DNA from: a virus
IMG/VR virus record: IMGVR_UViG_3300045988_164158
DNA length: 51,657 nt
Strand: one strand, 5' to 3'
In this document: one piece after another, positions 1 to 51,657 of the stretch
Position numbering within the stretch: the first letter of the stretch is position 1
How the letters are laid out: each line of letters begins with the position of its first letter
Translations under genes and position numbers: made by a program
Notes under the pieces: model-generated
Databases searched by the model: none
The model's input: only the letters and a program-made list of their open reading frames with translations
Told to the model about the DNA's origin: nothing

Positions 1-81
1 AACCGGAGCAACCGGAGCAACCGGAGCAACCGGAGCAACCGGAGCAACCGGAGCAACCGGAGCAACCGGAGCAACCGGAGC
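1..81. repeat. Tandem 9-bp repeat (AACCGGAGC) x about 9 at left window end, identical to the array at the right end
   Basis: Direct reading. On the minus strand it encodes (APV)n in frame with flanking coding sequence. Confidence 0.9.
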
Positions 82-372
82 AGAGAGAGTCTGTAGTTCA
101 GCTTTAACACGATTGTACTCTACATCACTGATACCACGTCGACGCTGCCAAACACCGCCGGAAGTCATTTTATGATTTGAACTGTGGATTCTTTCATCCC
201 ACGGCAAACCTTCTTTATCCAAAGTCGTAGCTTCACATTCTTCATCAGTTTCTTCACAATGTACCAGAGCAACCGGAGCTATTTTCTCAACAGAATTAAC
301 CGGTTCCTCAGTTAAAACTTTTGCAATTTTTAACAGCTCATTGACTGTCAATTCTTCAAGTGTAATTTTCAT
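1..372 (-). CDS. N-terminal part of a repeat-containing hypothetical protein that continues beyond position 1 and resumes at the right window end (51301..51657). First gene of the minus-strand replication operon.
   Basis: ATG at 370-372 (minus) with AAGGA Shine-Dalgarno 8 nt upstream. Open frame MKITLEELTV...GLPWDERIHSSNHKMTSGGVWQRRRG...LSAPV(APV)n runs into the terminal repeat. The frame is continuous with the right-end segment. Confidence 0.6.
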   Translation of the reverse strand, partial: MKITLEELTVNELLKIAKVLTEEPVNSVEKIAPVALVHCEETDEECEATTLDKEGLPWDERIHSSNHKMTSGGVWQRRRGISDVEYNRVKAELQTLSAPVAPVAPVAPVAPVAPVAPVAPVAPV

Positions 373-387
373 TTCATTTCCTTATAG

Positions 388-422
388 TTAATGTTGACAT
401 TTAACATTAACTGTTTTACATT
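388..422 (+). promoter_or_regulatory. Divergent promoter region with an operator-like 8-bp inverted repeat overlapping the -35
   Basis: Inverted repeat TTAATGTT(388-395)/AACATTAA(403-410) flanks the TTGACA (394-399). A 17-nt spacer is followed by the -10-like TACATT (417-422) upstream of the 457 gene. The palindrome reads identically on the minus strand, toward the replication operon. Confidence 0.4.
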
Positions 423-456
423 GTTGTTAAACAGATTGCAAGAGGAAAATTTAAAA

Positions 457-1053
457 ATGTCAAAAATTGTTATAAAAAGTGAAGATTTATATAGATTTTC
501 AAAGCTTGTGGATAACGAAGAATACATAAGAATAGAAATTAAAGACCGTAAAGCTTTTATGATTGCAAGCAACGAGATTATAGCCTGTGTAAAATATTTA
601 AAAGGTTCTTTCGGTACTGACGAAATTATATATATTAAAGTTGATGAAAATTTCAGAGAGAGAATGAAATTTGATTCAAAATTTTCAACATCTGTAATAT
701 TAGAAACTGTACCGGAATTTGGCCTTGCAACATTAAAAACAGATAAAGATATTTCCGAATCACTCATATATCTTGATGAAACTTTTTATGATGAATGGCG
801 TTCTTGGTTTGTCGAATCATCAGAGAATAAAGGGTTTATGTTTTGGGATACTTATCAAATAATTAAATTGTTTGAATGTAGTCCTTCGGGACAAATAACA
901 TTTCCGGCAGTTATAAACAGCTCTAGACCTGTTTTATTAAGAGATATTACCGATTCAGAGTGGGTTGGAGTATTTATACCTACCGCAAAAGATGATAAGA
1001 AAAGTAAACCCGCTGAATTGCCGGAGTGGTTAAAAGATGCCGATAAAGCTTAG
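457..1053 (+). CDS. hypothetical protein, first gene of the plus-strand helicase operon
   Basis: ORF with AGAGGA Shine-Dalgarno 10 nt upstream of the ATG at 457. Its end overlaps the helicase start. No recognisable motif. Confidence 0.45.
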   Translation: MSKIVIKSEDLYRFSKLVDNEEYIRIEIKDRKAFMIASNEIIACVKYLKGSFGTDEIIYIKVDENFRERMKFDSKFSTSVILETVPEFGLATLKTDKDISESLIYLDETFYDEWRSWFVESSENKGFMFWDTYQIIKLFECSPSGQITFPAVINSSRPVLLRDITDSEWVGVFIPTAKDDKKSKPAELPEWLKDADKA

Positions 1054-2683
1054 AGATTATCAGCAGGAGGCTGTCAATAAAATTTATGACAGTTGGAATC
1101 AAGGGAATCGAAATGTATCTTTAGTGATGTGTACGGGATTAGGTAAATCTGTCTGTATGTCTTCTATAGCCCTTAATTTTGATAACCAACACAAACCTGT
1201 TGCAGTTGTTGCACATCGTAACGAGCTTGTCAGTCAAATGTCCTGTCATTTAGCACGTGTGGGTCTTTATCATCGGATAATAGCTCCAAGAGCTGTTGTC
1301 GGGCAAATTTCAAGAAAACATAAAATTGAATTTGGAAAATCTTTTATTAATCCATCGGCATTATCGGCAGTTGTTGGTGTTGATACATTAATGGCACGAG
1401 CCGATAGTTTAAAAAATTGGGCGCAGCAAATAGCTTTGTGGGAGGTTGACGAACAACATCACATTACTCGCGGCAATAAGTGGGGTAAAGCTGTTGAAAT
1501 GTTTGTCAATGCCCGTGGGCTTGGTGTAACTGCAACACCGAATCGAGCTGACGGTCAAGGATTAGGTCGATGGGTCGATGGTGTTATGGACGACATGGTT
1601 TTAGGTCCTTCAATGCGTTGGGCTATTGAAAATAATTTTCTCGCAGATTACGAAATTGTCTGCCCTAAATCAGATTTAAATGTTGAAGACAGCCCGTTGT
1701 CTGCGAATGGCGATTGGTCTAGTCAAACTTTGCGTAAAGCTGCTAAAAAATCACGAATCATCGGGGATGTAGTAACAAATTATATTAAATATGCTTTCGG
1801 TCGAAAAGCTATCGTTTTTGCTACTGACGTTGAAACAGCTGAAGAAATTTCAAGAGATTTTAACGCTCACAATATAAGAGCGGTTTCACTCAACGGTAAA
1901 TCGTTACCGGCATTTAGAGAACAAAGTTTAGATAATTTTCGAGATGATAAATTACAGGTACTTGTCAATGTAGATTTGTTTGATGAAGGATTTGACGTTC
2001 CGAGTTGTGATGTTTGTATTATGGCCCGTCCCACTGCTTCACTTGGTAAATTTTTACAACAAGTAGGTCGTGTATTGCGTCCTGCACCTAATAAAACAGC
2101 TCTTATTATCGACCATGTTAGCAACGTTATTCGACATGGTTTGCCGGATATGCCCAGAGAATGGTCCTTAGAACGGCGACAAAAAAAAGCTAAATTAACT
2201 AAAGACCCGGACGAAATAGAACTTACGGTTTGTAAAAAATGTCTTAAACCTTATGAAAAATTTAGAACTCAATGCCCTTATTGCGGGGCTGAGCTACCTG
2301 TACCAGAATCAAAATCTCGTACAATTGAAATAGTTGCTGGTGATTTGGTGTTATTAGATAAAGCAACCTTACAGCGCTTGCGGCAAAATGCAATGTTAGA
2401 AAGTCCGGGAAATATAGCCGCAAGAGTCGCAAAAGCCGCTGGACCAATAGCTGGTAAAGCCGCTGCAAATCGTCAAATGGAAAAGATAGAAGCTCAGAAT
2501 GAATTAAAAGATACTATTGCTCAATGGGCAGCTATCGAACGTGAAAAAGGATTTAACGACAGAGAAATTTATCGGCGTTTCTATTTGTCGTTAGGTATGG
2601 ATGTGTTAACCGCTTTAAACGGTACTAGAACACGTCAAGATTATTTAACAACAGCTGAAAGAATTAAAGGATGGTATGAATGA
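1037..2683 (+). CDS. superfamily 2 DEAD/DEAH-type helicase with a C-terminal zinc ribbon
   Basis: Motifs seen: LRDYQ (Q motif), CTGLGKS (Walker A/motif I), EVDEQHH (motif II variant), VTATP (motif III) and QVGRVLRP (motif VI). A C-terminal CxxC...CxxC (CKKCL...CPYCG) is also present. Confidence 0.85.
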   Translation: MPIKLRDYQQEAVNKIYDSWNQGNRNVSLVMCTGLGKSVCMSSIALNFDNQHKPVAVVAHRNELVSQMSCHLARVGLYHRIIAPRAVVGQISRKHKIEFGKSFINPSALSAVVGVDTLMARADSLKNWAQQIALWEVDEQHHITRGNKWGKAVEMFVNARGLGVTATPNRADGQGLGRWVDGVMDDMVLGPSMRWAIENNFLADYEIVCPKSDLNVEDSPLSANGDWSSQTLRKAAKKSRIIGDVVTNYIKYAFGRKAIVFATDVETAEEISRDFNAHNIRAVSLNGKSLPAFREQSLDNFRDDKLQVLVNVDLFDEGFDVPSCDVCIMARPTASLGKFLQQVGRVLRPAPNKTALIIDHVSNVIRHGLPDMPREWSLERRQKKAKLTKDPDEIELTVCKKCLKPYEKFRTQCPYCGAELPVPESKSRTIEIVAGDLVLLDKATLQRLRQNAMLESPGNIAARVAKAAGPIAGKAAANRQMEKIEAQNELKDTIAQWAAIEREKGFNDREIYRRFYLSLGMDVLTALNGTRTRQDYLTTAERIKGWYE

Positions 2684-3009
2684 TAATAAACGATAATTCA
2701 ATAATGCTTAACAAAATCCGGTGGGACATTAAATTTGTCTCTGAAAACAATGATGTTTTGGATGGTAACAGAGGTGTGTGTTGTTACAGAACTTCAACAA
2801 TTTATATATTAGAAAGTCTAAAACCTAGTGAAAAATTATTCACTTTATTTCACGAATTGGCTCACGCTCTTTTAGCAGAAACTGATTATAATATAGAAAT
2901 TAAAGAAAATTTAGGTAACAATTATGAAAAATTTGTTTCTTTATTAGGCGCTAGAATATATGAACTTTGTGAACAAATAGAGCTATCTCAATGCGTGAAT
3001 CAGCGGTAA
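2680..3009 (+). CDS. SprT-like/ImmA-like HExxH zinc metallopeptidase domain protein
   Basis: HELAHALL motif preceded by GNRGVCCYRTSTIYILESL, which resembles the SprT-like core. Start overlaps the helicase stop (ATGA). Confidence 0.45.
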   Translation: MIINDNSIMLNKIRWDIKFVSENNDVLDGNRGVCCYRTSTIYILESLKPSEKLFTLFHELAHALLAETDYNIEIKENLGNNYEKFVSLLGARIYELCEQIELSQCVNQR

Positions 3010-3374
3010 CATCTCATATTCGCCTCGCGGCTGCACAGCTTAATTGCCCTCTTTGGCGCAATAACTGTGGGGGATTTTATGATGATACCGGTCGTTTTGT
3101 TCGATACGGTTTAGGGTCGGAAGCTAAATTAGCTTCCAGTGATTTTATCGGTATTCGTCCGGTGCTTATAACACCTGAAATGGTTGGACAAGTTTTAGGC
3201 ATATTTACAGCCGTTGAAATGAAAGCTGAAAATTGGCATTTTAACAAAAATGACAAACACCTCTTGCAACAAAAACAGTTTATTGATATTATTAAACAAT
3301 ACGGGGGGTTAGCAGGATTTGCAACAAGTGTTGAAGATTTTTATAGGATTATAAAATATGTCGATAACAAATAG
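2991..3374 (+). CDS. VRR-NUC domain nuclease (PD-(D/E)XK superfamily)
   Basis: SDFIGIRPV...VEMKAENW...QQKQF...GGLAGFATSVEDF pattern is typical of VRR-NUC. This domain is commonly paired with SNF2/SF2 helicases in phages. Confidence 0.55.
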   Translation: MRESAVTSHIRLAAAQLNCPLWRNNCGGFYDDTGRFVRYGLGSEAKLASSDFIGIRPVLITPEMVGQVLGIFTAVEMKAENWHFNKNDKHLLQQKQFIDIIKQYGGLAGFATSVEDFYRIIKYVDNK

Positions 3375-3645
3375 TATGAAAAAACAAGGTGAACAAACAA
3401 GAGAATCCATCCTTGAAACTGGATTAAAACTTTGGCCGAATGTTACACCTACAAGTATTGCTAACACCTTAAACATTTCTCATGGAACGGTAATTTATCA
3501 TTTCCCGGATATAAAAAATGCTGTGGCGGAATATGCTGTTAAAACGGGGAACTCTCGAGTAATTGTACAATTACTTGCGATGCGACACAAAGCTGTTAAA
3601 GATATGAACGCCGTTGAACGCATAAAACATTTTACAGCCATATGA
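3358..3645 (+). CDS. short TetR-family-like HTH DNA-binding protein
   Basis: TRESILETGLKLW...TSIANTLNISHGTVIYHF resembles the TetR N-terminal HTH. The protein is only 95 aa, so it lacks a full ligand domain. Confidence 0.4.
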   Translation: MSITNSMKKQGEQTRESILETGLKLWPNVTPTSIANTLNISHGTVIYHFPDIKNAVAEYAVKTGNSRVIVQLLAMRHKAVKDMNAVERIKHFTAI

Positions 3646-4201
3646 TTTCCGGTCTACCTGTAAATCCGTGCATCCATATAAACCATGCGTAACAAACCGC
3701 GCTTTTTTCTTTAACCGGAAAGAGGCCGTTTTTGCTCGATGGTATTCGTTCAGTGAATACACACACATATCGAGGGGGAAACCTGTCAAAAAATGCCTTG
3801 CGTTTCACAGATTCTAAAAATCTTATGTTTAAAAAATGGCAAGCAACAGGTACGAGTTCTATTGACCGTTTAACGCATTCTAAAGCGTGAGAATAAGGTG
3901 GATTAGTAATTATAGCATCAAAAGGTAAAGAATCATATAAAGTAGGTTTAAGAAAATCAACACCGCCGATGCCATATCCACGATTGATTAAGTCAGTAGA
4001 TACTACTTTATGACCGAAAGTAATAAGAGCTTCTGAAAGATGACCCCGTCCGGCACATGGTTCCCAAATGTATTTACCGCCATCGAGCCAACTAAGCACG
4101 GATAATAACGGCGGAATTGCTGAAGGGTGTGTAGCGTAGAAATCATATTCTTCGCGTTTTTCACCCTCTTTCCGATATAAACCGTGCATGTTACCGCTCA
4201 T
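3632..4201 (-). CDS. DNA N6-adenine methyltransferase
   Basis: Motif I-like IWEPCAGRGHL and catalytic motif IV IITNPPYS are both present. Confidence 0.8.
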   Translation of the reverse strand: MSGNMHGLYRKEGEKREEYDFYATHPSAIPPLLSVLSWLDGGKYIWEPCAGRGHLSEALITFGHKVVSTDLINRGYGIGGVDFLKPTLYDSLPFDAIITNPPYSHALECVKRSIELVPVACHFLNIRFLESVKRKAFFDRFPPRYVCVFTERIPSSKNGLFPVKEKSAVCYAWFIWMHGFTGRPEIIWL

Positions 4202-4231
4202 TTATATATTCTCTCCGATATTATTGTCTGA

Positions 4232-4271
4232 TTGTAAAATGTATAAGCGTAAACTTCCTTACATTTTACAA
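4232..4271. promoter_or_regulatory. 12-bp perfect inverted repeat (TTGTAAAATGTA ... TACATTTTACAA) with a 16-nt spacer immediately upstream of the methyltransferase gene. Candidate operator or 5' hairpin.
   Basis: Direct reading. No flanking T-run on either strand, so it is not a canonical terminator. Confidence 0.4.
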
Positions 4272-4304
4272 AATAAAATATAACTTTATTACCGTTTATA
4301 AATT

Positions 4305-4547
4305 TTACGATTTATCCACATTATAAGTACTTCCACAAGCTACTATCAAATCTTCATCGTATGTTGGATTTTTACCTTTTCCACATCCGATATATTTTTT
4401 AATTTCATCGGTTATGGTATCTTTAACAGTAACAATACCTATACATTCTATTTCACCTTTATTAATATAACAGTATGTAGTAACAGGAAACCAGATAGAA
4501 TCTAAAACAATTAAATGTTCGTAACCAGCTTGTTGACATTTTCGCAT
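4305..4547 (-). CDS. hypothetical protein
   Basis: ORF whose internal ATG at 4547 has a GGAG Shine-Dalgarno 10 nt upstream. The track ORF's first ATG lacks an SD. Confidence 0.35.
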   Translation of the reverse strand: MRKCQQAGYEHLIVLDSIWFPVTTYCYINKGEIECIGIVTVKDTITDEIKKYIGCGKGKNPTYDEDLIVACGSTYNVDKS

Positions 4548-4699
4548 ATTAAAAATTCTCCTAACAATTACCAACACCTTATAACCCTTATTATTCGCTG
4601 TCAAGTATAAAATTATGCAATAATGTATAAAAATGTAATTGACAATGATTAATAACAGTTATAGGGTGTTAGTAATTGTTATTAAATTTGAGGTATAAA

Positions 4700-4885
4700 A
4701 TGGATAAAAAAACATTAAATCTCACAGAGTTATCAATCTATATCGGCATCAGTCGCCGAACTCTCTATAACATGATACAGGACGGTCGATTCCCCGTTCA
4801 ACCAATTAAAGGTTTAGAACCTAAACGTTGGAGTGTTGAAAAAGTTAATGAATGGATAGAGAGTAAAGGGAATGATAACAATTAA
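4700..4885 (+). CDS. AlpA-family HTH transcriptional regulator / excisionase-like protein
   Basis: LTELSIYIGISRRTLYNMIQDGRFPVQPIKGLEPKRWSVEKVNEWI matches the AlpA/Xis-type HTH signature. A TAAATTTG motif and possible TTGACA lie upstream. Confidence 0.6.
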   Translation: MDKKTLNLTELSIYIGISRRTLYNMIQDGRFPVQPIKGLEPKRWSVEKVNEWIESKGNDNN

Positions 4886-4977
4886 CGAACTTTTTTCGGG
4901 ATTGGGAGCACAGATTGCCGCTTTCAAACGTCTTAATATACCCTGTGAAGTAGTCGGTATTTTTAAGGGGTTATTCG

Positions 4978-7236
4978 ATGACAGATTTTAACCTTACAAC
5001 AGCTTATATTACCTCTCTTACCGGTAGTCCTGATACATCTTGTTTTTGGCTGCTGATAGACGAACATAATAAAAAAAACCCGCCGGTTATTATTTGCGAT
5101 TCGTTTGACAACTGTAATCAAATTTTGAAACTTTATAATGATTCTGGTTATGGTGTTTTTATAGCTATTAACTCTATTCGTTCCGGCTGTCCGAGAACAC
5201 TTGAAAATGTTGAACATGTTCGAGCACAAGTAGTTGATATTGACAACCCGTTGCAAATGCAAGACAGTTATAACAGAGCTATACAATCGGCTTGCCCACC
5301 GCATTTTGCCGTTCAAACATCGCCCGGTCACATTCATCTTTATTGGTTAATAGAACCATATGTAGGAAATGATTTTTTCAAAATTCAACAACAAAAACTT
5401 AATCAGCTTTATAATGGGGATATGAATGTTACTGACGCTACAAGAGTCATGCGCGTTCCCGGGTTTAATCATTGTAAAAGCGTACCGCAACTTGTAACAT
5501 GTTGGGGGATTCATAGCAATCCACGATATACAACGGAACAGATGCAAAATTATCTCGCGGATGTTAACATTGTTGAACATAATTTTGGGCTTCGTAAAAA
5601 ACTTGGTAACGAAATGTTACAGGCACCAAATTTTGAATTGTTGTTGAAAGCTTTGTATGATATTGACCCAAATGAACTTTTTCGAGATGAATGGTTGTCT
5701 GTTAGTGCATCGTTCAAACAAGCCGGGTGGTCGTTAACAAACGAGAATAACCTTTATACCGAATGGCTTAAATGGTGTTCAAATTATAAAAACAATAATC
5801 CAAAAGAAAACAAAACACTTTGGAACTCATTGAAAGAAACTCAAATCGGTTGGAAAAGTTTGCTCAGAAAAACTGAAAATATTCAACCTGTTGTTTATTT
5901 TGGTGAACGAGCTGAAGAAGACGAAAAAGAAATTGAAGTTTTAGGCAATGTGCTCGATGAACGCGGTAAAAAAATATGGTTTAAAAATTGTTATTTTGTC
6001 GAAAGTGAAGGGCGTATTTTTACTTCCAGTGGTCGATTTATGAATCAAATACAATTCAATGGGCGATACGGCGGCAAGGAATTTACAATTAAAAGCGCCG
6101 GAACAAAGCTTACAGACAATCCATGGAAAGCCGCTTTAAGCAGTGTTGACTGGTCCATACCAAAAGTCGACCATTGTCGTTTTTTACCTCAAGAACCTAC
6201 TTTTTCAATCATTCATGATGATTTAGGTCGCAAGGGACTAAATACATATATTCCAGCAAAGATAAAATCTATCGAAGGCGATGTTAGTAAATGGAAGGAT
6301 TATTTGTCAAAAGTATTTAATACACCAGAGGATGTTAAAATATTTGAAGATTACATTGCTCATTGTATAAAATTTCCCGGTGATAAAATTCCTTGGTCTG
6401 TTTTATTACAGTCAACCAAAGGTGTCGGTAAGCAAATGATAGGCGACGTGCTTAAACATTCAATTGGTGAAATATATACTTACCAGCCTGATGCTGAAGA
6501 ACTTGTTAGCGGTGTTAGTCAGTTTAACGGTTGGATGCGTAATAAACTTATGATATTAGTCGATGAAGTGCGTGTCGGTGACCGCAATGAACTTATGAAC
6601 GGGCTTAAAACTATCATCACTGACCGAAGAATTGCTGTAGAATCTAAAGGTGTCGATCAGCAAATGGAAGATAACGTCGCTAATTGGATATTTTTTAGCA
6701 ACTTCAAAGATGCTTTTCCAATCGACGAAAACGAGCGACGTTATTGTATATTTTACAGTAAATTACAATCAGCCTTGCAATTAGAAGAAGTTGGGATGAA
6801 TAAAAATTACTTCGATTCAATGTATAACTGGCTTGAATGTGAACATGGATTTGAAAAAATTGCATGGTATTATCTAAATTACCCGATTGAAAAAGGTTCC
6901 TTGTCGCATAGGGCACCACATACTTCAAGTTACGAAGAAGTGTTGAGAATCGGTAGAAGCCCCTTGCGTGTTATTCTTGACGATAAAATCGAAGCTGAAG
7001 AACGCGGATTTCGTGGTGGATATGTCAGTTTTGTGATGTTTCAAAAAGCCGTTTTAGACAGTTCTATGCGTACTAAACCTGCCGAGCATACATTGAAAGC
7101 TATTCTTGAAGGAAGGGGTTATCACGAGCTTGGACGGACGATAAAACCTATCCCGGGTGAAGATTTAACACATCCGAGTTTGATATTCGGTTTAAAGGGC
7201 AAAAGTATTGATGGATATGAAGATGCGCAAGGATAA
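4978..7236 (+). CDS. bifunctional primase-polymerase (PrimPol) / SF3 (D5/P4-alpha-like) helicase
   Basis: N-terminal PrimPol motifs VVDIDN, SPGHIHLYW and RVMRVPGFNHCK. C-terminal Walker A STKGVGKQ with downstream SF3 helicase architecture. Confidence 0.8.
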   Translation: MTDFNLTTAYITSLTGSPDTSCFWLLIDEHNKKNPPVIICDSFDNCNQILKLYNDSGYGVFIAINSIRSGCPRTLENVEHVRAQVVDIDNPLQMQDSYNRAIQSACPPHFAVQTSPGHIHLYWLIEPYVGNDFFKIQQQKLNQLYNGDMNVTDATRVMRVPGFNHCKSVPQLVTCWGIHSNPRYTTEQMQNYLADVNIVEHNFGLRKKLGNEMLQAPNFELLLKALYDIDPNELFRDEWLSVSASFKQAGWSLTNENNLYTEWLKWCSNYKNNNPKENKTLWNSLKETQIGWKSLLRKTENIQPVVYFGERAEEDEKEIEVLGNVLDERGKKIWFKNCYFVESEGRIFTSSGRFMNQIQFNGRYGGKEFTIKSAGTKLTDNPWKAALSSVDWSIPKVDHCRFLPQEPTFSIIHDDLGRKGLNTYIPAKIKSIEGDVSKWKDYLSKVFNTPEDVKIFEDYIAHCIKFPGDKIPWSVLLQSTKGVGKQMIGDVLKHSIGEIYTYQPDAEELVSGVSQFNGWMRNKLMILVDEVRVGDRNELMNGLKTIITDRRIAVESKGVDQQMEDNVANWIFFSNFKDAFPIDENERRYCIFYSKLQSALQLEEVGMNKNYFDSMYNWLECEHGFEKIAWYYLNYPIEKGSLSHRAPHTSSYEEVLRIGRSPLRVILDDKIEAEERGFRGGYVSFVMFQKAVLDSSMRTKPAEHTLKAILEGRGYHELGRTIKPIPGEDLTHPSLIFGLKGKSIDGYEDAQG

Positions 7237-7253
7237 AATAATATAAATAAAAA

Positions 7254-7290
7254 CCCCCTTCAGGCGGATTCGAAAGACCTAAAAAGGGGG
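7254..7290 (-). terminator. rho-independent terminator (bidirectional hairpin, T-run on minus strand) between convergent primase gene and early minus block
   Basis: CCCCCTT...AAGGGGG stem with A-run before and T-run after when read on the minus strand. Confidence 0.5.
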
Positions 7291-7353
7291 TTAAGCGCGC
7301 TTTACATTTTTATATTAACTTAAAATATTTAAAATGTCAAGAAATATATAATG

Positions 7354-7815
7354 TTAAACAGTTTTCCATCGTTTAATAGGTTTCCATTTTGTCGAACATT
7401 CTTTTCGTCCGTTATCATATCTAAAGCCTGTTTTTTCATAGATATTAACATGTTTAGGTAAAATTTTAGGCCGGTAACATTCTTTAGGTTGATAATCATT
7501 TTCGGATATTTTTTTTGCCAAAGCTATATCCTCTTCTGTTATAGATTTTATATGATATTCGATAGTTGTATGATTAAATTTAGCGACGTCCCCTGCAGCA
7601 AGTTTCGGTAACTTTTCAATTACACAACATATATAACAATAAATTCTTTTAGGTTTTGTTTGATTACTATAACGCCCTGAAAATACTAATTGAAAGTAAT
7701 TTTCAACTTTTTTTAATATTTTTTCACATTTTTTTCTTGAATATTCTTTTCTACATTTCATGGAACAATAATTTTTATCAAAAGATGTTTTCACACCACA
7801 GTTAAGACATTTCAT
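7354..7815 (-). CDS. Cys-rich protein whose C-terminal half resembles the IS1595 transposase C-terminus (HTTIE...LPKHVNIYEKTGFRYDNGR). Probably the displaced 3' part of a decayed transposase.
   Basis: Motif resemblance to the hTNtiE / fRyNnR tail of ISXO2-like transposases. The ATGA overlap with the upstream ORF suggests a former single gene. Confidence 0.4.
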   Translation of the reverse strand: MKCLNCGVKTSFDKNYCSMKCRKEYSRKKCEKILKKVENYFQLVFSGRYSNQTKPKRIYCYICCVIEKLPKLAAGDVAKFNHTTIEYHIKSITEEDIALAKKISENDYQPKECYRPKILPKHVNIYEKTGFRYDNGRKECSTKWKPIKRWKTV

Positions 7816-8507
7816 TTCCCCTCACTTTCGCCGTTTAAGGCTTTATTAATCATATACGCAAGCCCTTCATCTTTAGCAAATTTTACTGCTGGGATACATT
7901 GCTTAAGTAAATCTTTAAGCTGGTTAATCTCTTTAGTTAATGACGGAGCTTGAACATTATCAACCTGTTTGGCATTTAATTTACCTTTTCTTTCAACCAT
8001 ACCAACAACCGGTATTTTATCTTTTGTGCTACGTCCTTGAGATTGTTCTACCTTTTTACAAGAATGTCTGTTTTTATTTTTCCCACCGATATAAGTTTCA
8101 TCAATTTCAACATCGTTATCTAAATGATTATCATTTTCAATACCGAAGCACTTGCGAATCCGTTGTAACATAAACCAAGCTGTTTTCTGGGTTACATCAA
8201 TATCCTTAGCAAGTTGAACGGACGATATTCCTTTTTTATGAGATGTTATTAACCAGATGGCTAAAAACCATTTTTTAAGAGGAATTTTAGTATTGTCAAA
8301 AAGTGTACCTGTTTTTACATTGAAATATTTTCCACTATTTGCACAACGATACCGATTGTTTTTACATTTATAAACTTTTGAAGAAGAATCAAAAGGGCTT
8401 GTAACATATCCATTCCAACGTAAATCTTCCAGATGAACAATCATGTATTGTTCATCTGGAAAAGCTTGCATTAGTTCTAATATTGAATTAAAATCTCTAT
8501 TAATCAT
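7812..8507 (-). CDS. IS1595-family transposase, N-terminal part (Zn-ribbon plus start of DDE domain), truncated
   Basis: YKCKNNRYRCANSGKYFNVKTGTLFDNTKIPLKKWFLAIWLI (Zn_Tnp_IS1595-like), then VEIDETYIGGKNK...IPVVGMVERKGKL (start of the ISXO2-like DDE domain). Ends before the remaining catalytic residues. Confidence 0.55.
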   Translation of the reverse strand: MINRDFNSILELMQAFPDEQYMIVHLEDLRWNGYVTSPFDSSSKVYKCKNNRYRCANSGKYFNVKTGTLFDNTKIPLKKWFLAIWLITSHKKGISSVQLAKDIDVTQKTAWFMLQRIRKCFGIENDNHLDNDVEIDETYIGGKNKNRHSCKKVEQSQGRSTKDKIPVVGMVERKGKLNAKQVDNVQAPSLTKEINQLKDLLKQCIPAVKFAKDEGLAYMINKALNGESEGK

Positions 8508-8554
8508 AGTGTAGATCCCTTTTGTTTGTAGTAATAATGCCGTTTAATTTTGTC

Positions 8555-8815
8555 TCATGAGTTGTCATTTTTTACCTCAAAAATACGTTTAACATCAGTG
8601 ACCGAGTAACCAACAAAGCAATACCGGTCAATTATTTCATCAAAATACTTTTCGCTAGTATAACCTTTTTCAATGAGTATTTTCACAAATCGTTTATCAA
8701 CGCCTCTAATTTTCTCATCGTAAATATCAAGCACAACAGATTGACGCTTTGACGTTGGATTAAAAATAATCATTCCGGGCGTTGGCAATAAACCGATTTC
8801 AGTTAGTGTTTTCAT
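8555..8815 (-). CDS. hypothetical protein
   Basis: ORF with a strong GAGGGG Shine-Dalgarno before the ATG at 8815. Confidence 0.35.
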   Translation of the reverse strand: MKTLTEIGLLPTPGMIIFNPTSKRQSVVLDIYDEKIRGVDKRFVKILIEKGYTSEKYFDEIIDRYCFVGYSVTDVKRIFEVKNDNS

Positions 8816-9230
8816 CCCCCAACCCCTCAAAATTCCAAAAACTAATATTGTCCTCGCATTCGTCTTTAAGTCCCCAAACCGGGAAATGACACCAAGTATT
8901 ATCTTTCAACATAATGGCAATAAATTCGTCATCATTACGAGGACGCGCTAATACCCTTGACGACGGACACCAGCCTATAATATCTTTTCGTATAAATTCC
9001 TTGTTAGTATCCAAGTCAAAGAAATTTTCACAATATCCCGCATTCCAATTTTCAAAGATAAACCGGTTGGCCGGAAGTTTCGGAATTGGTTTATTTTTCG
9101 GCGCTTTATTTGTTTTCATCGTTACCACTTCTCCGTTTTTAAGCTCACACAATAGGCACGCGCCTCTTTGTAAGACCGGGCAAAATTTGTCGCAGCCATG
9201 AGCCATCCCGTATTTATAACACTCGTTCAT
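8799..9230 (-). CDS. Cys-rich hypothetical protein
   Basis: ORF in the coupled minus-strand early block with many Cys/His (CDKFCPVLQRGACLLCE). Confidence 0.4.
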   Translation of the reverse strand: MNECYKYGMAHGCDKFCPVLQRGACLLCELKNGEVVTMKTNKAPKNKPIPKLPANRFIFENWNAGYCENFFDLDTNKEFIRKDIIGWCPSSRVLARPRNDDEFIAIMLKDNTWCHFPVWGLKDECEDNISFWNFEGLGDENTN

Positions 9231-9516
9231 CTGTCACCTCTTCAAAAACATTTCTTAAACCTTGGCAGCGTTGACCGTTGTTCCAATAATCCCGATAAGG
9301 GTCTTTAATAAATTTGCTGTCTTTCTTGGCTAAAACCGAATAATCAGGCGTTCCAATGTCCATATTGATACAATTAGTGTCCAGCTGTTCAAGCAGCTTA
9401 ACAAAATCTTTCTGCCACTCAACCGGCATTGATTGCAATATTGAGCGCGGCAACACCAAATATTTAGCATAACTTAAGCCAAACCAAGCATGAATTGGTG
9501 CATTTTCGTTATTCAT
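9214..9516 (-). CDS. hypothetical protein
   Basis: ORF. The ATG at 9516 overlaps the stop of the upstream small gene (ATGAATAA) with a GAGG Shine-Dalgarno. Confidence 0.4.
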   Translation of the reverse strand: MNNENAPIHAWFGLSYAKYLVLPRSILQSMPVEWQKDFVKLLEQLDTNCINMDIGTPDYSVLAKKDSKFIKDPYRDYWNNGQRCQGLRNVFEEVTDERVL

Positions 9517-9649
9517 CGACAACCTCCGCACAAACAAAAGTTTGGTCTGTGAAAAATTTTCTAAAAAGCTGATGTTCAGTAATAATTAAAATTGATATTA
9601 CTATTCCAGCAGCAATCCCAATGCAAAACCATGAAAATTTATCAATCAT
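9509..9649 (-). CDS. small membrane protein (46 aa), not in the ORF track
   Basis: GGAGG Shine-Dalgarno 6 nt upstream of the ATG at 9649. Hydrophobic core FSWFCIGIAAGIVISILII. Translationally coupled on both sides. Confidence 0.45.
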   Translation of the reverse strand: MIDKFSWFCIGIAAGIVISILIITEHQLFRKFFTDQTFVCAEVVDE

Positions 9650-9845
9650 CTAATTCCTCCCCGGCCTTTTTAATCGACTTAACAACCCCCTTGACAACGC
9701 TTGAAGTTCCTAAAGTTACGATTGATAGCATACCGTCTGTTTCGTCCTTCCGGTCGTCTGACAAGCTTGATAAATCTTTGCCAAGCTCACCTAAACACCT
9801 GATTGGTGTTGAAGCTAAAGTTACTAAACTCTTAAATATACTCAT
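9642..9845 (-). CDS. hypothetical protein
   Basis: ORF starting MSIFKSLV with a GGAG Shine-Dalgarno. ATGA overlap with the upstream DUF2829 gene. Confidence 0.35.
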   Translation of the reverse strand: MSIFKSLVTLASTPIRCLGELGKDLSSLSDDRKDETDGMLSIVTLGTSSVVKGVVKSIKKAGEELDD

Positions 9846-10033
9846 TCCACAATCTCCCAATCATCAGCCAAAAGATATTCATCTTTAATACCATAAATTG
9901 GCAATAAGTTCATTCCGTCGTTAACAAAAAATCTTTTAGTCCATGGTTCAAGCTCAAATGTGTTCGGGCTTAAAGATAGACAACGAACTTTCTTACCTTC
10001 TCGCATAGCTTTCAAAGCGTCTTCAAATTTCAT
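9842..10033 (-). CDS. DUF2829-family protein (Tad2-like, candidate anti-Thoeris sponge), copy 1
   Basis: MKFEDALKAMREGKKVRCL... ending LLADDWEIVE. This matches the remembered DUF2829 hallmark: N-terminal MxFxeAlxalKxGkkVaR and C-terminal LAEDWEvv. Confidence 0.5.
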   Translation of the reverse strand: MKFEDALKAMREGKKVRCLSLSPNTFELEPWTKRFFVNDGMNLLPIYGIKDEYLLADDWEIVE

Positions 10034-10034
10034 T

Positions 10035-10286
10035 TTACACTCTCCATGCAATATCTTTTATTATATCGTCGAGAAAATCTCTCTTACGGCAAAGCCTGTC
10101 GACATACTCTCCAAAACTTTCCCAATCGGAAACACATTTAGTCATCTCATTAGGAATAAATTCATTTCCTAATTGTGTTTTATATTTACCGTCAGAATCT
10201 AAATAAATAAAACAACGGGAACCCCATATTTTACGTCTAACTTTTTTCCCTTGTTTTAACAATTTTTCAGCACCCTTAAATTTCAT
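10035..10286 (-). CDS. DUF2829-family protein (Tad2-like), copy 2
   Basis: MKFKGAEKLLKQGKKVRRKIWGS...CVSDWES shares the N-terminal DUF2829 signature with the neighbouring gene. A GAGG Shine-Dalgarno precedes it. Confidence 0.45.
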   Translation of the reverse strand: MKFKGAEKLLKQGKKVRRKIWGSRCFIYLDSDGKYKTQLGNEFIPNEMTKCVSDWESFGEYVDRLCRKRDFLDDIIKDIAWRV

Positions 10287-10291
10287 CTCAA

Positions 10292-10456
10292 TTACCTCAT
10301 TATAAAATAAACAATACCTGAACAAGCCCACATTATAAGCAGAATTACGGTTACAATAGCCGTCTCAATCCCTGCAAAATTTCCCTCATCCTGATTTGCG
10401 ACATAGACAAACGAAACTATGCTAAATATGCCTAATATCCAAAAGTAATAACTCAT
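10292..10456 (-). CDS. small membrane protein (54 aa), not in the ORF track
   Basis: AAGGAG Shine-Dalgarno 8 nt before the ATG at 10456. Two hydrophobic segments. Confidence 0.45.
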   Translation of the reverse strand: MSYYFWILGIFSIVSFVYVANQDEGNFAGIETAIVTVILLIMWACSGIVYFIMR

Positions 10457-10468
10457 TACTTAAACTCC

Positions 10469-10639
10469 TTACATAAAACCTAGATATAAAAGAAAGACCA
10501 TCTCAATTAATGCTTCTAAAAATCCAAAACATTCAATTCTTTCTGCTAAAGTTCTCTTAATTGTCCAGCATGTTCCAGTAACTACATACCAAATATTTGC
10601 TAAAATAAAAAAACAAAGCGCAAGTAACAGTGTAATCAT
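10469..10639 (-). CDS. small membrane protein (56 aa), not in the ORF track
   Basis: GAGGAGG Shine-Dalgarno. The ATG overlaps the stop of the 10636..10950 gene (ATGA). Hydrophobic core LLLALCFFILANIWYVV. Confidence 0.45.
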   Translation of the reverse strand: MITLLLALCFFILANIWYVVTGTCWTIKRTLAERIECFGFLEALIEMVFLLYLGFM

Positions 10640-10950
10640 TCCTCCTCACTTTCGTCGTTTAAAGCTTTTCTTGCGTGCTGTATTGCTTCATCGGCGGTTT
10701 TACAAAATCCGCAAGCTATGTAGTTCAAATCATTAAAAAGTTCCATATTTCTGCCCTTAAGCCGGTCAATCTCTGCTTGCTGTTCTTCTATCTTTAATTT
10801 TCTGTTATAAGAAAGCTTAAACATTTCATTAGCTCTTTTACTTTTTTCTAAAATAATTTCATTCTTACTTTTTATCAGGATTTCAAGACTTTTTATAATT
10901 TCTTTCTGTTCATCACATAAGATTTCACACATCAAATATTTCATTCCCAT
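10636..10950 (-). CDS. coiled-coil hypothetical protein
   Basis: ORF containing KIEEQQAEIDRLK, paralogous to the motif in the next gene. Confidence 0.4.
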   Translation of the reverse strand: MGMKYLMCEILCDEQKEIIKSLEILIKSKNEIILEKSKRANEMFKLSYNRKLKIEEQQAEIDRLKGRNMELFNDLNYIACGFCKTADEAIQHARKALNDESEEE

Positions 10951-11132
10951 CCTGCAATCTCCAAAAGTTTACTCTCATCTTCTGTTTTGAAAAACAAATC
11001 AACGGCTTGTTTCGCAAATTCGATTCTTTGTTTTAGTTGTTTAATTTCGAATTGCTGTTCTTCTATCTTTTCTTTTAAATTTTTAATCTTTGAACAAGCA
11101 TATAAGTTTGTGCAATTCCTTCTACTCATCAT
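10941..11132 (-). CDS. coiled-coil hypothetical protein (paralogous motif KIEEQQFEIKQLK)
   Basis: ORF with a motif shared with the 10636..10950 gene. Confidence 0.35.
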   Translation of the reverse strand: MMSRRNCTNLYACSKIKNLKEKIEEQQFEIKQLKQRIEFAKQAVDLFFKTEDESKLLEIAGWE

Positions 11133-11551
11133 TCCACCTCGAACAAATCATCAATATTTGCTTTGCTTTTCCCAAGATATTTAAACTTATTTGACATAGG
11201 GCTTTTTGCATCTATCAACCTTATGTTTTTAGTTTCTTTGCTGTAAGCAACAAAATCATTGCTTGTGGGGTTAAAGTCTAGAATAATGAATTTTATGTTA
11301 CTTTCCTCTTTCAACCACACATCCCTAATCTCTGGTTTTTCTTTACTCATTTTGTTAACTCCCAACAAATTAACGATAATATTCTTCATTTGTTCATATG
11401 AACGGTTTGCGGCAATAAACTCGCCACCATCTTTTGTAATTTTTCCGCTCTTATAAAAAACAAAATCCTCGATTACAAAAGCATTTTTTACCATAGCAAA
11501 ATGTTCGCATTCAAAATTTTTGGCAAAATTTAAAAGTTCCTCCCAAATCAT
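11129..11551 (-). CDS. hypothetical protein sharing a C-terminal KFKYLGKSKANIDDLFE motif with the 12861..13091 gene
   Basis: ORF. Paralogous C-terminal tail. Confidence 0.4.
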   Translation of the reverse strand: MIWEELLNFAKNFECEHFAMVKNAFVIEDFVFYKSGKITKDGGEFIAANRSYEQMKNIIVNLLGVNKMSKEKPEIRDVWLKEESNIKFIILDFNPTSNDFVAYSKETKNIRLIDAKSPMSNKFKYLGKSKANIDDLFEVE

Positions 11552-11667
11552 TGCTTAAGCCTCTCAATATCAAAATACCAAATATTCCAACCGGCAAAAA
11601 CTATTGCCGGAATCCCGATAATCAAGCCGATTGTCCATAATACCCAAACTGGAATAGAAAAAATCAT
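11548..11667 (-). CDS. small membrane protein (39 aa), not in the ORF track
   Basis: MIFSIPVWVLWTIGLIIGIPAIVFAGW. Its stop overlaps the ATG of the downstream gene (ATGA). Confidence 0.35.
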   Translation of the reverse strand: MIFSIPVWVLWTIGLIIGIPAIVFAGWNIWYFDIERLKQ

Positions 11668-11682
11668 CTTACACCTACTTTC

Positions 11683-11820
11683 TTACCCTAAATTTCTTTT
11701 TGCCCTTCCACACTTATTGCATATTTTGCAAAACTTACTATCTAGCCTCATCAAATCCGCGCAGCGCGAGCACCAGCGCACGTTGCAAAAACCTAGCCAA
11801 CAAAGCAACCGTCTAATCAT
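11683..11820 (-). CDS. small zinc-ribbon protein (45 aa), not in the ORF track
   Basis: GGGAGG Shine-Dalgarno before the ATG at 11820. Paired CxxC motifs (CSRC ... CKICNKC). Confidence 0.4.
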   Translation of the reverse strand: MIRRLLCWLGFCNVRWCSRCADLMRLDSKFCKICNKCGRAKRNLG

Positions 11821-12014
11821 CTTAAAGTCCTCCCAAACAAATACGCAGCAAAAAAGAACATGACGGTAGTAAGGATGTCTGACAGGTTTTCTCCAATTTC
11901 AATCATTGTTTTTTTCCTTTTGCATTTGTTCCGTTTCCGCGATAATCAGCATCGGGTAATTTTTATGCAGACAATTAAAAATTTTACTCAATGCCTACTT
12001 CTGGCGAATGTTTT

Positions 12015-12437
12015 TCAGTCATTCTCTTTTTCCTCTTCTTCCCATTGTTTCATAATTTTCAATGAATCCCCTATTAAGAACTGTTTTTCAAACACCTCAT
12101 CAAAAGGTAAATCTGTCCAACCATAATAAGCGAAAATATCTTTAACTCGTTGTCTACACTCCATCATGTTGTCCTCTAAGAGCTCTATACACCAAAGGCT
12201 TCTTAACGCTATTTCGGCTTTTGCTCGGTCATTTTTGCATCGGTTTAGCTTACGTCTATATATTTCAACAACAAAATTGCCAGTACCACAGGTTGGCTCG
12301 AGAAAAGTTTTACCAACGTCAGAAAAAGCATCTGATTCTTTTTCTAATTCGTCAAGCATTTCATTTACAACCCAGATAGGCGTAAACACTTCACCGAAAT
12401 CCTTAACCCTTTGTTTTGATTTTATTAATTTAGCCAT
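12015..12437 (-). CDS. orphan N-terminal fragment of a gamma-class N6-adenine DNA methyltransferase (motif X/I only, no NPPY/NPPF)
   Basis: FGEVFTPIWVVNEMLDEL and FLEPTCGTGNFVVE match the Eco57I/TaqI/PglX-type SAM-binding N-terminus. The protein ends after 140 aa without a catalytic motif IV. Confidence 0.45.
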   Translation of the reverse strand: MAKLIKSKQRVKDFGEVFTPIWVVNEMLDELEKESDAFSDVGKTFLEPTCGTGNFVVEIYRRKLNRCKNDRAKAEIALRSLWCIELLEDNMMECRQRVKDIFAYYGWTDLPFDEVFEKQFLIGDSLKIMKQWEEEEKEND

Positions 12438-12864
12438 AGATTAAATCCCATTTATTACCAAACAACGAAACTTTTTTAGAGTGTCCATTTCTATATCTTT
12501 GGATAGCTCTTCTGTATTGTTGATATGTTTCACACAGCTCACGAAAGGATTTGCCATTATAAAAATGAATGGCTCTTGCTCTACCTTTATTGATAGGGGT
12601 TAAACTTTCATCTACTGTTTTGTTATAGTTTTTAATTCTCCAGAGACAAGCTCTATATTCAGAAATAGTATTACATTTCTTAATTAAAGGGACACCATCT
12701 GAACACAATAAATAACTCTTATTCATTTTAGGTGTGGTCATAGCTTGTTCAATAGACATCTTTTTGTTTTTTATTCTTTTTACAACTGTGTCATAATTAA
12801 GGTTATGTTCTTTACAGTATTTTCTTAAGGTCGTTCCTTTATAGAGATATTTTAATTTCATCAT
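12430..12864 (-). CDS. DNA-binding protein with two NUMOD/HTH-like repeats
   Basis: Two repeats, KGTTLRKYCKEHNLNYDTVVKRIKN and NGKSFRELCETYQQYRRAIQRYRNGHS, resemble homing-endonuclease-associated HTH modules. Confidence 0.35.
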   Translation of the reverse strand: MMKLKYLYKGTTLRKYCKEHNLNYDTVVKRIKNKKMSIEQAMTTPKMNKSYLLCSDGVPLIKKCNTISEYRACLWRIKNYNKTVDESLTPINKGRARAIHFYNGKSFRELCETYQQYRRAIQRYRNGHSKKVSLFGNKWDLIYG

Positions 12865-13091
12865 TCCCCCGTTTCAAATAAATCTTTAATACTGGCTTTG
12901 CTCTTGCCGAGGTATTTAAACATTTTAATAAAATGTCTTTCTCTGGCGGAATCTTCAAATATTGTGTTATTGCTATTATCGATAAAAACTATTGCTCTTG
13001 TACCGTCTGATAATGTAAATATACGGCTAATATGCACCGGACCTTTTGAGTCTTCCCACACATCGCCGATTTCTGGTTTTAATGCACTCAT
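12861..13091 (-). CDS. hypothetical protein (C-terminal FKYLGKSKASIKDLFE paralog)
   Basis: ORF. Tail motif shared with the 11129..11551 gene. Confidence 0.4.
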   Translation of the reverse strand: MSALKPEIGDVWEDSKGPVHISRIFTLSDGTRAIVFIDNSNNTIFEDSARERHFIKMFKYLGKSKASIKDLFETGE

Positions 13092-13252
13092 TTTGTTAGC
13101 TCCTTAATCTCAACATCATACCAACCCTCATCTTCGGCTTCAGCTTGTGCTTGCCAAGCCTCGAGGTATGTTTCGGCTTTAGCATAAATAGCAAGTTCCA
13201 TTTCATCGCAATACCTGCCAACAATTTTATATTTTTTTTCATCCAAAGTCAT
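13088..13252 (-). CDS. small acidic protein (54 aa), not in the ORF track
   Basis: GAGGTG Shine-Dalgarno. ATGA overlaps with both neighbours. Confidence 0.35.
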   Translation of the reverse strand: MTLDEKKYKIVGRYCDEMELAIYAKAETYLEAWQAQAEAEDEGWYDVEIKELTK

Positions 13253-13776
13253 TTCAGCACCTCTTTTATTCTGGTTAAAAGCAAAGTCGCTTCATCTGCG
13301 TTTTTAGTGAAATATGTATCACCGTCTGATAAATATTCTTTGCACTCTTTCAGCAACTGGCGGAGCTGTTTGTTTTTCTCCGTGGCTGCCTTTCCCTCAT
13401 TAAGCAGCTTTCCAATTATCATGTCCCCTTTGTCGACTTCTCTTTTAAGTCGTATAATCTCTTGATAAACTGCCTCATAATCCCCGAACTCATCAACCAA
13501 GGCTTGACCGTGCGCTATGTCTACCGCCTGCTTACTTTCCAACAATTTGTAGTTATTGGTTAGATTTTCGACATCTTTTTCAAGTCCTTTGACCTTTTCG
13601 GTAAGTTCAACAAAATGGTCGAAATCGCACGGTGCTAAAACTTCCGTAACCTTAAGTGCATAATCGTCAAAATCATCATCAAAACAAAGTGCGGGAAACA
13701 CGGCGTCATTTTCATAAAGACAGAAATACCACCCATTTTTAAGTTTTCCATCTTTCCAGTCATCCGTTAAGCTCAT
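13249..13776 (-). CDS. coiled-coil hypothetical protein
   Basis: ORF. The ATG at 13776 has a GAGGAG Shine-Dalgarno. The track start at 13791 is a TTG. Confidence 0.4.
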   Translation of the reverse strand: MSLTDDWKDGKLKNGWYFCLYENDAVFPALCFDDDFDDYALKVTEVLAPCDFDHFVELTEKVKGLEKDVENLTNNYKLLESKQAVDIAHGQALVDEFGDYEAVYQEIIRLKREVDKGDMIIGKLLNEGKAATEKNKQLRQLLKECKEYLSDGDTYFTKNADEATLLLTRIKEVLK

Positions 13777-14065
13777 CGCCCATCTCCTCAATTTTCATTT
13801 CAGAAAAGACTTCCGGCTCTATGTCGCTAATTCCACCCATCGTTTCCATATACTCTTCTTTTTTTTCGGCACACATTTCATTTAAGTACACCCACTTTTT
13901 ACACCAATTTTGTAAATGTGTTTTTCTTGGATATGCTTTAGATGAGGAAAATCCAAAATAATAAACATATCCCTTAAAATAAAAACCGATATGATTTTGG
14001 TCGCCTAAAATATAGCCATTAACTTTCGGCGCATCCGTATTGTCGTGAATTTTCATTTTTTTCAT
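13760..14065 (-). CDS. hypothetical protein
   Basis: ORF in the coupled block. Confidence 0.35.
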   Translation of the reverse strand: MKKMKIHDNTDAPKVNGYILGDQNHIGFYFKGYVYYFGFSSSKAYPRKTHLQNWCKKWVYLNEMCAEKKEEYMETMGGISDIEPEVFSEMKIEEMGDELNG

Positions 14066-14090
14066 CCTAAAATAGTTAAAGAGTTAAAAA

Positions 14091-14456
14091 TTACAAAGCT
14101 AGCACCGGGCGAACGTAGTAACCGTAGTCCTTATAGTCCCAGCCCAAACCGCAACTGCTGGAAAAGGTAGAGAGCCACGCGTAGCCGTAATAGTACTCCG
14201 ACGAAGACCAATACCAGTCTCTTTTAAGCGGCTCCCCGCCGGCGCGAATTAACGCTTTGTTTACAGCGTCTAAATTTTCAGCAATCGCCATCCATTCTTC
14301 CTTGCTCGGAATGCCTACTTTGACGGCGTCATACCAATTCATTTGTTTTTGCTCGTCGCGCAATCCCAGCACAATCGCCCGGCCGTTTATTTGGGCGGCG
14401 CGGACGCCGATTGGGCGTCCGTTCTTTTTAACAATCATAACTCTGAATTTTTTCAT
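14091..14456 (-). CDS. DUF1566 (Lcl C-terminal-like) domain protein, paralog A
   Basis: ...DWYWSSSEY..AW..F..G....YVRPV fits the DUF1566 signature. Locally GC-rich DNA. Shares near-identical DNA stretches with the 16006..16371 gene. Confidence 0.45.
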   Translation of the reverse strand: MKKFRVMIVKKNGRPIGVRAAQINGRAIVLGLRDEQKQMNWYDAVKVGIPSKEEWMAIAENLDAVNKALIRAGGEPLKRDWYWSSSEYYYGYAWLSTFSSSCGLGWDYKDYGYYVRPVLAL

Positions 14457-14474
14457 GTTGACCTCATTTGTATT

Positions 14475-14705
14475 CTATTTTATTAAATTTTCCAAAATTA
14501 TTTTCATTTGCTCCGGGGTACGATTAACCGCTATACAGGGAATTACAAGATTACCGTCAATATCGTAAGTATCTACATGCAGATAAATATCCCCTGTATC
14601 AAAAAATTCTAAATCATTTGCGATAATACAATAATTGTCATATATTTCTACACCATCAATTTCTTTGGCCCATTCAACCAACTCAAACCATGTGATAGTA
14701 GGCAT
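14475..14705 (-). CDS. hypothetical protein
   Basis: ORF. Confidence 0.35.
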   Translation of the reverse strand: MPTITWFELVEWAKEIDGVEIYDNYCIIANDLEFFDTGDIYLHVDTYDIDGNLVIPCIAVNRTPEQMKIILENLIK

Positions 14706-14738
14706 AAAACTAAATTATCATTATAGTCCGGCGTGTTG

Positions 14739-15224
14739 TTACTCATCTTTCAATCCTTTCAATTTATCAGACCAGTGTTTTATTAGTTTTAAGTCTTCTT
14801 CTCGCTGCTTGCTACTATAATACATGTCATTTTCGCATTCGTGCATATACTCTTGATTTACAGCCCACTGAAAACCGTTTAATACATCCTCCAAACTTTC
14901 GACTATCGCGCCGCCGGCAGTTTTATAATGCGGTTTCCCTTTAAGAATATTTGTAATTATAACAGGACTCACGCCTAAAAATTTTGCAGCATCGGAAGCG
15001 GTTTTAAAAACCTCTGTTTTACCGTTCTGCAAGTGTAATAGTACCCCGTTTGTCTGTGTAATAGTACTTGCGTCAACAAGTAAAGGTAGTAAACCAGCTT
15101 TAAAAGTTTCATGCGTTGTAAGTGTGATAGTATCACCAAGAGAAAGTTTAATACATTTCAAATTTTTAGTTACCATTCGAGTTTTAAACCCGTTCGCGTG
15201 CGTAATGGTACAGCTGTAAAACAT
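14739..15224 (-). CDS. NUMOD1-like DNA-binding protein (no nuclease domain evident)
   Basis: KTEVFKTASDAAKFLGVSPVIITNILKGKPHYKTAGG matches the NUMOD1 pattern. Start at the MFYSC ATG, with an AAAGGA Shine-Dalgarno 9 nt upstream. Confidence 0.4.
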   Translation of the reverse strand: MFYSCTITHANGFKTRMVTKNLKCIKLSLGDTITLTTHETFKAGLLPLLVDASTITQTNGVLLHLQNGKTEVFKTASDAAKFLGVSPVIITNILKGKPHYKTAGGAIVESLEDVLNGFQWAVNQEYMHECENDMYYSSKQREEDLKLIKHWSDKLKGLKDE

Positions 15225-15238
15225 TTTACACATCCTTT

Positions 15239-15814
15239 TTATTTGTGAAGTTTAACCGTAAAGCCGAAACTTTCAGCTTCCAATAAGTTTTTTGTTGTAA
15301 ATAAAATATTGCCGAAATCGTCTAAAACATCCCAGTCAGTTGTTTTAATATCCCCCGGTTTTAAATTTAAAGGCTGTAATAATGCCGCCTTTTTTTTATC
15401 ACGACTTTCTAATAAAATAGCGTTGTCAGCTCTTGACGGAATTAAAAGCCGTGAATCATTCCCGATAAAATTTAAAGCAATTTTAAAATAACTTTCCTTA
15501 ATTAAAAAATTGTCAATCTGTGCGAGGCCGGCTGTATATTTTATTCTATCAAGCTGCCAAAGTCGCCGAACGTCTTCTTTTGCCAAATTATATACAATTT
15601 TCCAATCGGCGAGAGGTTTTAAGTCGGTCGGAGCAGGCACGGGCATTTGAAGACGCCAGCAAAGCGAAAGTTGACCGCCGCCGCTGTCATCAATAAGCAT
15701 AATCATCCCGTCAGACGCTATATATTTCCCGTCTGTATCTTGATAAACATATTGTAGCGCCGGCCTGTCCATTAAACGACTTGTCACTTTGTCAAGCTCG
15801 CACGAGTAAAACAT
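15239..15814 (-). CDS. hypothetical protein (N-terminus MFYSC paralogous to the 14739..15224 gene)
   Basis: ORF. The internal ATG at 15814 has an AAAGGA Shine-Dalgarno, and its leader is similar to that of the neighbouring gene. Confidence 0.4.
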   Translation of the reverse strand: MFYSCELDKVTSRLMDRPALQYVYQDTDGKYIASDGMIMLIDDSGGGQLSLCWRLQMPVPAPTDLKPLADWKIVYNLAKEDVRRLWQLDRIKYTAGLAQIDNFLIKESYFKIALNFIGNDSRLLIPSRADNAILLESRDKKKAALLQPLNLKPGDIKTTDWDVLDDFGNILFTTKNLLEAESFGFTVKLHK

Positions 15815-15816
15815 TT

Positions 15817-15981
15817 TTAATAATCCTTTAAAATTGTTAAACATTCCGTCTTTGACAAATCTTTTAAACAAATAAAATATTCTGTTTCAGCCTCATAATA
15901 AGCATTTTGCCGATGAAAGCCGCTATTTGCGGCGATAAGAATCGCCGCAAATATTAAAACCGTTGTAAAATATTTAAACAT
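15817..15981 (-). CDS. small secreted/membrane protein (54 aa) with N-terminal hydrophobic signal-like segment, not in the ORF track
   Basis: AAGGA Shine-Dalgarno. MFKYFTTVLIFAAILIAANSG... Confidence 0.35.
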   Translation of the reverse strand: MFKYFTTVLIFAAILIAANSGFHRQNAYYEAETEYFICLKDLSKTECLTILKDY

Positions 15982-16005
15982 TTTGGTTATTTCCTTACGT
16001 AACCA

Positions 16006-16371
16006 TTAAAAATTTACAATTACGCGGACATTATGTCTAAACGGTTTTTCATCAAAATTTAAACCGGATATTCTGTTAAAATCATAATAAAGCGCGTAAT
16101 CGTGCCTGGCTTCCGACGCCGACCAATAACAGTCTCTTTTAAGCGGCTCCCCGCCTGCCTGCTCGCATGCGTCATTGATAGCGTCAAAATTTTCACTAAT
16201 CGCAAACCATTCTTCAATTGACGGGATTGCTTGATATGAAGCGCTAAACCAATTCATCCGCTCCGGCTCATCTTGAAGCGCAAGGGTAATTATCCGGCCG
16301 TTTATTTGGGCGGCACGGACGCCTACCGGTTTGCCGTTTCTTTTAACAATTTCAACTTTAAATTTTGTCAT
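16006..16371 (-). CDS. DUF1566-like domain protein, paralog B
   Basis: ...CYWSASEARHDYALYYDF...VRVIV. DNA stretches (CCGGCCGTTTATTTGGGCGGC.CGGACGCC and TCTCTTTTAAGCGGCTCCCCGCC) are nearly identical to paralog A. Start at MTKFKV with an AAGGGG Shine-Dalgarno. Confidence 0.45.
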   Translation of the reverse strand: MTKFKVEIVKRNGKPVGVRAAQINGRIITLALQDEPERMNWFSASYQAIPSIEEWFAISENFDAINDACEQAGGEPLKRDCYWSASEARHDYALYYDFNRISGLNFDEKPFRHNVRVIVNF

Positions 16372-16375
16372 CTCA

Positions 16376-16567
16376 TTACCCCTTAAAATTAATTTCAGCA
16401 CCGTCGACACAATCAACAGCTTCGCGCAGATATCCCGGCAAACCGTCAACCATGTCGCAAACCCATTGATTGTTATATCCGTAAATTTGGAAACTTATTG
16501 AATCTTTCCCGGAATTTATGGCTTTTTCAACCATACTTTTAAAATCACTTGAATCAATTTTTTTCAT
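16376..16567 (-). CDS. hypothetical protein, first gene downstream of early promoter copy 1
   Basis: ORF. The ATG at 16567 is preceded by the conserved leader and an AAAAGGA Shine-Dalgarno. Confidence 0.45.
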   Translation of the reverse strand: MKKIDSSDFKSMVEKAINSGKDSISFQIYGYNNQWVCDMVDGLPGYLREAVDCVDGAEINFKG

Positions 16568-16627
16568 GTTCGAATCCTTTTCTTGTGTTTATACTTAATA
16601 TATAACATAAATTATTAAAATTGTCAA
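16568..16627 (-). promoter_or_regulatory. early sigma70-type promoter copy 1 (TTGACA-17-TATATA) plus conserved 5' leader
   Basis: On the minus strand: TTGACA (plus 16622-16627), a 17-nt spacer, then TATATA (16599-16604). The leader TAAGTATAAACACAAGAAAAGGATTCGAAC is near-identical to the copy at 17895-17955. Confidence 0.6.
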
Positions 16628-16648
16628 TAGGCTTTTTAATGATTTATG

Positions 16649-16951
16649 TTAAAAACTCCACGGTCCTTTGATGATTTTACTGTTGCCCGTGCCGGGTTTG
16701 TACCAGACAAAACCCCCACCCGCCGCGCCTTGTCTCCATTTTGTGCAGCTTAATTGATTGTCAATAAATATTTTACCATCCGGCCGCAATTCTACAACAT
16801 CAGCGTCCCAAAAATTTTTTATTTTGTCAGCCAAGTCTTGCAGCGTCGACGCCGTGTCATTTACTTCTTCGCGCTGTAATTCAATTTCATAAGCTGTTTT
16901 TAGCTCCGTGATGTCTCGATTCGTAAGTTTTGCACGATTTAAAATTTGCAT
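16649..16951 (-). CDS. hypothetical protein
   Basis: ORF. Confidence 0.4.
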   Translation of the reverse strand: MQILNRAKLTNRDITELKTAYEIELQREEVNDTASTLQDLADKIKNFWDADVVELRPDGKIFIDNQLSCTKWRQGAAGGGFVWYKPGTGNSKIIKGPWSF

Positions 16952-16955
16952 GGCG

Positions 16956-17087
16956 TTAACTTCTGATACTTTTAATATAAGCGCGCGCCGCTGTCGTCGC
17001 TTTGGACTCTGGTGTTTGACTGTTTGACTGTTTGAAGTTTTGAAAGCGGTTGAAAGCGTCCGCGGCTTTGTAACTAATATCTTTCAT
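16956..17087 (-). CDS. small protein (43 aa), not in the ORF track
   Basis: GGAGGA Shine-Dalgarno 8 nt before the ATG. Its stop overlaps the start of the 16649..16951 gene. Confidence 0.3.
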   Translation of the reverse strand: MKDISYKAADAFNRFQNFKQSNSQTPESKATTAARAYIKSIRS

Positions 17088-17112
17088 TTTTGAATCCTCC
17101 ATAAATTATTAA

Positions 17113-17568
17113 TTAGCCAAAAATTTCAACAATTTGATATTTTTTAATTTTTAACATTTTGCAAAGTGATTCTAACACAAATTTATTATCACCACTGCCG
17201 CCGAAGCTTGGAAAGTTAAAAATTCCCGCGTTGTTAATCGCTTCTTCAAACGCCGCGCTTTGTCTGTTATAACCATAACCGCCCGCGCAACCACTGCCGC
17301 GCGTGTCGACGCCAACGCCGTTGGCGGTTATCCACAAGCAACAATAACTTGTAGATTTAGTGTTATAAAATCTAACGTCAATTGCTTCCACAAAATTCCC
17401 ATTGCAATTTTTTTCTTCGAAATTGAGAACTTTATAACCGGAGGTGAAATTATTTTCTTTTCTGAATTTAACGTTAAATTTTTGCCGGGCTGGGTCAATG
17501 TCAACTTTTATCATTTTTTCATCAGCTGCCCAACATGACGGTTTATTTTTAAATTTAAGTGTTATCAT
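17113..17568 (-). CDS. hypothetical protein (Gly/Cys-rich)
   Basis: ORF. Confidence 0.4.
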   Translation of the reverse strand: MITLKFKNKPSCWAADEKMIKVDIDPARQKFNVKFRKENNFTSGYKVLNFEEKNCNGNFVEAIDVRFYNTKSTSYCCLWITANGVGVDTRGSGCAGGYGYNRQSAAFEEAINNAGIFNFPSFGGSGDNKFVLESLCKMLKIKKYQIVEIFG

Positions 17569-17591
17569 TGTTTTTAACCTCCAAATATGTT

Positions 17592-17894
17592 TTACATTAA
17601 TTTACTATCAACTTGTTCGCGTATAACCGCAATAGCTTCTTGATTTAAAGCCGTTTTTAGCAATTCAACGATAGGACCAATATCCAAATCGCCGCTGAAG
17701 TCTATTATTTGGACAAGTAGCGTCGTCTCTAAAACTCGAGTCCCGTCGGTATGCGTATAAAGCCCCTTGCCCTCTGTTATCGTGCAATCTCCGACAATAC
17801 CGCCAACAATTTTATAAGCATCTGTTGTTAAAATTTCTTGCTGTTTGGTGTCTTTGTCGTTAAGCCCTATATACAAATTAAATTTTGTAAACAT
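17592..17894 (-). CDS. hypothetical protein, first gene downstream of early promoter copy 2
   Basis: ATG at 17894 follows the conserved leader with an AAAGGA Shine-Dalgarno. Confidence 0.45.
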   Translation of the reverse strand: MFTKFNLYIGLNDKDTKQQEILTTDAYKIVGGIVGDCTITEGKGLYTHTDGTRVLETTLLVQIIDFSGDLDIGPIVELLKTALNQEAIAVIREQVDSKLM

Positions 17895-17955
17895 TTTTCG
17901 AATCCTTTCTTTATGTTTATACTTAATATATAACATAAATTATAAATGTTGTCAA
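17895..17955 (-). promoter_or_regulatory. early sigma70-type promoter copy 2 (TTGACA-17-TATATA) plus conserved leader
   Basis: On the minus strand: TTGACA (plus 17950-17955), a 17-nt spacer, then TATATA (17927-17932). Roughly 50 nt are identical to copy 1. Confidence 0.6.
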
Positions 17956-18007
17956 GTGTTTAGTGTTAATTTTTTGGTTAAAAATTATTAAAAGCTGCTG
18001 TTAAAAA

Positions 18008-18056
18008 ACTCGAATCCTCTAAAACCGTTGATATACTTAGGATTCCGAGAGTTGTC
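18008..18056 (-). promoter_or_regulatory. candidate third minus-strand promoter (TTGACA-17-TATATC) embedded in a hairpin (CTCGGAATCCT/AGGATTCGAG) followed by T6. Possible attenuator or insulating terminator.
   Basis: Direct reading of the minus strand. Confidence 0.3.
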
Positions 18057-18070
18057 AATTTGCTTTGCAT

Positions 18071-18275
18071 TGTTGAAACAACAAACAACGACAACTTACA
18101 ACTTTTAAAATGCGAAAAAAAAGTCCTCCAAACCATTAACCAACGCACGCCAACGGAGTTTTATAGTATAAAATGTTTATAGTGTTAAGAGTTTGTATAC
18201 AAGCCAATGGTTTTTAAAGAAGGGGGTACCCCCGGGCTGTTTCGGGCTGCTCTTACCCCAACACCCGAAACACTG
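18071..18275. promoter_or_regulatory. structured divergent intergenic region. It contains ACAAC iteron-like repeats (18071-18101), the 12-bp palindrome GGGGGTACCCCC (18222-18233) and an 8-bp inverted repeat GTTTCGGG/CCCGAAAC (18239-18271). Candidate ori and/or pac/cos site.
   Basis: Direct reading. The elements are GC-rich within an AT-rich spacer between the early and late transcription units, about 1.2 kb upstream of TerS. Confidence 0.3.
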
Positions 18276-18344
18276 AAAACATCAAAAACTCTTGACAACA
18301 TCTAAAGTTTATAATAACATTCATAACAAAAGGAGAAAAAACCC

Positions 18345-19121
18345 ATGTATTTAACGATAGATAGTCCAAACAAATGGCGACTTTATAAAGTGTATGATGA
18401 CAAGGGAGAACTTGTTTATATAAATATAGCGAAGCTCCCTGACATAATTACCCTGCGCAACATTTCCTGCGCAAGGTCTTTCAACCCTTTAACGACATAC
18501 GAAGTTATTATCGAAGAGAAGGAGTATGAAAACAAAATTGATGCGCTGAATGCTCTTACTCGTGCTCGTCCTTACAAAACACCTAAATTTAATCTGGAGG
18601 TTAAAGGGTATATGAATGACAGTCTCATTATCTGCGAGCAGACAAACGAAAAGTTTAAGAATCAAAGCGACGTATGCCAAAGATACGGCATTGACAAATC
18701 GAATTTAAGCAATCATCTGCGTAACAGAGATTTGAAAAAAAACATTAAAGGATTGTCGTTCCATTATTACAATGCGTTGGACGAGCAGAGAGAACTGATG
18801 CGGAAATGGACGCCGCTTATGTTTAATGTGGATCCACAGTATTGGGGAAATTTTGACGCGGATGTGGTTTACATGAGCTATAAATACCGACATCCGCTTG
18901 ATTTAAAATCGATTGACAAGCCGGTGTTCAATTACACGCCGTGGGCGCCTATCATTCCCGACGGCGACGACCCTATCCCGCCTGAAGCGCTTAACTTCCC
19001 CGTCCCGGGACAGGTCCCCTTGCCTGTACGGCACTGCAACCTTCAGGCCTTGTATGCGACAGAGGAGCTGCCGTGGCACAAGCCGGGGAGCAAAAGACCG
19101 CCTATTAAGTTAGACGATTGA
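18345..19121 (+). CDS. homing-endonuclease-like protein with NUMOD1 DNA-binding motif and a degenerate GIY-YIG-like N-terminus
   Basis: KFKNQSDVCQRYGIDKSNLSNHLRNRDLKKNIKGLSFHYY is NUMOD1-like. The N-terminal RLYKVYDDKGELVYIN has GIY-(10)-YIG spacing but lacks the glycines. AGGAG Shine-Dalgarno. The 3' part lies in the GC-rich island. Confidence 0.4.
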   Translation: MYLTIDSPNKWRLYKVYDDKGELVYINIAKLPDIITLRNISCARSFNPLTTYEVIIEEKEYENKIDALNALTRARPYKTPKFNLEVKGYMNDSLIICEQTNEKFKNQSDVCQRYGIDKSNLSNHLRNRDLKKNIKGLSFHYYNALDEQRELMRKWTPLMFNVDPQYWGNFDADVVYMSYKYRHPLDLKSIDKPVFNYTPWAPIIPDGDDPIPPEALNFPVPGQVPLPVRHCNLQALYATEELPWHKPGSKRPPIKLDD

Positions 19122-19136
19122 CTTAGGAGATAAACC

Positions 19137-19496
19137 ATGTTATTAAATAACAGAGATTGGTATATATTTATCAGAGACGGTGAGTACATAGTCGGCAAAC
19201 TGCCTTATGCTCTCAAAGAGGGGAGGGATATAGAGGTGCTGGGTCATGCGACCGCCAAACCTGAGGCTTATCGGCTGCTTGAGATGCTTGTTGGCTATCG
19301 CCCCCTCCGGCGGCACAAACAAGGTGTACCGGTGGAGTGTATAGACACAGGGGAGAGATTTGTCAATGCCAGAGAGGCGTGTGAGAAATATGGAATCTCT
19401 CAGCCTCTTATGAGTTTTCATCTCAGCGGCAAACCTTGCTATGCTACATGCAAGGGGCTGCGCTTTAAATATGTAGACAACGACACAGAGGTATAA
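19137..19496 (+). CDS. NUMOD1-like DNA-binding protein
   Basis: IDTGERFVNAREACEKYGISQPLMSFHLSGKPCYATCKGLRFKY matches NUMOD1. GC-rich. Confidence 0.4.
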   Translation: MLLNNRDWYIFIRDGEYIVGKLPYALKEGRDIEVLGHATAKPEAYRLLEMLVGYRPLRRHKQGVPVECIDTGERFVNAREACEKYGISQPLMSFHLSGKPCYATCKGLRFKYVDNDTEV

Positions 19497-20113
19497 TGAC
19501 ATCCTGTTATCCTACAAGTGCTTATGACATGATAACCGAGGCGGAGAGAGCCGTGCTCGAGGAGTATGTTAGCTATGCCGTGACAGAGCAGCAGCGCAAA
19601 CATCAACGGGTAGACCTCGCGCTTAATCTTCCGGTGCCTGCCGAGTTCATGCGCAAGGGGAGAGAGTGCTTTGCCAAGCCTGTGGTGCTTGCGGCATTGC
19701 GTGAGCGCCTGCTTGAGGAGAGTGCCAGACGCGACATATCGCCTGACAGAGTGATAAGAGAATACGGCAAAATAGCTTTCAGTGACATAAGCGACTATCT
19801 TGAGCAAGGGTCATGGGGGACCGTGCAACTGAAAGACTTTGCGAATATTTCGGCTGATAAACTCGGAGCAATCAAAAGTGTAGAGACACGTATGGGGAGC
19901 AATGGTGCGACACAGGTCAAACTCGTGTTGCATGACAAATTTCCGGCGCTTAAGGCGCTTGCCGAGCTTATGGGGCTGGTAGCTCCTGACGCTCCTCCGG
20001 CGCTTGAAGGCTATGTCAAACAAGAGATACGGTCGATGGAGCAAGCGGCGCTGCAAGCTCCTGAGGCAGAGTATGAGGAGCTGCTGGAGGAGGTCAACCG
20101 TGGGGACGACTAG
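19496..20113 (+). CDS. terS: terminase small subunit (Terminase_2/P27-like)
   Basis: Located directly upstream of TerL. ISPDRVIREYGKIAFSDISDY...FPALKALAELMGL resembles P27-family TerS. Confidence 0.6.
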   Translation: MTSCYPTSAYDMITEAERAVLEEYVSYAVTEQQRKHQRVDLALNLPVPAEFMRKGRECFAKPVVLAALRERLLEESARRDISPDRVIREYGKIAFSDISDYLEQGSWGTVQLKDFANISADKLGAIKSVETRMGSNGATQVKLVLHDKFPALKALAELMGLVAPDAPPALEGYVKQEIRSMEQAALQAPEAEYEELLEEVNRGDD

Positions 20114-20117
20114 CAGC

Positions 20118-21842
20118 ATGAGAGCGTTGACGGCTGCGCGCGCATCAACTGGACCAGTGCGCCCTTGGCATCCTCAACCGCTCGACAACGGCACATGGCC
20201 TCCTGACTACAAAGCGGTGTACGCATGGCGGACAGCTATGCTCCGCAGGCTTCGCTCAACGCCCGGTGCGCTTGAGGCGGCCCGGGCTTATTATAGTACA
20301 CGGCCGGGCAATTTTATAATGGACTGGATAGACACATATGACCCGAGACGTCAACAGGACAAATGGGTGCCTTTCATCTTCTTCAAACGCCAACAGGAGG
20401 TGATAGACTTTTTTGAGAGCTGTGCGGCAGACAGAGAGAGCGGGCTGGTGGAGAAATGCAGGGACTTCGGCTTGACATGGCTTGCTTGCGCTTATTCCGT
20501 ATGGCGATGGCTTTTTATTAAAAATGATGCTGTCGGGTGGGGGAGTCGCAAAGAAACGCTTGTCGACAAACCCGGAGACCCGGACAGTATATTTGAGAAG
20601 ATAAGACTTATTTTACACAGACTTCCGCGCATTTGGCTGCCTGAAGGCTTTAGCTTCGGGCGCAATTGTACTTATATGAAATTGCTTAATCCGGCTACTG
20701 GCGCCATTATTGCCGGAGAGGCCGGTGACAATATCGGCCGTGGTGGTCGACGGAGTTGTTATTTTTTAGACGAAGCAGCGCATTTGGAGAGAGCGGAGAA
20801 AGTAGAAGCGGCTTTAGGGGACAATACTAATGTCCGTATCGATATTTCATCGGTCAACGGCGTCGGTAATGTTTTTCATCGGAGACGCGAGAATGGTATT
20901 GTATGGACCCCGGAGCGAAAGGAGTATCCAATCGGTTATGTCAGGGTGTTTGTAGCAGATTGGCGAGACCATCCGACTAAAACGCAAGAATGGTATGACG
21001 CTCGTAAAGCTCGATATGAACGAGAGGGTATGGCACATATTTTTGCACAGGAGGTTGATAGGAATTATGCAGCTGCCGTAAGCAATACTGTTATCGTTTA
21101 CGAATGGATATTGGCGGCTGTCGACGCGCATATCAAACTTCCGTGGCTGGGAGAAGCTGTAGAAGCACATAAAAACGAATGGACGGCCGGGCTTGATATA
21201 GCAGACGAGGGAAATGACCGTAACGCTTTAGCCATGCGGGAATATGTCGTGTGGCGTCAAGTGGATGAATGGGGCGAGAGAGATCCGGGGATTTCCGCTC
21301 GCAAGGCTGTATTGGCATGTCGCCCACATGCGGGAAATATTACTTGTCAATATGACTGTATCGGTGTAGGAGCGGGTGTTAAAACAGAGTACAACAGACT
21401 TGCGATAGACGACGAGGTAATAGATGCAAAACGCATACCTTTTATTCCGTGGAATGCGGGCGCTGCTGTAGAAAGACCTTTTGAAAGAATTATACCTGAT
21501 GATAATGAAAGCTTGCAAAATAAAGATTTTTTTGATAATTTGAAAGCACAAGCTTGGTGGTCTATGCGCACAAGATTTTATAAAACCTATAAAGCTGTAA
21601 CGGAAGGTGTAAGATATAAACCGGAAGAACTTATATCTATAGACAGTTCAATGCAGCTTTTGGAACAGGTAAAAAAAGAACTTATGCAACCGACGGTCGG
21701 ATATAGTTCTCGGCTTAAAATGTTGATAGAAAAGAAACCGAACGGGATGAGATCGCCTAACTTAGCTGACAGTGGTGTTATGGCTTTCTTTCCTCTGTCG
21801 GAGAATACAAATTACAGTGTGGTTGGTTCATATGGGATATAA
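20118..21842 (+). CDS. terL: terminase large subunit
   Basis: Walker B-like SCYFLDEAAH with ATPase architecture, followed by a nuclease half. Precedes the portal gene. ATG at 20118 sits 5 nt after the TerS stop. Confidence 0.85.
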   Translation: MRALTAARASTGPVRPWHPQPLDNGTWPPDYKAVYAWRTAMLRRLRSTPGALEAARAYYSTRPGNFIMDWIDTYDPRRQQDKWVPFIFFKRQQEVIDFFESCAADRESGLVEKCRDFGLTWLACAYSVWRWLFIKNDAVGWGSRKETLVDKPGDPDSIFEKIRLILHRLPRIWLPEGFSFGRNCTYMKLLNPATGAIIAGEAGDNIGRGGRRSCYFLDEAAHLERAEKVEAALGDNTNVRIDISSVNGVGNVFHRRRENGIVWTPERKEYPIGYVRVFVADWRDHPTKTQEWYDARKARYEREGMAHIFAQEVDRNYAAAVSNTVIVYEWILAAVDAHIKLPWLGEAVEAHKNEWTAGLDIADEGNDRNALAMREYVVWRQVDEWGERDPGISARKAVLACRPHAGNITCQYDCIGVGAGVKTEYNRLAIDDEVIDAKRIPFIPWNAGAAVERPFERIIPDDNESLQNKDFFDNLKAQAWWSMRTRFYKTYKAVTEGVRYKPEELISIDSSMQLLEQVKKELMQPTVGYSSRLKMLIEKKPNGMRSPNLADSGVMAFFPLSENTNYSVVGSYGI

Positions 21843-21844
21843 AC

Positions 21845-23323
21845 ATGGTTAAAAAATCAGAGATGTTAAAACGGTCGCCGGATATTGAATGTATGGTGCC
21901 GTATTGGGATAAAGTAACAGATATTCTCAATGGAAAAGAAGCTATAAAATCTGCCGGAACGGCTTATATGCCCGCATTCCCTGACGAAACAAGCAAAGAT
22001 TATAATTTCAGATTGCAAATCAGTAAGTTTACGAACATTTATCGTGATGTTGTTGAAGGTCTCGCTAGTAAACCGTTTCAAAATGAAATAACACTTTTGG
22101 GTGGTAATAACATTTCAAAAGAATTGCTTGATTTTGTTGAGAATGTAGACGGAGCGGGTAATAATCTAACAAGTTTTGCGGCTTTGACATTTTTTAACGG
22201 TATTAATTATGCTCTTGATTGGATATTCATTGATTATCCTTCTATACCAAATTCTGAAGTTATTACGGTTGCTGAAGCTAAAAATATGAATTTACGCCCG
22301 TTTTGGGTACATATTTTAGCTAAAAACGTGCTTGAAATTAAAACGGAAATGCAAGGTTCAGAACAGATTATAACATACTTTAAACACATGGAACCGGGTT
22401 TTGGAAATGACCCCATGCACGTCAGAGAGTTCGTTAAAAATAAGAACGGGCAAATTGAATGGAAACTTTATGTTGAAGTAACAAATGATAAAAATGAAAC
22501 AGAATTTGTTGTAGAACAGGAAGGAGTGTTAAGCATTGATTTTATCCCGATGGTGCCGTTTGTAACTGGTCGTCGGGATGGTAAAAGTTTTAAGTTTTAT
22601 CCGCCGATGTCAGATGCTGCAGATTTGCAGATAACACTTTATCAGAATGAATCAGCTCTTGAATATATTAAAATGCTTACAAGTTATCCAATGCTTGCAA
22701 CGGATGGAACAAAAGTACCAATGGAAGCCGATGGTAAAACCCCTAAGAAAGTTGCGGTAGGTCCTAACAGAGTTCTTTATGGTGTACCGCAGGATAACGG
22801 TATCGGAGGCAGTTGGAAGTATGTTGAACCGCAGGCAAATAGTTTGGAATTTTTGCAGAAAAATATTGACAAAACTAAAAACGACCTGCGTGAACTGGGT
22901 CGTCAACCGCTTACTGCGCTGTCAACTCAGTTGACGACAGTTACAACTTCTATTGCTGCCGGTAAAGCCAAATCCGCGGTTACAGCATGGTGTTTTAATC
23001 TTAAAGATACTTTGGAAAATGCTTTATTGGTGACAATGAAGTGGATGAAATCGAATCTTGAACCGGAGGTTAATGTTTATACTGGTTTTGACAATGTACT
23101 TGATAATGAACAAGATGTTGAAGAACTAGGTAAAGCTCGAGAACGCGGGGATATTTCAATAGAAACTTATTGGGAAGAATTAAAAAGACGTAAAGTTCTT
23201 TCCCCTGAATTTGATATTGAAATAGAGAAAAAAAGATTACTCGAAGATATTCCGGTAGATGAACCGGATATTAATTCTGGAAATAAAGCAATTGATAATC
23301 TTAACCAAAAAGAGGAAATGTAA
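21845..23323 (+). CDS. portal protein (by position and size)
   Basis: 492-aa ORF immediately after TerL and before the scaffold and capsid genes. Confidence 0.55.
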   Translation: MVKKSEMLKRSPDIECMVPYWDKVTDILNGKEAIKSAGTAYMPAFPDETSKDYNFRLQISKFTNIYRDVVEGLASKPFQNEITLLGGNNISKELLDFVENVDGAGNNLTSFAALTFFNGINYALDWIFIDYPSIPNSEVITVAEAKNMNLRPFWVHILAKNVLEIKTEMQGSEQIITYFKHMEPGFGNDPMHVREFVKNKNGQIEWKLYVEVTNDKNETEFVVEQEGVLSIDFIPMVPFVTGRRDGKSFKFYPPMSDAADLQITLYQNESALEYIKMLTSYPMLATDGTKVPMEADGKTPKKVAVGPNRVLYGVPQDNGIGGSWKYVEPQANSLEFLQKNIDKTKNDLRELGRQPLTALSTQLTTVTTSIAAGKAKSAVTAWCFNLKDTLENALLVTMKWMKSNLEPEVNVYTGFDNVLDNEQDVEELGKARERGDISIETYWEELKRRKVLSPEFDIEIEKKRLLEDIPVDEPDINSGNKAIDNLNQKEEM

Positions 23324-24081
23324 TGAGTAGAGGATGGAAATTTGATGATGCTGGAAATATTATTGTAAAAGATGGTAATCCGGTTTACATTAACACAAAC
23401 GGCGATGAACAAACTGTATCCGTAGATACTATTGCCAATTTGAACAGAGAAGCAAGGGATAACAGACTTGCAAAAGAAGAAGCTTTAGACAAGCTTAAAG
23501 TTTTTGAAGGTATTGACCCTGTAAAAGCTCGTGAAGCTTTAGATGCTTTTAATAAAATTGATAGCAATAAACTCATTGAAGCAGGCAAAGTAGATGAGCT
23601 TAAAGCTCAAATTACTTCTCAGTTTCAAACTCAGATTGATGAAAAAACCAAAGCTTTAAGTGAGTTACAGAGTAAATATGAAAATATGATTATTAACAAT
23701 GTATTCGCAAACAGCGATTTTATTCGCAATAATGTTGCCGTCCCGAGAGATATGTTTGAAGCTAAGTTTCGTGAGAATTTTAAAGTTGAGAATGGTCAAG
23801 TTGTTGTTTACGGTAACGACGGAAATCGTTTGTACAGCAAAGAACATGCTGGCGAATATGCAACCCCGGAAGAAGGTTTGCGGATTTTAACTGAAAATCA
23901 TCCTCAGCATGAGAGTATTCTTCGTGCTAATGCAGGGAATGGTACAGGAAGTTCTGGGGCTGGCGGCAGTACCGGTAGTTCACGGTATATGCAACGAGCA
24001 CTTTTTGAAAAACTTTCGCCTCAGCAGCAGTTGGAATATGCTAAGAAAATGGCAAATGGTGAAATTACCTTGACAGATTAG
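23323..24081 (+). CDS. scaffolding protein (coiled-coil, between portal and capsid)
   Basis: Position. Helical, charged sequence. ATGA overlap with the portal gene. Confidence 0.5.
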   Translation: MSRGWKFDDAGNIIVKDGNPVYINTNGDEQTVSVDTIANLNREARDNRLAKEEALDKLKVFEGIDPVKAREALDAFNKIDSNKLIEAGKVDELKAQITSQFQTQIDEKTKALSELQSKYENMIINNVFANSDFIRNNVAVPRDMFEAKFRENFKVENGQVVVYGNDGNRLYSKEHAGEYATPEEGLRILTENHPQHESILRANAGNGTGSSGAGGSTGSSRYMQRALFEKLSPQQQLEYAKKMANGEITLTD

Positions 24082-24125
24082 AAAGTAACTGTTAAAGTAT
24101 AATTGCTTTTTTCTAGGATTAGATA

Positions 24126-24217
24126 AGCGCATCAGGTTGGATGACCTATATCAATCAATCGGTGCGCTTTTTTTACGCACCAAATAAAGTTTAACAAAAT
24201 TTGAAAGGTGCTGATTT
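24126..24217 (+). promoter_or_regulatory. conserved late 5'-leader element, copy A (AGGTTGGATGACCTA..AATCAATCAATCGGTGCGC-T7-ACGCACCAAATAAA...TTTGAAAGGTGCT-ATG)
   Basis: About 80 of 90 nt are identical to the copy at 28329-28409. It contains the stem-loop GGTGCG/CGCACC with a T-rich loop and a shared Shine-Dalgarno, GAAAGGTG. A TATAAT lies at 24098-24103 upstream. Confidence 0.55.
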
Positions 24218-25363
24218 ATGAGCAATATTTTGACTAAACTCATCCCTGACCTGTATCAGAATTTGGATGAAGTTTCTCGTGAGCTTACCGGTTTTTTGCC
24301 GTCTGTAGCTCGTAATTCTTCCGCCGTCCGTGCTGCTCTTGGTGAATCTGTTATTGTACCGGTAAGTACGGCTATGGAATCTGGTAATGTTACTCCGTCT
24401 ATGACTGTTCCTGAACCGGAAGATTTTACCATGGATAACGTTGCGATTCAGATTACGAAATCTCGTAATGTTTCCTTTGGTTTGACCGGTGAAGAATTTC
24501 AGGGTGTTAACAATGGTGTTGGAGCTAATTATATTCTCGGTGAAAACATCAAGCAGGCCGTTCGTACGTTGGTTAATGAAATGGAGAAAGATGTAGCGAT
24601 CGAAGCTGCTGTCGGCAGTTCTCGCGCATTTGGTACGGCTGGAAGTACCCCGTTTGCAAGTGATTTGACCGATGCTGCTCACATTAAGAAAATTCTTGAT
24701 GATAACGGAGCACCGATGGGTGGACGTTCTTTAATTATCGACAGTACCGCTGGTGTTAATCTTCGTTCTTTGACTCAGTTGACTAATGTTGGTGATGCTG
24801 GTACCAATATGACCTTGCGTCAGGGTGAACTGCTGAATCTTTTTGGTTTTTCCATCAAAGAGTCAGCTGGTATTTACAATGTTGCTCAGTCGTCTATTGA
24901 AGGCGTTACGCTTAGTGCCGCTGAAATCGGTGCTAATGAACTGACGATTAAAGCAGCTACTTCTGGTTCTCTGAAAGCCGGGGATGTTATTACCATCGCT
25001 GGTGACGATAATAAATATGTCGTTGCTGAATCTAATTCTTCCCTGTCTGCCGGTAATAAAATTAAAATTGCCAAACCGGGATTGCTTCATGCAGTTGCTG
25101 ACGGTTCTTCAGTTACTGTCGTTGCCGCTTCTGCTCGAAACATTGCTTTTACGAAGAACGCTATTCAGTTGGTTACTCGTGCTCCTGCCCTTCCGGCCGG
25201 GCGTGATGCAGCTATCGATAGTTACATTCTGACCGACTCACGTTCGGGTATGGCTTTTGAAGTCCGTGTATATCAGGGCTACAGAAAGATGCGTATGGAA
25301 GTTGCCTGCGCATGGGGTGTTAAGGTTATTAAACCTGAACACGTCGCAACCTTGCTTGGTTAA
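24218..25363 (+). CDS. major capsid protein (HK97-fold, inferred)
   Basis: Position after the scaffold gene. 381 aa. Codon usage typical of a highly expressed gene. Preceded by the conserved leader and followed by a strong terminator. Confidence 0.65.
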   Translation: MSNILTKLIPDLYQNLDEVSRELTGFLPSVARNSSAVRAALGESVIVPVSTAMESGNVTPSMTVPEPEDFTMDNVAIQITKSRNVSFGLTGEEFQGVNNGVGANYILGENIKQAVRTLVNEMEKDVAIEAAVGSSRAFGTAGSTPFASDLTDAAHIKKILDDNGAPMGGRSLIIDSTAGVNLRSLTQLTNVGDAGTNMTLRQGELLNLFGFSIKESAGIYNVAQSSIEGVTLSAAEIGANELTIKAATSGSLKAGDVITIAGDDNKYVVAESNSSLSAGNKIKIAKPGLLHAVADGSSVTVVAASARNIAFTKNAIQLVTRAPALPAGRDAAIDSYILTDSRSGMAFEVRVYQGYRKMRMEVACAWGVKVIKPEHVATLLG

Positions 25364-25373
25364 GGTAAAAAAA

Positions 25374-25406
25374 GGGGGGCGGGTTTCCCCGTTCCCCTGA
25401 TTTTTT
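25374..25406 (+). terminator. rho-independent terminator after the capsid gene
   Basis: GGGGGGCGGG-TTTC-CCCGTTCCCC stem followed by TGATTTTTT. Confidence 0.6.
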
Positions 25407-25413
25407 ATGGAGA

Positions 25414-25599
25414 ATGAAAATGACTGTTTTACCGATTATGAAAGTGAAACATAAAAAATACGGGATTGAAATGATTATCAATCAGTCTGATTTTGACGAA
25501 ACCGTTCATGAAAATTTGACTAAAAAACCTGTCGAATCAAAAAAGAAAAAAGCTGATAAAATTGATGATGAACTGAAAGCCCTTATGGGAGAAGAATGA
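25414..25599 (+). CDS. small hypothetical virion-module protein
   Basis: ORF with GGAGA Shine-Dalgarno. The true start may be the second ATG (25420). Confidence 0.3.
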   Translation: MKMTVLPIMKVKHKKYGIEMIINQSDFDETVHENLTKKPVESKKKKADKIDDELKALMGEE

Positions 25600-26108
25600 T
25601 GTTTTACGGCAACGTTGACGATTTTAAAAGTTATTGTACGTTAAGAAATAAAGATTTATCTGAAACGTGGAGTGACGAATTAATTGAATCAGCGTTGCTG
25701 ATTTCTTCCGAATGGCTTGATGGTAAATATGAAAATATTTTTATTGGCTATAAAGCTGATGGGTATAAACAAGAAAGAAGTTGGCCGAGAGAAGCGGCAG
25801 TTGTTCAATCTTATCCGTATTATTTATTTGCGAAAGATGAAATCCCGGAACAAATAAAAAAAGCGACTTACGAAGCTGCTTTTCGTAATTTAATTTCCCC
25901 GGGTTCTTTAGAAACTGATTTTACACCCAATCAATATAAATCAGTTAGAGTTGAAGGAGCTATTTCAGTTGAGTATAATTCATCTTTGACATATGCTTCA
26001 GATATACAAACAGAAATACCGATTATTCAAACTTTAATGAGTGACTTAATCGATTATGATAAACCCGGTTCGTTTAGTCGAGTATCCGGGAGAGCGAGTC
26101 GTGTATGA
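25596..26108 (+). CDS. head-tail connector (gp6-like) protein
   Basis: Position and size. N-terminal pattern resembles gp6-like head-tail connectors. Confidence 0.4.
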   Translation: MMFYGNVDDFKSYCTLRNKDLSETWSDELIESALLISSEWLDGKYENIFIGYKADGYKQERSWPREAAVVQSYPYYLFAKDEIPEQIKKATYEAAFRNLISPGSLETDFTPNQYKSVRVEGAISVEYNSSLTYASDIQTEIPIIQTLMSDLIDYDKPGSFSRVSGRASRV

Positions 26109-26470
26109 GCATTTACAACGATTTACAAAAAGTTGCTACAGGATTGTTAAAGGAATTTAAACAAGGGTCAATAGAACTTGTTCAATTTGTTCATTCTGAA
26201 AATTCGACACCTGATAATCCCGGAAAACTCGAAGAGGTTGTAACACCTTTAGATGCCGTTGCCAATGGTGAACGTTTTAAGTTTATGAATACAAGTTTTA
26301 TAAACTCTTCTGATATTGAGGTTATAACAGCAGTTGTTGAGGGAATAATTCCTTCGGTAAATGATTTTATCAACATTGACGGTGTGAAATACAAAGTAAT
26401 ACAATTTAATCCGTTACCTGCCGCAGGGACGGCTTGTGCATGGAAGTTTATTGTTCGCAAGGGGGGTTAA
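26105..26470 (+). CDS. head-tail joining / head closure protein
   Basis: Position and size. Confidence 0.35.
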   Translation: MSIYNDLQKVATGLLKEFKQGSIELVQFVHSENSTPDNPGKLEEVVTPLDAVANGERFKFMNTSFINSSDIEVITAVVEGIIPSVNDFINIDGVKYKVIQFNPLPAAGTACAWKFIVRKGG

Positions 26471-27472
26471 ATGGCTACTACCCTTGATACACTTTATGCT
26501 TTACAAATTCCTCAAGTTCAAGAGCTTTTTATTCAAGCAATGGAAAATATTGTTGACCGTGCTGTTATTGAAGATATGATAGAAGCGATTGAAAATAACG
26601 ATATTGAAGCTCTTTACGCCGCTTCAGGATTTACTCCAGTTGTTTTGAATACTGTTGTTAATCAAATTGAACAGATTTATAATGAAGCTGCAAATATTAC
26701 AACAAGTTTTTGGCCTAAACGACTTCGGGCAGTTTTTAATATTCGTAATCCTAAAGTTGAAGAACAATTGTCGGAATATTCAAGTAATTTTATTACAAAC
26801 ATTTCCGACGAGATAAAAGCAAATATTAGAACAATTTTAACAGACGGGCAGACAAGAGGTATAAATCCGAAAGAAACAGCACTTAATATTGTTGGTCGTA
26901 TTAATCCTGTAACGAAAAAACGTGAAGGTGGAGTAATAGGGCTTTCGACAAATCAAGTAGAATGGGTTTTCAATGCCAGAAAATATTTAGAAAATTTAGA
27001 TAAACATTATTTTACATTGGGATTAAGGGATAAGCGTTTTGATTCATTAGTTCAAAAAGCGATTGATGAAAAAAGAAAGTTATCAAAAAATGAAATTTCT
27101 CGATTGATAACCGCTTATGAAAATAAAGCACTGCGATTTCGTGGTAACGCAATATCTCGTACCGAAACCATGCAAGCTATTAATCGCGGCGAATATGCTG
27201 CTATTCTTCAAAATATTGAAAATGGTTTAATAAACGAAAATCAAGTGAAAAAATGGTGGGATGATACTCGTGATGGACGCACGCGTTTAACGCATATAGC
27301 GCTCGGCAATACTTATAGTCAAAAAAAACCTATACCGTTTAATGAACCTTTTGTTACTACAACTGGACAACAATTGCTTTATCCGGGAGATAGGTCTTTA
27401 GGTGCCGATTTGCATGAGATTGTTAATTGTCGTTGTAAAGCTCAATATAAAATTGATTTTTTAACGAGGTAA
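26471..27472 (+). CDS. Mu F-like (SPP1 gp7 family) minor head protein
   Basis: C-terminal LHEIVNCRCKAQY (NCRC hallmark). RTETMQAINRGEY... and WWDDTRDGRTRLTHIALGN conserved segments. Confidence 0.6.
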   Translation: MATTLDTLYALQIPQVQELFIQAMENIVDRAVIEDMIEAIENNDIEALYAASGFTPVVLNTVVNQIEQIYNEAANITTSFWPKRLRAVFNIRNPKVEEQLSEYSSNFITNISDEIKANIRTILTDGQTRGINPKETALNIVGRINPVTKKREGGVIGLSTNQVEWVFNARKYLENLDKHYFTLGLRDKRFDSLVQKAIDEKRKLSKNEISRLITAYENKALRFRGNAISRTETMQAINRGEYAAILQNIENGLINENQVKKWWDDTRDGRTRLTHIALGNTYSQKKPIPFNEPFVTTTGQQLLYPGDRSLGADLHEIVNCRCKAQYKIDFLTR

Positions 27473-27476
27473 ACGA

Positions 27477-27911
27477 ATGGCTGATTTTAATGCTGTAATA
27501 GATAACTTTGTTGCCAATAGTAAAGAGAAAATGCTTGCGGTTGTTAAAAACAGCATTCAAGAAGTTGTACAGAATGCTCAAACGCCTATTGCTAAAGGTG
27601 GTAAAATGCCTGTTGATACGGGTTTTTTACGTTTTTCAGGTACTGCAAATTTAAATAATGTCCCGTCTGGTAAAACACTTGGTAGAAACCGTTTAATCGG
27701 GGAAGAGGGTGTATTACCTGATTACGCATTAGATGATAACGCAAGTTATCTTAGTGACATACTTGTTAAAATGAAAATCGGGGATACGTTTTTTTTCGGT
27801 TGGACCGCTGTTTACGCTAGTCGTCAAGAAGTTTATAACGGTTTTATGGAATCAGCAATTATGAATTGGCAGAATATTGTAAATAATCAGATTAGGAGAT
27901 TGCAGAAATGA
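27477..27911 (+). CDS. HK97 gp10-like neck/tail-completion protein
   Basis: MPVDTGFLRFSGTAN matches the gp10-family PvDTGnLrrS motif. Confidence 0.5.
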   Translation: MADFNAVIDNFVANSKEKMLAVVKNSIQEVVQNAQTPIAKGGKMPVDTGFLRFSGTANLNNVPSGKTLGRNRLIGEEGVLPDYALDDNASYLSDILVKMKIGDTFFFGWTAVYASRQEVYNGFMESAIMNWQNIVNNQIRRLQK

Positions 27912-28309
27912 TTGAATCTAAAATCGTTAGTCTTTTGCAAAAACAAGTTACCAAAGCCGTTAACGGTCTTTTTCCGGTTAAATATTTGAATACTAATATT
28001 GAAGTAACTGATTCGTTTTGGGAAATTGTTTACATCCCGAACAATATTGAAAATGAATTTTGGGACAAAGGAAAAACTTATCAAGGTATTTTAAGATTGA
28101 TATTACATTGGCCGGCGGACAATACTGGTATTTACAACCCTCTTCAAGAAGCTGAAAGAGTTGCTGGTGAATTTTCCAAAGGGCTTGAATTATTTGGTGA
28201 TGACATCAAGGTTATTATTACTGATAATCCAAATTTAACCAGTCTGAATGAAGATGACGGAAAGTTGTTAATACCCTTGACAATTCGATATTTGTGTTTT
28301 AAGCTATAA
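27908..28309 (+). CDS. tail terminator-like protein (gpU-like, by position)
   Basis: Position before the major tail protein gene. About 130 aa. Confidence 0.3.
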   Translation: MIESKIVSLLQKQVTKAVNGLFPVKYLNTNIEVTDSFWEIVYIPNNIENEFWDKGKTYQGILRLILHWPADNTGIYNPLQEAERVAGEFSKGLELFGDDIKVIITDNPNLTSLNEDDGKLLIPLTIRYLCFKL

Positions 28310-28328
28310 TCGCATGGAAATACCTCCG

Positions 28329-28409
28329 GGCGCACTAGGTTGGATGACCTAAAAATCAATCAATCGGTGCGCTTTTTTACGCACCAAATAAAATTTTAAT
28401 ATTTGAAAG
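28329..28409 (+). promoter_or_regulatory. conserved late 5'-leader element, copy B
   Basis: See copy A. TATAAT at 28305-28310 upstream. Confidence 0.55.
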
Positions 28410-29165
28410 GTGCTAAAAATGGCAAATACAAACGCATTCTCGAAAATTTATGTTTGCCCTGATTCACAGAATGATGAATTGACTGCTGATGATTACGCAG
28501 GGTTAAATTGGGTTTTGATTAAAGGTGTAGGCAACCTTGGTGAAACTGGTAAATCTACTAACATTTTGAGTTATCCTACATGGGAAACCAGTGTATCAGA
28601 TAAAGCCAAAGGTATTACTGATGCGGGTTCCCCGACTCTTGAAGTTGCTCGTGACCCGAAAGATGAAGGTCAGAAAATTCTCAATGCCGCTAGTGCTGTT
28701 GGTAATAATAATAACTATGCTTTTAAAATTGAACGTGCAGATGCCCCGGTTGGTGGTATTGGTACAATTTTGTACAATCGCGGTCTTGTTGCTGGACCGA
28801 CTCGTCCGAACGGACAGAATGAAGATTTTGACTTGGAAGTTTTTACTCTTGCATTGGTTCAGGAAGAAATTGTCGTCCTTCCGACAACTGGTGTTGAAGC
28901 CCCGGTATTGACCGCAGCCCCGAGTATTAGCGGAACGGCAGAAGTCGGAGAAACTTTAACTTGTTCGACTGGTACGTTTACCGGTACGTCTCTTACTTAC
29001 AGTTATCAGTGGTTTGCGAACGGTCTTGTTGTGTCAAATGCTGTTGAAAATACTTATGAATTAACTGAGGCAGATAAAGGTAAAGTCTTTTCTTGTCGTG
29101 TAACTGCTCGAAACAACGGTGGTTCTGCTACTGGTTTTTCAAATACTACAACAGCTGTACTTTAA
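28410..29165 (+). CDS. major tail (tube) protein with C-terminal Ig-like domain
   Basis: Position before the G/GT chaperone genes. High-expression codon usage. The C-terminal 90 aa (SISGTAEVGETLTCSTGTFTGTSLTYSYQWFANG...FSCRVTARN) are Ig-like. Confidence 0.6.
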   Translation: MLKMANTNAFSKIYVCPDSQNDELTADDYAGLNWVLIKGVGNLGETGKSTNILSYPTWETSVSDKAKGITDAGSPTLEVARDPKDEGQKILNAASAVGNNNNYAFKIERADAPVGGIGTILYNRGLVAGPTRPNGQNEDFDLEVFTLALVQEEIVVLPTTGVEAPVLTAAPSISGTAEVGETLTCSTGTFTGTSLTYSYQWFANGLVVSNAVENTYELTEADKGKVFSCRVTARNNGGSATGFSNTTTAVL

Positions 29166-29179
29166 AAAAGGATTGAAAA

Positions 29180-29557
29180 ATGGATATTGCAAAACTTAAA
29201 CCAGCGGAAAGAATAATTGAAATCATTCATCCGGCAACTGGTGAAAATGTTGGTATTAGAGTTACTGTGATTTCACTTGTCGATGAGCGAATGAAAGCTG
29301 TTAGACGTAGATTTCAGAATAAAAAAATCGAGCTTGAAAAACGAGGAAAAACATTTAAAGCCGATGATTTGGAAGAAAACGCAACCGAGCTGCTTTTGAA
29401 TGCTATTACAGGTTGGGATTGGTATGATGCCGAGTTCAACGGTGAAAAACCCGTTTTTAATGAGAAAAATGTTAAAACGGTTTTGAATGAACTTTCATGG
29501 TTTAAGAATCAGATTGTGGAGGCTATCGACGACGAAAAAGCTTTTTTTCAGAGTTGA
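29180..29557 (+). CDS. tail assembly chaperone (gpG-like)
   Basis: Position between the major tail protein and tape measure genes. Followed by a -1 frame ORF with a slippery T7 run. Confidence 0.5.
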   Translation: MDIAKLKPAERIIEIIHPATGENVGIRVTVISLVDERMKAVRRRFQNKKIELEKRGKTFKADDLEENATELLLNAITGWDWYDAEFNGEKPVFNEKNVKTVLNELSWFKNQIVEAIDDEKAFFQS

Positions 29558-29955
29558 AAATAAATTTGAAGGAGGCCGTTCGAATATTTGTTCGTTACGA
29601 CCTCCCAAACGAAAAAGAAGATACTCGTAGAGCATTGAATGAAAGAGTTGGTGTATATACACCGCCTTTTGAAATTCCTGAAGACGGTATATATCTTTGG
29701 AATTGGTTTATAGATATAAACAACAGTGTTTCTCGAATTGATTTTAACGGTTATTATTGTTTAATACCGCCGTCCGAGTTTCTTGCATGGTCGACACTTA
29801 CAGGAAATGCGTTATATCCAGAAGAATATGACATCTTAAGAAATATGGATGCGGTATATTGCAAAGAAGTAAATGCTGAAATACAGTTTAAACGAGCAAG
29901 AGAGGAAGAAGCTCGAAAAAATGAAATAAAAAGTTCAAGAGTGCGGAGAAGATAA
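29554..29955 (+). CDS. tail assembly chaperone GT-extension ORF (expressed via -1 frameshift at 29542-29548)
   Basis: -1 frame relative to G. No ATG; the track start is TTG. Classic G-T arrangement. Confidence 0.45.
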   Translation: MKINLKEAVRIFVRYDLPNEKEDTRRALNERVGVYTPPFEIPEDGIYLWNWFIDINNSVSRIDFNGYYCLIPPSEFLAWSTLTGNALYPEEYDILRNMDAVYCKEVNAEIQFKRAREEEARKNEIKSSRVRRR

Positions 29956-32307
29956 ATGTCCACAGATATTGCAAGAATAGGTTTCGGGGTTGAAACTTCT
30001 CAGCTTGAAAAAGGTGTTTCAGCTCTTAGTACTTTTAGTACATCTGCGAAATCTGCAAATTCAAATGCTCAGGCAATCGGAACAGCAATGAATAAAGCTG
30101 CTGTTACTTTTGCCGGGGCCGTTGCAGGTATGAGCAGAAGTATTGCCAGTTTGGTATCTGCTACTAAAACAGCAACAGTTGAAGAAATCGCCGCTGCTAA
30201 AGAAGCTTCTAATTTTGCCAGTAATATTTATCGTGTTGCACAAGCTCAGGATACCTTAACAGTTAGTACGCAAAAAAGTACCCGCAATTTACAGAACATG
30301 TATTCGGCAATGCTTAAATTAAGTTCTGGTGAATCTATTTTGGAGAGAATCAATAGAATTACCGGAGTTAGTGGGTTGAGTAATAAATCGGCCGAATATT
30401 CCGCTGAATTTTTTAAGCGTTCTACGACTAAAGAAGAATGGAATGCTATGACTGGCAGTCTTGCCAGAGACCAGATGCCTAACAGATTTAACACTGCTAA
30501 TATTGCCGCACAATTTCAAGACATTGCTGTCACTGCTGCAATGGGCATGAATCCTTTAACTGTTGCTTTACAGCAGGGTACTCAATTATCCGCCGTTTTG
30601 AATACAATGGAAAGACCTTTAGAAGGTATCGCTCAAGCATTTAAATCTATTATTAATCCTGTTTCATTAATCAGTATCGGTTTAACAGCTTTAGTTGTTG
30701 CCGGTATTCAAATGGTTGATTGGAGTGAAACAGCGGACAGTGCTTTAAATTCTTTATCTTCCTCTTTTGATTTTGTTACAGAACATGTCGAAGGTTTTAC
30801 AGTAGCTTTAATTGGTTTAACTGCTGCCGGAGTTATTACAACATTTTCATCTTTAGGTGCAGTTGTAAGTAATTTGGGAAAAGTTTTAGGACCTGTAATA
30901 ACATTTTTCACAAAATTTATCAAAATAATAGGTACTGCGTTAACAAGTAAATTTACCATTATAGCATCTGTTATTACAGGTTTAGTATATGGTTTTTCGA
31001 AGTTGAGAGAGTATTTGGAAAATACAACCGGGTTTGATATAACTTTCGGTCTTTGGGATAAATTGACAGGTTTAATTGATAAAGCAGCTGAAGCTCTTAA
31101 AAACTTTTTTAGTATATCAAGTAAAAAAGAAGAATGGGAAGCGTTATCTAAAGGGGCTTTGAGTAATATAGATGATTTGATGACCGAATATTACTCTTTG
31201 TCAATGACCGAAAAAGAAGCCGATAAATATCTTAAAAAGATGGAACTTATTAAAAAAGCTTCTGAAGAAAAAATACCTTTAGAGAATACTTTTGGATTAA
31301 ACGGAAAAACAGGTTATCAGCTTATTGATGAATTAGCTGAACGATATGCTAATTGGAATGAAAAAATAAGACAGACAAAAGATAATATAGAGGAAGCTAA
31401 AAAAGCGGCCGAGGGTTGGGATAAAATATTAAAAAACCACGAGAAAACTGTTGAAGATTTGACCTTAAAAACTCAAACAATAGGTCTTGGTACATACGAT
31501 ACTACTCGTTTGCAAACTCAACTTGATATGTTGAGAAAATTGCAAGAAGTTGGTATTAATAAAACTGATATTATGGACGAAAGTACAGGGCAGACTTATC
31601 TTGATTGGGTAAACGATGCTTCGAGCAAACAAGGTCGATTAGCCGAAGAAAATAAAAAATTAGCTGATAGTTTTGACTTTGCCAAAGATGCTACCAAAAG
31701 CTTTTTTTCTGACATGCGAGAAGGATTGAGAGAAGGTCAATCCTTGTGGGAATCTTTTGGAAATGCAGTTACAAATGTTCTTGATAAGATTCTTGATAAA
31801 ATTATGAACATTGGTGTTGATTATTTATTTGATGCTTTAGGTGGTATGGGTACTAAAGGCGGTAAAACAAGTTTTTCATGGGGAAATATAGCTTCTAGCA
31901 TAGGGGGTTTTTTTGGTGGTAGTACATCTGCGTCTACACCCGCCCCTGCGGCTAAAGGCGGTGCTTTTACGAATGGTGTTTATAGTTCGCCAACATTATT
32001 TAAGTTTGCTAACGGTGGACAGTTTGGTGTTATGGGTGAAGCCGGTCCTGAAGCTGTTATGCCTTTGCGTAGAGGGTCAGACGGTTCTTTAGGTGTCGAT
32101 GCCGAAGGTATAGGCGGTAATAATGTAGTTGTTAACGTTATTAATAATTCAAATGCTCAGGCAAGTGTAAATCAACGAGAAACTAGACAAGGAACTGAAA
32201 TTGATGTATTGATAGACCAAACAGTTGCTCAAAAAATGACTCAACAAGGTTCTTATTCAAATAATGCTTTAAATGCTTATAGTAACCGTCGATTAGTTAT
32301 GAGGTAA
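29956..32307 (+). CDS. tail tape measure protein
   Basis: 783 aa, helical/repetitive, internal hydrophobic segments. Located after the chaperones. Confidence 0.85.
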   Translation: MSTDIARIGFGVETSQLEKGVSALSTFSTSAKSANSNAQAIGTAMNKAAVTFAGAVAGMSRSIASLVSATKTATVEEIAAAKEASNFASNIYRVAQAQDTLTVSTQKSTRNLQNMYSAMLKLSSGESILERINRITGVSGLSNKSAEYSAEFFKRSTTKEEWNAMTGSLARDQMPNRFNTANIAAQFQDIAVTAAMGMNPLTVALQQGTQLSAVLNTMERPLEGIAQAFKSIINPVSLISIGLTALVVAGIQMVDWSETADSALNSLSSSFDFVTEHVEGFTVALIGLTAAGVITTFSSLGAVVSNLGKVLGPVITFFTKFIKIIGTALTSKFTIIASVITGLVYGFSKLREYLENTTGFDITFGLWDKLTGLIDKAAEALKNFFSISSKKEEWEALSKGALSNIDDLMTEYYSLSMTEKEADKYLKKMELIKKASEEKIPLENTFGLNGKTGYQLIDELAERYANWNEKIRQTKDNIEEAKKAAEGWDKILKNHEKTVEDLTLKTQTIGLGTYDTTRLQTQLDMLRKLQEVGINKTDIMDESTGQTYLDWVNDASSKQGRLAEENKKLADSFDFAKDATKSFFSDMREGLREGQSLWESFGNAVTNVLDKILDKIMNIGVDYLFDALGGMGTKGGKTSFSWGNIASSIGGFFGGSTSASTPAPAAKGGAFTNGVYSSPTLFKFANGGQFGVMGEAGPEAVMPLRRGSDGSLGVDAEGIGGNNVVVNVINNSNAQASVNQRETRQGTEIDVLIDQTVAQKMTQQGSYSNNALNAYSNRRLVMR

Positions 32308-32309
32308 GA

Positions 32310-32642
32310 ATGACGACTTGGCCTTCACATTTTAAAATATTGAGAAATAATTTTCAATTGTTACCGGTTAGCCGTGTTTTAAGTTCTGATATGGATATTG
32401 GACCGGCAAAAAAACGGCGGCGTACAGTTATAAAATTAACAAATGTTTCATTTTCAATGTATATGAAACAAAGTGATTTTGATGAATTTATGGATTTTTA
32501 TTATGATAACGATTCGACTGTATTTTATTTCCCCCGTCCTGATACAAAAACTACAGTCTCTGCTCGTTTTACAGCCGCACCTACAGCAACATTTAACGAA
32601 ACATTATGGCAAGTTTCTGTTCAATTGGAGTTTTTACCGTGA
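32310..32642 (+). CDS. minor tail protein (lambda gpM-like)
   Basis: Position and size (110 aa). Confidence 0.45.
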   Translation: MTTWPSHFKILRNNFQLLPVSRVLSSDMDIGPAKKRRRTVIKLTNVSFSMYMKQSDFDEFMDFYYDNDSTVFYFPRPDTKTTVSARFTAAPTATFNETLWQVSVQLEFLP

Positions 32643-33136
32643 TTACAGATAATTTACGACAAGTTTCATATGCACAGGAGACAGATGTCGCTGTTATTAT
32701 TTTATTAACTTTAAAAACAAAAGATTTATCTGATACGATAAGAATTTCTAGTATCCCGGTTGAAAAGTTTGCCGATTTAGGGGAAAATGTTTATGGATGT
32801 ACAAGCAATGGGAAAAGATATATATTTTTACCTTTTGACATTACATTACCACAAGACGATAAAACAGGGGCTGTTACAGCAAAATTAACAATAGACAATG
32901 TTAATAGACAAATTGTACAATATGCCAGACAAACAAAATCAGCAATTAATGTTGATATTCAATTAATTTTGTCTAATGATTTAGATACTGTGGAAATGGA
33001 ATTTAAAGATTTTAAACTTACTAATGTTAGTTATGATGCTTTTACAGTTTCTGGAGATTTGTCAGTTGATTATCTTGGACTTGAACCATTTCCTTGTGGT
33101 CGTTTTACCCCATCAGGTTTTCCGGGATTGTTTTAA
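32606..33136 (+). CDS. minor tail protein (gpL-like)
   Basis: Position. Confidence 0.4.
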   Translation: MASFCSIGVFTVITDNLRQVSYAQETDVAVIILLTLKTKDLSDTIRISSIPVEKFADLGENVYGCTSNGKRYIFLPFDITLPQDDKTGAVTAKLTIDNVNRQIVQYARQTKSAINVDIQLILSNDLDTVEMEFKDFKLTNVSYDAFTVSGDLSVDYLGLEPFPCGRFTPSGFPGLF

Positions 33137-33531
33137 TGTGGAGTGACAAGTATATTTCCATACCCTTTGCCGACCATGGTCGTTCTAAAAATGGCTGTGA
33201 TTGTTGGGGATTGGTAACTGTCGTATATAAAGAAAAATTTAAGATTGATTTACCTTTTTTGTTAGATTATGATAATGTAAAAGATGTTCGACATATAACT
33301 ACTTTGTGTAAAAATGAATGTGAAAACTGGGAAGAAATATCTAAAAACGAGGAACAACCTTATGATGTATTGGTTTTTAACATTTTGGGCGCTCCTTGTC
33401 ATGTTGCGCTTGTGGTTGAAAAAGGTTTAATGCTGCATACAGAAAAAGGTATTGGTACACATATTAGCGATTATAAACGAGATAAACAATGGTGTAATCG
33501 TTTAGCAGGGATTTACAGATATGTTAAATGA
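33136..33531 (+). CDS. NlpC/P60-family tail assembly protein (lambda gpK-like)
   Basis: GCDCWGLV (catalytic Cys) and CHVALVV (His). The ATG at 33136 overlaps the upstream stop (TAATG). Confidence 0.6.
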   Translation: MWSDKYISIPFADHGRSKNGCDCWGLVTVVYKEKFKIDLPFLLDYDNVKDVRHITTLCKNECENWEEISKNEEQPYDVLVFNILGAPCHVALVVEKGLMLHTEKGIGTHISDYKRDKQWCNRLAGIYRYVK

Positions 33532-36500
33532 AGATATAATCGTTCAAAAATCTGTTTTACCGTTTAGACAGAATTTTGAAACTTTACGATTGCAGGATTG
33601 TAAAACACCTCAAGAAATTGTCAATAAACTTGTACCTTTTAACTTTGTGAATTGCAAGCTTGTTGTAACTCTCGATGGTGAAATATTATCAAAAGACAAA
33701 TGGAATCAAAAATTAAAAAAAGGGCAAATTGTCAGTCTTAATTACGTTCCTACCGGCGGCGATGATGGTAAAGCTGTTATGCAAGTTGTTATAACCATAG
33801 TAGCTATAGTAGCAACTGCATATTTAGGACCCATAGCAGGAGAAGCAATTGCGGCGGGTAATTATGGAACAGCTGCTTTGGCTGGGGCTGGTATTGTAGC
33901 TGTTTCTATGGTTTATAGTATGGCTATGAATGCACTTATGACAACCCCAAAACAATCAGACGGTACATTAGGTTATAAAGATTCTCAAACTCAATTTATT
34001 GAAGGAGCGAGTAATTCTATTAACAAGTTTGGGGTTATACCTGTCAATCTTGGAACAAATAAAATGTTCCCTCCTCAAGCAGCGTTACCTTATACAGAAA
34101 CGTCCGGTAACGACCAATATTGCCGACAGTTGTTTACTTATGGATATGGTAAAGTAACCGTCATTGAACGTAAGTTAGGTGAAACGATTTTAGATGATTA
34201 TGATTATGTGGAAGTTGAAGACAAGCTTAACGCAGATTTAAATTCCGGTACGTCTTTATATGCCAATGACATATATCAGGAAGATTTTAGCATTAAAGTT
34301 ACAAAAGAAGAATCTCCTTTTATTCGTACAACTCAAAAAGATTGTGACGAATGTATCTTAGATTTTACTTTTCAGGGCTTAGTCAATGGTATTACTCAAG
34401 GTAAGTACGCAGGATTAAAACTTAAAACAAGTGTTCAATTTGAAATCCAATTTGCTCCTATAAATACAGAGGATTGGAGTACATCTATTAACGGGGCTAC
34501 AATTCAAGAACAGTCAATAAATGCTGACATAAGTGTTTATTTGTTATACAGATTTTTAAATACTTGGGTTTGCCGTCGTTATTTTCTTGCTTTAAATACA
34601 CAAACCGGTGATATAAGTATTCATTCTGTTGATTCTAAAGTTAACAGACTTGAATATCCGTCTTTGTCTTCTGAATATGTTTATCTTGGTTATTATGAAA
34701 ATGGTTCTTTTCATGATTTAAGACAAAATCTTGTTGGTTCATCAATTGAAAGTATTGATAATTTTATTGTTACTACAGATGTTTCTGATAAATCTAATGC
34801 TTTAATAACTGTCGGAAGTGGTAACATTCTCGGTAGTACTTCAATGATGACGGTAACAGATGCAACATCAAGAGTTTTAAGAGTATCTCGACGAATAGTT
34901 TTTCCAGCAAGAGGTCAATATCAGATAAAAGTAAATCGTTTAACAGACGATTCAAACATTGATAGTTTATTAAATGATTCTTACTGGACGGCTTTAAAAT
35001 CAATTACTTATCGAAACCCTGTTAATTTTCCGAATATTTCAGGTACAGCTATGAGAATTAAAGCTACAGACCAATTGAACGGTACTGTAAATTCTTATAA
35101 CGCCATTGTTTCAACGCTTATGAAATCGTATAATCCTGATAAAGATTTATGGGTAGATGATGTTGCAACCTCCAATCCTGCTGATATTTTTCGATATGTT
35201 TTGCAATCTCCAGCTTTTGCAAAATATGAACAAATTACAGATGATAAAATTGATTTAGAAAAATTAAAAGAGTGGTGGATTTATTGTAATTCATTAAATT
35301 TAACTTTTAATAAAGTTATAGATTCGGATACAAGTATTGATGATGTTTTAAATGATATTTGTGCCGCCGGTGTCGCGACATTATCAAAAGTTGATAATGT
35401 CTTCAGTGTTATTATTGATAACGAACGTCCTTATGTCAAAGGACTAGTAACACCTCGTAATAGTTGGGATTATAAAGGAAATATCAATTATCCAGAACTT
35501 CCTGATGCACTTCGTGTTGAATTTCGTAATGCTGAGATAGGTTATAGTACCGATGAACGTATTGTTTACATGGACGGATTTGACGAAAATAATGCAAAGT
35601 TGTTTGAACGTTTAGAATTTTCAAGTTGTACAAACGCTGATTTGGCTTATTGGTATGGTAGACGATATTTTGCTACAGCTTTATTACAACCCGAAACTCA
35701 CACTTTCAAAATGGATTTTGAACATTTAACTTTTAATCGTGGGGACAGAATCAATCTCGTTAACGATGTCATTCTTGTTGGTGTCGGACAAGGACGTATT
35801 AAAGAGCTTATCACAGACGATGAAAATAATGTTACCGGTTTTGTTATTGATGACGAAGTAAATATTCCTACTAGTAAAAATTTTGCGGTTCGTATTAGAG
35901 ACAATAACGGCAAGGGGTTTAATTATTATTTGTTAAAACAATTTGTCGGAGTTAGCAATAGTTTTACTTTTGCACAATCTTTAACGGCTGAAAATGCCCC
36001 CGCTATTGGAAGTCTTTGCGCTTTTGTTGAAGACGGTAAAGAGCTTGATTTAATCATAACACAGATAAAAACTACCAGCAATGAAACAGCAACTATTACC
36101 GCTGTAGATTATGCTCCTGCAAGATTTACACCTATCGAAGAATTTCCTGAATGGTCAAGTAATATTACAATTCCGGGAGATTTTTATAAACCTTATGCTC
36201 CTGAATTGAATGGTGAAATTAAATCAGATGAATCTGTTATGATTAGAAATTCTGATGGTTCTTTAACTTCAATTATGATTATACCTCTTAAAAATCGTAA
36301 TGAAAATTCGGTAATCCCGGTAATACAAGTGAAAATTACAGGAGCTACTGAATGGTTTATACCAAACACTTTGAAAAACGATTCAAACGAGTTGGTTTTA
36401 ACAGGGCTTAGTGACGGTTCATATTATGATATAAGCATTCGTTATCAGCGTCAGACAGGTTTGCAGTTGCTTTCAGATGCTTTGTATATTAATAACGTTA

Positions 36501-37561
36501 AATTTGTCGGCGGTTCAACACCTCCAAAAGATGTTGAAAATTTTAGAGTTACTGTTACAAACGGATTAGCGCTTTTTGAATGGACTCCGACTGATGATGT
36601 TGACATATCTCATTATGTAATTAAATATTCTTTGGATACAGAAGATGTTAGCTGGGAAAGTGCACAGACAGCTGTTGCAAGAGTTACCAGCAATACGGTT
36701 ACCATGATTATACATCGAGGTATGTATCTTATTAAAGCAGTTGATTTAATGGGTTTTGAAAGTAAGAATCCAACTACTATTATTTCAATTGACAGCGGTG
36801 CTTATAAAAATGTTGTTGAAGAATTGATACAGCATCCAAATTGGGAAGGGAGAAAAGAAAATACATACGCAAGTGGTGGTATTTTAACTTTATCTCCTGA
36901 AAAATCCCAAGGATATTATTATTTTAATCCAGAACCTTTAGATTTAGGAGAAGTATACGAATGTTCTTTAACAGCTGATGTTAAAAGTAATGCTGGAAAC
37001 CGTTCGCGTGTTAGAGATATAGTTTCGGTTCGTTCTGTGGAATCAATTCGAAATTTTAATCTTTATTATCAAATAAGAACTGTTGAAAATATTAGAGCTT
37101 TGGAAGAAATTCGTACATTTTCATCGGCAAATTGGGAAACTCGTCTTGAGATGAATTTAAGCGATGATAATGTAAATTGGACAGGGTGGCAACAGTTTTC
37201 CGCTTCTCAACATACGTTTAGATATTGTAAATTTAGAATATTTTTATTTATTGATAATTTATTTTTTACTCCGAATGTATTAAAAGCGACTGTTACTGTC
37301 GACATGCCTGATAGATATGAAAGCGGTGAAGATATTGTAATAGCAAATGCGGAACTTGGACGTAGCATAACATATGAAAACGCTTTCTGGAACAATCCTT
37401 CAGTTAATGTAACGGTTCAGGATGGTGCTGTTGATGATAGAGTTGAATTTATTAATAAAGATAATAAAGGCTTTACAGTTAAAATTTTTAATGCTACCTT
37501 AAACTCATATGTTACAAGGTCTTTTGACTATATTTCGGCAGGTTACGGAAAGGTTGTTTAA
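33521..37561 (+). CDS. tail tip / host specificity protein, gpI-gpJ-like fusion
   Basis: 1346 aa. The N-terminal 150 aa (a beta-grasp-like segment then the hydrophobic stretch AVMQVVITIVAIVATAYLG) resemble lambda gpI. The remainder is gpJ-like with FN3-type repeats. Confidence 0.7.
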   Translation: MLNEDIIVQKSVLPFRQNFETLRLQDCKTPQEIVNKLVPFNFVNCKLVVTLDGEILSKDKWNQKLKKGQIVSLNYVPTGGDDGKAVMQVVITIVAIVATAYLGPIAGEAIAAGNYGTAALAGAGIVAVSMVYSMAMNALMTTPKQSDGTLGYKDSQTQFIEGASNSINKFGVIPVNLGTNKMFPPQAALPYTETSGNDQYCRQLFTYGYGKVTVIERKLGETILDDYDYVEVEDKLNADLNSGTSLYANDIYQEDFSIKVTKEESPFIRTTQKDCDECILDFTFQGLVNGITQGKYAGLKLKTSVQFEIQFAPINTEDWSTSINGATIQEQSINADISVYLLYRFLNTWVCRRYFLALNTQTGDISIHSVDSKVNRLEYPSLSSEYVYLGYYENGSFHDLRQNLVGSSIESIDNFIVTTDVSDKSNALITVGSGNILGSTSMMTVTDATSRVLRVSRRIVFPARGQYQIKVNRLTDDSNIDSLLNDSYWTALKSITYRNPVNFPNISGTAMRIKATDQLNGTVNSYNAIVSTLMKSYNPDKDLWVDDVATSNPADIFRYVLQSPAFAKYEQITDDKIDLEKLKEWWIYCNSLNLTFNKVIDSDTSIDDVLNDICAAGVATLSKVDNVFSVIIDNERPYVKGLVTPRNSWDYKGNINYPELPDALRVEFRNAEIGYSTDERIVYMDGFDENNAKLFERLEFSSCTNADLAYWYGRRYFATALLQPETHTFKMDFEHLTFNRGDRINLVNDVILVGVGQGRIKELITDDENNVTGFVIDDEVNIPTSKNFAVRIRDNNGKGFNYYLLKQFVGVSNSFTFAQSLTAENAPAIGSLCAFVEDGKELDLIITQIKTTSNETATITAVDYAPARFTPIEEFPEWSSNITIPGDFYKPYAPELNGEIKSDESVMIRNSDGSLTSIMIIPLKNRNENSVIPVIQVKITGATEWFIPNTLKNDSNELVLTGLSDGSYYDISIRYQRQTGLQLLSDALYINNVKFVGGSTPPKDVENFRVTVTNGLALFEWTPTDDVDISHYVIKYSLDTEDVSWESAQTAVARVTSNTVTMIIHRGMYLIKAVDLMGFESKNPTTIISIDSGAYKNVVEELIQHPNWEGRKENTYASGGILTLSPEKSQGYYYFNPEPLDLGEVYECSLTADVKSNAGNRSRVRDIVSVRSVESIRNFNLYYQIRTVENIRALEEIRTFSSANWETRLEMNLSDDNVNWTGWQQFSASQHTFRYCKFRIFLFIDNLFFTPNVLKATVTVDMPDRYESGEDIVIANAELGRSITYENAFWNNPSVNVTVQDGAVDDRVEFINKDNKGFTVKIFNATLNSYVTRSFDYISAGYGKVV

Positions 37562-38098
37562 ATGTCACAAACGTTAGTAGATTTTTCAGGAAATCCTTCT
37601 GGTGCAGAATTGATGGATGATTATCTGACACCAATGCAAGAAAACATTTTAACATCTAACAGCGGCACAACCCGTCCTGATTATGCCAAAGAAGGAACTA
37701 AATGGATTGATAAAACTCAAACCCCTTGGCTTTTAAAACTTTATGATGGTTCACAAGATATTGTTCTCGGAGAACTTGACCCTAACAAACATTCTTTTGT
37801 AGCAACAGACCCGATGACGACAGCGGGTGATTTGATTGTTGAAGGCAATGATGGAATCCCGGTAAGATTAGCTGCTGGAACGGCAGGGCATGTTTTAACA
37901 TCTAATGGTCCGGGAACTTTGCCAAGTTATCAATTAGGTGTTTATGCAAATACTGATTTAAGTAATTTAACTGACGCAGGTAATACTGTTATTGATAATC
38001 GCGTAATAAATCTTATGAATAGTCGTCTTCAGGTAGTTAATAGTTTACCAGAAAATCCTGATTTAGATACGTTTTACTTTATTAAAGAGAGTATTTAA
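37562..38098 (+). CDS. tail fibre protein
   Basis: Position. Ser/Thr/Gly-rich. Confidence 0.45.
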   Translation: MSQTLVDFSGNPSGAELMDDYLTPMQENILTSNSGTTRPDYAKEGTKWIDKTQTPWLLKLYDGSQDIVLGELDPNKHSFVATDPMTTAGDLIVEGNDGIPVRLAAGTAGHVLTSNGPGTLPSYQLGVYANTDLSNLTDAGNTVIDNRVINLMNSRLQVVNSLPENPDLDTFYFIKESI

Positions 38099-39699
38099 TG
38101 ACTGTTTATAAAAGCTCATCGAAAATTGCCGATACTGGCGTTCATGGTATTAATTTCGGGAGTCAGCAAATCAAACAGATTTTTACGGCTCCGAGAACAA
38201 ACGGAATTACTTATATTCCGCAGGACATAAAATTTGAGATTGTTGATGGTACAACGCCGACCCTGTATGCCGGAAGCGAAGTCTGGGTTCCTTATGGCCG
38301 TAACGCTCCTGAATATTCAATCGGCGACAGTCTGAACAGTGGCATTATCACGGCTATAAGCTGGGACGGTTCGGCTTTGTTTTATAAGGTTCGTTATGAT
38401 ACAGACCTTAGCATTGACATCACTTCAGACCCGGCGATTGCCGAGTTCGTGACTTCAATATCTCCATCCTACAGTTTCTGGTGGTTCAATCCCACCTACA
38501 GTCAGGATACGGCGCCAAGCGGCTTCGGACAGTATGCGCTTTGGTACGATACGGCGGAAAATATTGTAAAAATTACGATTGATTCCGGTTCAACGTGGCA
38601 AAATTACGCGTCGCTTCCTGTTGGTGTTTTTACAATGGCTGGCACCGGCGCCACAAAGACGCTTAAATATGTTTTTAACGGCGTCGGCTATATCGGCACG
38701 ACGGTTTTTGCGGTTCCGGGCGTGAAGGGGCTGATGGCCGACGGGTTGAACGAGGACGGCAGCTATAAAACTATTTCCAGAACTATTGAATATATGACGT
38801 ATCGCAATTTGAATTTTTCGAGAGAAAAATTTTATTGTTTCATCAGAATGGATTTGCACGGAATCGACGGCGAACATTACATCGAAGCGGACGAGTTACC
38901 GGAGACGGCAAAACAGTACACAGTTTGTTACCGAAAAACAGATAATACCCTTTGGTGGACGACAGAAGCCAACAGCACTTCATGGTTTCAGATTTGGGCT
39001 ATTCCGGTTGGTTTTATATCATGCGACGACACAAAAATAACATCTTGGGAACCGGCTAAAAACTTTATAAAGGTTTATCAATACAATTCCTATGAACCGC
39101 AACAAATACTTGTTAACATAAGCGGTACTGCGTCAACCGACATTACATTCAAGAGAGGGGTATACTACATCCGGGCGCAGGGCGCTGGCGGTGGCGGCGG
39201 TAATTATGCATATCCTTATGGTAATGGTAACGGCGGTGGTTCTGGCGCAGGTTTTGAAGGATATATTTATGTAAGAAAAGAATTTTCATCGAGTGTTACT
39301 ACAGGAGTTGGTGGAGGTAGCGCATCCGCTGGCGCAAACACTCAAATAAACGGGGTTATGCTGTTAGGTGGTGGTCAAGCCGGTCCAACCACTTCGGGAG
39401 GAACTGTTGACCCATCTGGTGTACCCGGTACTATTACTATTGATAGTAATAATTTGAATAATCTTTTTACTATTGTATCGGCTACCGTAAATCGTAACGG
39501 TAATTACGGTTCCAAAGCCATTGGCGGCAATAGCGTATTAACTAACTCAGGTGCCGGTCAATCTGGCGGTGGTGCCGCTACTGCACCGGGTGCGGGTGGC
39601 GGTGGAACGTCATCCATTGGCGGCAAGGGCGGTCCCGGTGGCGATGGAGAATGCCTTATTCAGTATATTGGTTATGAACCCGAGGGGGGGGGTAACTAA
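38098..39699 (+). CDS. tail fibre protein, Gly-rich C-terminus, terminated immediately after a G9 homopolymer
   Basis: 533 aa. GAGGGGGNYAYPYGNGNGGGSGAG repeats. Locally GC-rich. The stop lies 7 nt after the G9 tract (39684-39692). Confidence 0.6.
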   Translation: MTVYKSSSKIADTGVHGINFGSQQIKQIFTAPRTNGITYIPQDIKFEIVDGTTPTLYAGSEVWVPYGRNAPEYSIGDSLNSGIITAISWDGSALFYKVRYDTDLSIDITSDPAIAEFVTSISPSYSFWWFNPTYSQDTAPSGFGQYALWYDTAENIVKITIDSGSTWQNYASLPVGVFTMAGTGATKTLKYVFNGVGYIGTTVFAVPGVKGLMADGLNEDGSYKTISRTIEYMTYRNLNFSREKFYCFIRMDLHGIDGEHYIEADELPETAKQYTVCYRKTDNTLWWTTEANSTSWFQIWAIPVGFISCDDTKITSWEPAKNFIKVYQYNSYEPQQILVNISGTASTDITFKRGVYYIRAQGAGGGGGNYAYPYGNGNGGGSGAGFEGYIYVRKEFSSSVTTGVGGGSASAGANTQINGVMLLGGGQAGPTTSGGTVDPSGVPGTITIDSNNLNNLFTIVSATVNRNGNYGSKAIGGNSVLTNSGAGQSGGGAATAPGAGGGGTSSIGGKGGPGGDGECLIQYIGYEPEGGGN

Positions 39700-40195
39700 G
39701 CTAGAGTATTTTCAAACCCCAACATTAACTGCGTCAATAACCCCTGTTGCAGAGGGTAATATTGTCGTAACCTCAAGCTACAATAATACGAGTTCTTGGA
39801 ACAATTTGTGCAACAACAGTTATATTATGAGGAATACTATTTCAACTACCTCTGATAGCGGTTATTGGCAGATGAATGGTTCTAATACTCAATGGCTGCA
39901 AATTAAATTTCCCTATACATTGATAATAAAGGGAATGACAATCGCAAGCCGACCGAATGATAATTATACCGGAACGGTAACGGCCTATACGAACGCCGAT
40001 AAAATCGTTAATATGGGTTCGGTTACGACCAACGCTAAAGCAACCAACTTTACATTAACTAACATAGGAATTGGAGCTTTTGTAACAGATACAATTTATC
40101 TTTATATTACGGATATGAATGAATGGTACGGTTTGCAGAATTTGCAGATAAGAGGATATAAGGTTTTAGACAAATCTCTCTCTCTCTTTCTCTGA
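39551..40195 (+). CDS. tail fibre C-terminal module in a shifted frame (out of frame with the 38098..39699 gene because of the G9 tract). Coding sequence probably begins only after 39693.
   Basis: Downstream of the G tract the frame-2 translation (KLEYFQTPTLTASITPVAEGNIVV...) is fibre-like. The upstream 140 nt of the track ORF overlap the Gly-rich gene in another frame and are unlikely to be coding. Confidence 0.45.
   Translation: MPVNLAVVPLLHRVRVAVERHPLAARAVPVAMENALFSILVMNPRGGVTKLEYFQTPTLTASITPVAEGNIVVTSSYNNTSSWNNLCNNSYIMRNTISTTSDSGYWQMNGSNTQWLQIKFPYTLIIKGMTIASRPNDNYTGTVTAYTNADKIVNMGSVTTNAKATNFTLTNIGIGAFVTDTIYLYITDMNEWYGLQNLQIRGYKVLDKSLSLFL
39684..39692. repeat. G9 homopolymeric tract at the junction between two tail-fibre reading frames
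   Basis: Only G/C homopolymer of 8 or more in the window. A change of -1 or +2 G fuses the 38098 ORF to the downstream fibre domain. Confidence 0.9.
40175..40193. repeat. (TC)n dinucleotide tract (TCTCTCTCTCTCTTTCTCT) at the 3' end of the fibre module, ending in its stop codon
   Basis: Direct reading. Adding one TC unit puts the downstream 40218 ORF in frame. Confidence 0.85.
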
Positions 40196-40217
40196 GCCAG
40201 ACCCAGAGCCAAGTGAA

Positions 40218-40502
40218 GTGACTTATTATTGCTATGATGATACGGGAAGTAATTACACTTATTTGTATACAACGACAACCAATTTTGTAGTTGGCAAACC
40301 TGTTACTTTTCATATCAATAAGCAAATAAAAGATAATGTTGCGTATACAGAGTTGGCGACTTCTTCCGCCGATTTTAACGATACTGTTTCAGTAACCCCG
40401 ACGAACTTGGGAACAAATACTTTTAAATATGAATTATTAATGTCTGGATATTACTTAACTTATGAATTCAAACGAACCCCTGATTATGATTTTACAGAAT
40501 AA
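40218..40502 (+). CDS. hypothetical fibre-associated protein / possible distal fibre domain (GTG start)
   Basis: ORF in frame 0. The frame is open for 48 nt upstream, back through the TC tract. Confidence 0.35.
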   Translation: MTYYCYDDTGSNYTYLYTTTTNFVVGKPVTFHINKQIKDNVAYTELATSSADFNDTVSVTPTNLGTNTFKYELLMSGYYLTYEFKRTPDYDFTE

Positions 40503-40504
40503 TT

Positions 40505-40803
40505 AGGCAGTTCTCTCCCAGATATTAACGGCCAAATTTGTTCTGGTTATTGTCGCTTTAAGACCTGATTTGGTAGAATCGGTAGTTACGCCGTAGATTC
40601 CTCGACTGACACCAGTACCAGCAGATGAAGAAAGAACTTCACTAGCGTTTCTACCATAAGCGGTTTTTTCAGCATATAAAACATCGTTTGTACCTTGAAT
40701 AATGCCATATTTGCCATTGGGATTTGCAGAAACATTTACAGGACCTTGTAAGCCAAGAGCTAAACCATTACCTGCAACACTTGCGGATGTATTAACATCA
40801 ATA
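40505..40803 (-). pseudogene. start-less antisense ORF fragment (about 100 aa) resembling a tail-fibre C-terminal segment
   Basis: Minus-strand open frame IVIDVNTSASVAGNG...NIWERTA with no ATG/GTG/TTG start (TGA immediately upstream). Its N-terminus resembles TITIDSNNL...NGNYG of the 38098 gene. Confidence 0.35.
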
Positions 40804-41006
40804 ACAATATTTCAGAACGTCATAAAATTATCATTAAATCCAGATATATCGACAAGCTTAAATTTAAGCAAATACCTGATGTTAAAGGTGTTAATTGTGA
40901 ATTAAGACATGTCATGAATTTGCATAAAGAAGTCATAGACAAACTTATAAATCTTTAAAATCAATACTTTATCTTTACATATTTTCAACATTTTAAATTT
41001 TATACA

Positions 41007-41050
41007 ACCTTGCTACTTTACAAATGGAGAGCAAGGTTATTTTGTACTTT
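41007..41050 (+). terminator. rho-independent terminator closing the tail-fibre region
   Basis: AACCTTGCT...AGCAAGGTT 9-bp stem followed by ATTTTGTACTTT. Confidence 0.55.
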
Positions 41051-41101
41051 ATCAATTCTTTCAAAATTATCCTCTCTCTGTATTTTAAAGGGAGTTAAAC
41101 C

Positions 41102-41503
41102 ATGTTTGAAAATAATACATTAAATCAGTACAGCTCAAACAATCAAAGTTTTATCGGCTTTGTACAAAATGGAAAAATATTTAATTCTTATGGGCAGCAG
41201 CTTGGTTATATCACAGATGAATACAATAAAGCTATTGAAACAGCTAAAGGTTTTCAACAGAAATTGATAGAAGCCGGAATACTTGTAAAACCTAAAACAC
41301 CTGAAGAAATAAATCAGGAATTACAAGAAACGTTAAAACAAACTCAAACAATGATGACAGAAATGTCCAATACTATCATTTCCTTAAATGAAAAAGTCAA
41401 TAAATTAGAGGAGAAGAAAGATGTTCAACAAGCAGTCAATCCTGTCAATGGCAGGACGATTCTTACCACAAGAAAAGATTCAACTCCTAAGTCAGGCGTA
41501 TGA
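41102..41503 (+). CDS. hypothetical protein
   Basis: ORF with AAGGGAG Shine-Dalgarno. Confidence 0.4.
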   Translation: MFENNTLNQYSSNNQSFIGFVQNGKIFNSYGQQLGYITDEYNKAIETAKGFQQKLIEAGILVKPKTPEEINQELQETLKQTQTMMTEMSNTIISLNEKVNKLEEKKDVQQAVNPVNGRTILTTRKDSTPKSGV

Positions 41504-41768
41504 TTTTGCTAATAAAATAACTGACATTACGCAAAACCCGAAAGAAGCTTTAGAAAAAGCCGGTGTTACTCGAGAAGATTTGGAAAAAGCGAAAAAACTT
41601 ATAAACAATCCTATGGCTGGTTTTTTTCTCGGTGATAAAAAACAATCAGTTATTGACGGATTAAATAGAGCCGAATCGTTATTCGATAAACAAGTTAACT
41701 CATTATCTGAACAAGCCCCGGTTAATGAGTTAGAGCAATTGCAAGCTAATCTTGCAAGGCTTAAGTAA
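41421..41768 (+). CDS. hypothetical protein (overlaps the previous ORF in another frame)
   Basis: GAGGAG Shine-Dalgarno 7 nt upstream of the ATG at 41421. Confidence 0.4.
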   Translation: MFNKQSILSMAGRFLPQEKIQLLSQAYDFANKITDITQNPKEALEKAGVTREDLEKAKKLINNPMAGFFLGDKKQSVIDGLNRAESLFDKQVNSLSEQAPVNELEQLQANLARLK

Positions 41769-41793
41769 TGTCGGGCTTAACGGAGAATATATA

Positions 41794-42369
41794 ATGGATA
41801 AAGAATCTTATAGTTGGGGAGGGATTGGTTTTCTTGCCTTGTTCTTCCTGATTATCATTGCTTTTTGGGGCCGTGGTGGTAACGGTTTTGGTTGGGGTAA
41901 TAACTGCGGTAACGGTTTTGCCCCTTTTGGTGATGGTATTGGTTTCGGTGCTTCTAGTTATGGTTTCCAGAATTATCGTGCAACCTGTGATGCTGAAAAA
42001 TCTGAAATCATCAATACCGCCCGTACTCAGTATCTGGTAGAACAGCAGGCTGCTGGCACTCGTGAGCTGGTTAATGCAACGGCTAATGCAACTCAGACCA
42101 AAATTGATTTTTATGCTTATCAGGCAGAACGTGACAAAGTTGCTGACCGTGACCGTAGAATTATGTCTTTGGAAAATCAGCTGTTTATGAAAGACCAGCT
42201 TGCAGCGTTGACGGCTTCAATTGCTGATATTCGTTGCAACATGCTTACCCGTCCGAATATTACCGGGGTTGGTGCGGTTTGCCCGAATGCTGGTGTTTTG
42301 AACGGTTTAGGAATTGACCGTTTCACTGGTTGCGGCTGTGGTTGCAACAGTAACAGTGTTCTAGTTTAG
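41794..42369 (+). CDS. membrane protein with N-terminal TM helix and glycine-zipper-like Gly-rich segment
   Basis: Start at MDKESY with GGAGA Shine-Dalgarno. GIGFLALFFLIIIAFWGRGGNGFGWGNNCGNGF. C-terminal CGCGC. Confidence 0.4.
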   Translation: MDKESYSWGGIGFLALFFLIIIAFWGRGGNGFGWGNNCGNGFAPFGDGIGFGASSYGFQNYRATCDAEKSEIINTARTQYLVEQQAAGTRELVNATANATQTKIDFYAYQAERDKVADRDRRIMSLENQLFMKDQLAALTASIADIRCNMLTRPNITGVGAVCPNAGVLNGLGIDRFTGCGCGCNSNSVLV

Positions 42370-42382
42370 TTAACTCCCGTTC

Positions 42383-42415
42383 GGGGGCTGAAATACGCCC
42401 CCTGATTTTTCTTTT
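42383..42415 (+). terminator. rho-independent terminator
   Basis: GGGGGC-TGAAATAC-GCCCCC followed by TGATTTTTCTTTT. Confidence 0.65.
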
Positions 42416-42429
42416 ATTGGAGAAATAAA

Positions 42430-42825
42430 ATGACTTGTAATTGTGATATTTTAACTATCAAATCAACTTCTATTGCTATGGCTGGAAGTCAATTGTTAAT
42501 CAATATTCCTGCTGTAACATTGGCAAATCATCAAGAATTTAGACTTATTTTATGTCAGCCGATTCCAACAGCAGCTGGTGTTAGTCAGGTTCTTTTGCAG
42601 ACCCCTACACAAACTATTGAAATGCGTTTACGCACGGGTAACTATGTAAGAGCAGACCAAATTAAATGTCGCAGATGCTATGATATGGTCTACGGCAATA
42701 ACCCTGTTCATGCTTCAATGCTTTGTTTGTTGAAAAAAAGTTGTTACGACGTAGCATTTCCAACTGGGGCGGCAACGTCTACAGCAACGGCTGCTGCAAA
42801 AACAAATGTAACTCAAAAGGTGTAA
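42430..42825 (+). CDS. hypothetical protein
   Basis: ORF with GGAGA Shine-Dalgarno, set between terminators. Confidence 0.4.
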   Translation: MTCNCDILTIKSTSIAMAGSQLLINIPAVTLANHQEFRLILCQPIPTAAGVSQVLLQTPTQTIEMRLRTGNYVRADQIKCRRCYDMVYGNNPVHASMLCLLKKSCYDVAFPTGAATSTATAAAKTNVTQKV

Positions 42826-42828
42826 GAA

Positions 42829-43005
42829 ATGCAAGGGCTTGGTAAATTTATCATAGGCTATATTTTAGGTAATGAAAAAGCTAGAAATTGGTGTATTGAA
42901 AAAATATGCCAAGCCTCTTGTATTATTGAAAAAGAATTAAAAAAGACACCTATCGCAAAACTCGTAAATAAGGAGAGTAAAGATGAAATTTCAGGAAATA
43001 ATTAA
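42829..43005 (+). CDS. small hypothetical protein (58 aa), not in the ORF track
   Basis: AAGGTG Shine-Dalgarno 7 nt upstream of the ATG. Overlaps the start of the next gene. Confidence 0.25.
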   Translation: MQGLGKFIIGYILGNEKARNWCIEKICQASCIIEKELKKTPIAKLVNKESKDEISGNN

Positions 43006-43426
43006 AGAATATACATGCTCCGATTCTGAAAAAGATATGTATATTTTAACTGAAATGATTGATGATTTTATTTGTGAAGTTAAAACTCTTCATCCTGAAA
43101 TAGTTAATCATTTTTTAAGAAATTTGCAAATGTATCAGCATCCTTTGCGTGACAGGGAGACGGCTGAATATGCAGTTTCAAAACTTAAAAATGAAGACGG
43201 TTCCGTTGGGGAACATTGGGATTTTGAAACAACGTCTAAACTTGCTGACAAATATGAAATACACGATAAACCTGCGTTCTATTATGTACTCAATATGATT
43301 TACAGTGATTTATATGAATCAGGCCGGTCCGATTCAGAGTATGTTAAAGATGCTGTAAAATTTATAAATGATAAGGATGCTCCTCATGATAAAGCTGAAA
43401 GATATTATCGTGCTATGAATTATTAA
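42983..43426 (+). CDS. hypothetical protein
   Basis: ORF with AAGGAGAG Shine-Dalgarno. Confidence 0.4.
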   Translation: MKFQEIIKEYTCSDSEKDMYILTEMIDDFICEVKTLHPEIVNHFLRNLQMYQHPLRDRETAEYAVSKLKNEDGSVGEHWDFETTSKLADKYEIHDKPAFYYVLNMIYSDLYESGRSDSEYVKDAVKFINDKDAPHDKAERYYRAMNY

Positions 43427-43445
43427 TGTTGACATTTTCATTGAT

Positions 43446-43476
43446 AGGGGCTACGCTAAAAACAGCCCCTTTTTTG
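43446..43476 (+). terminator. rho-independent terminator
   Basis: AGGGGCT...AGCCCCT stem followed by TTTTTTG. Confidence 0.6.
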
Positions 43477-43492
43477 TCAAAGGGTATAATTT

Positions 43493-43858
43493 ATGAGAAG
43501 TAAATCAATGACACAACCTCAACAAAGAGTAGCTCTTGACATGATATTAGCCGAAGAAAATCACGGCGGTCTGTCATCGGCAGCTTTGTTGCTTCATCAA
43601 AAACAGGCTGAAGATGCCGAAAAAATGGATAAAAGAATGTGTGAAATTGAAAAAAAAGTCGATACCCTTGATAAAAAATTTGATTCTCTCGATAAAAAAG
43701 TTGATGAAATAAAAGATTTAATAGCCAAAAAAACAAGTTTTATAGAAAATATAAAAGAAATTTTAAGTAATAAAATTTTTATTTACCTATTGATAATTAT
43801 CACTGCCTCCGCCTGCGGTGTTCAAGTTGCAGATTTAGGAACGTTTTTATTTAAATAA
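43493..43858 (+). CDS. coiled-coil protein with C-terminal TM helix (lysis-associated or holin-like candidate)
   Basis: KKVDTLDKKFDSLDKKVDEIKDL coiled coil, then IFIYLLIIITASACGV. Confidence 0.35.
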   Translation: MRSKSMTQPQQRVALDMILAEENHGGLSSAALLLHQKQAEDAEKMDKRMCEIEKKVDTLDKKFDSLDKKVDEIKDLIAKKTSFIENIKEILSNKIFIYLLIIITASACGVQVADLGTFLFK

Positions 43859-44152
43859 AAAAGAAAGGGTTGATAATGAATGTTGGAAAAGTAACTTTAA
43901 ATAAAAACATGGCGATTTAAATCTGTTTATACTGGTAATGTTTGGAGAACTGCTGTAGCTACTCCGTTAGCAAATATTAAAGCAGGGGATACAGGTATTA
44001 CAAGTATTAATTATATCGGATATAGAATTTTAGACGATGATAATATTGCACACAAAAGTGATATTGAATCGTTAACTAATCTTATAAACGATTTAACAAC
44101 TAGATTAACAGCTTTAGAAAATAAAACATAGTTATAACGAAAAGGGGGTAAT

Positions 44153-44734
44153 ATGATTTATCTGATTTCATTGGGAATTGTCGTTATTTCGGCGCTGTTA
44201 TGGCGCATTCGCGGCGGACTTTGGAAAGAATATATCCCGGAAAATAAAATCTGGTATGCGCTTTTTTTCGGCATTTTGGGGTATTTTTATTTTGGAAACA
44301 GCCTCGAGAAAGCCGTTGTCGGCTGCATTGCTTGTTTCACGTCTTATAAGCTTTATGGCTGGGGACTGTATATCGGTCGGCTGCTGGAGGGCGGCCAGCT
44401 TAATCCGAACCTTGTGCAATATCGGGAGTGTGAGCTGATAGACGATTTGCTTTATTCCTGCCGAATTACTTTTAAAGGCAAAACTATCTGGTTGTATGAA
44501 TATCCGAAACTGTTCGGCTTTTGCGGTACGACGTTGACCGGTCTAATCATTACATTTTTGTGGGGTTTGTATTTTGGCAGCCTGCCGCTAATGCTTTCCG
44601 GTATTGCAATGGGTGTGTGTTACTGGGGTGGCGGTTTGCTTGAGAAACTTAAAGCGCTGGGAAAATCCGGCTGGAATTGGGGGGAATACATCTTCGGTGC
44701 TTATCTCGGCGGCTGGCTGGTGTGGATAATTTAA
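44153..44734 (+). CDS. multi-pass membrane protein, probable holin
   Basis: Four or more hydrophobic helices immediately upstream of the endolysin gene. The gene is a local GC-rich island. Confidence 0.45.
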   Translation: MIYLISLGIVVISALLWRIRGGLWKEYIPENKIWYALFFGILGYFYFGNSLEKAVVGCIACFTSYKLYGWGLYIGRLLEGGQLNPNLVQYRECELIDDLLYSCRITFKGKTIWLYEYPKLFGFCGTTLTGLIITFLWGLYFGSLPLMLSGIAMGVCYWGGGLLEKLKALGKSGWNWGEYIFGAYLGGWLVWII

Positions 44735-44735
44735 T

Positions 44736-45161
44736 ATGTACAGAAATAAAGATGTAGATATTCTTGCCAGAACTATATACGGGGAGGCAAGGGGAGAAGC
44801 AAAAATTGGTAAATGTGCCGTTGCATCGGTTATTTTAAACAGATATAAAGCACATAAATGGTTTTCGGGTAAAACTATCGCGGATACATGCCAATTTTGC
44901 GTCAAAGGCTCAAAATACCATCAATTTAGTTGCTGGAATGAGGATGACCCGAATTTTACCTTAATTAATCGCATTTCTGAAAGTGATAAAGTCTTTTGCG
45001 AATGTATAGATATAGCAGAGAAATATATATCTGGAATTTATAAAGACGTGGTTTGCGGAGCCTGCCATTATTGCGCTGTTGGGGTTAACCCTGCGTGGGC
45101 AAAAGGAAAAAAACCTGATTTACGAATCGGTCGTCATTTATTTTATTGTGAGGTTGAATGA
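44736..45161 (+). CDS. endolysin, SleB-like cell-wall hydrolase (Hydrolase_2 family)
   Basis: LARTIYGEARGE...AVASVILNR...QFSCW motifs. Confidence 0.75.
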   Translation: MYRNKDVDILARTIYGEARGEAKIGKCAVASVILNRYKAHKWFSGKTIADTCQFCVKGSKYHQFSCWNEDDPNFTLINRISESDKVFCECIDIAEKYISGIYKDVVCGACHYCAVGVNPAWAKGKKPDLRIGRHLFYCEVE

Positions 45162-45373
45162 AATATGCGATTTTTGTTGGTATTCTTCTCCTTGTTATTA
45201 GTGGAACTTATTATACTGGCTATCGGGTGGGAAGTTCTGACACAAAAATTGAATATATAGAAAAAGAGGTTATTAAATATGTGGAAGTTGAAAAAGCGAA
45301 GTCGGCAATTTATTCTTCTGCTAATATTGACCGTGATACTGCTTTGCGGATGTACTCAGAAAATAAATTCTAA
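45158..45373 (+). CDS. i-spanin (Rz-like)
   Basis: N-terminal TM followed by a charged periplasmic domain. Contains an embedded, out-of-frame lipoprotein ORF. Confidence 0.5.
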   Translation: MKYAIFVGILLLVISGTYYTGYRVGSSDTKIEYIEKEVIKYVEVEKAKSAIYSSANIDRDTALRMYSENKF

Positions 45374-45512
45374 CCCTTGTCCTGTATATCCAATAGGGGG
45401 AGAAAAAGTAGGTAAAGAATTGACCAATATCCCATATAATGGTTATGAGAATTTTTGGGAACATCAAGCAAGACTTTATAAATTAAAACAGGAATTAGAT
45501 TTATGTAAATAA
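45279..45512 (+). CDS. o-spanin (Rz1-like lipoprotein) overlapping the i-spanin gene out of frame
   Basis: Lipobox ILLCGC, then a Pro-rich mature region NPCPVYPIGG. Confidence 0.5.
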   Translation: MWKLKKRSRQFILLLILTVILLCGCTQKINSNPCPVYPIGGEKVGKELTNIPYNGYENFWEHQARLYKLKQELDLCK

Positions 45513-45541
45513 AAAGCCCGGTAGGCACCCACCTTCCGGGC
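45505..45541 (-). terminator. hairpin (GCCCGG...CCGGGC) with a T-run only on the minus strand
   Basis: Direct reading. The plus strand has an A-run before the stem. Confidence 0.3.
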
Positions 45542-45602
45542 AAATGAGTAAATGTTATCGCAAACGCCAATAACACGCATAGTATATGATAAAATTTGGC
45601 AG

Positions 45603-46028
45603 ATGTCAATGCAAATTTGGGTAGACGGGGCTTTTAATTGTAAAACGAAAGATGCCGGATTAGGAATTTTAATTCGGGAAATGATACCAAACGGCACTAA
45701 AGAAACCAGATTACATATAAAAACTAAAGCTGAAGATAATAATCAAGCAGAATTGCTCGCCATATATCACGCCCTTCAACATATTAAAGGATGTAAACCT
45801 AAAGAACCTGTTTTTATTATTACAGATAGTCAAATTGCTATTGATAGTATAAATAATCCAGAAAACAAAAAACTTAAATATAGAGAGATAGCGGAAAGAA
45901 TACGAGCTATGTTATATTGTGAAAAATGGAAAATATATCATAAAAAAGCACACACTGGTGGGAAAGATAGATATTCAATTTATCAAAACCTTACAGATAA
46001 ACTTGCAAAAAAAATTGATTTACAGTAA
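45603..46028 (+). CDS. RNase H (type 1)
   Basis: QIWVDGAF (D), NNQAELLAIYHAL (E), IITDSQ (D), KAHTGGKDRYSIYQNLTDKLA (H/D). Confidence 0.7.
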   Translation: MSMQIWVDGAFNCKTKDAGLGILIREMIPNGTKETRLHIKTKAEDNNQAELLAIYHALQHIKGCKPKEPVFIITDSQIAIDSINNPENKKLKYREIAERIRAMLYCEKWKIYHKKAHTGGKDRYSIYQNLTDKLAKKIDLQ

Positions 46029-46062
46029 AATGTTAGTACTAACTCCATATGGTAACTGACAA

Positions 46063-46125
46063 GCCCTCCTGCTTCAGGCATCATTAGAAATAATGATATA
46101 CAGCTTCTCGGAGGGCGTTTTTTAT
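46063..46125 (+). terminator. plus-strand terminator between convergent transcription units (GCCCTCC...GGAGGGC followed by GTTTTTTAT; long loop)
   Basis: Direct reading. Confidence 0.4.
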
Positions 46126-46355
46126 AAAAGACCGTTTCTTTCTTTACAAACAATTTCGGCAGTATGTAAATCAAAGAAAATATCATTTATGTTAGTATAT
46201 ATTTTATGATTTTCAGATTTGATAATAATTTCTAGTTTATTATTGGTTATATTAACACCTTCGATATGCCAATCTTCTTTGCTGACTACCCAGCCGTTAT
46301 CAATCCACCAATCATAATCTTCTTGAATGTAAAAAACTTTATCCCCAATTTTCAT
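46122..46355 (-). CDS. hypothetical protein
   Basis: ORF. ATGA overlap with the upstream gene. Confidence 0.4.
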   Translation of the reverse strand: MKIGDKVFYIQEDYDWWIDNGWVVSKEDWHIEGVNITNNKLEIIIKSENHKIYTNINDIFFDLHTAEIVCKERNGLL

Positions 46356-46561
46356 TTTAACAATCCCATGTTATTTTTAAGTTCACGATGATAACCATAA
46401 ATAATACCGTCGACATCTTTAACATAAACATCCATGCCGTAAGGTAAAATTTCCAAAAGTTCGTTTAAATTTTTTTCAAATTTTATTTTCGAACATTTTT
46501 CAATCATTGTTAAAGGCGGTAAACCAGTTTCAACATATTGTCCGATATAAAAAGTATACAT
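46352..46561 (-). CDS. hypothetical protein
   Basis: ORF. Confidence 0.4.
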   Translation of the reverse strand: MYTFYIGQYVETGLPPLTMIEKCSKIKFEKNLNELLEILPYGMDVYVKDVDGIIYGYHRELKNNMGLLK

Positions 46562-46570
46562 AACATCCTC

Positions 46571-48601
46571 CTATATAATAAGTTTTTGAGCTTCTTGAAT
46601 GTACCAATCGTAATTGATATTATTCCATTTAAAAGTTTCAATATCGTTAACAACTGTGACTTTATATCCGGCCGCTAATCCTGTAACACGTTCCTCGTAT
46701 TTTGATTTATTCTTTGTGCAAACTCTTTCATCCCATTCACCGCCTGTTTCAGCCATGACCCTATTATATTCCGTTTCAGTAATACCATTTCGACGTTTAT
46801 AACAACCTACCGGACCGGCAGGGGGCATAACTTTTGATAAAAATTCCCCATCTGTACTGATATAAAATCTTGTATTTTTTTGGACATGTTTATTACCCCA
46901 AAACAGCTTAGAACCGCCGGTAGCTTTAACTGCGCAACAAAAGTCAAACGGATTGAAGCAACTGCGAATGTATGTTTCAATATCAACACCATCAACCATA
47001 TTTGCAACAGCCGCCCGCGTGCTGACAACGTTTGAAAAGTTTTTATGCCATGCAGCGGGTTGTGATGATGCTATTGATTCGTGATAATCAAGAGCATCAG
47101 GTGTCCAATAGGTACCTTTGAGTTTACATTTTCCATCCGTACCGACGGCGATATAGTTATTAACATCGCGAATATACATTTTGGCATATCTAGCTTCTTC
47201 GAGGTCCAGATGTGTTAATTGTTCCCATCGTTTACAAATCTCTTGTGTCTGTTGATAATAATCTTTGTGAATGTAAAATGTAATACCATCTGTATTGGCT
47301 TGAATAACTTGCAATGTCGGAACATCTGTCAGCCATTCGAGCAACATTGACAACATTAATTGACCGTTGATAGTAATTGTCATGGTAAATTGCGGGTCAT
47401 ACATCACGCTGAATTTGGAGTTTGATTTACCATAAGCACCATTGAGAGCGAGTTTGATAGCGTTGGCTTCCGTGCATTTTTTACCTTTTTCTTTTTGCCA
47501 TTTTTTACGTTCTTTTTTAAGGTCACCGTAAATGCTTGCGAATCTATCTCCCAAATGTTCGGGATGCAAGCCGTTTACAATAGCAATTGACGGATATAGA
47601 CTTGATACGTCAACATCAACAATCCACCAATCGTCTGTAGCTTGTATGCGTTTCTTTTCAACAGAACCGTGAATACCACCAACTCCATAATGATATTCAA
47701 CGCCGTTGACAGTCGCTGTAAGATTTTCAAACACACCTTTGGTTTTAATATTTGTACTTTCTTCGCCAGCTGCATTGATTTCTTCACTTCTCAATACCTG
47801 AGAACACATATAATCGTAGATATGCTTAAATTCAGGCTTTTTTAATTTTACATAAGAAAAAATAATATTTTTAAGTGGTATTTGCGTTCTTGGTGTTTGA
47901 CGCATCTGTCGGTAACCTGTGGAGACATCATAACATACTTCATCACCAAGACGGGATATGATAGTTTGTTCGCCGATTTTTGTATCATTCCAGTTATAAA
48001 CGTCGATACCAAATTGTGATTCAAGCCCTTGTCTAAATTCAACAGCGTGATGCGCATATTCAGCAAATCGCTTAGTTTCCTGTACGTCATGTATGTTATA
48101 AGGGATGAGTAAAGTTTCAATTTGTTCTTTGGTAAGCACAGTTCCATCTTTAATCGGCATGTCTTGAACAAATGGTGCACGCATATTTATTTGTAAAGCT
48201 TTTAATGAAGTAGATTTAGCTTTATTATCAAAATGGTGCATTTTAAACAAATCCACTTGAGGTGCAAAACGGTCAGATGCCCATATAATATGACCGAATT
48301 TACTCTCGGCGTTAATAATGTCCATGGCTTTTGTGTAAAGTTGCTGATAAGTTGCTGAAGGATTATTCCAAAGAAAATGGATTACCGGATAGTCAAAATT
48401 AATATTATTAAAACCTATCATAGGTGTCTGAGTTATTGAAAGTTCTTTAAAAAATGCTAAAAGTTGCTTACGGTCATCACGATATTCAGAAATTTCCCAA
48501 ACTGAACGAACATTAGAATTTAACATTTCCATTGATAATGTAAAACAGTTCGGGAAAGTTTCAATATCGTAGACTATAGCGTTAGTAAAGTTAAGAGACA
48601 T
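46571..48601 (-). CDS. family B DNA polymerase
   Basis: Exo I YDIETFPN. Motif A VDVSSLYPSIAI. Motif B KLALNGAYGK. Motif C QANTDGITFY. Start at MSLNFT with a GGTGG Shine-Dalgarno. Confidence 0.8.
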   Translation of the reverse strand: MSLNFTNAIVYDIETFPNCFTLSMEMLNSNVRSVWEISEYRDDRKQLLAFFKELSITQTPMIGFNNINFDYPVIHFLWNNPSATYQQLYTKAMDIINAESKFGHIIWASDRFAPQVDLFKMHHFDNKAKSTSLKALQINMRAPFVQDMPIKDGTVLTKEQIETLLIPYNIHDVQETKRFAEYAHHAVEFRQGLESQFGIDVYNWNDTKIGEQTIISRLGDEVCYDVSTGYRQMRQTPRTQIPLKNIIFSYVKLKKPEFKHIYDYMCSQVLRSEEINAAGEESTNIKTKGVFENLTATVNGVEYHYGVGGIHGSVEKKRIQATDDWWIVDVDVSSLYPSIAIVNGLHPEHLGDRFASIYGDLKKERKKWQKEKGKKCTEANAIKLALNGAYGKSNSKFSVMYDPQFTMTITINGQLMLSMLLEWLTDVPTLQVIQANTDGITFYIHKDYYQQTQEICKRWEQLTHLDLEEARYAKMYIRDVNNYIAVGTDGKCKLKGTYWTPDALDYHESIASSQPAAWHKNFSNVVSTRAAVANMVDGVDIETYIRSCFNPFDFCCAVKATGGSKLFWGNKHVQKNTRFYISTDGEFLSKVMPPAGPVGCYKRRNGITETEYNRVMAETGGEWDERVCTKNKSKYEERVTGLAAGYKVTVVNDIETFKWNNINYDWYIQEAQKLII

Positions 48602-48760
48602 TTTACCACCACCCAAAAACACGCCCATAAATTGGTAAAATCACGGATTGTACAAATATCCAAGCTATAAAACCGTGGGTAGTTGTACAGTGACTGACAG
48701 CTTGAAGATAAGCGACGAAAAACCAGAAAATAGCGGTGTAAATAACAATCCCATCCATTT

Positions 48761-49138
48761 TTAATCCTTTCTCTCTGCATTCGATGAATCGACATGATGA
48801 TAACTGCCTTCAGTAGTTTTTTGCCATACTCGGATTTTATTTTTCTGATGTTTATTGTAAACTTGTTTATAAAAAACATCGTTATAATGAGTTATGTCAT
48901 TTAACAACCCTAAACTGATAATTCTTCCTGTAATTGAATGCCAACGTGAGAGACCACAACAAACAATAAAAACATCGGCGAGTTCTTTTCCAGAATCTTC
49001 AACGGTTACAGCTTCTTTCCATTCCCTAAGCTCTTCTTCAAGTTTTAAAAGTTGCCCGTCAAGTGTAGCATCTGGAAAACAATTTAAATGCCATTCGGTA
49101 ATTTCTACAGCTAATTCAATCCATTTTTCTCTGTTCAT
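48761..49138 (-). CDS. MazG-like nucleotide pyrophosphohydrolase
   Basis: HLNCFPDATLDGQLLKLEEELREWKEA...KELADVFIVCCGL fits the MazG EExxE/KELxDV pattern. Confidence 0.5.
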   Translation of the reverse strand: MNREKWIELAVEITEWHLNCFPDATLDGQLLKLEEELREWKEAVTVEDSGKELADVFIVCCGLSRWHSITGRIISLGLLNDITHYNDVFYKQVYNKHQKNKIRVWQKTTEGSYHHVDSSNAERKD

Positions 49139-49379
49139 TTTCTAAACCTTCTAACATTCGTGGACGTACTTGAGATTTATAAATGCTATCGGCGTTTATA
49201 GCAATTTCATCACTTGTTAAAATTTTCAAATCCTCAAGCATTGCAATTAATGTCATAAGAATTACAAAATTTCGTAATCCCATATCTCTTAAATCACTAA
49301 AATTTTCTGGTAACATAAAAACCTCCGTTAATTTATTAAATGAGCAGACTTTGACCGGTCTGCCAGCGGTTATCAACAT
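49116..49379 (-). CDS. hypothetical protein
   Basis: ORF. TAATG overlap with the upstream stop. Confidence 0.35.
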   Translation of the reverse strand: MLITAGRPVKVCSFNKLTEVFMLPENFSDLRDMGLRNFVILMTLIAMLEDLKILTSDEIAINADSIYKSQVRPRMLEGLENEQRKMD

Positions 49380-50224
49380 TAATACGGTATTCTATCATTA
49401 ACCAACGTAGAAAACGGTTGACCCGATGCAGGCTGAGCAGTCGGCACACCTTGCGCATTGTTAACAAAATCATAAGCAGGGGCGGGCATAGGAGCCTGCG
49501 GCATTACAGGAGCCTGCGGCATTACAGGAGCCTGCGGCATTACAGGAGCCTGCGGCATTGGCATCTGTGCTGTGCCAGGTGCTGAACTGATAGGTGTTGC
49601 CGATGCTCCGACAGGTACAGCAGACACCTGACCGCCAAACAATTTCATCGGGTCGGCATTTACCGAACCTTTAATCGCCTGACCGTATCCAACAATTTCA
49701 TAAGCGTTTGGATTCCAATAAATACCCCCGTCTTTTTCAGTATGTACGGTCAAATTGACGCTTGTAACAACATAATCGCCGGTTTTAACTTCCCCTGCTT
49801 CAACTTTACGGTAAGCTCCGTTTTCAAACTTGTAAGTCGAAGGACAGAAAGCCGATGTACGAATTTTGATGACATAACAACCTTTGTAACCGTCACGGGT
49901 ATTGTACGGTACATTTGACCCTTGCGGACAAGCAGGGCTGTCACCGTTAATGATTTTCCAAGCAAATCTCGTCATTTCAAGCTGTTCAGGATTTACATTT
50001 GCGTATTGCGGATAGATTTTTGCAACTTCCTGAACAACATAAGGCCAAACATTCTGCATAAATTCAGCTTTAGGAATGGCAAGGTCGATACGATGTTCTT
50101 TGACAGGTTGACCGTTTTTATCCGTTTTAGGCTGTTTGGTATAAAAATCAATCGCCTGTTCAAATTTATTAGGATCGCCGCCGACAATACGACCAGCCGG
50201 CAATTTAAAGCATTCTAACGTCAT
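49379..50224 (-). CDS. DUF2815-like putative ssDNA-binding protein with a Pro-rich (PQAPVM)n repeat linker and C-terminal PAPAYDFVNN...DRIPY tail
   Basis: N-terminal GRIVGGDPNKFEQA...RIDLAIPKAEF resembles the DUF2815 rlsYphlFep...llIPK pattern. Located in a DUF2800/polymerase module. Contains a 21-bp tandem repeat. Confidence 0.4.
   Translation of the reverse strand: MTLECFKLPAGRIVGGDPNKFEQAIDFYTKQPKTDKNGQPVKEHRIDLAIPKAEFMQNVWPYVVQEVAKIYPQYANVNPEQLEMTRFAWKIINGDSPACPQGSNVPYNTRDGYKGCYVIKIRTSAFCPSTYKFENGAYRKVEAGEVKTGDYVVTSVNLTVHTEKDGGIYWNPNAYEIVGYGQAIKGSVNADPMKLFGGQVSAVPVGASATPISSAPGTAQMPMPQAPVMPQAPVMPQAPVMPQAPMPAPAYDFVNNAQGVPTAQPASGQPFSTLVNDRIPY
49485..49565. repeat. 21-bp tandem repeat (GGAGCCTGCGGCATTACAGGA, about 3.7 copies) encoding (PQAPVM)n
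   Basis: Direct reading. Confidence 0.85.
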
Positions 50225-51297
50225 TTCTTTTCTCCAAAATATTTTTCTGCAATTTTAGTTTCATCAACTGCAACAAGTTTCAAACCGTTATCCGGTCTAT
50301 AAGTGCATTCGGCTATAAATTCCTTCGGAACACCGGCTTTTTTAGCCTGTGCAGGTGTCATAAGCTTTTCAACATGAACATCAATACCCGTCATTGCTTT
50401 AATAAATTCAGCATTAATATCTTTATTCCACGTTGTTTGTCCTAAACTCGGAGAGATTGAGTAACCTTTAACACTTTTACCTTCAGACAGTCTGTGTTTT
50501 GCCAAATCCTCATAAGCATCGCAAGATTGTCTTAAGACTTCCTGAGCGCGTTTAAGATTTGTCAGCATCCATGAGAGCCGTTCATTGCTAATTTCGCTGT
50601 CAAAAGCTAATTCAGCAACATCTATGGCATTCATAGCTGCTATTTGTGCCGCGGGGCATTGAGAGAGTGACTGACACTTATAACATTGTGCACCGCTGCA
50701 AACGGTTGAAGAGGGGTTGACAAGTGTTTGTGTTAACTTATCGTACAGCTGCATCAACTCGTTATAATTTATCTGCCACTCTCTTATACACCCTTGCGGA
50801 TGATATGGTCGGGGTTGAAAAATCTTAAACACTATTAGATTCGGGTAATGATTTTCATGTTGTTTACACCATGCGATTGCGTGACTAATCAATGTCCAAT
50901 TCATTTTTGGTTCAACAATCCGCCAACCATATTTCAAATCCGCAATGATTAAAACGTTGTTGTTATATTTAATGCAATCAGCACGTCCGCGAATTTCCCA
51001 ACCGTTTCCAGAGTGAGAAGTATCTGTTTCAACTTCGGCAGAATCTGAACTGATAAATTTGAAATAATTCTGACAATTTTCAACCATTTCATCAGTTATA
51101 AACAAATTGTTCGAAGCCGATTGTCCGATTAATGTTTCAGGATTGATACCGCCTGCAACCTGTTCAGCAAGCCAGTGAACAGCCTTGCCTTCGTCAGTCA
51201 GTTCGGTTGAAGAATCAAAAGGTTGTATGTTACCTAAAGATTTATAACCGTTACAAGCCATAAAACGCGGGAGTTCTGTTGCAGTTAATGATAACAT
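50221..51297 (-). CDS. PD-(D/E)XK nuclease, Cas4/DUF2800-like, with a Cys cluster
   Basis: IADLKYGW (D..K core). CSGAQCYKCQSLSQC Cys cluster. Typical phage replication-module neighbour of DUF2815. Confidence 0.55.
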   Translation of the reverse strand: MLSLTATELPRFMACNGYKSLGNIQPFDSSTELTDEGKAVHWLAEQVAGGINPETLIGQSASNNLFITDEMVENCQNYFKFISSDSAEVETDTSHSGNGWEIRGRADCIKYNNNVLIIADLKYGWRIVEPKMNWTLISHAIAWCKQHENHYPNLIVFKIFQPRPYHPQGCIREWQINYNELMQLYDKLTQTLVNPSSTVCSGAQCYKCQSLSQCPAAQIAAMNAIDVAELAFDSEISNERLSWMLTNLKRAQEVLRQSCDAYEDLAKHRLSEGKSVKGYSISPSLGQTTWNKDINAEFIKAMTGIDVHVEKLMTPAQAKKAGVPKEFIAECTYRPDNGLKLVAVDETKIAEKYFGEKK

Positions 51298-51300
51298 AAA

Positions 51301-51657
51301 TCACAAACCTTTTTTAACCAATTCGTTAATTACATAACTAAGAGCCTGTGCATTACCTCTCAATTCAGCAGCTCCTTGATAAGAAGTCCCATAAGTAGCA
51401 TTAACACCGGCAATCACATTTTGCATGAAATTAGCATCAAGCACTTTCATCTGTAAACCGTTACGTAACTGTTCGAACATTCTGTTGTAAAGAGCTTCCG
51501 GGTCTTCTGCAACAGAAGACGTTGTGGCTTCAACAGGTGCCTGACAAGCGACGGTATTATTAATGAAATCATATGCCGGAGCAACCGGAGCAACCGGAGC
51601 AACCGGAGCAACCGGAGCAACCGGAGCAACCGGAGCAACCGGAGCAACCGGAGCAAC
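51301..51657 (-). CDS. C-terminal part of the repeat-containing protein that starts at 372 (wraps around the window ends)
   Basis: Frame ...(APV)n-APAYDFINNTVACQAPVEATT...VINELVKKGL*, with a TGA at 51301-51303. The repeat is in the same frame as the left-end segment. Confidence 0.6.
   Translation of the reverse strand, partial: VAPVAPVAPVAPVAPVAPVAPVAPVAPAYDFINNTVACQAPVEATTSSVAEDPEALYNRMFEQLRNGLQMKVLDANFMQNVIAGVNATYGTSYQGAAELRGNAQALSYVINELVKKGL
51577..51657. repeat. Tandem 9-bp repeat (AACCGGAGC)n at the right window end
   Basis: Direct reading. Identical unit and phase to 1..81. Confidence 0.9.

What the first reader, a model, noticed from the sequence alone, without database searches (positions are those of the whole stretch)
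9842..10286. Tandem pair of DUF2829 (Tad2-like) genes in the early block, candidate anti-Thoeris sponges
Both adjacent small genes start MKFxxAxKxxxxGKKVR. The first ends LLADDWEIVE, matching the DUF2829 hallmark as remembered. DUF2829 is the family of Tad2, which sequesters the gcADPR signals of the Thoeris defence system. Two diverged paralogs side by side (one 63 aa, one 83 aa with a different C-terminus) suggest diversification against different signal molecules or host variants. They lie in a run of tiny early genes typical of anti-defence islands.
Basis: partly seen in the sequence, partly recalled or inferred. Interest (0 to 1): 0.65.

Follow-up and report, generated by a model that had tools for sequence, protein, structure and literature searches.

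The report
Paired minimal Tad2-fold phage genes
Two neighbouring small phage genes do encode proteins with the fold of the Tad2 immune-signal sponge, but both are stripped-down versions that lack the residues known Tad2 proteins use to bind the Thoeris signal, so an anti-Thoeris role is possible but unproven.

Summary
Two adjacent minus-strand genes, B (10035-10286, 83 aa) and A (9842-10033, 63 aa), both start MKFxxAxKxxxxGKKVR, and A ends LLADDWEIVE.

Both belong to the DUF2829/Tad2-like domain family:
- Pfam PF11195 scores are 30.8 bits for B and 24.7 bits for A (cutoff 25).
- Profile-profile probability against canonical Tad2 is 97-98%.
- AlphaFold2 models have pLDDT 94.5 and 92.5, and their top 21-22 PDB matches are all Tad2 structures.

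The anti-Thoeris reading is only partly supported:
- Both proteins are about 58-63-aa minimal cores. They lack the beta2-beta3 insertion whose helix alpha2 forms the dimer interface of the Tad2 tetramer.
- The gcADPR-contact residues W25, N26, W73, S76 and D79 are 98-100% conserved in 104 canonical Tad2 sequences. They read L, S, Y, K, Y in A and W, G, F, N, T in B.
- B also carries an extra 25-residue C-terminal helix.

A Trp-type gene followed by an A-type gene recurs in three independent lineages. Related proteins fuse two to six such mini-domains in one chain. The 1.6-kb module moves between unrelated phages, with breakpoints inside the genes.

Most likely these are accessory binding proteins with a non-canonical pocket and an unknown ligand.

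The parts
10035..10286 (-). Gene B, 83 aa. It is a Trp-type minimal DUF2829/Tad2-fold core (residues 1-58, with RRKIWG and SDWESF motifs) followed by a 25-residue amphipathic C-terminal helix (58-82).
   Evidence: - PF11195 scores 30.8 bits, above the cutoff of 25, but covers only profile positions 1-40.
- hhalign against canonical Tad2 gives probability 98.1%, E 1.2e-13, over the full core.
- The AF2 model has pLDDT 92.5.
- The top 22 Foldseek PDB hits are all Tad2 family.
- dN/dS is 0.24 against L032.
9842..10033 (-). Gene A, 63 aa. It is an 'A-type' minimal DUF2829/Tad2-fold protein with VRCLSLS in place of the RxGWNG motif, and it ends LLADDWEIVE.
   Evidence: - PF11195 scores 24.7 bits, E 3.5e-5, over the full profile, 0.3 bits below the cutoff.
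- hhalign against canonical Tad2 gives probability 97.4%.
- The AF2 model has pLDDT 94.5.
- The top 21 Foldseek PDB hits are all Tad2 family, with TM 0.74-0.84.
- dN/dS is about 0.1.
10034..10046 (-). The B-A junction. B's TAA stop, one spacer base and A's ATG, with GGAGAG (10040-10045) serving as A's ribosome-binding site inside the end of B. This suggests translational coupling.
   Evidence: The sequence was read directly. The same 1-nt spacing is found in L002 (genes at 3001-3252 and 3254-3445) and in L032 (2501-2752 and 2754-2951).
9642..9845 (-). Downstream 67-aa gene (MSIFKSLV...) whose ATG overlaps A's stop codon (ATGA). It belongs to the same mobile module and has no family match.
   Evidence: It travels with A in L002, L027 and L029.
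8814..10397 (-). The 1.58-kb mosaic module containing B, A and the downstream small genes. It is shared at 96.9% identity with an otherwise unrelated phage contig (L002).
   Evidence: blastn of the loci against the window shows:
- L003 shares only 10147-10363, so its breakpoint lies inside B.
- L029 shares only 9494-10015, so its breakpoint lies inside A.
- The sibling phage L027 lacks 9944-11992.

Best explanation
Genes B and A encode two deeply diverged paralogs of the Tad2-like (DUF2829) domain in its minimal form. The fold is helix alpha1, a five-stranded antiparallel sheet and short helix alpha3. It lacks the beta2-beta3 insertion found in all characterised Tad2 sponges. B adds a C-terminal amphipathic helix.

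The two genes sit in one operon, are probably translationally coupled, and belong to a small accessory module that recombines between unrelated phages.

Shown:
- fold and family membership;
- loss of the insertion;
- replacement of the canonical gcADPR-contact residues;
- purifying selection on both genes;
- recurrence of the ordered pair (Trp-type gene, then A-type gene);
- existence of single-chain proteins with 2-6 mini-domains;
- mobility of the module.

Inferred:
- The proteins act as accessory, probably counter-defence, binding proteins.
- They work as dimers across the alpha1 / beta1-beta2-loop face. In Tad2, the pocket is built entirely from core elements of two protomers.
- The dimer may be an A-B heterodimer.
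- The pocket has a different chemistry from canonical Tad2, so the ligand is probably not 3'cADPR bound in the canonical way. It could be another immune nucleotide or an unknown signal.
For: Family and fold:
- Pfam PF11195 hits both proteins.
- hhalign probabilities are 97.4% and 98.1% against a 104-sequence canonical Tad2 alignment, and 98.9% between the A and B families.
- AF2 pLDDT is 94.5 and 92.5.
- The Foldseek PDB top hits are exclusively Tad2 structures, including 8smf, 8wje, 8v3e, 9eib, 8wjd and 8kbi.

Pocket geometry. In SPO1 Tad2 the pocket is formed by the beta1-beta2 loop, the beta3-beta4 loop, strand beta4, the beta4-alpha3 loop and helix alpha3 of two protomers. All of these elements are retained in the models.

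The pair as a unit:
- B then A, with identical 1-nt spacing, occurs in L002 and in the more diverged L032, where B is 75% identical and the A-type partner is strongly diverged (dN 0.67).
- A different Trp-type 64-aa gene overlaps the start of an A-type gene in L004, L005 and L006.
- 19 of 48 relatives of B are 113-135-aa proteins with two mini-domains. Others carry 3-6.
- Lactobacillus phage Bacchae has four consecutive genes that each begin with this mini-domain.

Accessory and mobile nature.

Selection.

Functional breadth of the family. Tad2 homologs inhibit Thoeris types I, II and IV, CBASS and Pycsar, using more than one pocket (PMC12393519).
Against: - No oligomer model, ligand docking or experiment was possible here.
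- The residues that define the known pocket are not conserved.
- The alpha2 dimer interface is missing, so the quaternary structure may differ entirely.
- A-type genes also occur without a DUF2829 neighbour within 2.5 kb, in L007/L008, L009 and L023. Heteromerisation is therefore not obligatory.
- The fused two-domain proteins examined (for example P0037, P0039, P0044) pair two Trp-type domains, not a Trp-type with an A-type domain.
- Nothing ties the unknown host to Thoeris or any other signalling defence system.
Confidence: 0.45

Rival explanations
1. Canonical reading. Both proteins are anti-Thoeris sponges that sequester 1''-3' gcADPR (3'cADPR) or His-ADPR in the same pocket as SPO1 or Myroides Tad2. 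The two paralogs are tuned to different Thoeris signals.
For: - Both proteins belong to the same Pfam family and fold.
- Four of five diverse Tad2 homologs tested inhibited Thoeris.
- The family is functionally plastic.
- B keeps the W25 equivalent, and both keep an aromatic residue at the W73 position.
Against: - N26 and D79 are 100% and 98% conserved in canonical Tad2. They are S and Y in A, and G and T in B.
- A also loses W25, which becomes L.
- The HgmTad2 mutants W21A/N22A and S90A/T92A/D93A lose gcADPR binding, and only about 1% of Tad2 proteins were judged to lack the site.
- The insertion with alpha2, needed for the V-dimer and hence the tetramer, is absent.
- phmmer finds no Tad2 structure for A, and only E 0.04 N-terminal matches for B.
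Confidence: 0.12
2. These are Tad2-fold proteins with a non-sponge job. The mini-domain would be a generic small binding module that inhibits or redirects a host or phage protein, with B's C-terminal helix as the effector or oligomerisation element. It would not sequester a small molecule.
For: - The known ligand residues are lost.
- The mini-domain is fused to many unrelated C-terminal parts: coiled-coil-like helices, a tail with a HAD_PNKP hit in P0032, and 60-aa domains in Lactobacillus phage proteins.
- It occurs as 3-6 repeats in 335-943-aa proteins.
- The best-conserved surfaces are helix alpha1 and the C-terminal strand rather than the loop residues.
Against: - No partner or alternative activity is known for any DUF2829 protein.
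- The only reported alternative, anti-CRISPR AcrIIA7, could not be reproduced.
- Multi-copy, interface-forming architecture is also what sponges use (PMC12265669).
Confidence: 0.3
3. These are decaying or selfish filler: remnants of Tad2 genes that have lost function and persist only because the module is mobile.
For: - Sibling contigs carry truncated or chimeric versions: P0002, P0010, P0023, P0032 and P0033. L027 lacks B and the N-terminal half of A.
- The B copies in the window and in L002 differ by 5 nonsynonymous and 0 synonymous changes.
Against: - dN/dS is about 0.1 for A and 0.24 for B over larger divergence.
- The reading frames are intact, with ribosome-binding sites.
- The models are confident and compact.
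- The pair is conserved in order and spacing across diverged lineages.
Confidence: 0.05

Closest known systems
SPO1 Tad2 (gp34.65; PDB 8SME/8SMF/8SMG, 8WJE), the founding gcADPR sponge against type I Thoeris
   Same: - Same domain family (PF11195).
- Same core fold: alpha1, a five-stranded sheet and alpha3. Foldseek TM is 0.74-0.84 for A and 0.51-0.60 for B.
- Same N-terminal F-x-x-A-x-x-x-x-x-x-G-x-x-V-x-R motif and C-terminal L-A-x-D-W-x-I-V motif.
- Both are small phage accessory genes.
   Different: - SPO1 Tad2 is 89 aa, with a 24-residue beta2-beta3 insertion (residues 36-59) that carries alpha2, the dimer interface of the tetramer. A and B lack it.
- The contact residues W25, N26, W73, S76, T78 and D79 read L, S, Y, K, E, Y in A and W, G, F, N, M, T in B.
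- B has an extra C-terminal helix.
HgmTad2/AcrIIA7 and SptTad2 (PDB 8KBI-8KBM, 8WJC, 8WJD), and Myroides odoratus Tad2 (8V3E, 9EIB)
   Same: Same domain. All appear among the top structural hits. They show that the family can evolve new ligands, including cGG, cGAMP, His-ADPR and cUMP, and second pockets.
   Different: - These proteins are 88-104 aa.
- In HgmTad2 and SptTad2 the second (cyclic dinucleotide) pocket is built from an enlarged insertion (35-41 residues). A and B have none.
- All retain the GWNG and W-x-x-S-x-[TS]-D motifs.
Uncharacterised minimal DUF2829 proteins of cultured phages. These include the 60-66-aa proteins of Shigella phage KPS64, Klebsiella phages KpS110 and KP8 and Pectobacterium phage CBB, and the multi-paralog sets in Lactobacillus phages Bacchae, Semele and Iacchus.
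   Same: - Same minimal core without the insertion, with rmsd 0.9-2 A over about 58-62 residues for B's core.
- They occur as arrays of paralogs. Bacchae has four consecutive genes.
- None has been functionally tested.
   Different: - Sequence identity is only 14-34%.
- The Lactobacillus phage proteins carry a different C-terminal domain of about 60 aa.
- The ordered pairing of a Trp-type gene with an A-type (no Trp) gene seen here was not examined in those phages.

Membership tests
Pfam PF11195 (DUF2829 / Tad2-like domain) | HMM score at or above the gathering threshold of 25 bits | tested here: inconclusive
   B scores 30.8 bits and passes, but only profile positions 1-40 of 73 align. A scores 24.7 bits, 0.3 below the cutoff, with E 3.5e-5 over the full-length profile 1-73. 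Close relatives of A (P0018, P0019, P0026, P0028) carry precomputed PF11195 hits.
Pfam PF11195 (DUF2829 / Tad2-like domain) | Profile-level homology to canonical Tad2 over the whole domain | tested here: met
   hhalign gives 98.1% probability (E 1.2e-13) for B-core residues 1-59 against SPO1 residues 5-89. The A family gives 97.4% in local mode over residues 1-20, and 97.3% in global mode over 1-63.
Pfam PF11195 (DUF2829 / Tad2-like domain) | Tad2 core fold: alpha1, antiparallel beta1-beta5, alpha3 | tested here: met
   AF2 pLDDT is 94.5 and 92.5, and the secondary-structure order matches. The top 21-22 Foldseek PDB hits are all Tad2 family at probability 0.98-1.00. The next hit has probability 0.44 or less.
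Functional Tad2 sponge (gcADPR / His-ADPR sequestration) | Pocket residues W25, N26, W73, S76 and D79 (SPO1 numbering), in the GWNG and W-x-P-S-x-T-D motifs | tested here: not met
   These residues are 98-100% conserved in 104 canonical sequences. A has L, S, Y, K, Y and B has W, G, F, N, T. Mutating the equivalent residues abolishes binding in HgmTad2.
Functional Tad2 sponge (gcADPR / His-ADPR sequestration) | beta2-beta3 insertion with helix alpha2, forming the V-shaped dimer of the homotetramer | tested here: not met
   The insertion is absent from both models and from the alignments. The cores are 58-63 aa, against 84 aa or more for all 120 listed canonical homologs.
Functional Tad2 sponge (gcADPR / His-ADPR sequestration) | Homotetramer with ligand pockets at protomer interfaces | not testable with these tools
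Functional Tad2 sponge (gcADPR / His-ADPR sequestration) | Binds the signal and rescues phage from Thoeris | not testable with these tools
   This requires experiments.
Sequestin (PF21825) fusion partner, considered for B's C-terminal extension | PF21825 HMM match in the C-terminal part | tested here: not met
   No PF21825 hit was found for B at E <= 10. None was found in seven related or neighbouring proteins with C-terminal extensions at E <= 0.1. B's helix is only 25 residues, whereas Sequestin is 60-80 aa.

The most novel reading that the evidence does not exclude
The ordered pair (Trp-type B plus Trp-less A) forms an obligate heterodimeric mini-sponge. Its single, asymmetric interfacial pocket would bind an immune signal other than the known gcADPR isomers. 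This would be a new quaternary solution for the Tad2 fold, of which the fused two-domain proteins are the single-chain version, and a possible handle on an undiscovered signalling defence system.
Probability: 0.15. Interest if true: 0.7.

Novelty: new variant of a known kind. Interest (0 to 1): 0.38.

Why it matters

The minimal, insertion-less DUF2829 domains form a sizeable subgroup that, as far as I found, has not been tested. They occur as gene pairs, as arrays and as multi-domain chains. They have lost the canonical pocket signature yet remain under purifying selection.

If they are sponges, they define a new architecture and probably new ligands. If they are not, domain-based annotation as 'Thoeris anti-defense 2-like' over-calls anti-Thoeris function for this subgroup. 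That matters for anti-defence catalogues built from Pfam hits.

Tried and rejected
- **Megablast to cultured phages.** Window 8000-12000 gave no match. tblastn of A and B gave only E 0.2-0.9 hits, so no close cultured relative exists.
- **phmmer of A against PDB sequences.** No Tad2 hit was found. Single-sequence search is too weak for this protein, and profile and fold methods were needed.
- **NCBIfam.** Nothing relevant was found.
- **Promoter and terminator scan of 7000-18500.** It found no more promoter-like or terminator-like sites than the shuffled controls, so 'early' transcription could not be supported.
- **Sequestin or another known sponge domain in B's tail.** Rejected.
- **A 'conserved ends, hypervariable middle' cassette pattern in A-type proteins.** I did not pursue this. 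The loci were retrieved through the N- and C-terminal peptide patterns, so that conservation is an ascertainment artefact.
- **Positive selection on B.** The window and L002 copies differ by 5 nonsynonymous and 0 synonymous changes. That is too few differences to be significant, and the more distant comparison gives dN/dS 0.24.
- **Host assignment.** The only lead is a 30-kb contig binned into a 'Bacilli bacterium' gut MAG. I treated this as a weak hint.
- **Other copies in the window.** No other DUF2829-like ORF exists in the window.

Full report
**Observation**

The interval 9842-10286 holds two adjacent minus-strand ORFs.
- Gene B is 10035-10286, 83 aa.
- Gene A is 9842-10033, 63 aa.
- Both start MKFxxAxKxxxxGKKVR, and A ends LLADDWEIVE.
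- B is upstream. Its TAA stop is one base from A's ATG. A's ribosome-binding site (GGAGAG) lies inside the end of B.
- A's stop overlaps the start of the next 67-aa gene (ATGA).
- BLASTP aligns only the first 17 residues of A and B, at 59% identity.

The window is a phage genome. It encodes a large terminase, portal, major head protein, tail protein J, DNA polymerase A, primase, helicase and exonuclease. The two genes lie in a minus-strand block of about 35 small genes between about 7350 and 17940.

**Family and fold**

- Pfam PF11195 (Tad2-like) matches B at 30.8 bits, above the cutoff of 25, but over profile positions 1-40 only. It matches A at 24.7 bits (E 3.5e-5) over the whole profile.
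- I built a canonical Tad2 alignment from SPO1 Tad2 (sequence) plus 103 homologs of 80-105 aa. These were drawn from more than 7,700 hits.
- hhalign against it gives 98.1% probability (E 1.2e-13) for the B-core family over the full domain, and 97.4% for the A family. The A and B families match each other at 98.9% (E 3.5e-17).
- The AlphaFold2 models are confident, with pLDDT 94.5 for A and 92.5 for B.
- Foldseek against the PDB returns only Tad2-family structures as the top 21 hits for A and top 22 for B. These are SPO1 Tad2, Myroides Tad2, HgmTad2/AcrIIA7 and SptTad2. TM-scores are 0.74-0.84 for A and 0.51-0.60 for B. The next hit has probability 0.44 or less.
- B's lower TM-score reflects an extra C-terminal helix (residues 58-82). 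Its core ends with its own DWE hallmark (SDWESF, 53-58).

**What differs from known Tad2 sponges**

Tad2 is a homotetramer.
- Helix alpha2, which lies within the beta2-beta3 insertion, and strand beta2 form V-shaped dimers.
- Two such dimers interlock along alpha1.
- Each gcADPR pocket lies between two non-dimeric protomers.

The ligand contacts in SPO1 Tad2 are W25, N26, W73 and D79, with T78, S76 and other residues contributing. In HgmTad2, the mutants W21A/N22A and S90A/T92A/D93A lose binding. Only about 1% of Tad2 proteins were judged to lack the site. In my canonical set, W25, N26, G27 and W73 are 100% conserved, S76 is 99% and D79 is 98%.

| SPO1 residue | W25 | N26 | W73 | S76 | T78 | D79 |
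|---|---|---|---|---|---|---|
| A | L | S | Y | K | E | Y |
| B | W | G | F | N | M | T |

Both proteins also lack the insertion (SPO1 residues 36-59). Their cores are 58-63 residues, against at least 84 for all 120 listed canonical homologs. In HgmTad2 that insertion forms the second, cyclic-dinucleotide pocket. That site is also unavailable here.

All the core elements that line the gcADPR pocket are retained. These are the beta1-beta2 loop, the beta3-beta4 loop, strand beta4, the beta4-alpha3 loop and helix alpha3. A dimer across the alpha1 face could therefore still form one pocket, though with different chemistry. This last step is inference.

**The minimal subgroup and the pairing**

An exhaustive profile search with the B family found 48 representatives at E <= 1e-3.
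- 19 are proteins of 113-135 aa with two mini-domains in one chain. Pfam confirms two stretches in P0037.
- Three have 3-6 repeats in 335-943 aa.
- Others are a mini-core plus a C-terminal helical extension, like B.

The ordered pair recurs in context.
- L002 carries the same B-then-A pair.
- L032 carries a diverged pair. B is 75% identical and the A-type partner is strongly diverged (dN 0.67 against A), yet the 1-nt spacing is the same.
- L004, L005 and L006 carry an A-type gene (71% identical) whose start overlaps a different 64-aa Trp-type DUF2829 gene.
- L007/L008, L009 and L023 carry the A-type gene without such a neighbour.

Multi-copy sets also occur elsewhere.
- L002 has four copies within 1.8 kb, L018 has three and L017 has two.
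- A MAG contig has two copies 3.9 kb apart.
- The cultured Lactobacillus phage Bacchae has four consecutive genes that each begin with the mini-domain.
- BFVD also shows 60-66-aa DUF2829 proteins in cultured Shigella, Klebsiella and Pectobacterium phages.

The architecture is therefore widespread and already annotated at domain level. As far as I could find, it is untested.

**Mobility and selection**

blastn of the related loci against the window shows a mosaic pattern.
- L002 shares only a 1.58-kb module (8814-10397, 96.9% identity).
- L003 shares 217 nt and ends inside B. Its product, P0032, is B's first 47 residues fused to an unrelated tail that hits the HAD_PNKP family (PF25109).
- L029 shares 9494-10015 (99.6%), with its breakpoint inside A.
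- The sibling phage L027 has 95-99% identical flanks but lacks 9944-11992.
- P0033 fuses the upstream membrane ORF (10469-10639) to B's C-terminal helix.

This behaviour is typical of accessory, frequently exchanged genes. Both genes are nevertheless under purifying selection. dN/dS is 0.09-0.12 for A and 0.24 for B.

**Interpretation**

The specific claim that these are gcADPR or His-ADPR sponges against Thoeris fails two defining features that could be tested here: the pocket residues and the insertion-dependent tetramer interface. It could not be tested for binding or phenotype.

The Tad2 family is known to have evolved other ligands and second pockets, covering Thoeris types I, II and IV, CBASS and Pycsar. 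About a quarter of the sponge homologs tested in that study had no known target (PMC12393519). The most likely reading is therefore an accessory, probably counter-defence, binding module with a non-canonical pocket. It may act as a two-subunit unit. My confidence in this is about 0.45.

The rivals are:
- a non-sponge protein-binding role (0.30);
- the canonical anti-Thoeris role (0.12);
- decay (0.05).

The finding is a divergent variant of a known kind and of moderate interest.

Noticed in passing
window 17592-17936 (-): The first gene of the minus-strand small-gene block has a weak, sub-threshold match to the S-adenosylmethionine lyase family (PF23780, E 4.9e-4, 20.5 bits against a cutoff of 28). 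It may be a T3-like anti-restriction SAM lyase at the head of the block.
   Followed up: no
window 7812-8507 (-): A 231-aa protein with an ISXO2/IS1595-like transposase DDE domain fragment (PF12762, E 6e-12) lies inside the phage genome. The same gene is present in the sibling contig L027.
   Followed up: no
window 14091-14456 (-) and 16006-16449 (-): Two paralogous genes share KNG(R/K)P(I/V)GVRAAQINGR...GGEPLKRD(W/C)YWS(S/A)SE. The first has a weak hit to the Lcl C-terminal domain (PF07603, DUF1566-like). In L009 a gene with an on-record PF07603 hit sits directly after the A-like gene.
   Followed up: no
window 11129-11551 (-) and 12861-13091 (-); L007:2688-2900: A second small paralog family occurs in the same block. 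The proteins contain KPE(I/A)(G/R)DVW and end with YLGKSKA(N/S)(I/V)x(D/E)LF(E/D)(V/T)(E/G). In L007 a member lies immediately downstream of the A-like gene.
   Followed up: no
window 10469-10639 (-) and B C-terminus 10035-10145 (-); protein P0033: A metagenomic variant fuses the N-terminal 46 residues of the small membrane ORF upstream of B to B's C-terminal helix. The junction is at a shared 'EM' dipeptide, which indicates a deletion between short repeats.
   Followed up: partly
window 10035-10286 (-) against L002:3001-3252: All five differences between these two B copies are nonsynonymous (K14E, I20M, V52G, F58L, K68E). The adjacent A gene has one synonymous change and no nonsynonymous change. 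There are too few changes to test for selection.
   Followed up: partly
L031 (Lactobacillus phage Bacchae NC_047924) 5968-8033: Four consecutive genes annotated as 'hypothetical protein' (gp141, gp140, gp139 and the adjacent YP_009798178.1) each start with a minimal DUF2829 domain followed by a different C-terminal part of about 60 aa. Semele and Iacchus have similar multi-paralog sets.
   Followed up: partly
proteins P0036 (943 aa), P0045 (474 aa), P0050 (335 aa): Large proteins contain 3-6 repeats of the minimal DUF2829 domain in one chain. Their sequences and genomic contexts were not examined.
   Followed up: no
window 12015-12437 (-): A 140-aa ORF resembles only the N-terminal SAM-binding part of N6 DNA methyltransferases (PF02384, E 0.0065; motif EPTCGTGNF). 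It may be a truncated methylase.
   Followed up: no

Follow-up and report, generated by a model that had tools for sequence, protein, structure and literature searches.

A conserved two-hairpin GGAU leader before capsid and tail genes as a candidate RNA switch in a siphovirus family

Duplicated leaders before the capsid and tail genes

The window, by which we mean the whole 51,657-nt stretch of viral DNA analysed here (IMG/VR record IMGVR_UViG_3300045988_164158), carries two modules of ~165 nt, one preceding the major capsid gene (24218) and the other the major tail gene (28419). The gene after the first copy encodes a P22-coat-like major head protein (phrog_283, E 2e-87; PF11651) and the gene after the second a major tail protein (phrog_158, E 1.5e-20), which supports the gene assignments made in an earlier sequence-only reading. 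That reading had also described the leader as duplicated and nearly identical, and both copies were located as described, with cores (24126–24217 and 28329–28418) that are identical at 78 of 88 aligned bases and differ by three small indels. The coding sequences flanking the two copies are unrelated to each other. The likeness of the copies begins farther 5′ than had been reported, at a −35-like TTGACA (24070 and 28277). Every motif listed earlier recurs in both copies, namely AGGTTGGATGACCT (24134–24147 and 28337–28350, with no third exact copy in the window), CAATCAATC (24152–24160 and 28357–28365), GAAAGGTGCT (24203–24212 and 28405–28414) and GGTGCG/CGCACC with a U-rich loop. The codon usage of the two genes is distinct, as had been claimed, but mildly so, with T3 of 0.51 and A3 of 0.14–0.23 against 0.41–0.49 and 0.25–0.34 in neighbouring genes. 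The genes and their flanking signals are as follows:

24070–24103, + strand: promoter-like region of the capsid leader; −35 TTGACA at 24070–24075, −10 TAAAGT at 24093–24098
24203–24220, + strand: Shine-Dalgarno and ATG of the capsid copy, GAAAGGUGCU; GGUGC at 24207–24211 is segment 4
24218–25363, + strand: major capsid gene, ATG at 24218
25373–25408, + strand: strong intrinsic-terminator-like hairpin and T run just 3′ of the capsid stop; 11 pairs, 8 of them G-C
28277–28310, + strand: promoter-like region of the tail leader; TTGACA at 28277–28282, TAAGCT at 28300–28305 after a 17-nt spacer, TATAAT at 28305–28310
28405–28421, + strand: Shine-Dalgarno and ATG of the tail copy, GAAAGGUGCU
28419–29165, + strand: major tail protein gene, ATG at 28419

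In the capsid leader, TAAAGT is separated from TTGACA by a 17-nt spacer with a TG at 24090–24091, and it is overlapped by a TATAAT (24098–24103) that lies 22 nt from TTGACA. The promoter-like region of the tail leader runs over the 3′ end of the tail-terminator gene, whose stop is at 28307–28309. Within the window, TTGACA-N22-TATAAT occurs at these two sites only, with one N23 site besides at 5105, and TTGACA-N20–24-TATAAT has three matches against 0.13 expected. The TATAAT that had been noted before each copy is therefore present, but the −10 element is more likely to be TAAAGT or TAAGCT than the TATAAT 5 nt further on, because this choice keeps the register with distant relatives (TTGAC-N17-TAnnnT). 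With either choice, transcription is predicted to start upstream of the hairpins described below. Sigma-70-like promoters lie at a fixed upstream distance in most relatives. Of 64 elements, 39 reached a promoter score of at least 9/12, a level seen in 9% of control windows, and did so at a fixed distance; in most relatives the predicted −10 element ends 15–17 nt 5′ of the first GGAU, in register with canonical promoters. Since a terminator-like hairpin follows the capsid stop, the capsid gene is predicted to form its own promoter-to-terminator unit.

A paired GGAU-hairpin domain kept across relatives

The part of the leader that is kept across relatives lies upstream and consists of a bulged hairpin and a short hairpin, each bearing a GGAU tetraloop, with 22–25 nt between the two loops. 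These hairpins are placed in the window as follows:

24104–24131, + strand: bulged hairpin P0/P1 of the capsid copy, from the constrained fold and the match to covariance model R1; GGAU loop at 24116–24119
24134–24147, + strand: hairpin P2 of the capsid copy, AGGUU-GGAU-GACCU; loop at 24139–24142, U.G closing pair
28328–28351, + strand: segment 1 GGGCGCACU (28328–28336) and P2 UAGGUU-GGAU-GACCUA (28336–28351) of the tail copy; loop at 28342–28345

In P0/P1, UGC (24104–24106) pairs with GCA (24129–24131), UUU with AAG and UCUA with UAGA; the constrained fold was computed on L003, a relative identical to the window over this stretch. The GGAU hairpin at 24112–24123 in the capsid copy had been overlooked previously. 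The first hairpin of the tail copy is degenerate in the window, reading AUGGAAAU at 28314–28321. The P0/P1 stem covaries in relatives, as in UUAA-GGAU-UUAA of L005, and a shuffle test of helix P0 gave a modest signal (mean z about −1). The loop consensus is YGGAUR, a GGAU tetraloop with a Y-R closing pair. Compensatory changes are seen at 9 of 10 stem pairs, the closing pair varies among U.G, C-G and U-A, and G.U pairs are frequent in the stems while the loop stays constant.

A capsid search recovered 331 related viral contigs; 80 were examined, and the element is present in most of them. The covariance model R1, built from relatives, has exactly two matches in the 51.6-kb window (24100–24158 at 52.9 bits and 28305–28361 at 33 bits), two copies each in the Rhizobium phages P106B and RHph_X2_24, and 84 matches in 80 related metagenomic loci. 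Absence from relatives had been named in advance as grounds for rejecting the element, and this search found it present. All 84 matches are co-oriented with structural genes (50 capsid, 20 scaffold and 14 tail), and in the loci examined, scaffold, capsid and tail-tube are the only genes that the motif precedes. R1 had no match in two relatives in which the capsid gene adjoins the scaffold gene. The window itself has no scaffold copy because its scaffold start overlaps the portal stop. In P106B, the tiny ORFs that run across the leader (P106B_07 and P106B_08) are probably spurious.

The hairpins are strongly strand-specific. A set of 60 non-redundant capsid genes was examined over the 260 nt that precede each of them. 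Of the 105 GGAT tetranucleotides in these stretches, 72 are flanked by four or more complementary pairs, whereas the share is 3.6% in the coding sequence that follows and 1.8% for the opposite strand. GGAU hairpins number 219 on the + strand and 57 on the − strand, and distinct pairs of them number 39 in sense and 0 in antisense orientation. This bias supports, at the level of sequence, the earlier proposal that the leader is transcribed and acts in cis as RNA, and it speaks against a DNA site; the covarying stems and upstream promoters point the same way. That the element is instead an operator bound by a transcription factor on double-stranded DNA, or a site for recombination or packaging, is highly improbable: although direct repeats of TTGGATGA stand about two helical turns apart in some relatives and the phage encodes HTH proteins, it is the loops that are conserved and the inverted-repeat arms that vary, the opposite of a palindromic operator. 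The frequent G.U pairs, the strict strand bias, the variable spacing of 22–25 nt between loops and the position downstream of the promoter also argue against it.

Searches of Rfam 15 with the whole window and eight related loci gave no match at gathering score, and the leader alone at E up to 10 gave chance-level matches only (E of at least 0.17). No description of the element was found in the literature. On these grounds the GGAU leader appears to be an undescribed structured RNA. An origin in host genomes was rejected, as five chance-like matches were all that a pattern scan found in 185,579 species-representative genomes. Concerted evolution of the two copies found no general support, with identities of 0.62–0.83 within genomes and 0.69–0.75 between them. 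A third GGAU hairpin in the window (3339–3356), at the ribosome-binding site of a 95-aa HTH gene, is probably a coincidence of Arg-Ile coding; P106B has a similar one at the corresponding position and RHph_X2_24 has none there.

Competing folds of the expression platform

Downstream of, and partly shared with, the two hairpins lies a set of segments with more than one pairing partner:

24125–24133, + strand: segment 1 AAGCGCAUC, the linker between the hairpins; pairs with the 5′ UGC (P0) or with segment 2
24152–24160, + strand: CAAUCAAUC, complementary, G.U pairs included, to GGUUGGAUG of P2
24161–24174, + strand: segment 2 GGUGCGC (24161–24167) followed by U7 (24168–24174); its pairing with segment 1 gives a terminator-like hairpin (−20.5 kcal/mol)
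24176–24181, + strand: segment 3 CGCACC; pairs with segment 2 or with the Shine-Dalgarno GGUGC
28357–28385, + strand: the tail copy, with CAAUCAAUC (28357–28365), GGUGCGC (28366–28372), U6 (28373–28378) and CGCACC (28380–28385)

The lowest-energy folds of the two window copies have energies of −30.8 and −30.3 kcal/mol (z of −3.4 and −4.2). In both, GCGCAUC pairs with GGUGCGC (1:2) and CGCACC pairs with the Shine-Dalgarno GGUGC (3:SD), and pairing of CAAUCAAUC lengthens the terminator stem and unfolds P2. When segment 1 is blocked in the fold, a 2:3 hairpin replaces 3:SD. Folding thus shows the 6-bp GGTGCG/CGCACC stem-loop described earlier to be one of two competing structures; its sequences are present, but it is an alternative to the lowest-energy fold. 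The long 1:2 hairpin directly adjoins U6–7, which gives it a terminator-like appearance, and both copies combine a stable G+C-rich hairpin with a U run, of seven residues in the capsid copy and six in the tail copy. The statement in the sequence-only reading that the structure is not a terminator therefore fails for the whole leader, whose lowest-energy GCGCAUC/GGUGCGC hairpin ends at the U run. This hairpin spans ~44 nt with internal loops, and a simple consensus terminator scan did not list it. Likewise, the Shine-Dalgarno is not simply strong, as had been supposed, since it is predicted to be sequestered by CGCACC. The CAATCAATC repeat, although present in both copies, proved to be clade-specific and to lie outside the core conserved among the relatives compared.

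The competing helices share strands, are mutually exclusive and covary. Among 20 leaders from few independent lineages, pairing reaches 86% for 1:2, 97% for 2:3 and 95% for 3:SD, and a four-way coordinated change from A/U/A/U to G/C/G/C is found in L163 and P106B. L155, L163 and P106B have a weak U tract or none, so termination may be limited to the low-GC clade. Three platform types were found after the same two-hairpin domain. In L195, segment 1 pairs straight with the Shine-Dalgarno, and the ribosome-binding site of three tail leaders is paired with the loop and 3′ arm of P2; in these and in the window platform, a folded sensor predicts a free ribosome-binding site. Leaders that respond to a ligand or a protein usually show this combination of a constant sensor and a variable platform. 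Enforcing the conserved hairpins in the full leader costs a mean of 5 kcal/mol, which suggests that they need kinetic or factor stabilisation. Predicted ribosome-binding-site accessibility then rises in 17 of 41 leaders and falls in 3 of 41, with a small mean effect (0.48 to 0.54).

The geometry of the scaffold copies is different. Here P2 lies 0–6 nt from the Shine-Dalgarno or start codon, or the Shine-Dalgarno lies inside the P2 loop, so that folding or binding of the hairpin would be expected to repress, and regulation would not have one sign throughout; in capsid and tail leaders the hairpins are 20–75 nt from the ribosome-binding site. Most scaffold copies are also without a promoter-like site, and the element there is probably internal to a longer transcript. 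This last point weighs on the idea that the leader boosts output constitutively, its 5′-terminal hairpins blocking 5′-end-dependent decay or marking a processing site with no switching. The ompA 5′ UTR stabilises its mRNA in such a way and RNase III sites flank T7 gene 10, and in most relatives the predicted start would set P0/P1 within a few nt of the 5′ end. The downstream genes have biased codon use and encode the virion proteins of highest abundance, and the capsid gene has its own promoter and terminator. A stabiliser, however, needs no invariant GGAU loop, fixed spacing or second hairpin, and it leaves the four-segment competing helices and the hairpin-plus-U run unexplained; we regard a purely constitutive role as quite unlikely.

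The downstream terminators raise the further possibility of processive antitermination of the nut/put kind, in which the nascent hairpins, with or without a phage protein, would modify RNA polymerase for read-through of the leader terminator and of later ones such as 25373–25408. As in lambda nut/N and HK022 put, the hairpins are phage-encoded and promoter-proximal, are present in two or more copies per genome and lie upstream of terminators. The resemblance to HK022/HK639 put, which has two stem-loops in ~65–70 nt after the promoter and acts without a protein, extends to position and hairpin number only. Lambda nut combines boxA with a GNRA-like pentaloop boxB and N, whereas the loops here are GGAU tetraloops and no boxA-like string was found by eye in 24104–24217 or 28311–28418. 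The element stands in late structural-gene leaders rather than early operons and has the architecture of a local switch, with no sign of a processive complex. Moreover, platforms in relatives act on the ribosome-binding site without a terminator, and a leader terminator would be purposeless if modification were constitutive. Antitermination of this type is accordingly judged very unlikely.

A proposed sensor-platform switch and its partner

We tentatively favour, at somewhat less than an even chance, a model in which the two-hairpin leader is a sensor and platform that switches capsid and tail expression once transcription has begun, with the ON state stabilised late by a trans-acting factor. 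Each copy would be the 5′ leader of an mRNA made from its own sigma-70-type promoter just 5′. The sensor would comprise P0/P1 and P2, both GGAU-capped, with the GCGC-containing linker (segment 1) between them. In the OFF state, which corresponds to the lowest-energy fold, segments 1:2 would build the long hairpin ending at U6–7 in the shape of an intrinsic terminator, and in transcripts that escape termination segment 3 CGCACC would cover the Shine-Dalgarno GGUGC. In the ON state, both GGAU hairpins would be folded, P0 would hold segment 1 and segments 2:3 would pair, so that polymerase could pass the U run and the Shine-Dalgarno would be free. The factor, most likely a phage-encoded bivalent or dimeric RNA-binding protein, would recognise both identical loops and stabilise this state late in infection. 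The outcome would be a burst of capsid and tail-tube synthesis from promoters otherwise read constitutively by host polymerase. The invariant GGAU loops are compatible with the earlier suggestion of a binding site for a late regulator, and sister lineages alter both loops jointly (AGGA twice in L178, GAGAU twice in L176), which fits one co-evolving factor reading both.

Known leaders of similar design are the ANTAR (AmiR, NasR, EutV) dual-hexaloop and BglG/LicT RAT systems, which share short tandem hairpins, conserved loops and covarying stems with the window leader, and in which the sensor overlaps the 5′ arm of a terminator so that the folded or bound sensor excludes the terminator. The window leader likewise has short hairpins in tandem, and it is the second of the two that overlaps the 5′ arm of the terminator-like hairpin. 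ANTAR hexaloops have a conserved A at position 1 and G at position 4, whereas the loop here is Y-G-G-A-U-R and lacks this pattern. No ANTAR domain was detected in 20 window proteins scanned against Pfam, and no PRD protein was seen in the scanned ORFs. The element also differs from these systems in preceding phage structural genes and in having a platform that sequesters the Shine-Dalgarno as well, purely translationally in relatives. In T7 gene 10, a dedicated promoter, an efficient leader and a downstream terminator serve the major capsid gene, as predicted here, and in Mu Com/mom a factor binds an upstream hairpin and exposes a sequestered ribosome-binding site, as the proposed factor would. 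In contrast to both, the window promoters are of host sigma-70 type and the two-hairpin leader is common to three different genes; a weak phmmer test gave no Com homologue among the window ORFs.

The sites of CsrA/RsmA resemble the element in placing GGA in the loops of two short hairpins 20–25 nt apart in a 5′ leader. Here, however, GGA is preceded by Y-Y rather than A-N and sits in a tight tetraloop, no window site overlaps the Shine-Dalgarno, and GAAAGGUGCU itself has no GGA. The GGAU motif also occurs in Rhizobium phages, and Rhizobium is a group not generally known to carry CsrA; no CsrA-like ORF was found in the window by the weak phmmer test. That weak test compared CsrA, S21, Hfq, lambda N, lambda Q and Mu Com with all window ORFs and found none of them. 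No RNA-binding domain was detected in the scanned window ORFs (20 proteins against Pfam, and PHROG scans). By Pfam and PHROG, the ORFs common to the window and P106B encode a VRR-NUC endonuclease, an M78-like peptidase, an AlpA-type HTH protein, a methyltransferase and orphans. The 258-aa first gene of the rightward operon has three close homologues only. No tRNA or tmRNA was found.

These searches gave no protein candidate among the scanned ORFs, which would suit a switch that is factor-free or senses a small molecule, its tandem GGAU hairpins forming a self-contained aptamer or a co-transcriptional kinetic trap that responds to a metabolite, an ion, temperature or 30S docking on Shine-Dalgarno-like GGA loops. 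Two small hairpins with identical conserved tetraloops followed by variable expression platforms are in keeping with such a switch. The guanidine-II (mini-ykkC) riboswitch similarly has two small hairpins with the same tetraloop, a linker and a ribosome-binding site controlled by folding. Six scaffold leaders have no Shine-Dalgarno apart from the P2-loop GGA, which stands at the distance from the AUG that is usual for one, so ribosomes must engage the loop. On the other hand, guanidine-II loops are ACGR rather than GGAU, Rfam holds no riboswitch match to the window element, and the fixed loop spacing and the conserved, base-pairing linker are further differences. The lineage-specific AGGA and GAGAU variants cannot keep a symmetric loop-loop contact and argue for a co-evolving, macromolecular partner. 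The fixed 22–25-nt spacing suits a bivalent protein better than a kissing complex, and GGAU is kept rather than GGAG, although GGAU is the poorer anti-Shine-Dalgarno match. We consider a factor-free switch unlikely. Two other candidates were rejected. Mimicry of the 16S rRNA 3′ end, with GGUUGGAUGACCU matching GGUUGGAUCACCU at 12 of 13 positions, was set aside since relatives keep GGAU only. A leader peptide starting at the P2-loop AUG was dismissed because the reading frame is not conserved: the capsid copy has 17 codons, the tail copy 2 and relatives 2–23.

The restriction of the motif to scaffold, capsid and tail-tube genes would also be expected of a repressor or feedback site, at which a protein bound to the GGAU hairpins (unassembled scaffolding, for instance, or a different structural protein) lowers synthesis, or acts with opposite sign on scaffold and on capsid and tail, to balance stoichiometry. 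The position of P2 at the scaffold Shine-Dalgarno or start codon is classic translational-operator geometry. Phages of this family have P22-type coat proteins, and the P22 scaffolding protein autoregulates post-transcriptionally. Against such a site, the hairpins of capsid and tail leaders, with their distance of 20–75 nt from the ribosome-binding site, compete on folding with the sequestering structures and not with the ribosome, and the window has no scaffold copy; its probability is low in our estimate, as for the factor-free switch.

A broader form, possible though not likely, takes the GGAU domain as the receptor for a regulator that would act with opposite sign, turning scaffold OFF and capsid and tail-tube ON as a stoichiometry master switch. 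The scaffold hairpin would act at its ribosome-binding site, and the capsid and tail hairpins would release the terminator and the sequestered Shine-Dalgarno. Candidate regulators are a phage RNA-binding protein, free scaffolding protein or the 30S subunit.

Only a few model phages have shown how tailed phages that depend on host RNA polymerase schedule the production of their most abundant virion proteins and keep it in proportion, and here one compact RNA element is common to scaffold, capsid and tail-tube genes. Because the cultured Rhizobium phages P106B and RHph_X2_24 carry it, the prediction is directly testable. If the partner were found, a new class of riboswitch or a new RNA-binding regulator might come to light, and the element could serve as a small portable control part. 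If the opposite-sign reading is true, it would constitute a post-transcriptional stoichiometry switch across a large siphovirus family that includes the genus Rigallicvirus.

Duplicated leaders and their genomic setting

The stretches before the major capsid and major tail genes, which the sequence-only reading had described as duplicated, were both present on sequence inspection and alignment, with 78 of 88 aligned positions identical between the copies. Their similarity begins farther 5′ than that reading placed it, at a TTGACA located within the last codons of the preceding gene, and stops at the start codons.

Leader features in the window
24070 and 28277: TTGACA at the 5′ limit of similarity, capsid and tail copy
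24126–24217: leader copy between the scaffold gene and the gene for the P22-coat-like major head protein
28329–28418: leader copy between the tail terminator gene and the major tail protein gene
25373–25408: strong terminator-like hairpin after the capsid gene

Exact copies of the 14-mer AGGTTGGATGACCT in the window are those of the two leaders only. TTGACA-N22-TATAAT is likewise restricted to them, with one further N23 site at 5105, and the pattern TTGACA-N20-24-TATAAT yields 3 matches in the window against 0.13 expected. Given the hairpin that follows it, the capsid gene looks like a separate promoter-to-terminator unit. The distinct codon usage attributed to the capsid and tail genes received modest support, as T3 is highest and A3 lowest in these two among neighbouring genes.

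The phage groups with Rhizobium phage vB_RglS_P106B (genus Rigallicvirus), sharing 40–60% identity with P106B in the helicase, primase, DNA polymerase, exonucleases, terminase, portal, scaffold, capsid and tail proteins. Its capsid protein carries the accession DAU20361.1 (uncultured Caudoviricetes assembly) and is also recorded on a 129,077-bp contig that is 2.5 times the length of the window and therefore probably a concatemer. A tandem 9-nt repeat, CCGGAGCAA, is present in ~10 copies at both window ends (1–90 and 51575–51657), which suggests that a circular or permuted assembly overlaps at its ends; the repeat is part of an ORF on the minus strand that is related to P106B_54, where it would be translated as a tripeptide repeat. 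Other repeats were seen in the window. The 18-nt unit AGGAGCCTGCGGCATTAC occurs in ~4 tandem copies (49490–49559) inside a minus-strand gene (49379–50224) related to the Gp2.5-like ssDNA-binding/annealing protein of P106B. A 59-nt repeat (16569–16627 and 17897–17955, 90% identical) has, on the minus strand, TTGACA-N17-TATATA and then a short leader with AAAAGGAUUCGAA at its end, and resembles a duplicated early promoter–leader unit for the leftward genes. Stretches of ~125–130 nt within 14178–14456 and 16093–16371, 70–75% identical and 1915 nt apart, point to a pair of paralogous early genes on the minus strand (14091–14456 and 16006–16449). From the first rightward gene to the large terminase gene (18345–21842), GC3 is 0.45–0.57, compared with 0.19–0.30 in the next structural genes; the proteins of 18345–19121 and 19137–19496 and the small terminase match contig IMGVR_UViG_3300045988_161624 at 100% identity, whereas the capsid protein is only 89% identical. 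This block is a mosaic module exchange.

Paired GGAU hairpins in related phages

Close relatives in IMG/VR carry both leader copies with an almost invariant core. A capsid-alignment search found 331 relatives, of which 80 were examined. In their leaders the conserved part is not the GGUGCG/CGCACC hairpin singled out in the sequence-only reading, but two small hairpins upstream of it. The stems vary by lineage (AGGU/ACCU, GGC/GCC, GAC/GUC, UUGAU/AUCAA, GCGG/CCGC, CGGU/ACCG) while the loop, YGGAUR, is constant; its Y and R covary as U.G, C-G or U-A, indicating that they pair and close a GGAU tetraloop. Of the GGAT occurrences within 260 nt upstream of 60 non-redundant capsid genes, 69% are flanked by at least four complementary pairs, compared with 3.6% in the downstream coding sequence and 1.8% on the opposite strand. 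At least one GGAU hairpin is found in 42 of the 60 leaders and at least two in 30. Sense hairpins number 219 versus 57 antisense, and distinct hairpin pairs 39 versus 0, with a GGAU-to-GGAU distance of 22–25 nt in 35 of the 39. Over 29 aligned sequences, 93% of cells pair and nine of ten pairs show changes on both sides; as the inner four stem pairs were a selection criterion for this alignment, the flanking-pair test is the cleaner evidence. A duplex-DNA operator was also considered, but the frequent G.U pairs, the strand specificity and the constant loop between variable arms argue against it and for an RNA. In sister lineages, both hairpins before the capsid gene have other purine-rich loops in place of GGAU: AGGA twice in locus L178, GAGAU twice in L176, and GAGAC plus GCGAC in L183.

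A covariance model built from the two-hairpin domain matched the window exactly twice (24100–24158 and 28305–28361), and matched P106B and RHph_X2_24 twice each, before the scaffold and capsid genes. No match was obtained in Acinetobacter phage qsb1 or Paraglaciecola virus JLT2, in which the capsid gene directly follows the scaffold gene. The 84 matches in 80 related loci are all co-oriented with the structural genes and, L034 included, precede only three genes: capsid (50), scaffold (20) and tail tube (14). Searching one genome per bacterial species with a two-box pattern gave chance-like matches only, so the element appears to be phage-borne rather than host-borne. Nothing similar was found in Rfam 15, nor any description in the literature searched. 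In P106B the annotation places two tiny hypothetical proteins, P106B_07 and P106B_08, across the capsid leader (4856–5102); the two GGAU hairpins of this leader lie at 4968–5027, within this region, and both gene calls are probably spurious.

At 3339–3356 of the window a 7-bp hairpin, UUUUAUA-GGAU-UAUAAAA, places GGA at Shine-Dalgarno (SD) distance from a gene for a 95-aa TetR-like HTH protein (3358–3645), whose homologues, in a search of 50,697 phage records, were confined to Rigallicvirus phages. A similar hairpin sits at the equivalent site in P106B but not in RHph_X2_24, and chance coding of Arg-Ile, not a third copy of the element, probably accounts for it. Between its small and large terminase genes, RHph_X2_24 carries a gene (641–1240) whose annotation is that of a postulated host-sigma-factor decoy (Srd-like); no counterpart was detected in the window. 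Many relatives (including L195 at 6001, L153, L179, L034 and L042 at 5725) have capsid and tail ORFs with a 20–25-residue N-terminal extension resembling a signal peptide, for example MRKSFLAASTAILAAPAMVHQSAYA followed by NTLTGLIPDLY, which is absent from the window's proteins and could be a propeptide or a misplaced start.

A sigma-70-like match of at least 9/12 lies within 85 nt upstream of 39 of 64 non-redundant elements, compared with 9% of control windows, and the −10 mostly ends 15–17 nt before the first GGAU. The TATAAT previously taken as the promoter element is present, but the register of the relatives favours TAAAGT/TAAGCT, 17 nt after TTGACA, with TATAAT lying 5 nt beyond. With either −10, transcription of the capsid copy should, judging from these motifs, start at ~24104–24111, before the hairpins. 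A conserved UGC near the predicted start can base-pair with the GCG/GCA conserved in the linker between the hairpins, suggesting that the first hairpin is the tip of a longer bulged hairpin (P0/P1), for which shuffling gave modest support.

Competing folds of the leader

In RNAfold the two copies share one lowest-energy fold (−30.8 and −30.3 kcal/mol; z −3.4 and −4.2). In this fold the linker (segment 1, GCGCAUC/GCGCACU) pairs with GGUGCGC downstream (segment 2), the helix being lengthened by pairing of GGUUGG with UCAAUC of the CAAUCAAUC repeat, and CGCACC (segment 3) pairs with GGUGC of the SD (segment 4). The 1:2 hairpin alone has −20.5 kcal/mol and ends exactly at the start of the U7/U6 run, a predicted intrinsic-terminator shape, so that the judgement 'not a terminator', made earlier for the 2:3 stem-loop, does not extend to the whole leader; a simple terminator scanner run on the window did not list it because it is long and irregular. 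The GGUGCG/CGCACC hairpin (2:3), with the U run in its loop, is not the lowest-energy fold but exists as a mutually exclusive alternative that formed in constrained folding once segment 1 was made unavailable. The opposition of 1:2 plus 3:4 to 2:3 gives the leader a four-segment attenuator layout.

The low-GC clade and P106B keep all four segments, with pairing of 86% (1:2), 97% (2:3) and 95% (3:SD), and one position changes jointly in all four, from A/U/A/U to G/C/G/C. In L195-type leaders the SD region is paired directly by segment 1, and in three tail leaders the ribosome-binding site is paired by the loop and 3′ arm of the second hairpin (P2). Segment 1 can therefore pair in three ways: with the 5′ UGC, with segment 2 and, in some relatives, with the SD. 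In all three arrangements the folded two-hairpin domain is predicted to leave the ribosome-binding site free, and in the window models it also removes the terminator. Compared with the unconstrained ensemble of the whole leader, enforcing the conserved hairpins costs ~5 kcal/mol; predicted accessibility of the ribosome-binding site then rises in 17 of 41 leaders and falls in 3, a small average effect in a set that may include misassigned start codons. That the full-length leader is predicted to disfavour its conserved hairpins would be expected of a switch needing a stabilising partner or kinetic control.

Proposed regulation

We are very confident that the element is a structured regulatory leader; it is a real, conserved cis-regulatory RNA and apparently undescribed. 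In its proposed working it resembles the protein-dependent attenuation of ANTAR dual hairpins and BglG/LicT-RAT, and in layout the two-tetraloop guanidine-II riboswitch, but it belongs to none of them: its loop consensus differs, the scanned window ORFs yielded no ANTAR or PRD partner, and no Rfam model matches. With nut and put sites it has position and copy number in common, and like CsrA targets it presents GGA in a loop; the defining features of nut sites and CsrA targets are absent, and the likeness to put sites goes no further than position and number.

We propose that host polymerase initiates at the leader's own promoter. By default, segment 1 would be captured by segment 2, forming the terminator-like hairpin at the U run, and segment 3 would mask the SD of surviving transcripts. 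In the active state, a factor recognising the two identical GGAU loops would keep P0/P1 and P2 folded, so that 2:3 pairing allows transcription to go on with the SD open. The factor would probably be a bivalent, co-evolving, phage-encoded protein, because the loop spacing is fixed, both hairpins share one loop, and both loops changed together in L178 and L176; protein searches among the scanned window ORFs, including those shared with P106B, found no candidate. This specific factor-stabilised ON-switch is put forward tentatively, with a likelihood just short of evenly balanced.

In the scaffold-gene copies, P2 lies 0–6 nt from the SD or start codon, and in six lineages, P106B among them, the loop GGA is itself at SD distance from the AUG with no other SD. 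There a folded or bound hairpin should hinder initiation, so the sign of the element's effect on the scaffold gene may be opposite to that on the capsid and tail genes. Leader switches themselves are of a known kind, and the new part is the sensor motif, the pair of GGAU-capped hairpins. Such opposite signs would suggest, as an idea only, a stoichiometry circuit whose ligand is possibly free scaffold protein or the 30S subunit.

Follow-up and report, generated by a model that had tools for sequence, protein, structure and literature searches.

How do phages of the gut keep pace with the varying surface structures of their hosts? The answers known so far are invertible fibre segments, diversity-generating retroelements and polyG switches, the last of these only from Campylobacter phages. 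In a gut-phage study published in Nature in 2025 polyG tracts appear merely as a possible host-range determinant (PMC12823448), and a preprint of the same year reports that repeats are depleted in the tail fibres of coliphages. The locus analyzed here raises this question in a concrete form, with a G homopolymer located at the junction of two tail fibre reading frames. It lies in a stretch of 51,657 nt (the window, i.e. all of the DNA that was analyzed), which belongs to a family of uncultured siphoviruses of about 51 kb from the human gut. We are fairly confident that it represents a slipped-strand contingency locus, in which two repeats at domain boundaries gate a modular tail fibre.

Judged by the two genes directly in front of the fibre gene, the locus is part of the distal tail module of a siphovirus. 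These genes are a GpJ-like central tail fibre (Pfam FNIII-A_GpJ, E=1.4e-14; PHROG 31 "central tail fiber J", E=3e-73) and a 178-aa protein, and all relatives have the same gene order around the fibre locus as the window. A fusion of the 178-aa ORF to the fibre as a third junction was considered and rejected, because the longer relatives carry an internal insertion of about 180 aa in module 1 and have an identical N-terminus. The locus is composed of the following elements:

33521..38098, plus strand: GpJ-like central tail fibre (1346 aa) and 178-aa protein, directly upstream of the fibre gene
38098..39699, plus strand: fibre module 1, a 533-aa ORF as present with G9 (the "short fibre")
39684..39692, plus strand: G9 homopolymer, the switch at junction 1; module 2 is read in frame with G8, G11 and G5
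39693..39699, plus strand: TAACTAA, stops for both OFF frames directly after the tract
39692..40195, plus strand: fibre module 2, about 166 codons in frame 2, unjoined to module 1 in the window
40175..40186, plus strand: junction 2 switch, (TC)6, within a CT-rich linker at about 40173..40193
40188..40502, plus strand: fibre module 3, about 100 codons in frame 0 (listed ORF 40218..40502)

The G9 homopolymer is the sole G or C run longer than 6 nt in the window, in which G6 occurs four times and C runs of 6 or more are absent; only 0.016 runs of G9 or longer would be expected from the base composition. This bears out an earlier sequence-only reading, which had placed the tract at the junction of the fibre ORF and described it as the only G/C run of at least 8 nt, and merely the GC content of roughly 36% given there needs a small correction to 37% (37.3%). 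Module 1, which is read in frame 1, ends at the TAA at 39697..39699, 7 nt past the tract. The open part of frame 2 extends from 39542 to 40195 (...VTKLEYFQTPTLTASITPVAEGNIVV...) and continues for 166 more codons past junction 1, in agreement with the claim of a downstream fibre domain in the +1 frame. If the tract length is changed in silico, G8 and G11 each yield one continuous protein (698 and 699 aa), matching the long fibre of about 700 aa that had been predicted. G9 yields 533 aa with the stop two codons past the tract, and G10 and G7 yield 532 and 531 aa with the TAA directly following it. The states in which translation stops at junction 1 (OFF) fall into two classes, G9/G12/G3 and G10/G7. 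In the frame that reads through into the next module (ON), the seven bases behind the tract are decoded as V-T-K/N, and TAACTA(A/G) is kept in every locus that has junction 1.

The proposed scheme of two segments and a short or long fibre stands for junction 1 but is incomplete, as it missed the second switch and module 3. At junction 2 the reading passes from frame 2 to frame 0 ahead of module 3, and (TC)7 or (TC)4 joins modules 2 and 3 in silico to one ORF of about 800 aa. A survey of the repeats of the window (homopolymers of at least 8, G/C runs of at least 6 and di- to hexanucleotide repeats) revealed that only G9 and (TC)6 adjoin two long open frames. The products computed for the different states have 531-534 aa (OFF), 698-706 aa (junction 1 ON) or 799-802 aa (both ON), and natural proteins are known for each class. 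The window genome itself is OFF at both junctions, and relatives are ON/OFF (about 700 aa) or ON/ON (about 800 aa), the latter with module 3 as the final 100 residues or so. In other lineages junction 2 is a poly-A tract, with A9 being ON and A8 and A10 being OFF, and these lineages carry an alternative module 3 (...ATRYPAGDIY). The predicted peptides spanning the junctions are ...YEPEGG(G)VTK/NLEYF... as well as ...SLSLSFSEPDPEPSEV... and ...KVKKKYLVNEPS....

Repeated and independent switching is observed across the family. In 84 related protein clusters, junction 1 is ON in 68 and OFF in 16, and the OFF proteins use both OFF frames (EGGGN, EGGGGN, EGGG and EGG, each directly followed by the stop). 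Fitch parsimony on an NJ tree of module 1 with 82 tips requires at least 15 changes of the junction 1 state. Among the proteins with junction 1 ON, those with a poly-A junction 2 are ON in 14 and OFF in 22 cases, and those with a CT-type junction 2 are ON in 12 and OFF in 11. The junction 1 tracts of the relatives comprise G3, G5, G8, G9, G10, G11, G12, G5AG8/9 and G4TG5, interrupted ("locked") tracts being present in about 11 of the 68 ON clusters; at junction 2, A8, A9 and A10 as well as a variable TC copy number were found.

This polymorphism is observed even between nearly identical genomes. An ON locus with G11 (L004) and an OFF locus with G12 (L016) are distinguished by 1 SNP and 1 G across 2,430 nt. 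Four loci from four runs of one study (L032, L033, L034 and L038; SRR32648387, -373, -389 and -388) agree over 2,664 nt except for 4 SNP sites, one G indel and one A indel, and their products have 533, 780 and 693 aa. Identity among the window, L037 and L027 is about 98%, and across some 3 kb the two repeats are the only sites of internal indels; L037 and L027 differ in the TC copy number at junction 2, and a further locus (L008) with an otherwise identical linker has (TC)7 and is ON. Hence, the locus meets those criteria of a contingency locus that can be read from sequence, namely a repeat within the coding sequence, units that change the frame, near-isogenic polymorphism well in excess of background mutation and maintenance of the repeat. 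The slipped-strand phase variation of a receptor-binding protein (RBP) that the sequence-only reading had suggested gains support from this comparison, both from the tract polymorphism and from the number of switches. For the window itself, an exact-sequence look-up of its own protein in ten alternative repeat states (drawn from G7, G8, G10, G11 and G12 and from (TC)4, (TC)5 and (TC)7) found none among about 15 billion proteins, so that this exact strain is recorded only as G9/(TC)6.

The glycine codons of the tract are all GGG, whereas this codon accounts for 5 of the 78 glycine codons (6.4%) in the rest of module 1 and for 13% in nine other large genes. The GGG-only tract holds even in lineages with dS >1 in the adjacent module 2. 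It is this uniformity against the codon bias, across lineages so divergent, from which we conclude that the homopolymer itself is kept by selection, a conclusion that rests on nucleotide-level conservation alone.

Which domains are gated by the two repeats? Module 1 matches the tail fibre families 6202 and 863 of PHROG, and its C-terminal third (about aa 340-520) forms a glycine-rich adhesin-type domain with abundant GGGxGG-type motifs (AF2 pLDDT about 90). The best Foldseek match of these residues is the fibre of cyanophage Pam3 (7ypx_A, E=3e-7, 27% identity over 214 columns), and the Bxb1 tail-tip (9d93_Q, E=5e-5) is matched as well. Pam3 gp24 combines a TNF-like with a glycine-rich receptor-binding domain (PMC9608196). 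According to model and Foldseek, module 1 meets the criterion of the Pam3 gp24 / S16 gp38 type, a TNF-like domain plus a lattice domain of glycine-rich motifs, and already the short form is predicted to end in a glycine-rich adhesin domain of this kind. The AF2 model of the full-length fibre was poor (pLDDT 54). Some relatives stop naturally right after ...YEP, without a module 2 nearby, which indicates that the short form can stand alone, and the last domain of module 1 looks like an entire receptor-binding tip.

In a comparison of module 2 with Pfam, F5_F8_type_C remained under the gathering cut-off of 28.2 (15.2 bits, E=0.024). The core of its AF2 model is of modest confidence (pLDDT 55-86) and gave 31 Foldseek matches in the PDB at E<=1e-3, which comprise APC10/DOC, CBM32 of AlyQ and NanJ, F-lectins/fucolectins and discoidin (TM-target 0.45-0.66). 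Based on this model, module 2 looks like a galactose-binding-domain-like beta-sandwich of the CBM32/discoidin/F-lectin type. An intact block of 152 codons is present in 17 of 17 loci, ON and OFF alike (dN/dS 0.04-0.25), and no OFF genome has a stop or indel inside it. A lack of conservation of the downstream domain in relatives had been named as a possible refutation, but the domain is intact in all of these loci and fused to module 1 in 68 of the 84 clusters. The gated module 2 is a real coding sequence under purifying selection. For module 3 neither of the two AF2 models gave a confident fold, and the window type of this module has a dN/dS of about 0.4-1.9; constraint on it remains undemonstrated, because these values come only from very low divergence (dS <0.06).

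We assume that replication slippage (slipped-strand mispairing) of the phage DNA adds or removes repeat units, in the G tract at junction 1 and in the TC repeat (poly-A in other lineages) at junction 2, and that each change of a unit would bring the module behind it into the reading frame or take it out. The outcome would be three isoforms, heritable and reversible in principle: a short one of about 530 aa, which would end in the glycine-rich adhesin domain resembling Pam3-gp24/S16-gp38, a medium one of about 700 aa, to which the CBM32/discoidin-like lectin module would be added, and a long one of about 800 aa with the third small module in addition. The slip of a single unit would add or remove a lectin-like tip module and would not destroy the fibre. 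It is an inference that a replicating phage population switches frequently, that virions contain all three isoforms and that these differ in receptor or host specificity, as bet-hedging would imply. If confirmed at the population level, this would offer a testable model of bet-hedging in gut phages. "Split" fibre genes at homopolymers may then be biology and not error, which would be a warning for annotators, and the locus would provide a simple enzyme-free design for engineered phages with switchable receptor-binding modules.

Phase-variable RBPs with polyG tracts have been described for Campylobacter phages of the Fletchervirus group (Sorensen 2021, Cell Rep 35:109214; as summarised in PMC8713573 and PMC10579305). 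The likeness consists in a hypermutable polyG in a receptor-binding gene of a phage, the length of which decides whether the function is made, and the phage populations are described as phenotypically mixed. According to these summaries, Fletcherviruses are myoviruses of about 130 kb with a host that is itself rich in polyG, in contrast to the siphovirus-type gut phage of about 51 kb studied here. In the Fletcherviruses the switch turns entire alternative RBP genes ON or OFF, whereas here repeats between domains truncate or extend a fibre that stays functional, and two serial switches, G(n) followed by (TC)n or A(n), lead to three nested isoforms. Against 50,697 phage records, neither megablast with 37500..40600 nor tblastn with the 801-aa fibre of the ON/ON state gave any match, so that homology to the Fletchervirus RBPs is not seen; the two systems are alike in mechanism and do not belong to one family. 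PolyG RBPs were already known from Campylobacter phages, and new here is the serial, repeat-gated C-terminal extension of a fibre in a gut siphovirus family.

Other systems share part of these features. The contingency loci of T2 and T4 (agt and rIIA, of the A6-A9 type) are also short homopolymers in coding regions with reversible frameshifts by polymerase slippage and bet-hedging (Gomez, Barrick and Waters, bioRxiv 10.1101/2025.10.21.683753), but they inactivate accessory genes, whereas here the repeats are positively maintained in the fibre gene and alter its domain composition. As in the bacterial contingency loci of Campylobacter, Haemophilus, Neisseria and Helicobacter, an intragenic homopolymer or dinucleotide repeat sets the reading frame, the tract is polymorphic between near-identical genomes and the repeat is kept against codon bias; unlike these, the locus is virus-borne, its OFF state is a shorter but apparently complete fibre, and the serial repeats make the output graded instead of binary. 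Tropism switching by the invertible G/C segments of Mu and P1 and by the diversity-generating retroelement of Bordetella phage BPP-1 (PMC10579305, PMC12823448) is likewise a programmed genetic variation of the distal receptor-binding end of the fibre within a lineage. In contrast to those systems, no invertase, inverted repeats or reverse transcriptase are involved, and replication slippage would suffice. The last domain of module 1 matches the Pam3 fibre, but in Pam3 gp24 and S16 gp38 (PDB 7YPX; PMC9608196) the protein ends distally with the glycine-rich domain, whereas here most relatives continue into one or two further modules.

An extended version of the slippage model would turn each junction into a three-state device and into a general design principle across a widespread gut phage family, which we regard as speculative and rather unlikely. 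At junction 1, the ON state would give the covalently extended fibre and the G10/G7 class a clean short fibre, and termination-reinitiation in the G9/G12/G3 class might release a free lectin-like subunit acting in trans. Its putative start would be:

39675..39677, plus strand: ATG within TAT-GAA (the conserved Tyr-Glu codons), speculative; it shares the frame of module 2 solely in the class G9/G12/G3

This ATG is located 20 nt ahead of the module 1 stop, and gene callers used it for P0128. Its possible role in termination-reinitiation, as the start of a free module 2, has weak support, because it is not conserved (TAC-GAA in L002, L007, L009 and L018) and no Shine-Dalgarno sequence was found in front of it. 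An unrelated phage (P0135/L035) has a stand-alone homologue of module 2 downstream of a short fibre gene, which indicates that module 2 can exist as a separate protein. If the three-state version were true, one genome could provide up to about six configurations of the fibre tip, an enzyme-free, virus-encoded and combinatorial generator of tropism against hosts with phase-varying surface glycans.

Recoding at the level of expression could in principle produce short and long fibres from a fixed genome, either by a ribosomal +1 frameshift on GGG-GGG-GGU or by RNA polymerase slipping within G9 and, at junction 2, within A8/(TC)n, and would set the ratio of short to long fibres in each infection as in lambda G/GT or T7 10A/10B. 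Ribosomes and RNA polymerase are prone to slip on homopolymers of 8-12 nt, which makes a certain leak from OFF templates likely, and a classical programmed site elsewhere in the window, a T7 heptamer located 15 nt upstream of the tail chaperone stop codon, indicates that the phage uses recoding. A hairpin downstream of the G tract (z = -2.7) would also fit. However, programmed frameshifts maintain a fixed out-of-frame arrangement, and no such layout is conserved here: 81% of the relatives read through junction 1 without a shift, the OFF states include both alternative frames, and several lineages read straight through interrupted tracts (GKV, GRV, GEV, SRV). The hairpin, the nearest stable one, begins only after about 38 nt, which seems too distant to stimulate a shift. 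A +1 shift normally requires a slow A-site codon, but GGU is the commonest glycine codon. An Rfam search around both junctions gave no family match, and the flanks of junction 2 fold no better than shuffled sequence and lend no support to programmed frameshifting. As the near-isogenic polymorphism at the DNA level accounts for the different states without any recoding, we consider this explanation unlikely.

Less probable still is a one-way decay, in which C-terminal modules are lost by frameshifts at fragile repeats (pseudogenisation) without an adaptive, reversible switch, the repeats being mere mutational weak points or linkers for recombinational shuffling of modules. The OFF tips are scattered singly over the tree (the 16 of them require at least 15 events) and do not form decaying clades, and module 2 is free of stops and indels in every OFF genome, with dN/dS far below 1. 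Moreover, the GGG codons are retained against a strong bias, the opposite of selection against a fragile site, and junction 1 is ON in 81% of the clusters, far above the neutral one-third. Decay would fit the natural short fibres without module 2, the in-frame deletion by which P0057 lost this module, the OFF state of junction 2 in about half or more of the genomes, which is near the two-thirds expected without selection, and mosaic identity patterns that point to recombination breakpoints near the junctions. It would also fit L014, the G3 tract of which is no longer mutable and resembles a locked OFF state; as module 2 is nevertheless intact there, a recent contraction or another route of expression is needed.

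A sequencing or assembly error, with G8 (and (TC)7) as the true sequence and one continuous ORF, can hardly be maintained: homopolymers of at least 9 such as this one are classic sites of indel errors, the in-frame state is the majority among the relatives and the alternative alleles of the window are not on record, but the identical G9/(TC)6 sequence is found on several contigs and in several sources (NCBI, JGI/IMG, ENA, Logan), among them a 129-kb ENA scaffold with 100% identity over the locus, the second break affects a dinucleotide repeat, where the consensus of short reads is not prone to errors, 16 independent clusters from many studies and assemblers are OFF, with both frames represented, and the tract lengths vary by up to 9 nt, beyond plus or minus 1. 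Programmed frameshifting and sequencing error, which had been left as alternatives in the sequence-only reading, are both poorly supported as primary explanations, with tracts from G3 to G12 and an unconserved out-of-frame layout.

With regard to the host, two scans of 185,579 reference genomes, one based on the fibre alignment and one on distant long-contig relatives, were without result, and no tRNAs were found in the window. The 129-kb scaffold was also considered as a prophage, but it is 2.50 times as long as 51,657 nt and its genes are not arranged collinearly with one integrated copy; a concatemer assembly is more likely, although unverified. Shine-Dalgarno motifs precede about 40% of the genes. 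The large terminase is closest to that of Rhizobium siphoviruses (62%), with cyanophage Pam3 at 47% and Klebsiella phages at about 43-46%.

Direct inspection of the window confirmed that a G9 homopolymer sits exactly where two tail-fibre frames meet, as had been claimed from the sequence alone, and revealed a second repeat and a third segment, both of which the sequence-only reading had missed. The locus consists of three successive modules (module 1, 38098..39699; module 2, 39692..40195; module 3, 40188..40502) with the following features:

38098..39699, plus strand: 533-aa fibre ORF in frame 1, stop codon TAA at 39697..39699
39684..39692, plus strand: G9 homopolymer between modules 1 and 2 (junction 1), read directly from the window
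40175..40186, plus strand: (TC)6 repeat in a CT-rich stretch just before the module 2 stop (junction 2, between modules 2 and 3)
40218..40502, plus strand: third-segment ORF in frame 0, open back to 40170

At junction 1 (39680..39699, ccGAGGGGGGGGGTAACTAA) an open stretch of frame 2 (39542 to 40195) codes for ...VTKLEYFQTPTLTASITPVAEGNIVV... In silico, a G9 tract leads to 533 aa and G10 and G7 stop immediately at the first TAA of TAACTAA; rebuilt G8 and G11 loci give continuous products of 698 and 699 aa, which bears out the earlier proposal of a single fibre of about 700 aa for these two alleles. The G9 tract is the sole G/C run of more than six bases in 51,657 nt (four G6 runs, no C run of six or more), and 0.016 runs of G9 or longer are expected from base composition; its uniqueness had been stated correctly, the GC content of about 36% had not (measured, 37.3%). 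The module 2 stop, TGA at 40193..40195, follows shortly past (TC)6, and (TC)7 or (TC)4 would turn the three segments into a single ORF of 799-802 aa. When the window was scanned for homopolymers of at least 8, G/C runs of at least 6 and di- to hexanucleotide repeats, only G9 and (TC)6 were found where a long open frame ends and another continues, and none of the 12 A8/T8 runs lies at such a junction. A (TAA)4 repeat at 28703..28714 is located away from any ORF junction.

A protein search with the virtual G8 fusion as query returned 120 clusters, which fall into length classes of about 530 aa (ending at the tract), 700 aa (through the tract) and 800 aa (through both junctions). Junction 1 is conserved as ...C-L-I-Q-Y-I-G/S-Y-E-P-E, linker, V-T-N/K-L-E-Y-F..., with the downstream module in frame (ON) in 68 clusters and reading stopped at the junction (OFF) in 16. 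The commonest ON linkers are GGGV (23 clusters) and GGV (19), and interrupted ones include GWGV, GEGGV, GKV, GRV, GEV and SRV. As OFF proteins end, among others, in EGGGN, EGGGGN, EGGG, EGG or EGWG, both alternative frames occur. On a neighbour-joining tree of module 1 only, Fitch parsimony requires at least 15 state changes for the 16 OFF tips, which indicates that the OFF state arose repeatedly and recently and is not inherited in clades. Junction 2 is ON in 12 and OFF in 11 clusters of the CT-rich type, to which the window belongs, and ON in 14 and OFF in 22 clusters of a poly-A type (K-V-K-K-K-Y-L-V-N-E-P...), whose OFF ends KKNT and KKKILS represent both OFF frames; the third module is wholly absent in a few lineages.

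Two further arrangements were observed in this family. In P0057 (633 aa, Logan contig of 2,846 nt) module 2 is missing in frame and the fibre passes junction 1 straight into module 3 (...EPEGGGVTKLE joined to PSEVTYYCYDD...), an arrangement suggestive of recombination between the linkers at the two junctions. An extra domain of about 180 aa is inserted in module 1 after residue 130 or so in P0023, P0060, P0083, P0085, P0090, P0095, P0098, P0100 and L007 (4001..6637); these proteins have 700-880 aa, with N-terminus and junction-1 tract unchanged.

The polymorphism is also visible in the DNA of 38 fetched loci (L numbers).

Junction-1 tracts in the window and fetched loci
G3: L014
G5: L007
G8: L001, L002, L005, L008, L009, L029, L037
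G9: window, L026
G10: L027
G11: L004, L028, L031
G12: L016
G5AG8 or G5AG9: L033, L034 and L032
G4TG5: L036

In the fetched loci the junction-1 tract is always directly followed by TAACTA(A/G). The poly-A tract of junction 2 is A8, A9 or A10 long, and the CT tract varies in TC copy number and in the adjacent T/C runs. Across a shared stretch of 2,664 nt, the Logan contigs of four neighbouring SRA runs (SRR32648373, -387, -388 and -389) differ at four SNP sites and at just two indel sites, where one G of the G tract and one A of the poly-A tract are gained or lost; their products have 780, 533 and 693 aa. Over 2,430 nt, L004 (IMG/VR, G11, ON) and L016 (ENA, G12, OFF) are distinguished by one SNP and one G. 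Over about 3 kb, the window and its two closest relatives, L037 and L027, share about 98% identity, and internal indels are confined to the two repeats; L037 carries G8 and encodes an ON/ON protein 97% identical, and L027 carries G10. The junction-2 linker of L008, which is ON, equals that of the window except for (TC)7 instead of (TC)6.

Mosaicism between the window (38098..40502) and L008, L027, L028, L029 and L031 is strong. L008 is 87.9% identical to the window in module 1 and 98.5-99.9% in modules 2, 3 and downstream, which implies recombination breakpoints near junction 1. In L014 (OHTG01000193.1) junction 1 has shrunk to G3 (GAGGGTAACTAA), which is out of frame and has lost the mutable run; both downstream modules are undamaged and junction 2, at A9, is ON. 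Either the contraction is very recent or expression takes some other route. In the tract class to which G3 belongs (with G9 and G12), the ATG embedded in TAT-GAA shares the frame of module 2.

The best-supported explanation, which we regard as quite probable, is that replication slippage at the two intragenic repeats would change the unit number and thereby produce fibres of short, medium and long form (about 530, 700 and 800 aa), heritable and in principle reversible, the window being OFF/OFF. The slipped-strand switching suggested by the sequence-only reading is thus strongly supported by comparative genomics; population-level and functional proof is still lacking. As primary mechanisms, programmed frameshifting and slippage during transcription are disfavoured, since the out-of-frame arrangement is not conserved in relatives, many of which read straight through, OFF states are found in both alternative frames, RNA folding and an Rfam search gave no suitably placed stimulatory element and the zero-frame A-site codon, GGU, is used more often than any other Gly codon, but a low-level leak from OFF templates cannot be excluded. 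A predicted hairpin at 39730..39770, which starts about 38 nt after the G tract in the stretch encoding the conserved PVAEGNIVV, is more stable than its shuffled counterparts (98-nt window, -19.4 kcal/mol, z=-2.7). Unlike the fibre junctions, the window's own chaperone genes contain a textbook -1 site: a T7 run (T TTT TTT heptamer, 29541..29547) is found 15 nt ahead of the stop codon of the tail-chaperone ORF 29180..29557, the -1 frame is open from 29506 into a second ORF (29554..29955), and the tape-measure gene (29956..32307) follows, as predicted for lambda G/GT-type programmed frameshifting of tail assembly chaperones.

Sequencing error at the repeats is unlikely, because several sources carry the identical G9/(TC)6 sequence, a dinucleotide repeat underlies one of the two breaks and tract lengths range from G3 to G12.

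Module 2 is an unbroken block of 152 codons in 17 of 17 loci regardless of the junction-1 state, and pairwise dN/dS is 0.04-0.25, OFF-genome pairs included, so it is kept as coding sequence. Module 3 of the poly-A lineage is constrained as well (dN/dS 0-0.2); in the window type dS is below 0.06, a divergence too small to judge constraint. GGG makes up 5 of the 78 Gly codons of module 1 and 13% of those in nine other large genes, yet no lineage uses any other codon for the two or three glycines of the tract, even where the neighbouring module is synonymously saturated. Judged from codon choice, the homopolymer itself is conserved, beyond Gly-Gly, and GGG retention is the signature of a maintained mutable site. 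Interrupted tracts in about 11 of 68 ON clusters are what occasional "locking" of the switch would look like. One-way decay of the downstream modules is contradicted by the scatter of OFF tips on the tree, the intact and constrained modules and the conservation of the tract at codon level.

The AF2 model built for an 801-aa relative had low overall confidence (pLDDT 54) but reached about 90 for residues ~340-520, for which Foldseek retrieved the cyanophage Pam3 fibre (7ypx_A, E=3e-7) and Bxb1 tail-tip proteins. Pam3 gp24 combines a TNF-like domain with a glycine-rich lattice and forms a receptor-binding distal tip like S16 gp38 (PMC9608196), and on this model the 533-aa short form already has a complete adhesin-type domain at its end. 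One subfamily stops naturally at ...YEP with nothing downstream, which is consistent with a complete short form. In a second AF2 model (modules 2 and 3 as called in the OFF genome P0128) the module 2 core had pLDDT 70-86 and 31 PDB matches (E<=1e-3) to APC10/DOC, CBM32, F-type lectins and discoidin; as a sub-threshold Pfam F5_F8_type_C match agrees with these, module 2 is probably, with moderate confidence, a galactose-binding-domain-like lectin module. It is also an autonomous unit, because a stand-alone homologue (46% identity, 227 aa) with its own good Shine-Dalgarno sequence follows a short 267-aa fibre-like gene in an unrelated phage (P0135/L035, 1006..2494, Logan ERR13765217). That phage encodes DUF4376 proteins and a Peptidase_M15_3 lysin. 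No usable structure prediction was obtained for the module 3 fold.

The nearest precedent in mechanism, by analogy, is found in Campylobacter Fletchervirus phages, in which, according to papers that cite the work, whole alternative RBP genes are phase-variable under polyG (Sorensen 2021, via PMC8713573; also cited in PMC10579305 and PMC12823448). The mechanism is common to both, the family is not (no homology by tblastn), and here the repeats lie at domain boundaries of a single fibre gene. In contrast to known phage polyG and contingency loci, OFF means a shorter but complete fibre, and two switches that use different repeat types are arranged in series. Depending on the lineage, (TC)n or A(n) occupies the same boundary, which suggests convergent recruitment of mutable linkers. 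Contingency loci have been shown in T2/T4 accessory genes, and that work reported a depletion of repeats in coliphage tail-fibre genes (bioRxiv 10.1101/2025.10.21.683753). Our literature searches found no account of such a serial repeat-gated fibre in gut phages.

Upstream of the fibre locus are a GpJ-like central tail fibre (1346 aa, Pfam FNIII-A_GpJ, PHROG 31) and a 178-aa protein. With its P22-type coat protein, portal, large terminase, primase, helicase and cell-wall hydrolase, the window looks like a complete siphovirus-type genome of about 51.6 kb. Among 50,697 deposited phage genomes we found neither nucleotide relatives of the window nor tblastn matches of the fibre, and the terminase shares 62% identity with that of Rhizobium siphoviruses and 47% with that of cyanophage Pam3. 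The relatives come from human-gut metagenomes; a host search detected no copies of the phage in 185,579 reference genomes, and the window contains no tRNA genes. L026 (ENA ERZ28595215 scaffold_150, 129,077 nt) is 100% identical to the window over the locus, is 2.50 times as long and does not align collinearly with a single integrated copy; it probably represents a concatemer or an artefact of assembling a circular genome, not a prophage. Directly past module 3, relatives L027-L031 and L037 carry a convergent minus-strand gene of 136 aa (MNSLYPIGSIYFGT...), of which residues 35-136 are left in the window (40506..40811, minus strand) because 544 nt are deleted compared with L027. The close relative L029 (ENA ERZ28618885 scaffold_532, 7383..8739) differs from the window about 1 kb beyond the fibre locus: it has a fragment of an IS1595-family transposase and a KilA-N/BstA_C protein at the place of other small ORFs in the window.

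Follow-up and report, generated by a model that had tools for sequence, protein, structure and literature searches.

Results

The fibre locus and its surroundings

The stretch of DNA analysed here, referred to below as the window, is a phage contig from a JGI/IMG metagenome that is both complete and circularly permuted. It is 51,657 nucleotides long (~51.6 kb), with a GC content of 37% and an identical 9-mer array at both of its ends. This gut phage is siphovirus-like and has a tip of the gpJ type. Downstream of the gpJ-like gene lie, in this order, a 178-aa gene, a 533-aa fibre ORF, an ORF in the next frame, and a 94-aa ORF in the third frame (Table 1). The 533-aa ORF, termed module 1, matches tail fiber families in PHROG (phrog_6202, E = 1e-7; phrog_863, E = 1e-6). 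The following ORF (39551..40195) carries module 2, and its end falls within a TC tract, while the 94-aa ORF constitutes module 3. A run of G residues sits ~500 bases upstream of the TC repeat, and both tracts lie at joints between the three fibre domains, the G run at junction 1 and the TC tract at junction 2. An allele is called ON when the tract keeps the flanking modules in one frame and OFF, with the offset in parentheses where it was assigned, when it does not.

Megablast of the locus returned no cultured relative, and a tblastn search of 50,697 phage records with the complete fibre of 801 aa was equally empty. The large terminase subunit shares only ~60% identity with its counterparts in Rhizobium phages. 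Two scans of the GTDB representative genomes, one with a module-2 profile and the other with the gpJ-like protein, likewise recovered no prophage. The use of SD motifs, together with an NlpC/P60 domain and a Hydrolase_2 lysin, points to a Gram-positive host of low GC content in the gut.

Table 1. Features of the fibre locus and their positions in the window.
Feature	Position	Strand	Remarks
gpJ-like central tail fibre gene	33521-37561		Pfam FNIII-A_GpJ, PHROG 31
178-aa fibre-associated gene	37562..38098	+	Adjoins the fibre upstream; weak PHROG matches to virion structural protein and tail collar fibre protein
Fibre module 1, 533-aa ORF	38098..39699	+	Gly-rich C-terminal part; ends YEPEGGGN-stop
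Junction 1, G9 homopolymer	39684..39692	+	OFF in the window
TAACTAA box	39693..39699	+	Directly 3' of the polyG tract
Fibre module 2, ~165 aa	39692..40195	+	+1 frame relative to module 1; ends DKSLSLFL-stop
Junction 2, (TC)6 TT (TC)2 T	40175..40193	+	OFF (+1 class) in the window
TGA ending the module-2 frame	40193..40195	+	Inside the tract
Pro/Glu-rich linker EPDPEPSE	40194..40217	+	Module-3 frame, upstream of the nominal GTG start
Fibre module 3, 94-aa GTG-started ORF	40218..40502	+	Small all-beta domain; basis: ORF, fused relatives, AlphaFold model
Joint of a 545-nt deletion	40806..40812	no strand	Relative to L007 and L006

Sequence anatomy of the two tracts

At junction 2, the codons GTT TTA GAC AAA TCT CTC TCT CTC TTT CTC TGA specify V L D K S L S L F L and a stop. 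The pure (TC)6 repeat occupies 40175-40186 and is followed by TT(TC)2T up to 40193; Tandem Repeats Finder reports the whole as a period-2 repeat of 9.5 copies at 40175-40193. The frame of the 94-aa ORF is open upstream only as far as a TAG at 40167-40169 and reads TNLSLSFSEPDPEPSEV-TYYCYDD, and the frames of modules 2 and 3 are therefore simultaneously open only over 40170-40192, which is essentially the TC tract itself. The preliminary description of this DNA had stated that module 2 ends DKSLSLFL-stop inside the tract and that the frame of the next ORF is open back through it; sequence and ORF list agree on the first statement, and the second holds as far as the TAG. Adding 2 nt brings the two frames into register, with (TC)7 being in frame, whereas the wrong frames stop at 40193-40195 and 40219-40221, both ahead of module 3.

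Junction 1 is built along similar lines. Modules 1 and 2 are in frame when the G count equals 2 modulo 3, and each wrong frame is stopped by the TAACTAA box, with G9 reading GGT AAC TAA and G10 reading GGG TAA. When in frame, the box reads (V)TK/N, and it is conserved in every lineage examined. With a stop codon behind each tract in either wrong frame, a truncated product terminates at the edge of a domain.

Both tracts are unusual for this genome. The TC tract is the sole dinucleotide repeat of more than 4 units in the 51.6-kb window, and the G9 run is its only G or C run of at least 7. In dinucleotide-preserving shuffles, a dinucleotide repeat of at least 6 units arose in 15/1000 (1.5%) and a G/C run of at least 9 in 41/1000 (4.1%). 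The tracts are composed of rare codons: in the window, TCT accounts for 24.5% of Ser codons, CTC for 5.4% of Leu codons, and GGG for only 13% of Gly codons, and the probability of SLSLS being encoded as pure TC under the window's own codon usage is ~4e-5. Given the scarcity of CTC and GGG, it is the DNA repeat that dictates the SLSLS peptide, not the reverse. These figures uphold the earlier suggestion that two simple repeats at consecutive module junctions are difficult to ascribe to chance.

Natural alleles at both junctions

All evidence on alleles comes from consensus assemblies. Frames were computed for 10 loci of the lineage to which the window belongs (TC lineage) and 11 loci of a sister lineage (A lineage), in which the same joint is occupied by a non-homologous linker, GTC-A(n)-TAC. 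ON, OFF(+1), and OFF(-1) states are all present among these loci (Table 2). L007 (ENA ERZ825137), which is ~97-100% identical to the window across the aligned segments, carries (TC)7, as do L006/L004 (IMG/VR 3300029623_000011), which are ~99% identical, and the L007 fibre is a single open frame of ~801 aa ending with the 94-aa sequence. The fusion that the preliminary description had predicted from one added TC unit thus exists in nature. Over 39052-40812 (1761 nt), the window and L007 differ by 39 substitutions and by two indels only, one at the G tract and the other at the TC tract. In the comparison with L006 over 40806-44948, five A/T runs of 7-8 nt are unchanged in length despite 52 substitutions. 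A separately assembled ENA scaffold, L026 (ERZ28595215 / SAMEA2338841), reproduces the G9/(TC)6 configuration of the window and is 100% identical to it over 19.3 kb; it may share a sample or strain with the window and so may not be independent of it.

Table 2. Tract alleles at the two junctions in natural genomes.
Junction	Tract	Genomes	State
1	G3	L011	OFF
1	G5	L001	ON
1	G8	L002, L003, L007, L008, L009, L010, L022, L027	ON
1	G9	window/L026, L012	OFF
1	G10	L016, L017, L024	OFF
1	G12	L014	OFF
1	G13	L015	OFF
2, TC lineage	AA(CT)7	L025	OFF(+1)
2, TC lineage	(TC)6T and three TGAGCC hexamers	L029	OFF(+1)
2, TC lineage	(CT)6-GTC-T6-CCC	L027	OFF(-1)
2, TC lineage	L027 tract and one more CT	L028	OFF(+1)
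2, TC lineage	(CT)3CC(CT)4TT-C9-T6-CTCT	L022, L023	OFF(-1)
2, sister lineage	A8	L003, L010, L001 (module 3 replaced by unrelated sequence)	OFF; end KVKKNT-stop
2, sister lineage	A9	L002, L009, L011, L012, L014, L016, L017	ON; reads KVKKKYLVNEPS...
2, sister lineage	A10	L015	OFF; ends KVKKKILS-stop

Length variation of the repeat, which the earlier description had made a test of its proposal, is evident both between the window and its (TC)7 relatives and between L027 and L028, which differ by one CT, and an ON, in-frame version of the L028-type allele is found in the 809-aa protein P0038. At junction 1, lengths range from G3 to G13 across genomes. L011 and L014 are identical across 6771 nt save for G3 versus G12, and a near-identical IMG/VR contig breaks on either side of this junction; polyG lengths taken from short-read assemblies may be imprecise. 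The window genome is double-OFF, and natural genomes include each of the four possible pairings of ON and OFF states at the two junctions, which accords with the earlier proposal that two switches would allow up to three C-terminal isoforms. Because genomes L022-L029 were retrieved via 94-aa proteins that stand alone, all of them are necessarily OFF and give no information on ON:OFF ratios; the protein word-index searches have incomplete recall (P0025 was missed), so their counts are not used as frequencies.

Modules 2 and 3 as domains

Module 2 is possibly a galactose-binding-like (discoidin-like) beta-sandwich, judging from profile similarities that stay below threshold (Pfam F5_F8_type_C, E = 0.021, and a weak match to APC10, E = 0.96). 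It is intact in 14 genomes, with no internal stop or frameshift whatever the state of the switch. Its mean dN/dS is ~0.18, and pairs of diverged genomes in which junction 1 is OFF on both sides give values of 0.08-0.11. Module 2 has been deleted in L024 and P0042, where module 3 stands directly behind the polyG tract, which shows that the linkers are also points of module shuffling.

Module 3 is absent in L008 and replaced in L001, and it is intact, again with no internal stop or frameshift in either switch state, in all 13 genomes that retain it. The expectation that the 94-aa ORF would be kept in relatives as a C-terminal fibre domain is borne out by its fusion in L007 and P0038, by homologues fused in sister-lineage fibres of 786-791 codons (L002, L009), and by P0024, where a homologue follows a PEEPEEPETP linker after an unrelated upstream domain. 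The domain aligns across three lineages, with homologues including P0002 and P0024, as EP-linker-TYYCY...VG...D...T...N...T...G...F..R...D, and in-frame EP linkers equivalent to EPDPEPSE occur in every lineage. For module 3 of the window, AlphaFold predicts a 7-strand all-beta fold with a disordered linker (pLDDT 64); the predicted structure of P0002, which comprises modules 2 and 3, is a poor fold (pLDDT 44). Fold searches yielded no informative match. A match of module 3 to the Ig I-set repeats of P0021 adds up 8 repeats that are each weak, and it amounts to no more than a hint.

Differences in module 3 are mostly synonymous within the A lineage. Among close relatives of the TC lineage, there are 0 synonymous versus 5-8 non-synonymous differences, and the substitutions cluster at residues 60-72. 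Changes of this all-non-synonymous kind would fit either diversifying selection, as on a variable binding loop, or relaxed constraint.

An inverted repeat around the fibre gene in relatives

L007, L022, and L025 carry an inverted repeat of 26-27 nt, each arm of which codes in frame for RVINLMNS. The segment enclosed by the arms holds the 3' end of the 178-aa gene, the entire fibre gene, and a convergent, fibre-like 136-aa gene with a weak Gp10_C match. This layout, with an inverted repeat around a fibre gene, resembles that of the Mu G segment and is seen in the relatives only. The window retains arm 1 alone (26 nt at 37998-38023, inside the 178-aa gene), the second arm having been removed by the 545-nt deletion together with the 5' end of the convergent 136-aa gene and a small membrane-protein ORF. 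A non-exhaustive search of IMG/VR for the inverted configuration returned no recombinant junction, all listed members of the convergent-gene cluster are stand-alone proteins of 117-136 aa, and the 10 window ORFs examined contain no resolvase or invertase domain.

Discussion

We consider it likely, with a probability of about 0.68, that the fibre is encoded by one three-module gene whose repeat-encoded linkers would make it a contingency locus operating through DNA slippage. Three features expected of such a locus are found here, as the repeats lie in coding sequence, their length varies among near relatives, and the changes toggle the reading frame. In the model that we propose, module 1 would provide the anchor and a Gly-rich shaft, module 2 a beta-sandwich of ~160 aa, and module 3 a beta domain of ~93 aa, and both inter-domain linkers would be encoded by hypermutable repeats, polyG at junction 1 and a TC or pyrimidine tract at junction 2. 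Slipped-strand mispairing during replication of the phage DNA would gain or lose repeat units; in-frame lengths would allow read-through into the next module, and with out-of-frame lengths, translation would end only a few codons from the boundary of the domain. The progeny would then have fibres of ~533, ~700, or ~801 aa with different distal tips, which presumably bind the receptor. In this way, replication slippage probably allows the phage to vary the tip with which it binds its host. From the sequences we infer the slippage mechanism itself, fast and reversible switching, and an effect on adsorption or host range; for switching within a population, the contig break around junction 1 is a hint at most.

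A more ambitious form of this proposal holds that the tracts are an evolved, modular bet-hedging device, in which selection repeatedly recruited whatever repeat arose at the linkers of the one fibre gene, be it polyG, polyA, (TC)n, or a C9/T6 composite, each backed by stops in both wrong frames. Each burst would then be a graded mixture of virions, some lacking distal binding domains and others bearing one or two of them, and in the relatives, the switch would be layered on a fibre cassette that is still recognisable as invertible. We hold this form tentatively, the odds being somewhat against it.

It may instead be that the tracts are simply a mutational hot spot without a switch function. 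OFF alleles would then represent a neutral or mildly deleterious loss of the tip in dispensable distal domains, and the repeats would be by-products of slippage in tolerant linkers and not the result of evolved bet-hedging. Several observations point in this direction: OFF alleles are very common, with 18/19 members of the 94-aa ORF cluster standing alone and KVKKNT-stop products being frequent, module 2 or 3 has been deleted outright in L008, L001, L013, and L024, the module 3 changes among close relatives are solely non-synonymous, and the window carries a 545-nt deletion adjoining the fibre. We nevertheless regard this explanation as unlikely, as sister lineages recruited different repeat types at the same joint, two tracts stand in series, and the TAACTAA double-stop box is conserved. 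In addition, purifying selection on module 2 is strong even when OFF genomes are compared with each other, the distal modules of every genome examined show zero internal lesions, and within groups of close relatives, ON alleles are intermingled with OFF alleles. The intact state of the distal modules in OFF genomes would also be expected if they were added from a single genotype, either by ribosomal frameshifting (+1 or -2 on UC) or by transcriptional slippage. A -2 shift in a dinucleotide repeat would, from the sequence, re-pair both tRNAs perfectly, and runs of A8-A10 and G8-G13 are long enough for slippage by RNA polymerase. Such recoding is, however, improbable in our estimation. The modules differ in their relative frame from genome to genome (offset 0, +1, or -1) and fully in-frame alleles are common, the tract sequences differ completely between lineages, no stable RNA structure lies 3' of either junction (fold z = +1.0, +0.66, -0.78, and +0.78), and there is neither a conserved canonical slippery heptamer nor an SD element placed as in prfB. 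The variable offsets and the lack of a stimulatory RNA structure favour slippage at the DNA level over programmed recoding, and programmed frameshifting was rejected as the main mechanism on these two grounds. On long homopolymers, RNA-polymerase slippage could still add heterogeneity to the products of a DNA-level switch.

The remaining explanations are more remote still. If G9 and (TC)6 were sequencing or assembly errors in the consensus, the true genome would carry a fused G8/(TC)7 fibre; homopolymers and short repeats are indeed error-prone, and the occurrence of G3 and G12 in otherwise identical contigs, together with the contig break at junction 1, hints at trouble in assembling polyG. 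Yet the G9/(TC)6 configuration recurs in the separately assembled scaffold L026, L022 (ERZ27264174) and L023 share identical composite OFF tracts from different runs and assemblers, short reads normally resolve A8/A9/A10 and (TC)6/(TC)7, and other homopolymers of the same contigs are invariant, all of which makes an artefact very improbable. We attach just as little weight to independent translation of the 94-aa ORF from the GTG at 40218, which could yield, for instance, a small protein with an accessory or decoration role, even though gene callers annotate a separate 94-aa protein in many contigs. The GTG is not preceded by an SD-like motif, which 16/23 other genes have, an in-frame Pro/Glu linker lies upstream of it in every allele, the sister lineage has no start codon at the equivalent position, and fused forms exist in L007 and P0038. 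It was the missing SD-like motif and the in-frame EP linker upstream that led us to set this candidate aside as unlikely.

The host range of gut phages is usually attributed to recombination, diversity-generating retroelements, or invertible segments. A linker-based contingency locus suggests a cheaper route, in which repeats at the linkers would let one fibre gene yield tip-less, one-tip, and two-tip virions by slippage. There are also practical implications for annotation, as gene callers break fibres of this kind up into "hypothetical" pieces. The 94-aa ORF is separately annotated in ~20 database entries, so receptor-binding proteins and host-range predictions drawn from metagenomes are systematically misread at such tracts. 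The natural ON and OFF alleles at two junctions, along with the different repeat types, provide a testable system for distinguishing an adaptive locus from a hot spot. If the bet-hedging reading is true, this contingency locus would be the first in any phage to rely on a dinucleotide repeat, and its fibre would be the first receptor-binding protein to undergo phase variation serially, one domain at a time.

Parallels exist for most of the individual elements of this locus. In Helicobacter pylori, CT repeats in the 5' signal-peptide region of outer-membrane protein genes switch the whole protein on or off. As at junction 2, the repeat there is a CT/TC tract in a coding region, and the gain or loss of a unit switches the frame, but the present tract belongs to a phage gene and lies at an internal 3' linker, where it would trim the distal domain only. 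The comparison with Helicobacter drawn in the preliminary description is thus apt as an analogy of mechanism and does not extend further, the one being a bacterial 5' switch of a whole protein and the other a phage 3' linker. C-terminal extensions added to phage structural proteins by programmed frameshifting, such as the tail chaperone G/GT, additions of Ig-like domains, and the +1 shifts of Listeria phage PSA, rely on a slippery site that is conserved and on a frame offset that does not vary. The present fibre is similar to these in that an accessory beta-domain would be appended from an overlapping frame, giving isoforms with a common N-terminus, and it differs in that the offset is not the same in all genomes, alleles that are in frame are common, and a stimulatory structure is absent.

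Among phages, invertible tail-fibre segments provide alternative C-termini for host-range switching in Mu (G segment) and P1 (C segment), as outlined in PMC10579305. In contrast to those segments, the feature at junction 2 would depend on the length of a repeat instead of an inversion. In T2/T4 and other phages, slippage of the polymerase at short repeats has been described as a source of reversible frameshifts and bet-hedging (Gomez, Barrick & Waters, bioRxiv 10.1101/2025.10.21.683753). The loci in question are homopolymers of at least 6 nt that are spread over many genes, and repeats of this kind are reported to be under-represented in tail-fibre and infection genes (bioRxiv 10.1101/2025.10.21.683753). 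Here, by contrast, the repeats are the most extreme of the genome and lie precisely in the fibre gene, at the domain joints. In the Campylobacter Fletchervirus, hypermutable polyG tracts of 7-11 G are found in receptor-binding protein genes (Sorensen et al. 2021, Cell Rep 35:109214, as summarized in PMC10579305 and bioRxiv 10.1101/2025.10.21.683753). The present locus resembles that system in that a simple repeat lies in a phage receptor-binding or fibre gene and a change in its length shifts the frame, which would give a population mixed in host recognition, and the polyG tract of junction 1 (G8-G13) is similar in length. The two sets of proteins showed no homology, as the 801-aa fibre was unmatched in the tblastn search of the 50,697 phage records and megablast was empty. 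Unlike in Fletchervirus, junction 2 consists of TC, polyA, or a C9/T6 composite instead of polyG, two serial tracts at domain linkers would generate nested C-terminal truncations instead of switching a whole protein on or off, and the evidence here is that of sequences. While polyG-variable receptor-binding genes are thus already known, what is new in this fibre is the dinucleotide repeat and the presence of two serial switches at domain linkers, with the nested truncations that they would produce.

Module loss and shuffling in relatives

In one relative, module 2 of the fibre gene has been cleanly deleted (locus L024, ~2960-3010; protein P0042), leaving the order module 1, polyG (G10 in L024 and G9 in P0042), VTKLE-PSEV and module 3. 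As module 2 is gone and module 3 now lies behind the polyG tract, the repeat-bearing linkers double as module-shuffling breakpoints. At L013 4111-4220, a locus from Logan SRR23947611 with a different phage backbone, there is a relic of junction 2, the linker between modules 2 and 3, that has no long repeat (GACCAATATACCTCTTAATGAGCCAGAGCC...) and is followed by no more of module 3 than its opening codons (EVTYYC), and the G tract at junction 1, between modules 1 and 2, is interrupted (GGGGGGAGGG). The 78-aa Logan protein P0022 is encoded by a chimeric small ORF, in which residues 1-51 correspond to module 3 and are followed by GGGGGYQWNINGGAGSDGECLVKFVKFY, a stretch resembling the C-terminus of glycine-rich module 1. 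Either this fibre architecture arose by recombination or the sequence was misassembled.

Repeat length at junction 1 and elsewhere in the genome

Two relative loci from different ENA records, L011 and L014, are identical over 6771 nt apart from the polyG, which is G3 in the former and G12 in the latter, a difference of 9 nt that leaves junction 1 OFF in both. This reflects either a large slippage event or collapse of the polyG by the assembler. Tandem arrays also occur away from the fibre gene. Both contig ends (1-82 and 51576-51657) consist of a perfect 9-mer array (unit AACCGGAGC) of ~9 copies, although the true copy number is uncertain because the contig was closed inside the array; on the minus strand, it codes for an (APV)n linker within an ORF. 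A perfect 18-mer tandem array (unit AGGAGCCTGCGGCATTAC, 3.9 copies) lies at 49490-49559 within a minus-strand ORF, and is the only non-collinear spot in the alignment of the window with the ENA scaffold L026, which is 100% identical elsewhere. The alignment suggests that the copy number of this array differs between the two.

Positions of the inverted-repeat arms and of ORFs with other domain matches
Feature	Record	Position	Strand	E value
Inverted-repeat arm 1 (sole arm kept)	window	37998-38023		
Inverted-repeat arms	L007	1805-1830 + 4713-4738		
Inverted-repeat arms	L022	759-785 + 3688-3714		
Inverted-repeat arms	L025	749-774 + 3643-3668		
ORF with ISXO2-like DDE transposase domain	window	7812-8507	-	6e-12
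ORF with RNase H / RVT_3 domain	window	45552-46028	+	7e-13

An inverted repeat around the fibre gene

In three relative loci (L007, L022 and L025), an inverted repeat of 26-27 nt is present, both arms of which code for RVINLMNS in frame. The arms flank the 3' end of the fibre-associated 178-aa gene, the whole length of the fibre gene with its three modules, and a 136-aa gene in convergent orientation, whose product (MNSLYPIGSIYFG...) has a weak Pfam match to Gp10_C (E=4e-4). The closest relatives of the window carry 545 nt (L007 4620-5165 and L006 948-1493) that the window itself lacks at 40806-40812. This deletion takes away arm 2, the convergent gene's 5' end and a small ORF, ~63-70 aa long, whose product includes a hydrophobic stretch (MEVFNMDNMVEIIKEARKAGMQT...); the edges of this deletion have ~7 nt in common. 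Neither the inverted configuration of the bracketed segment nor an invertase was found when these were looked for. Inversion between the RVINLMNS arms would exchange the C-terminus of the 178-aa protein, and in this swapping of a C-terminus it would resemble the Mu G and P1 C segments.
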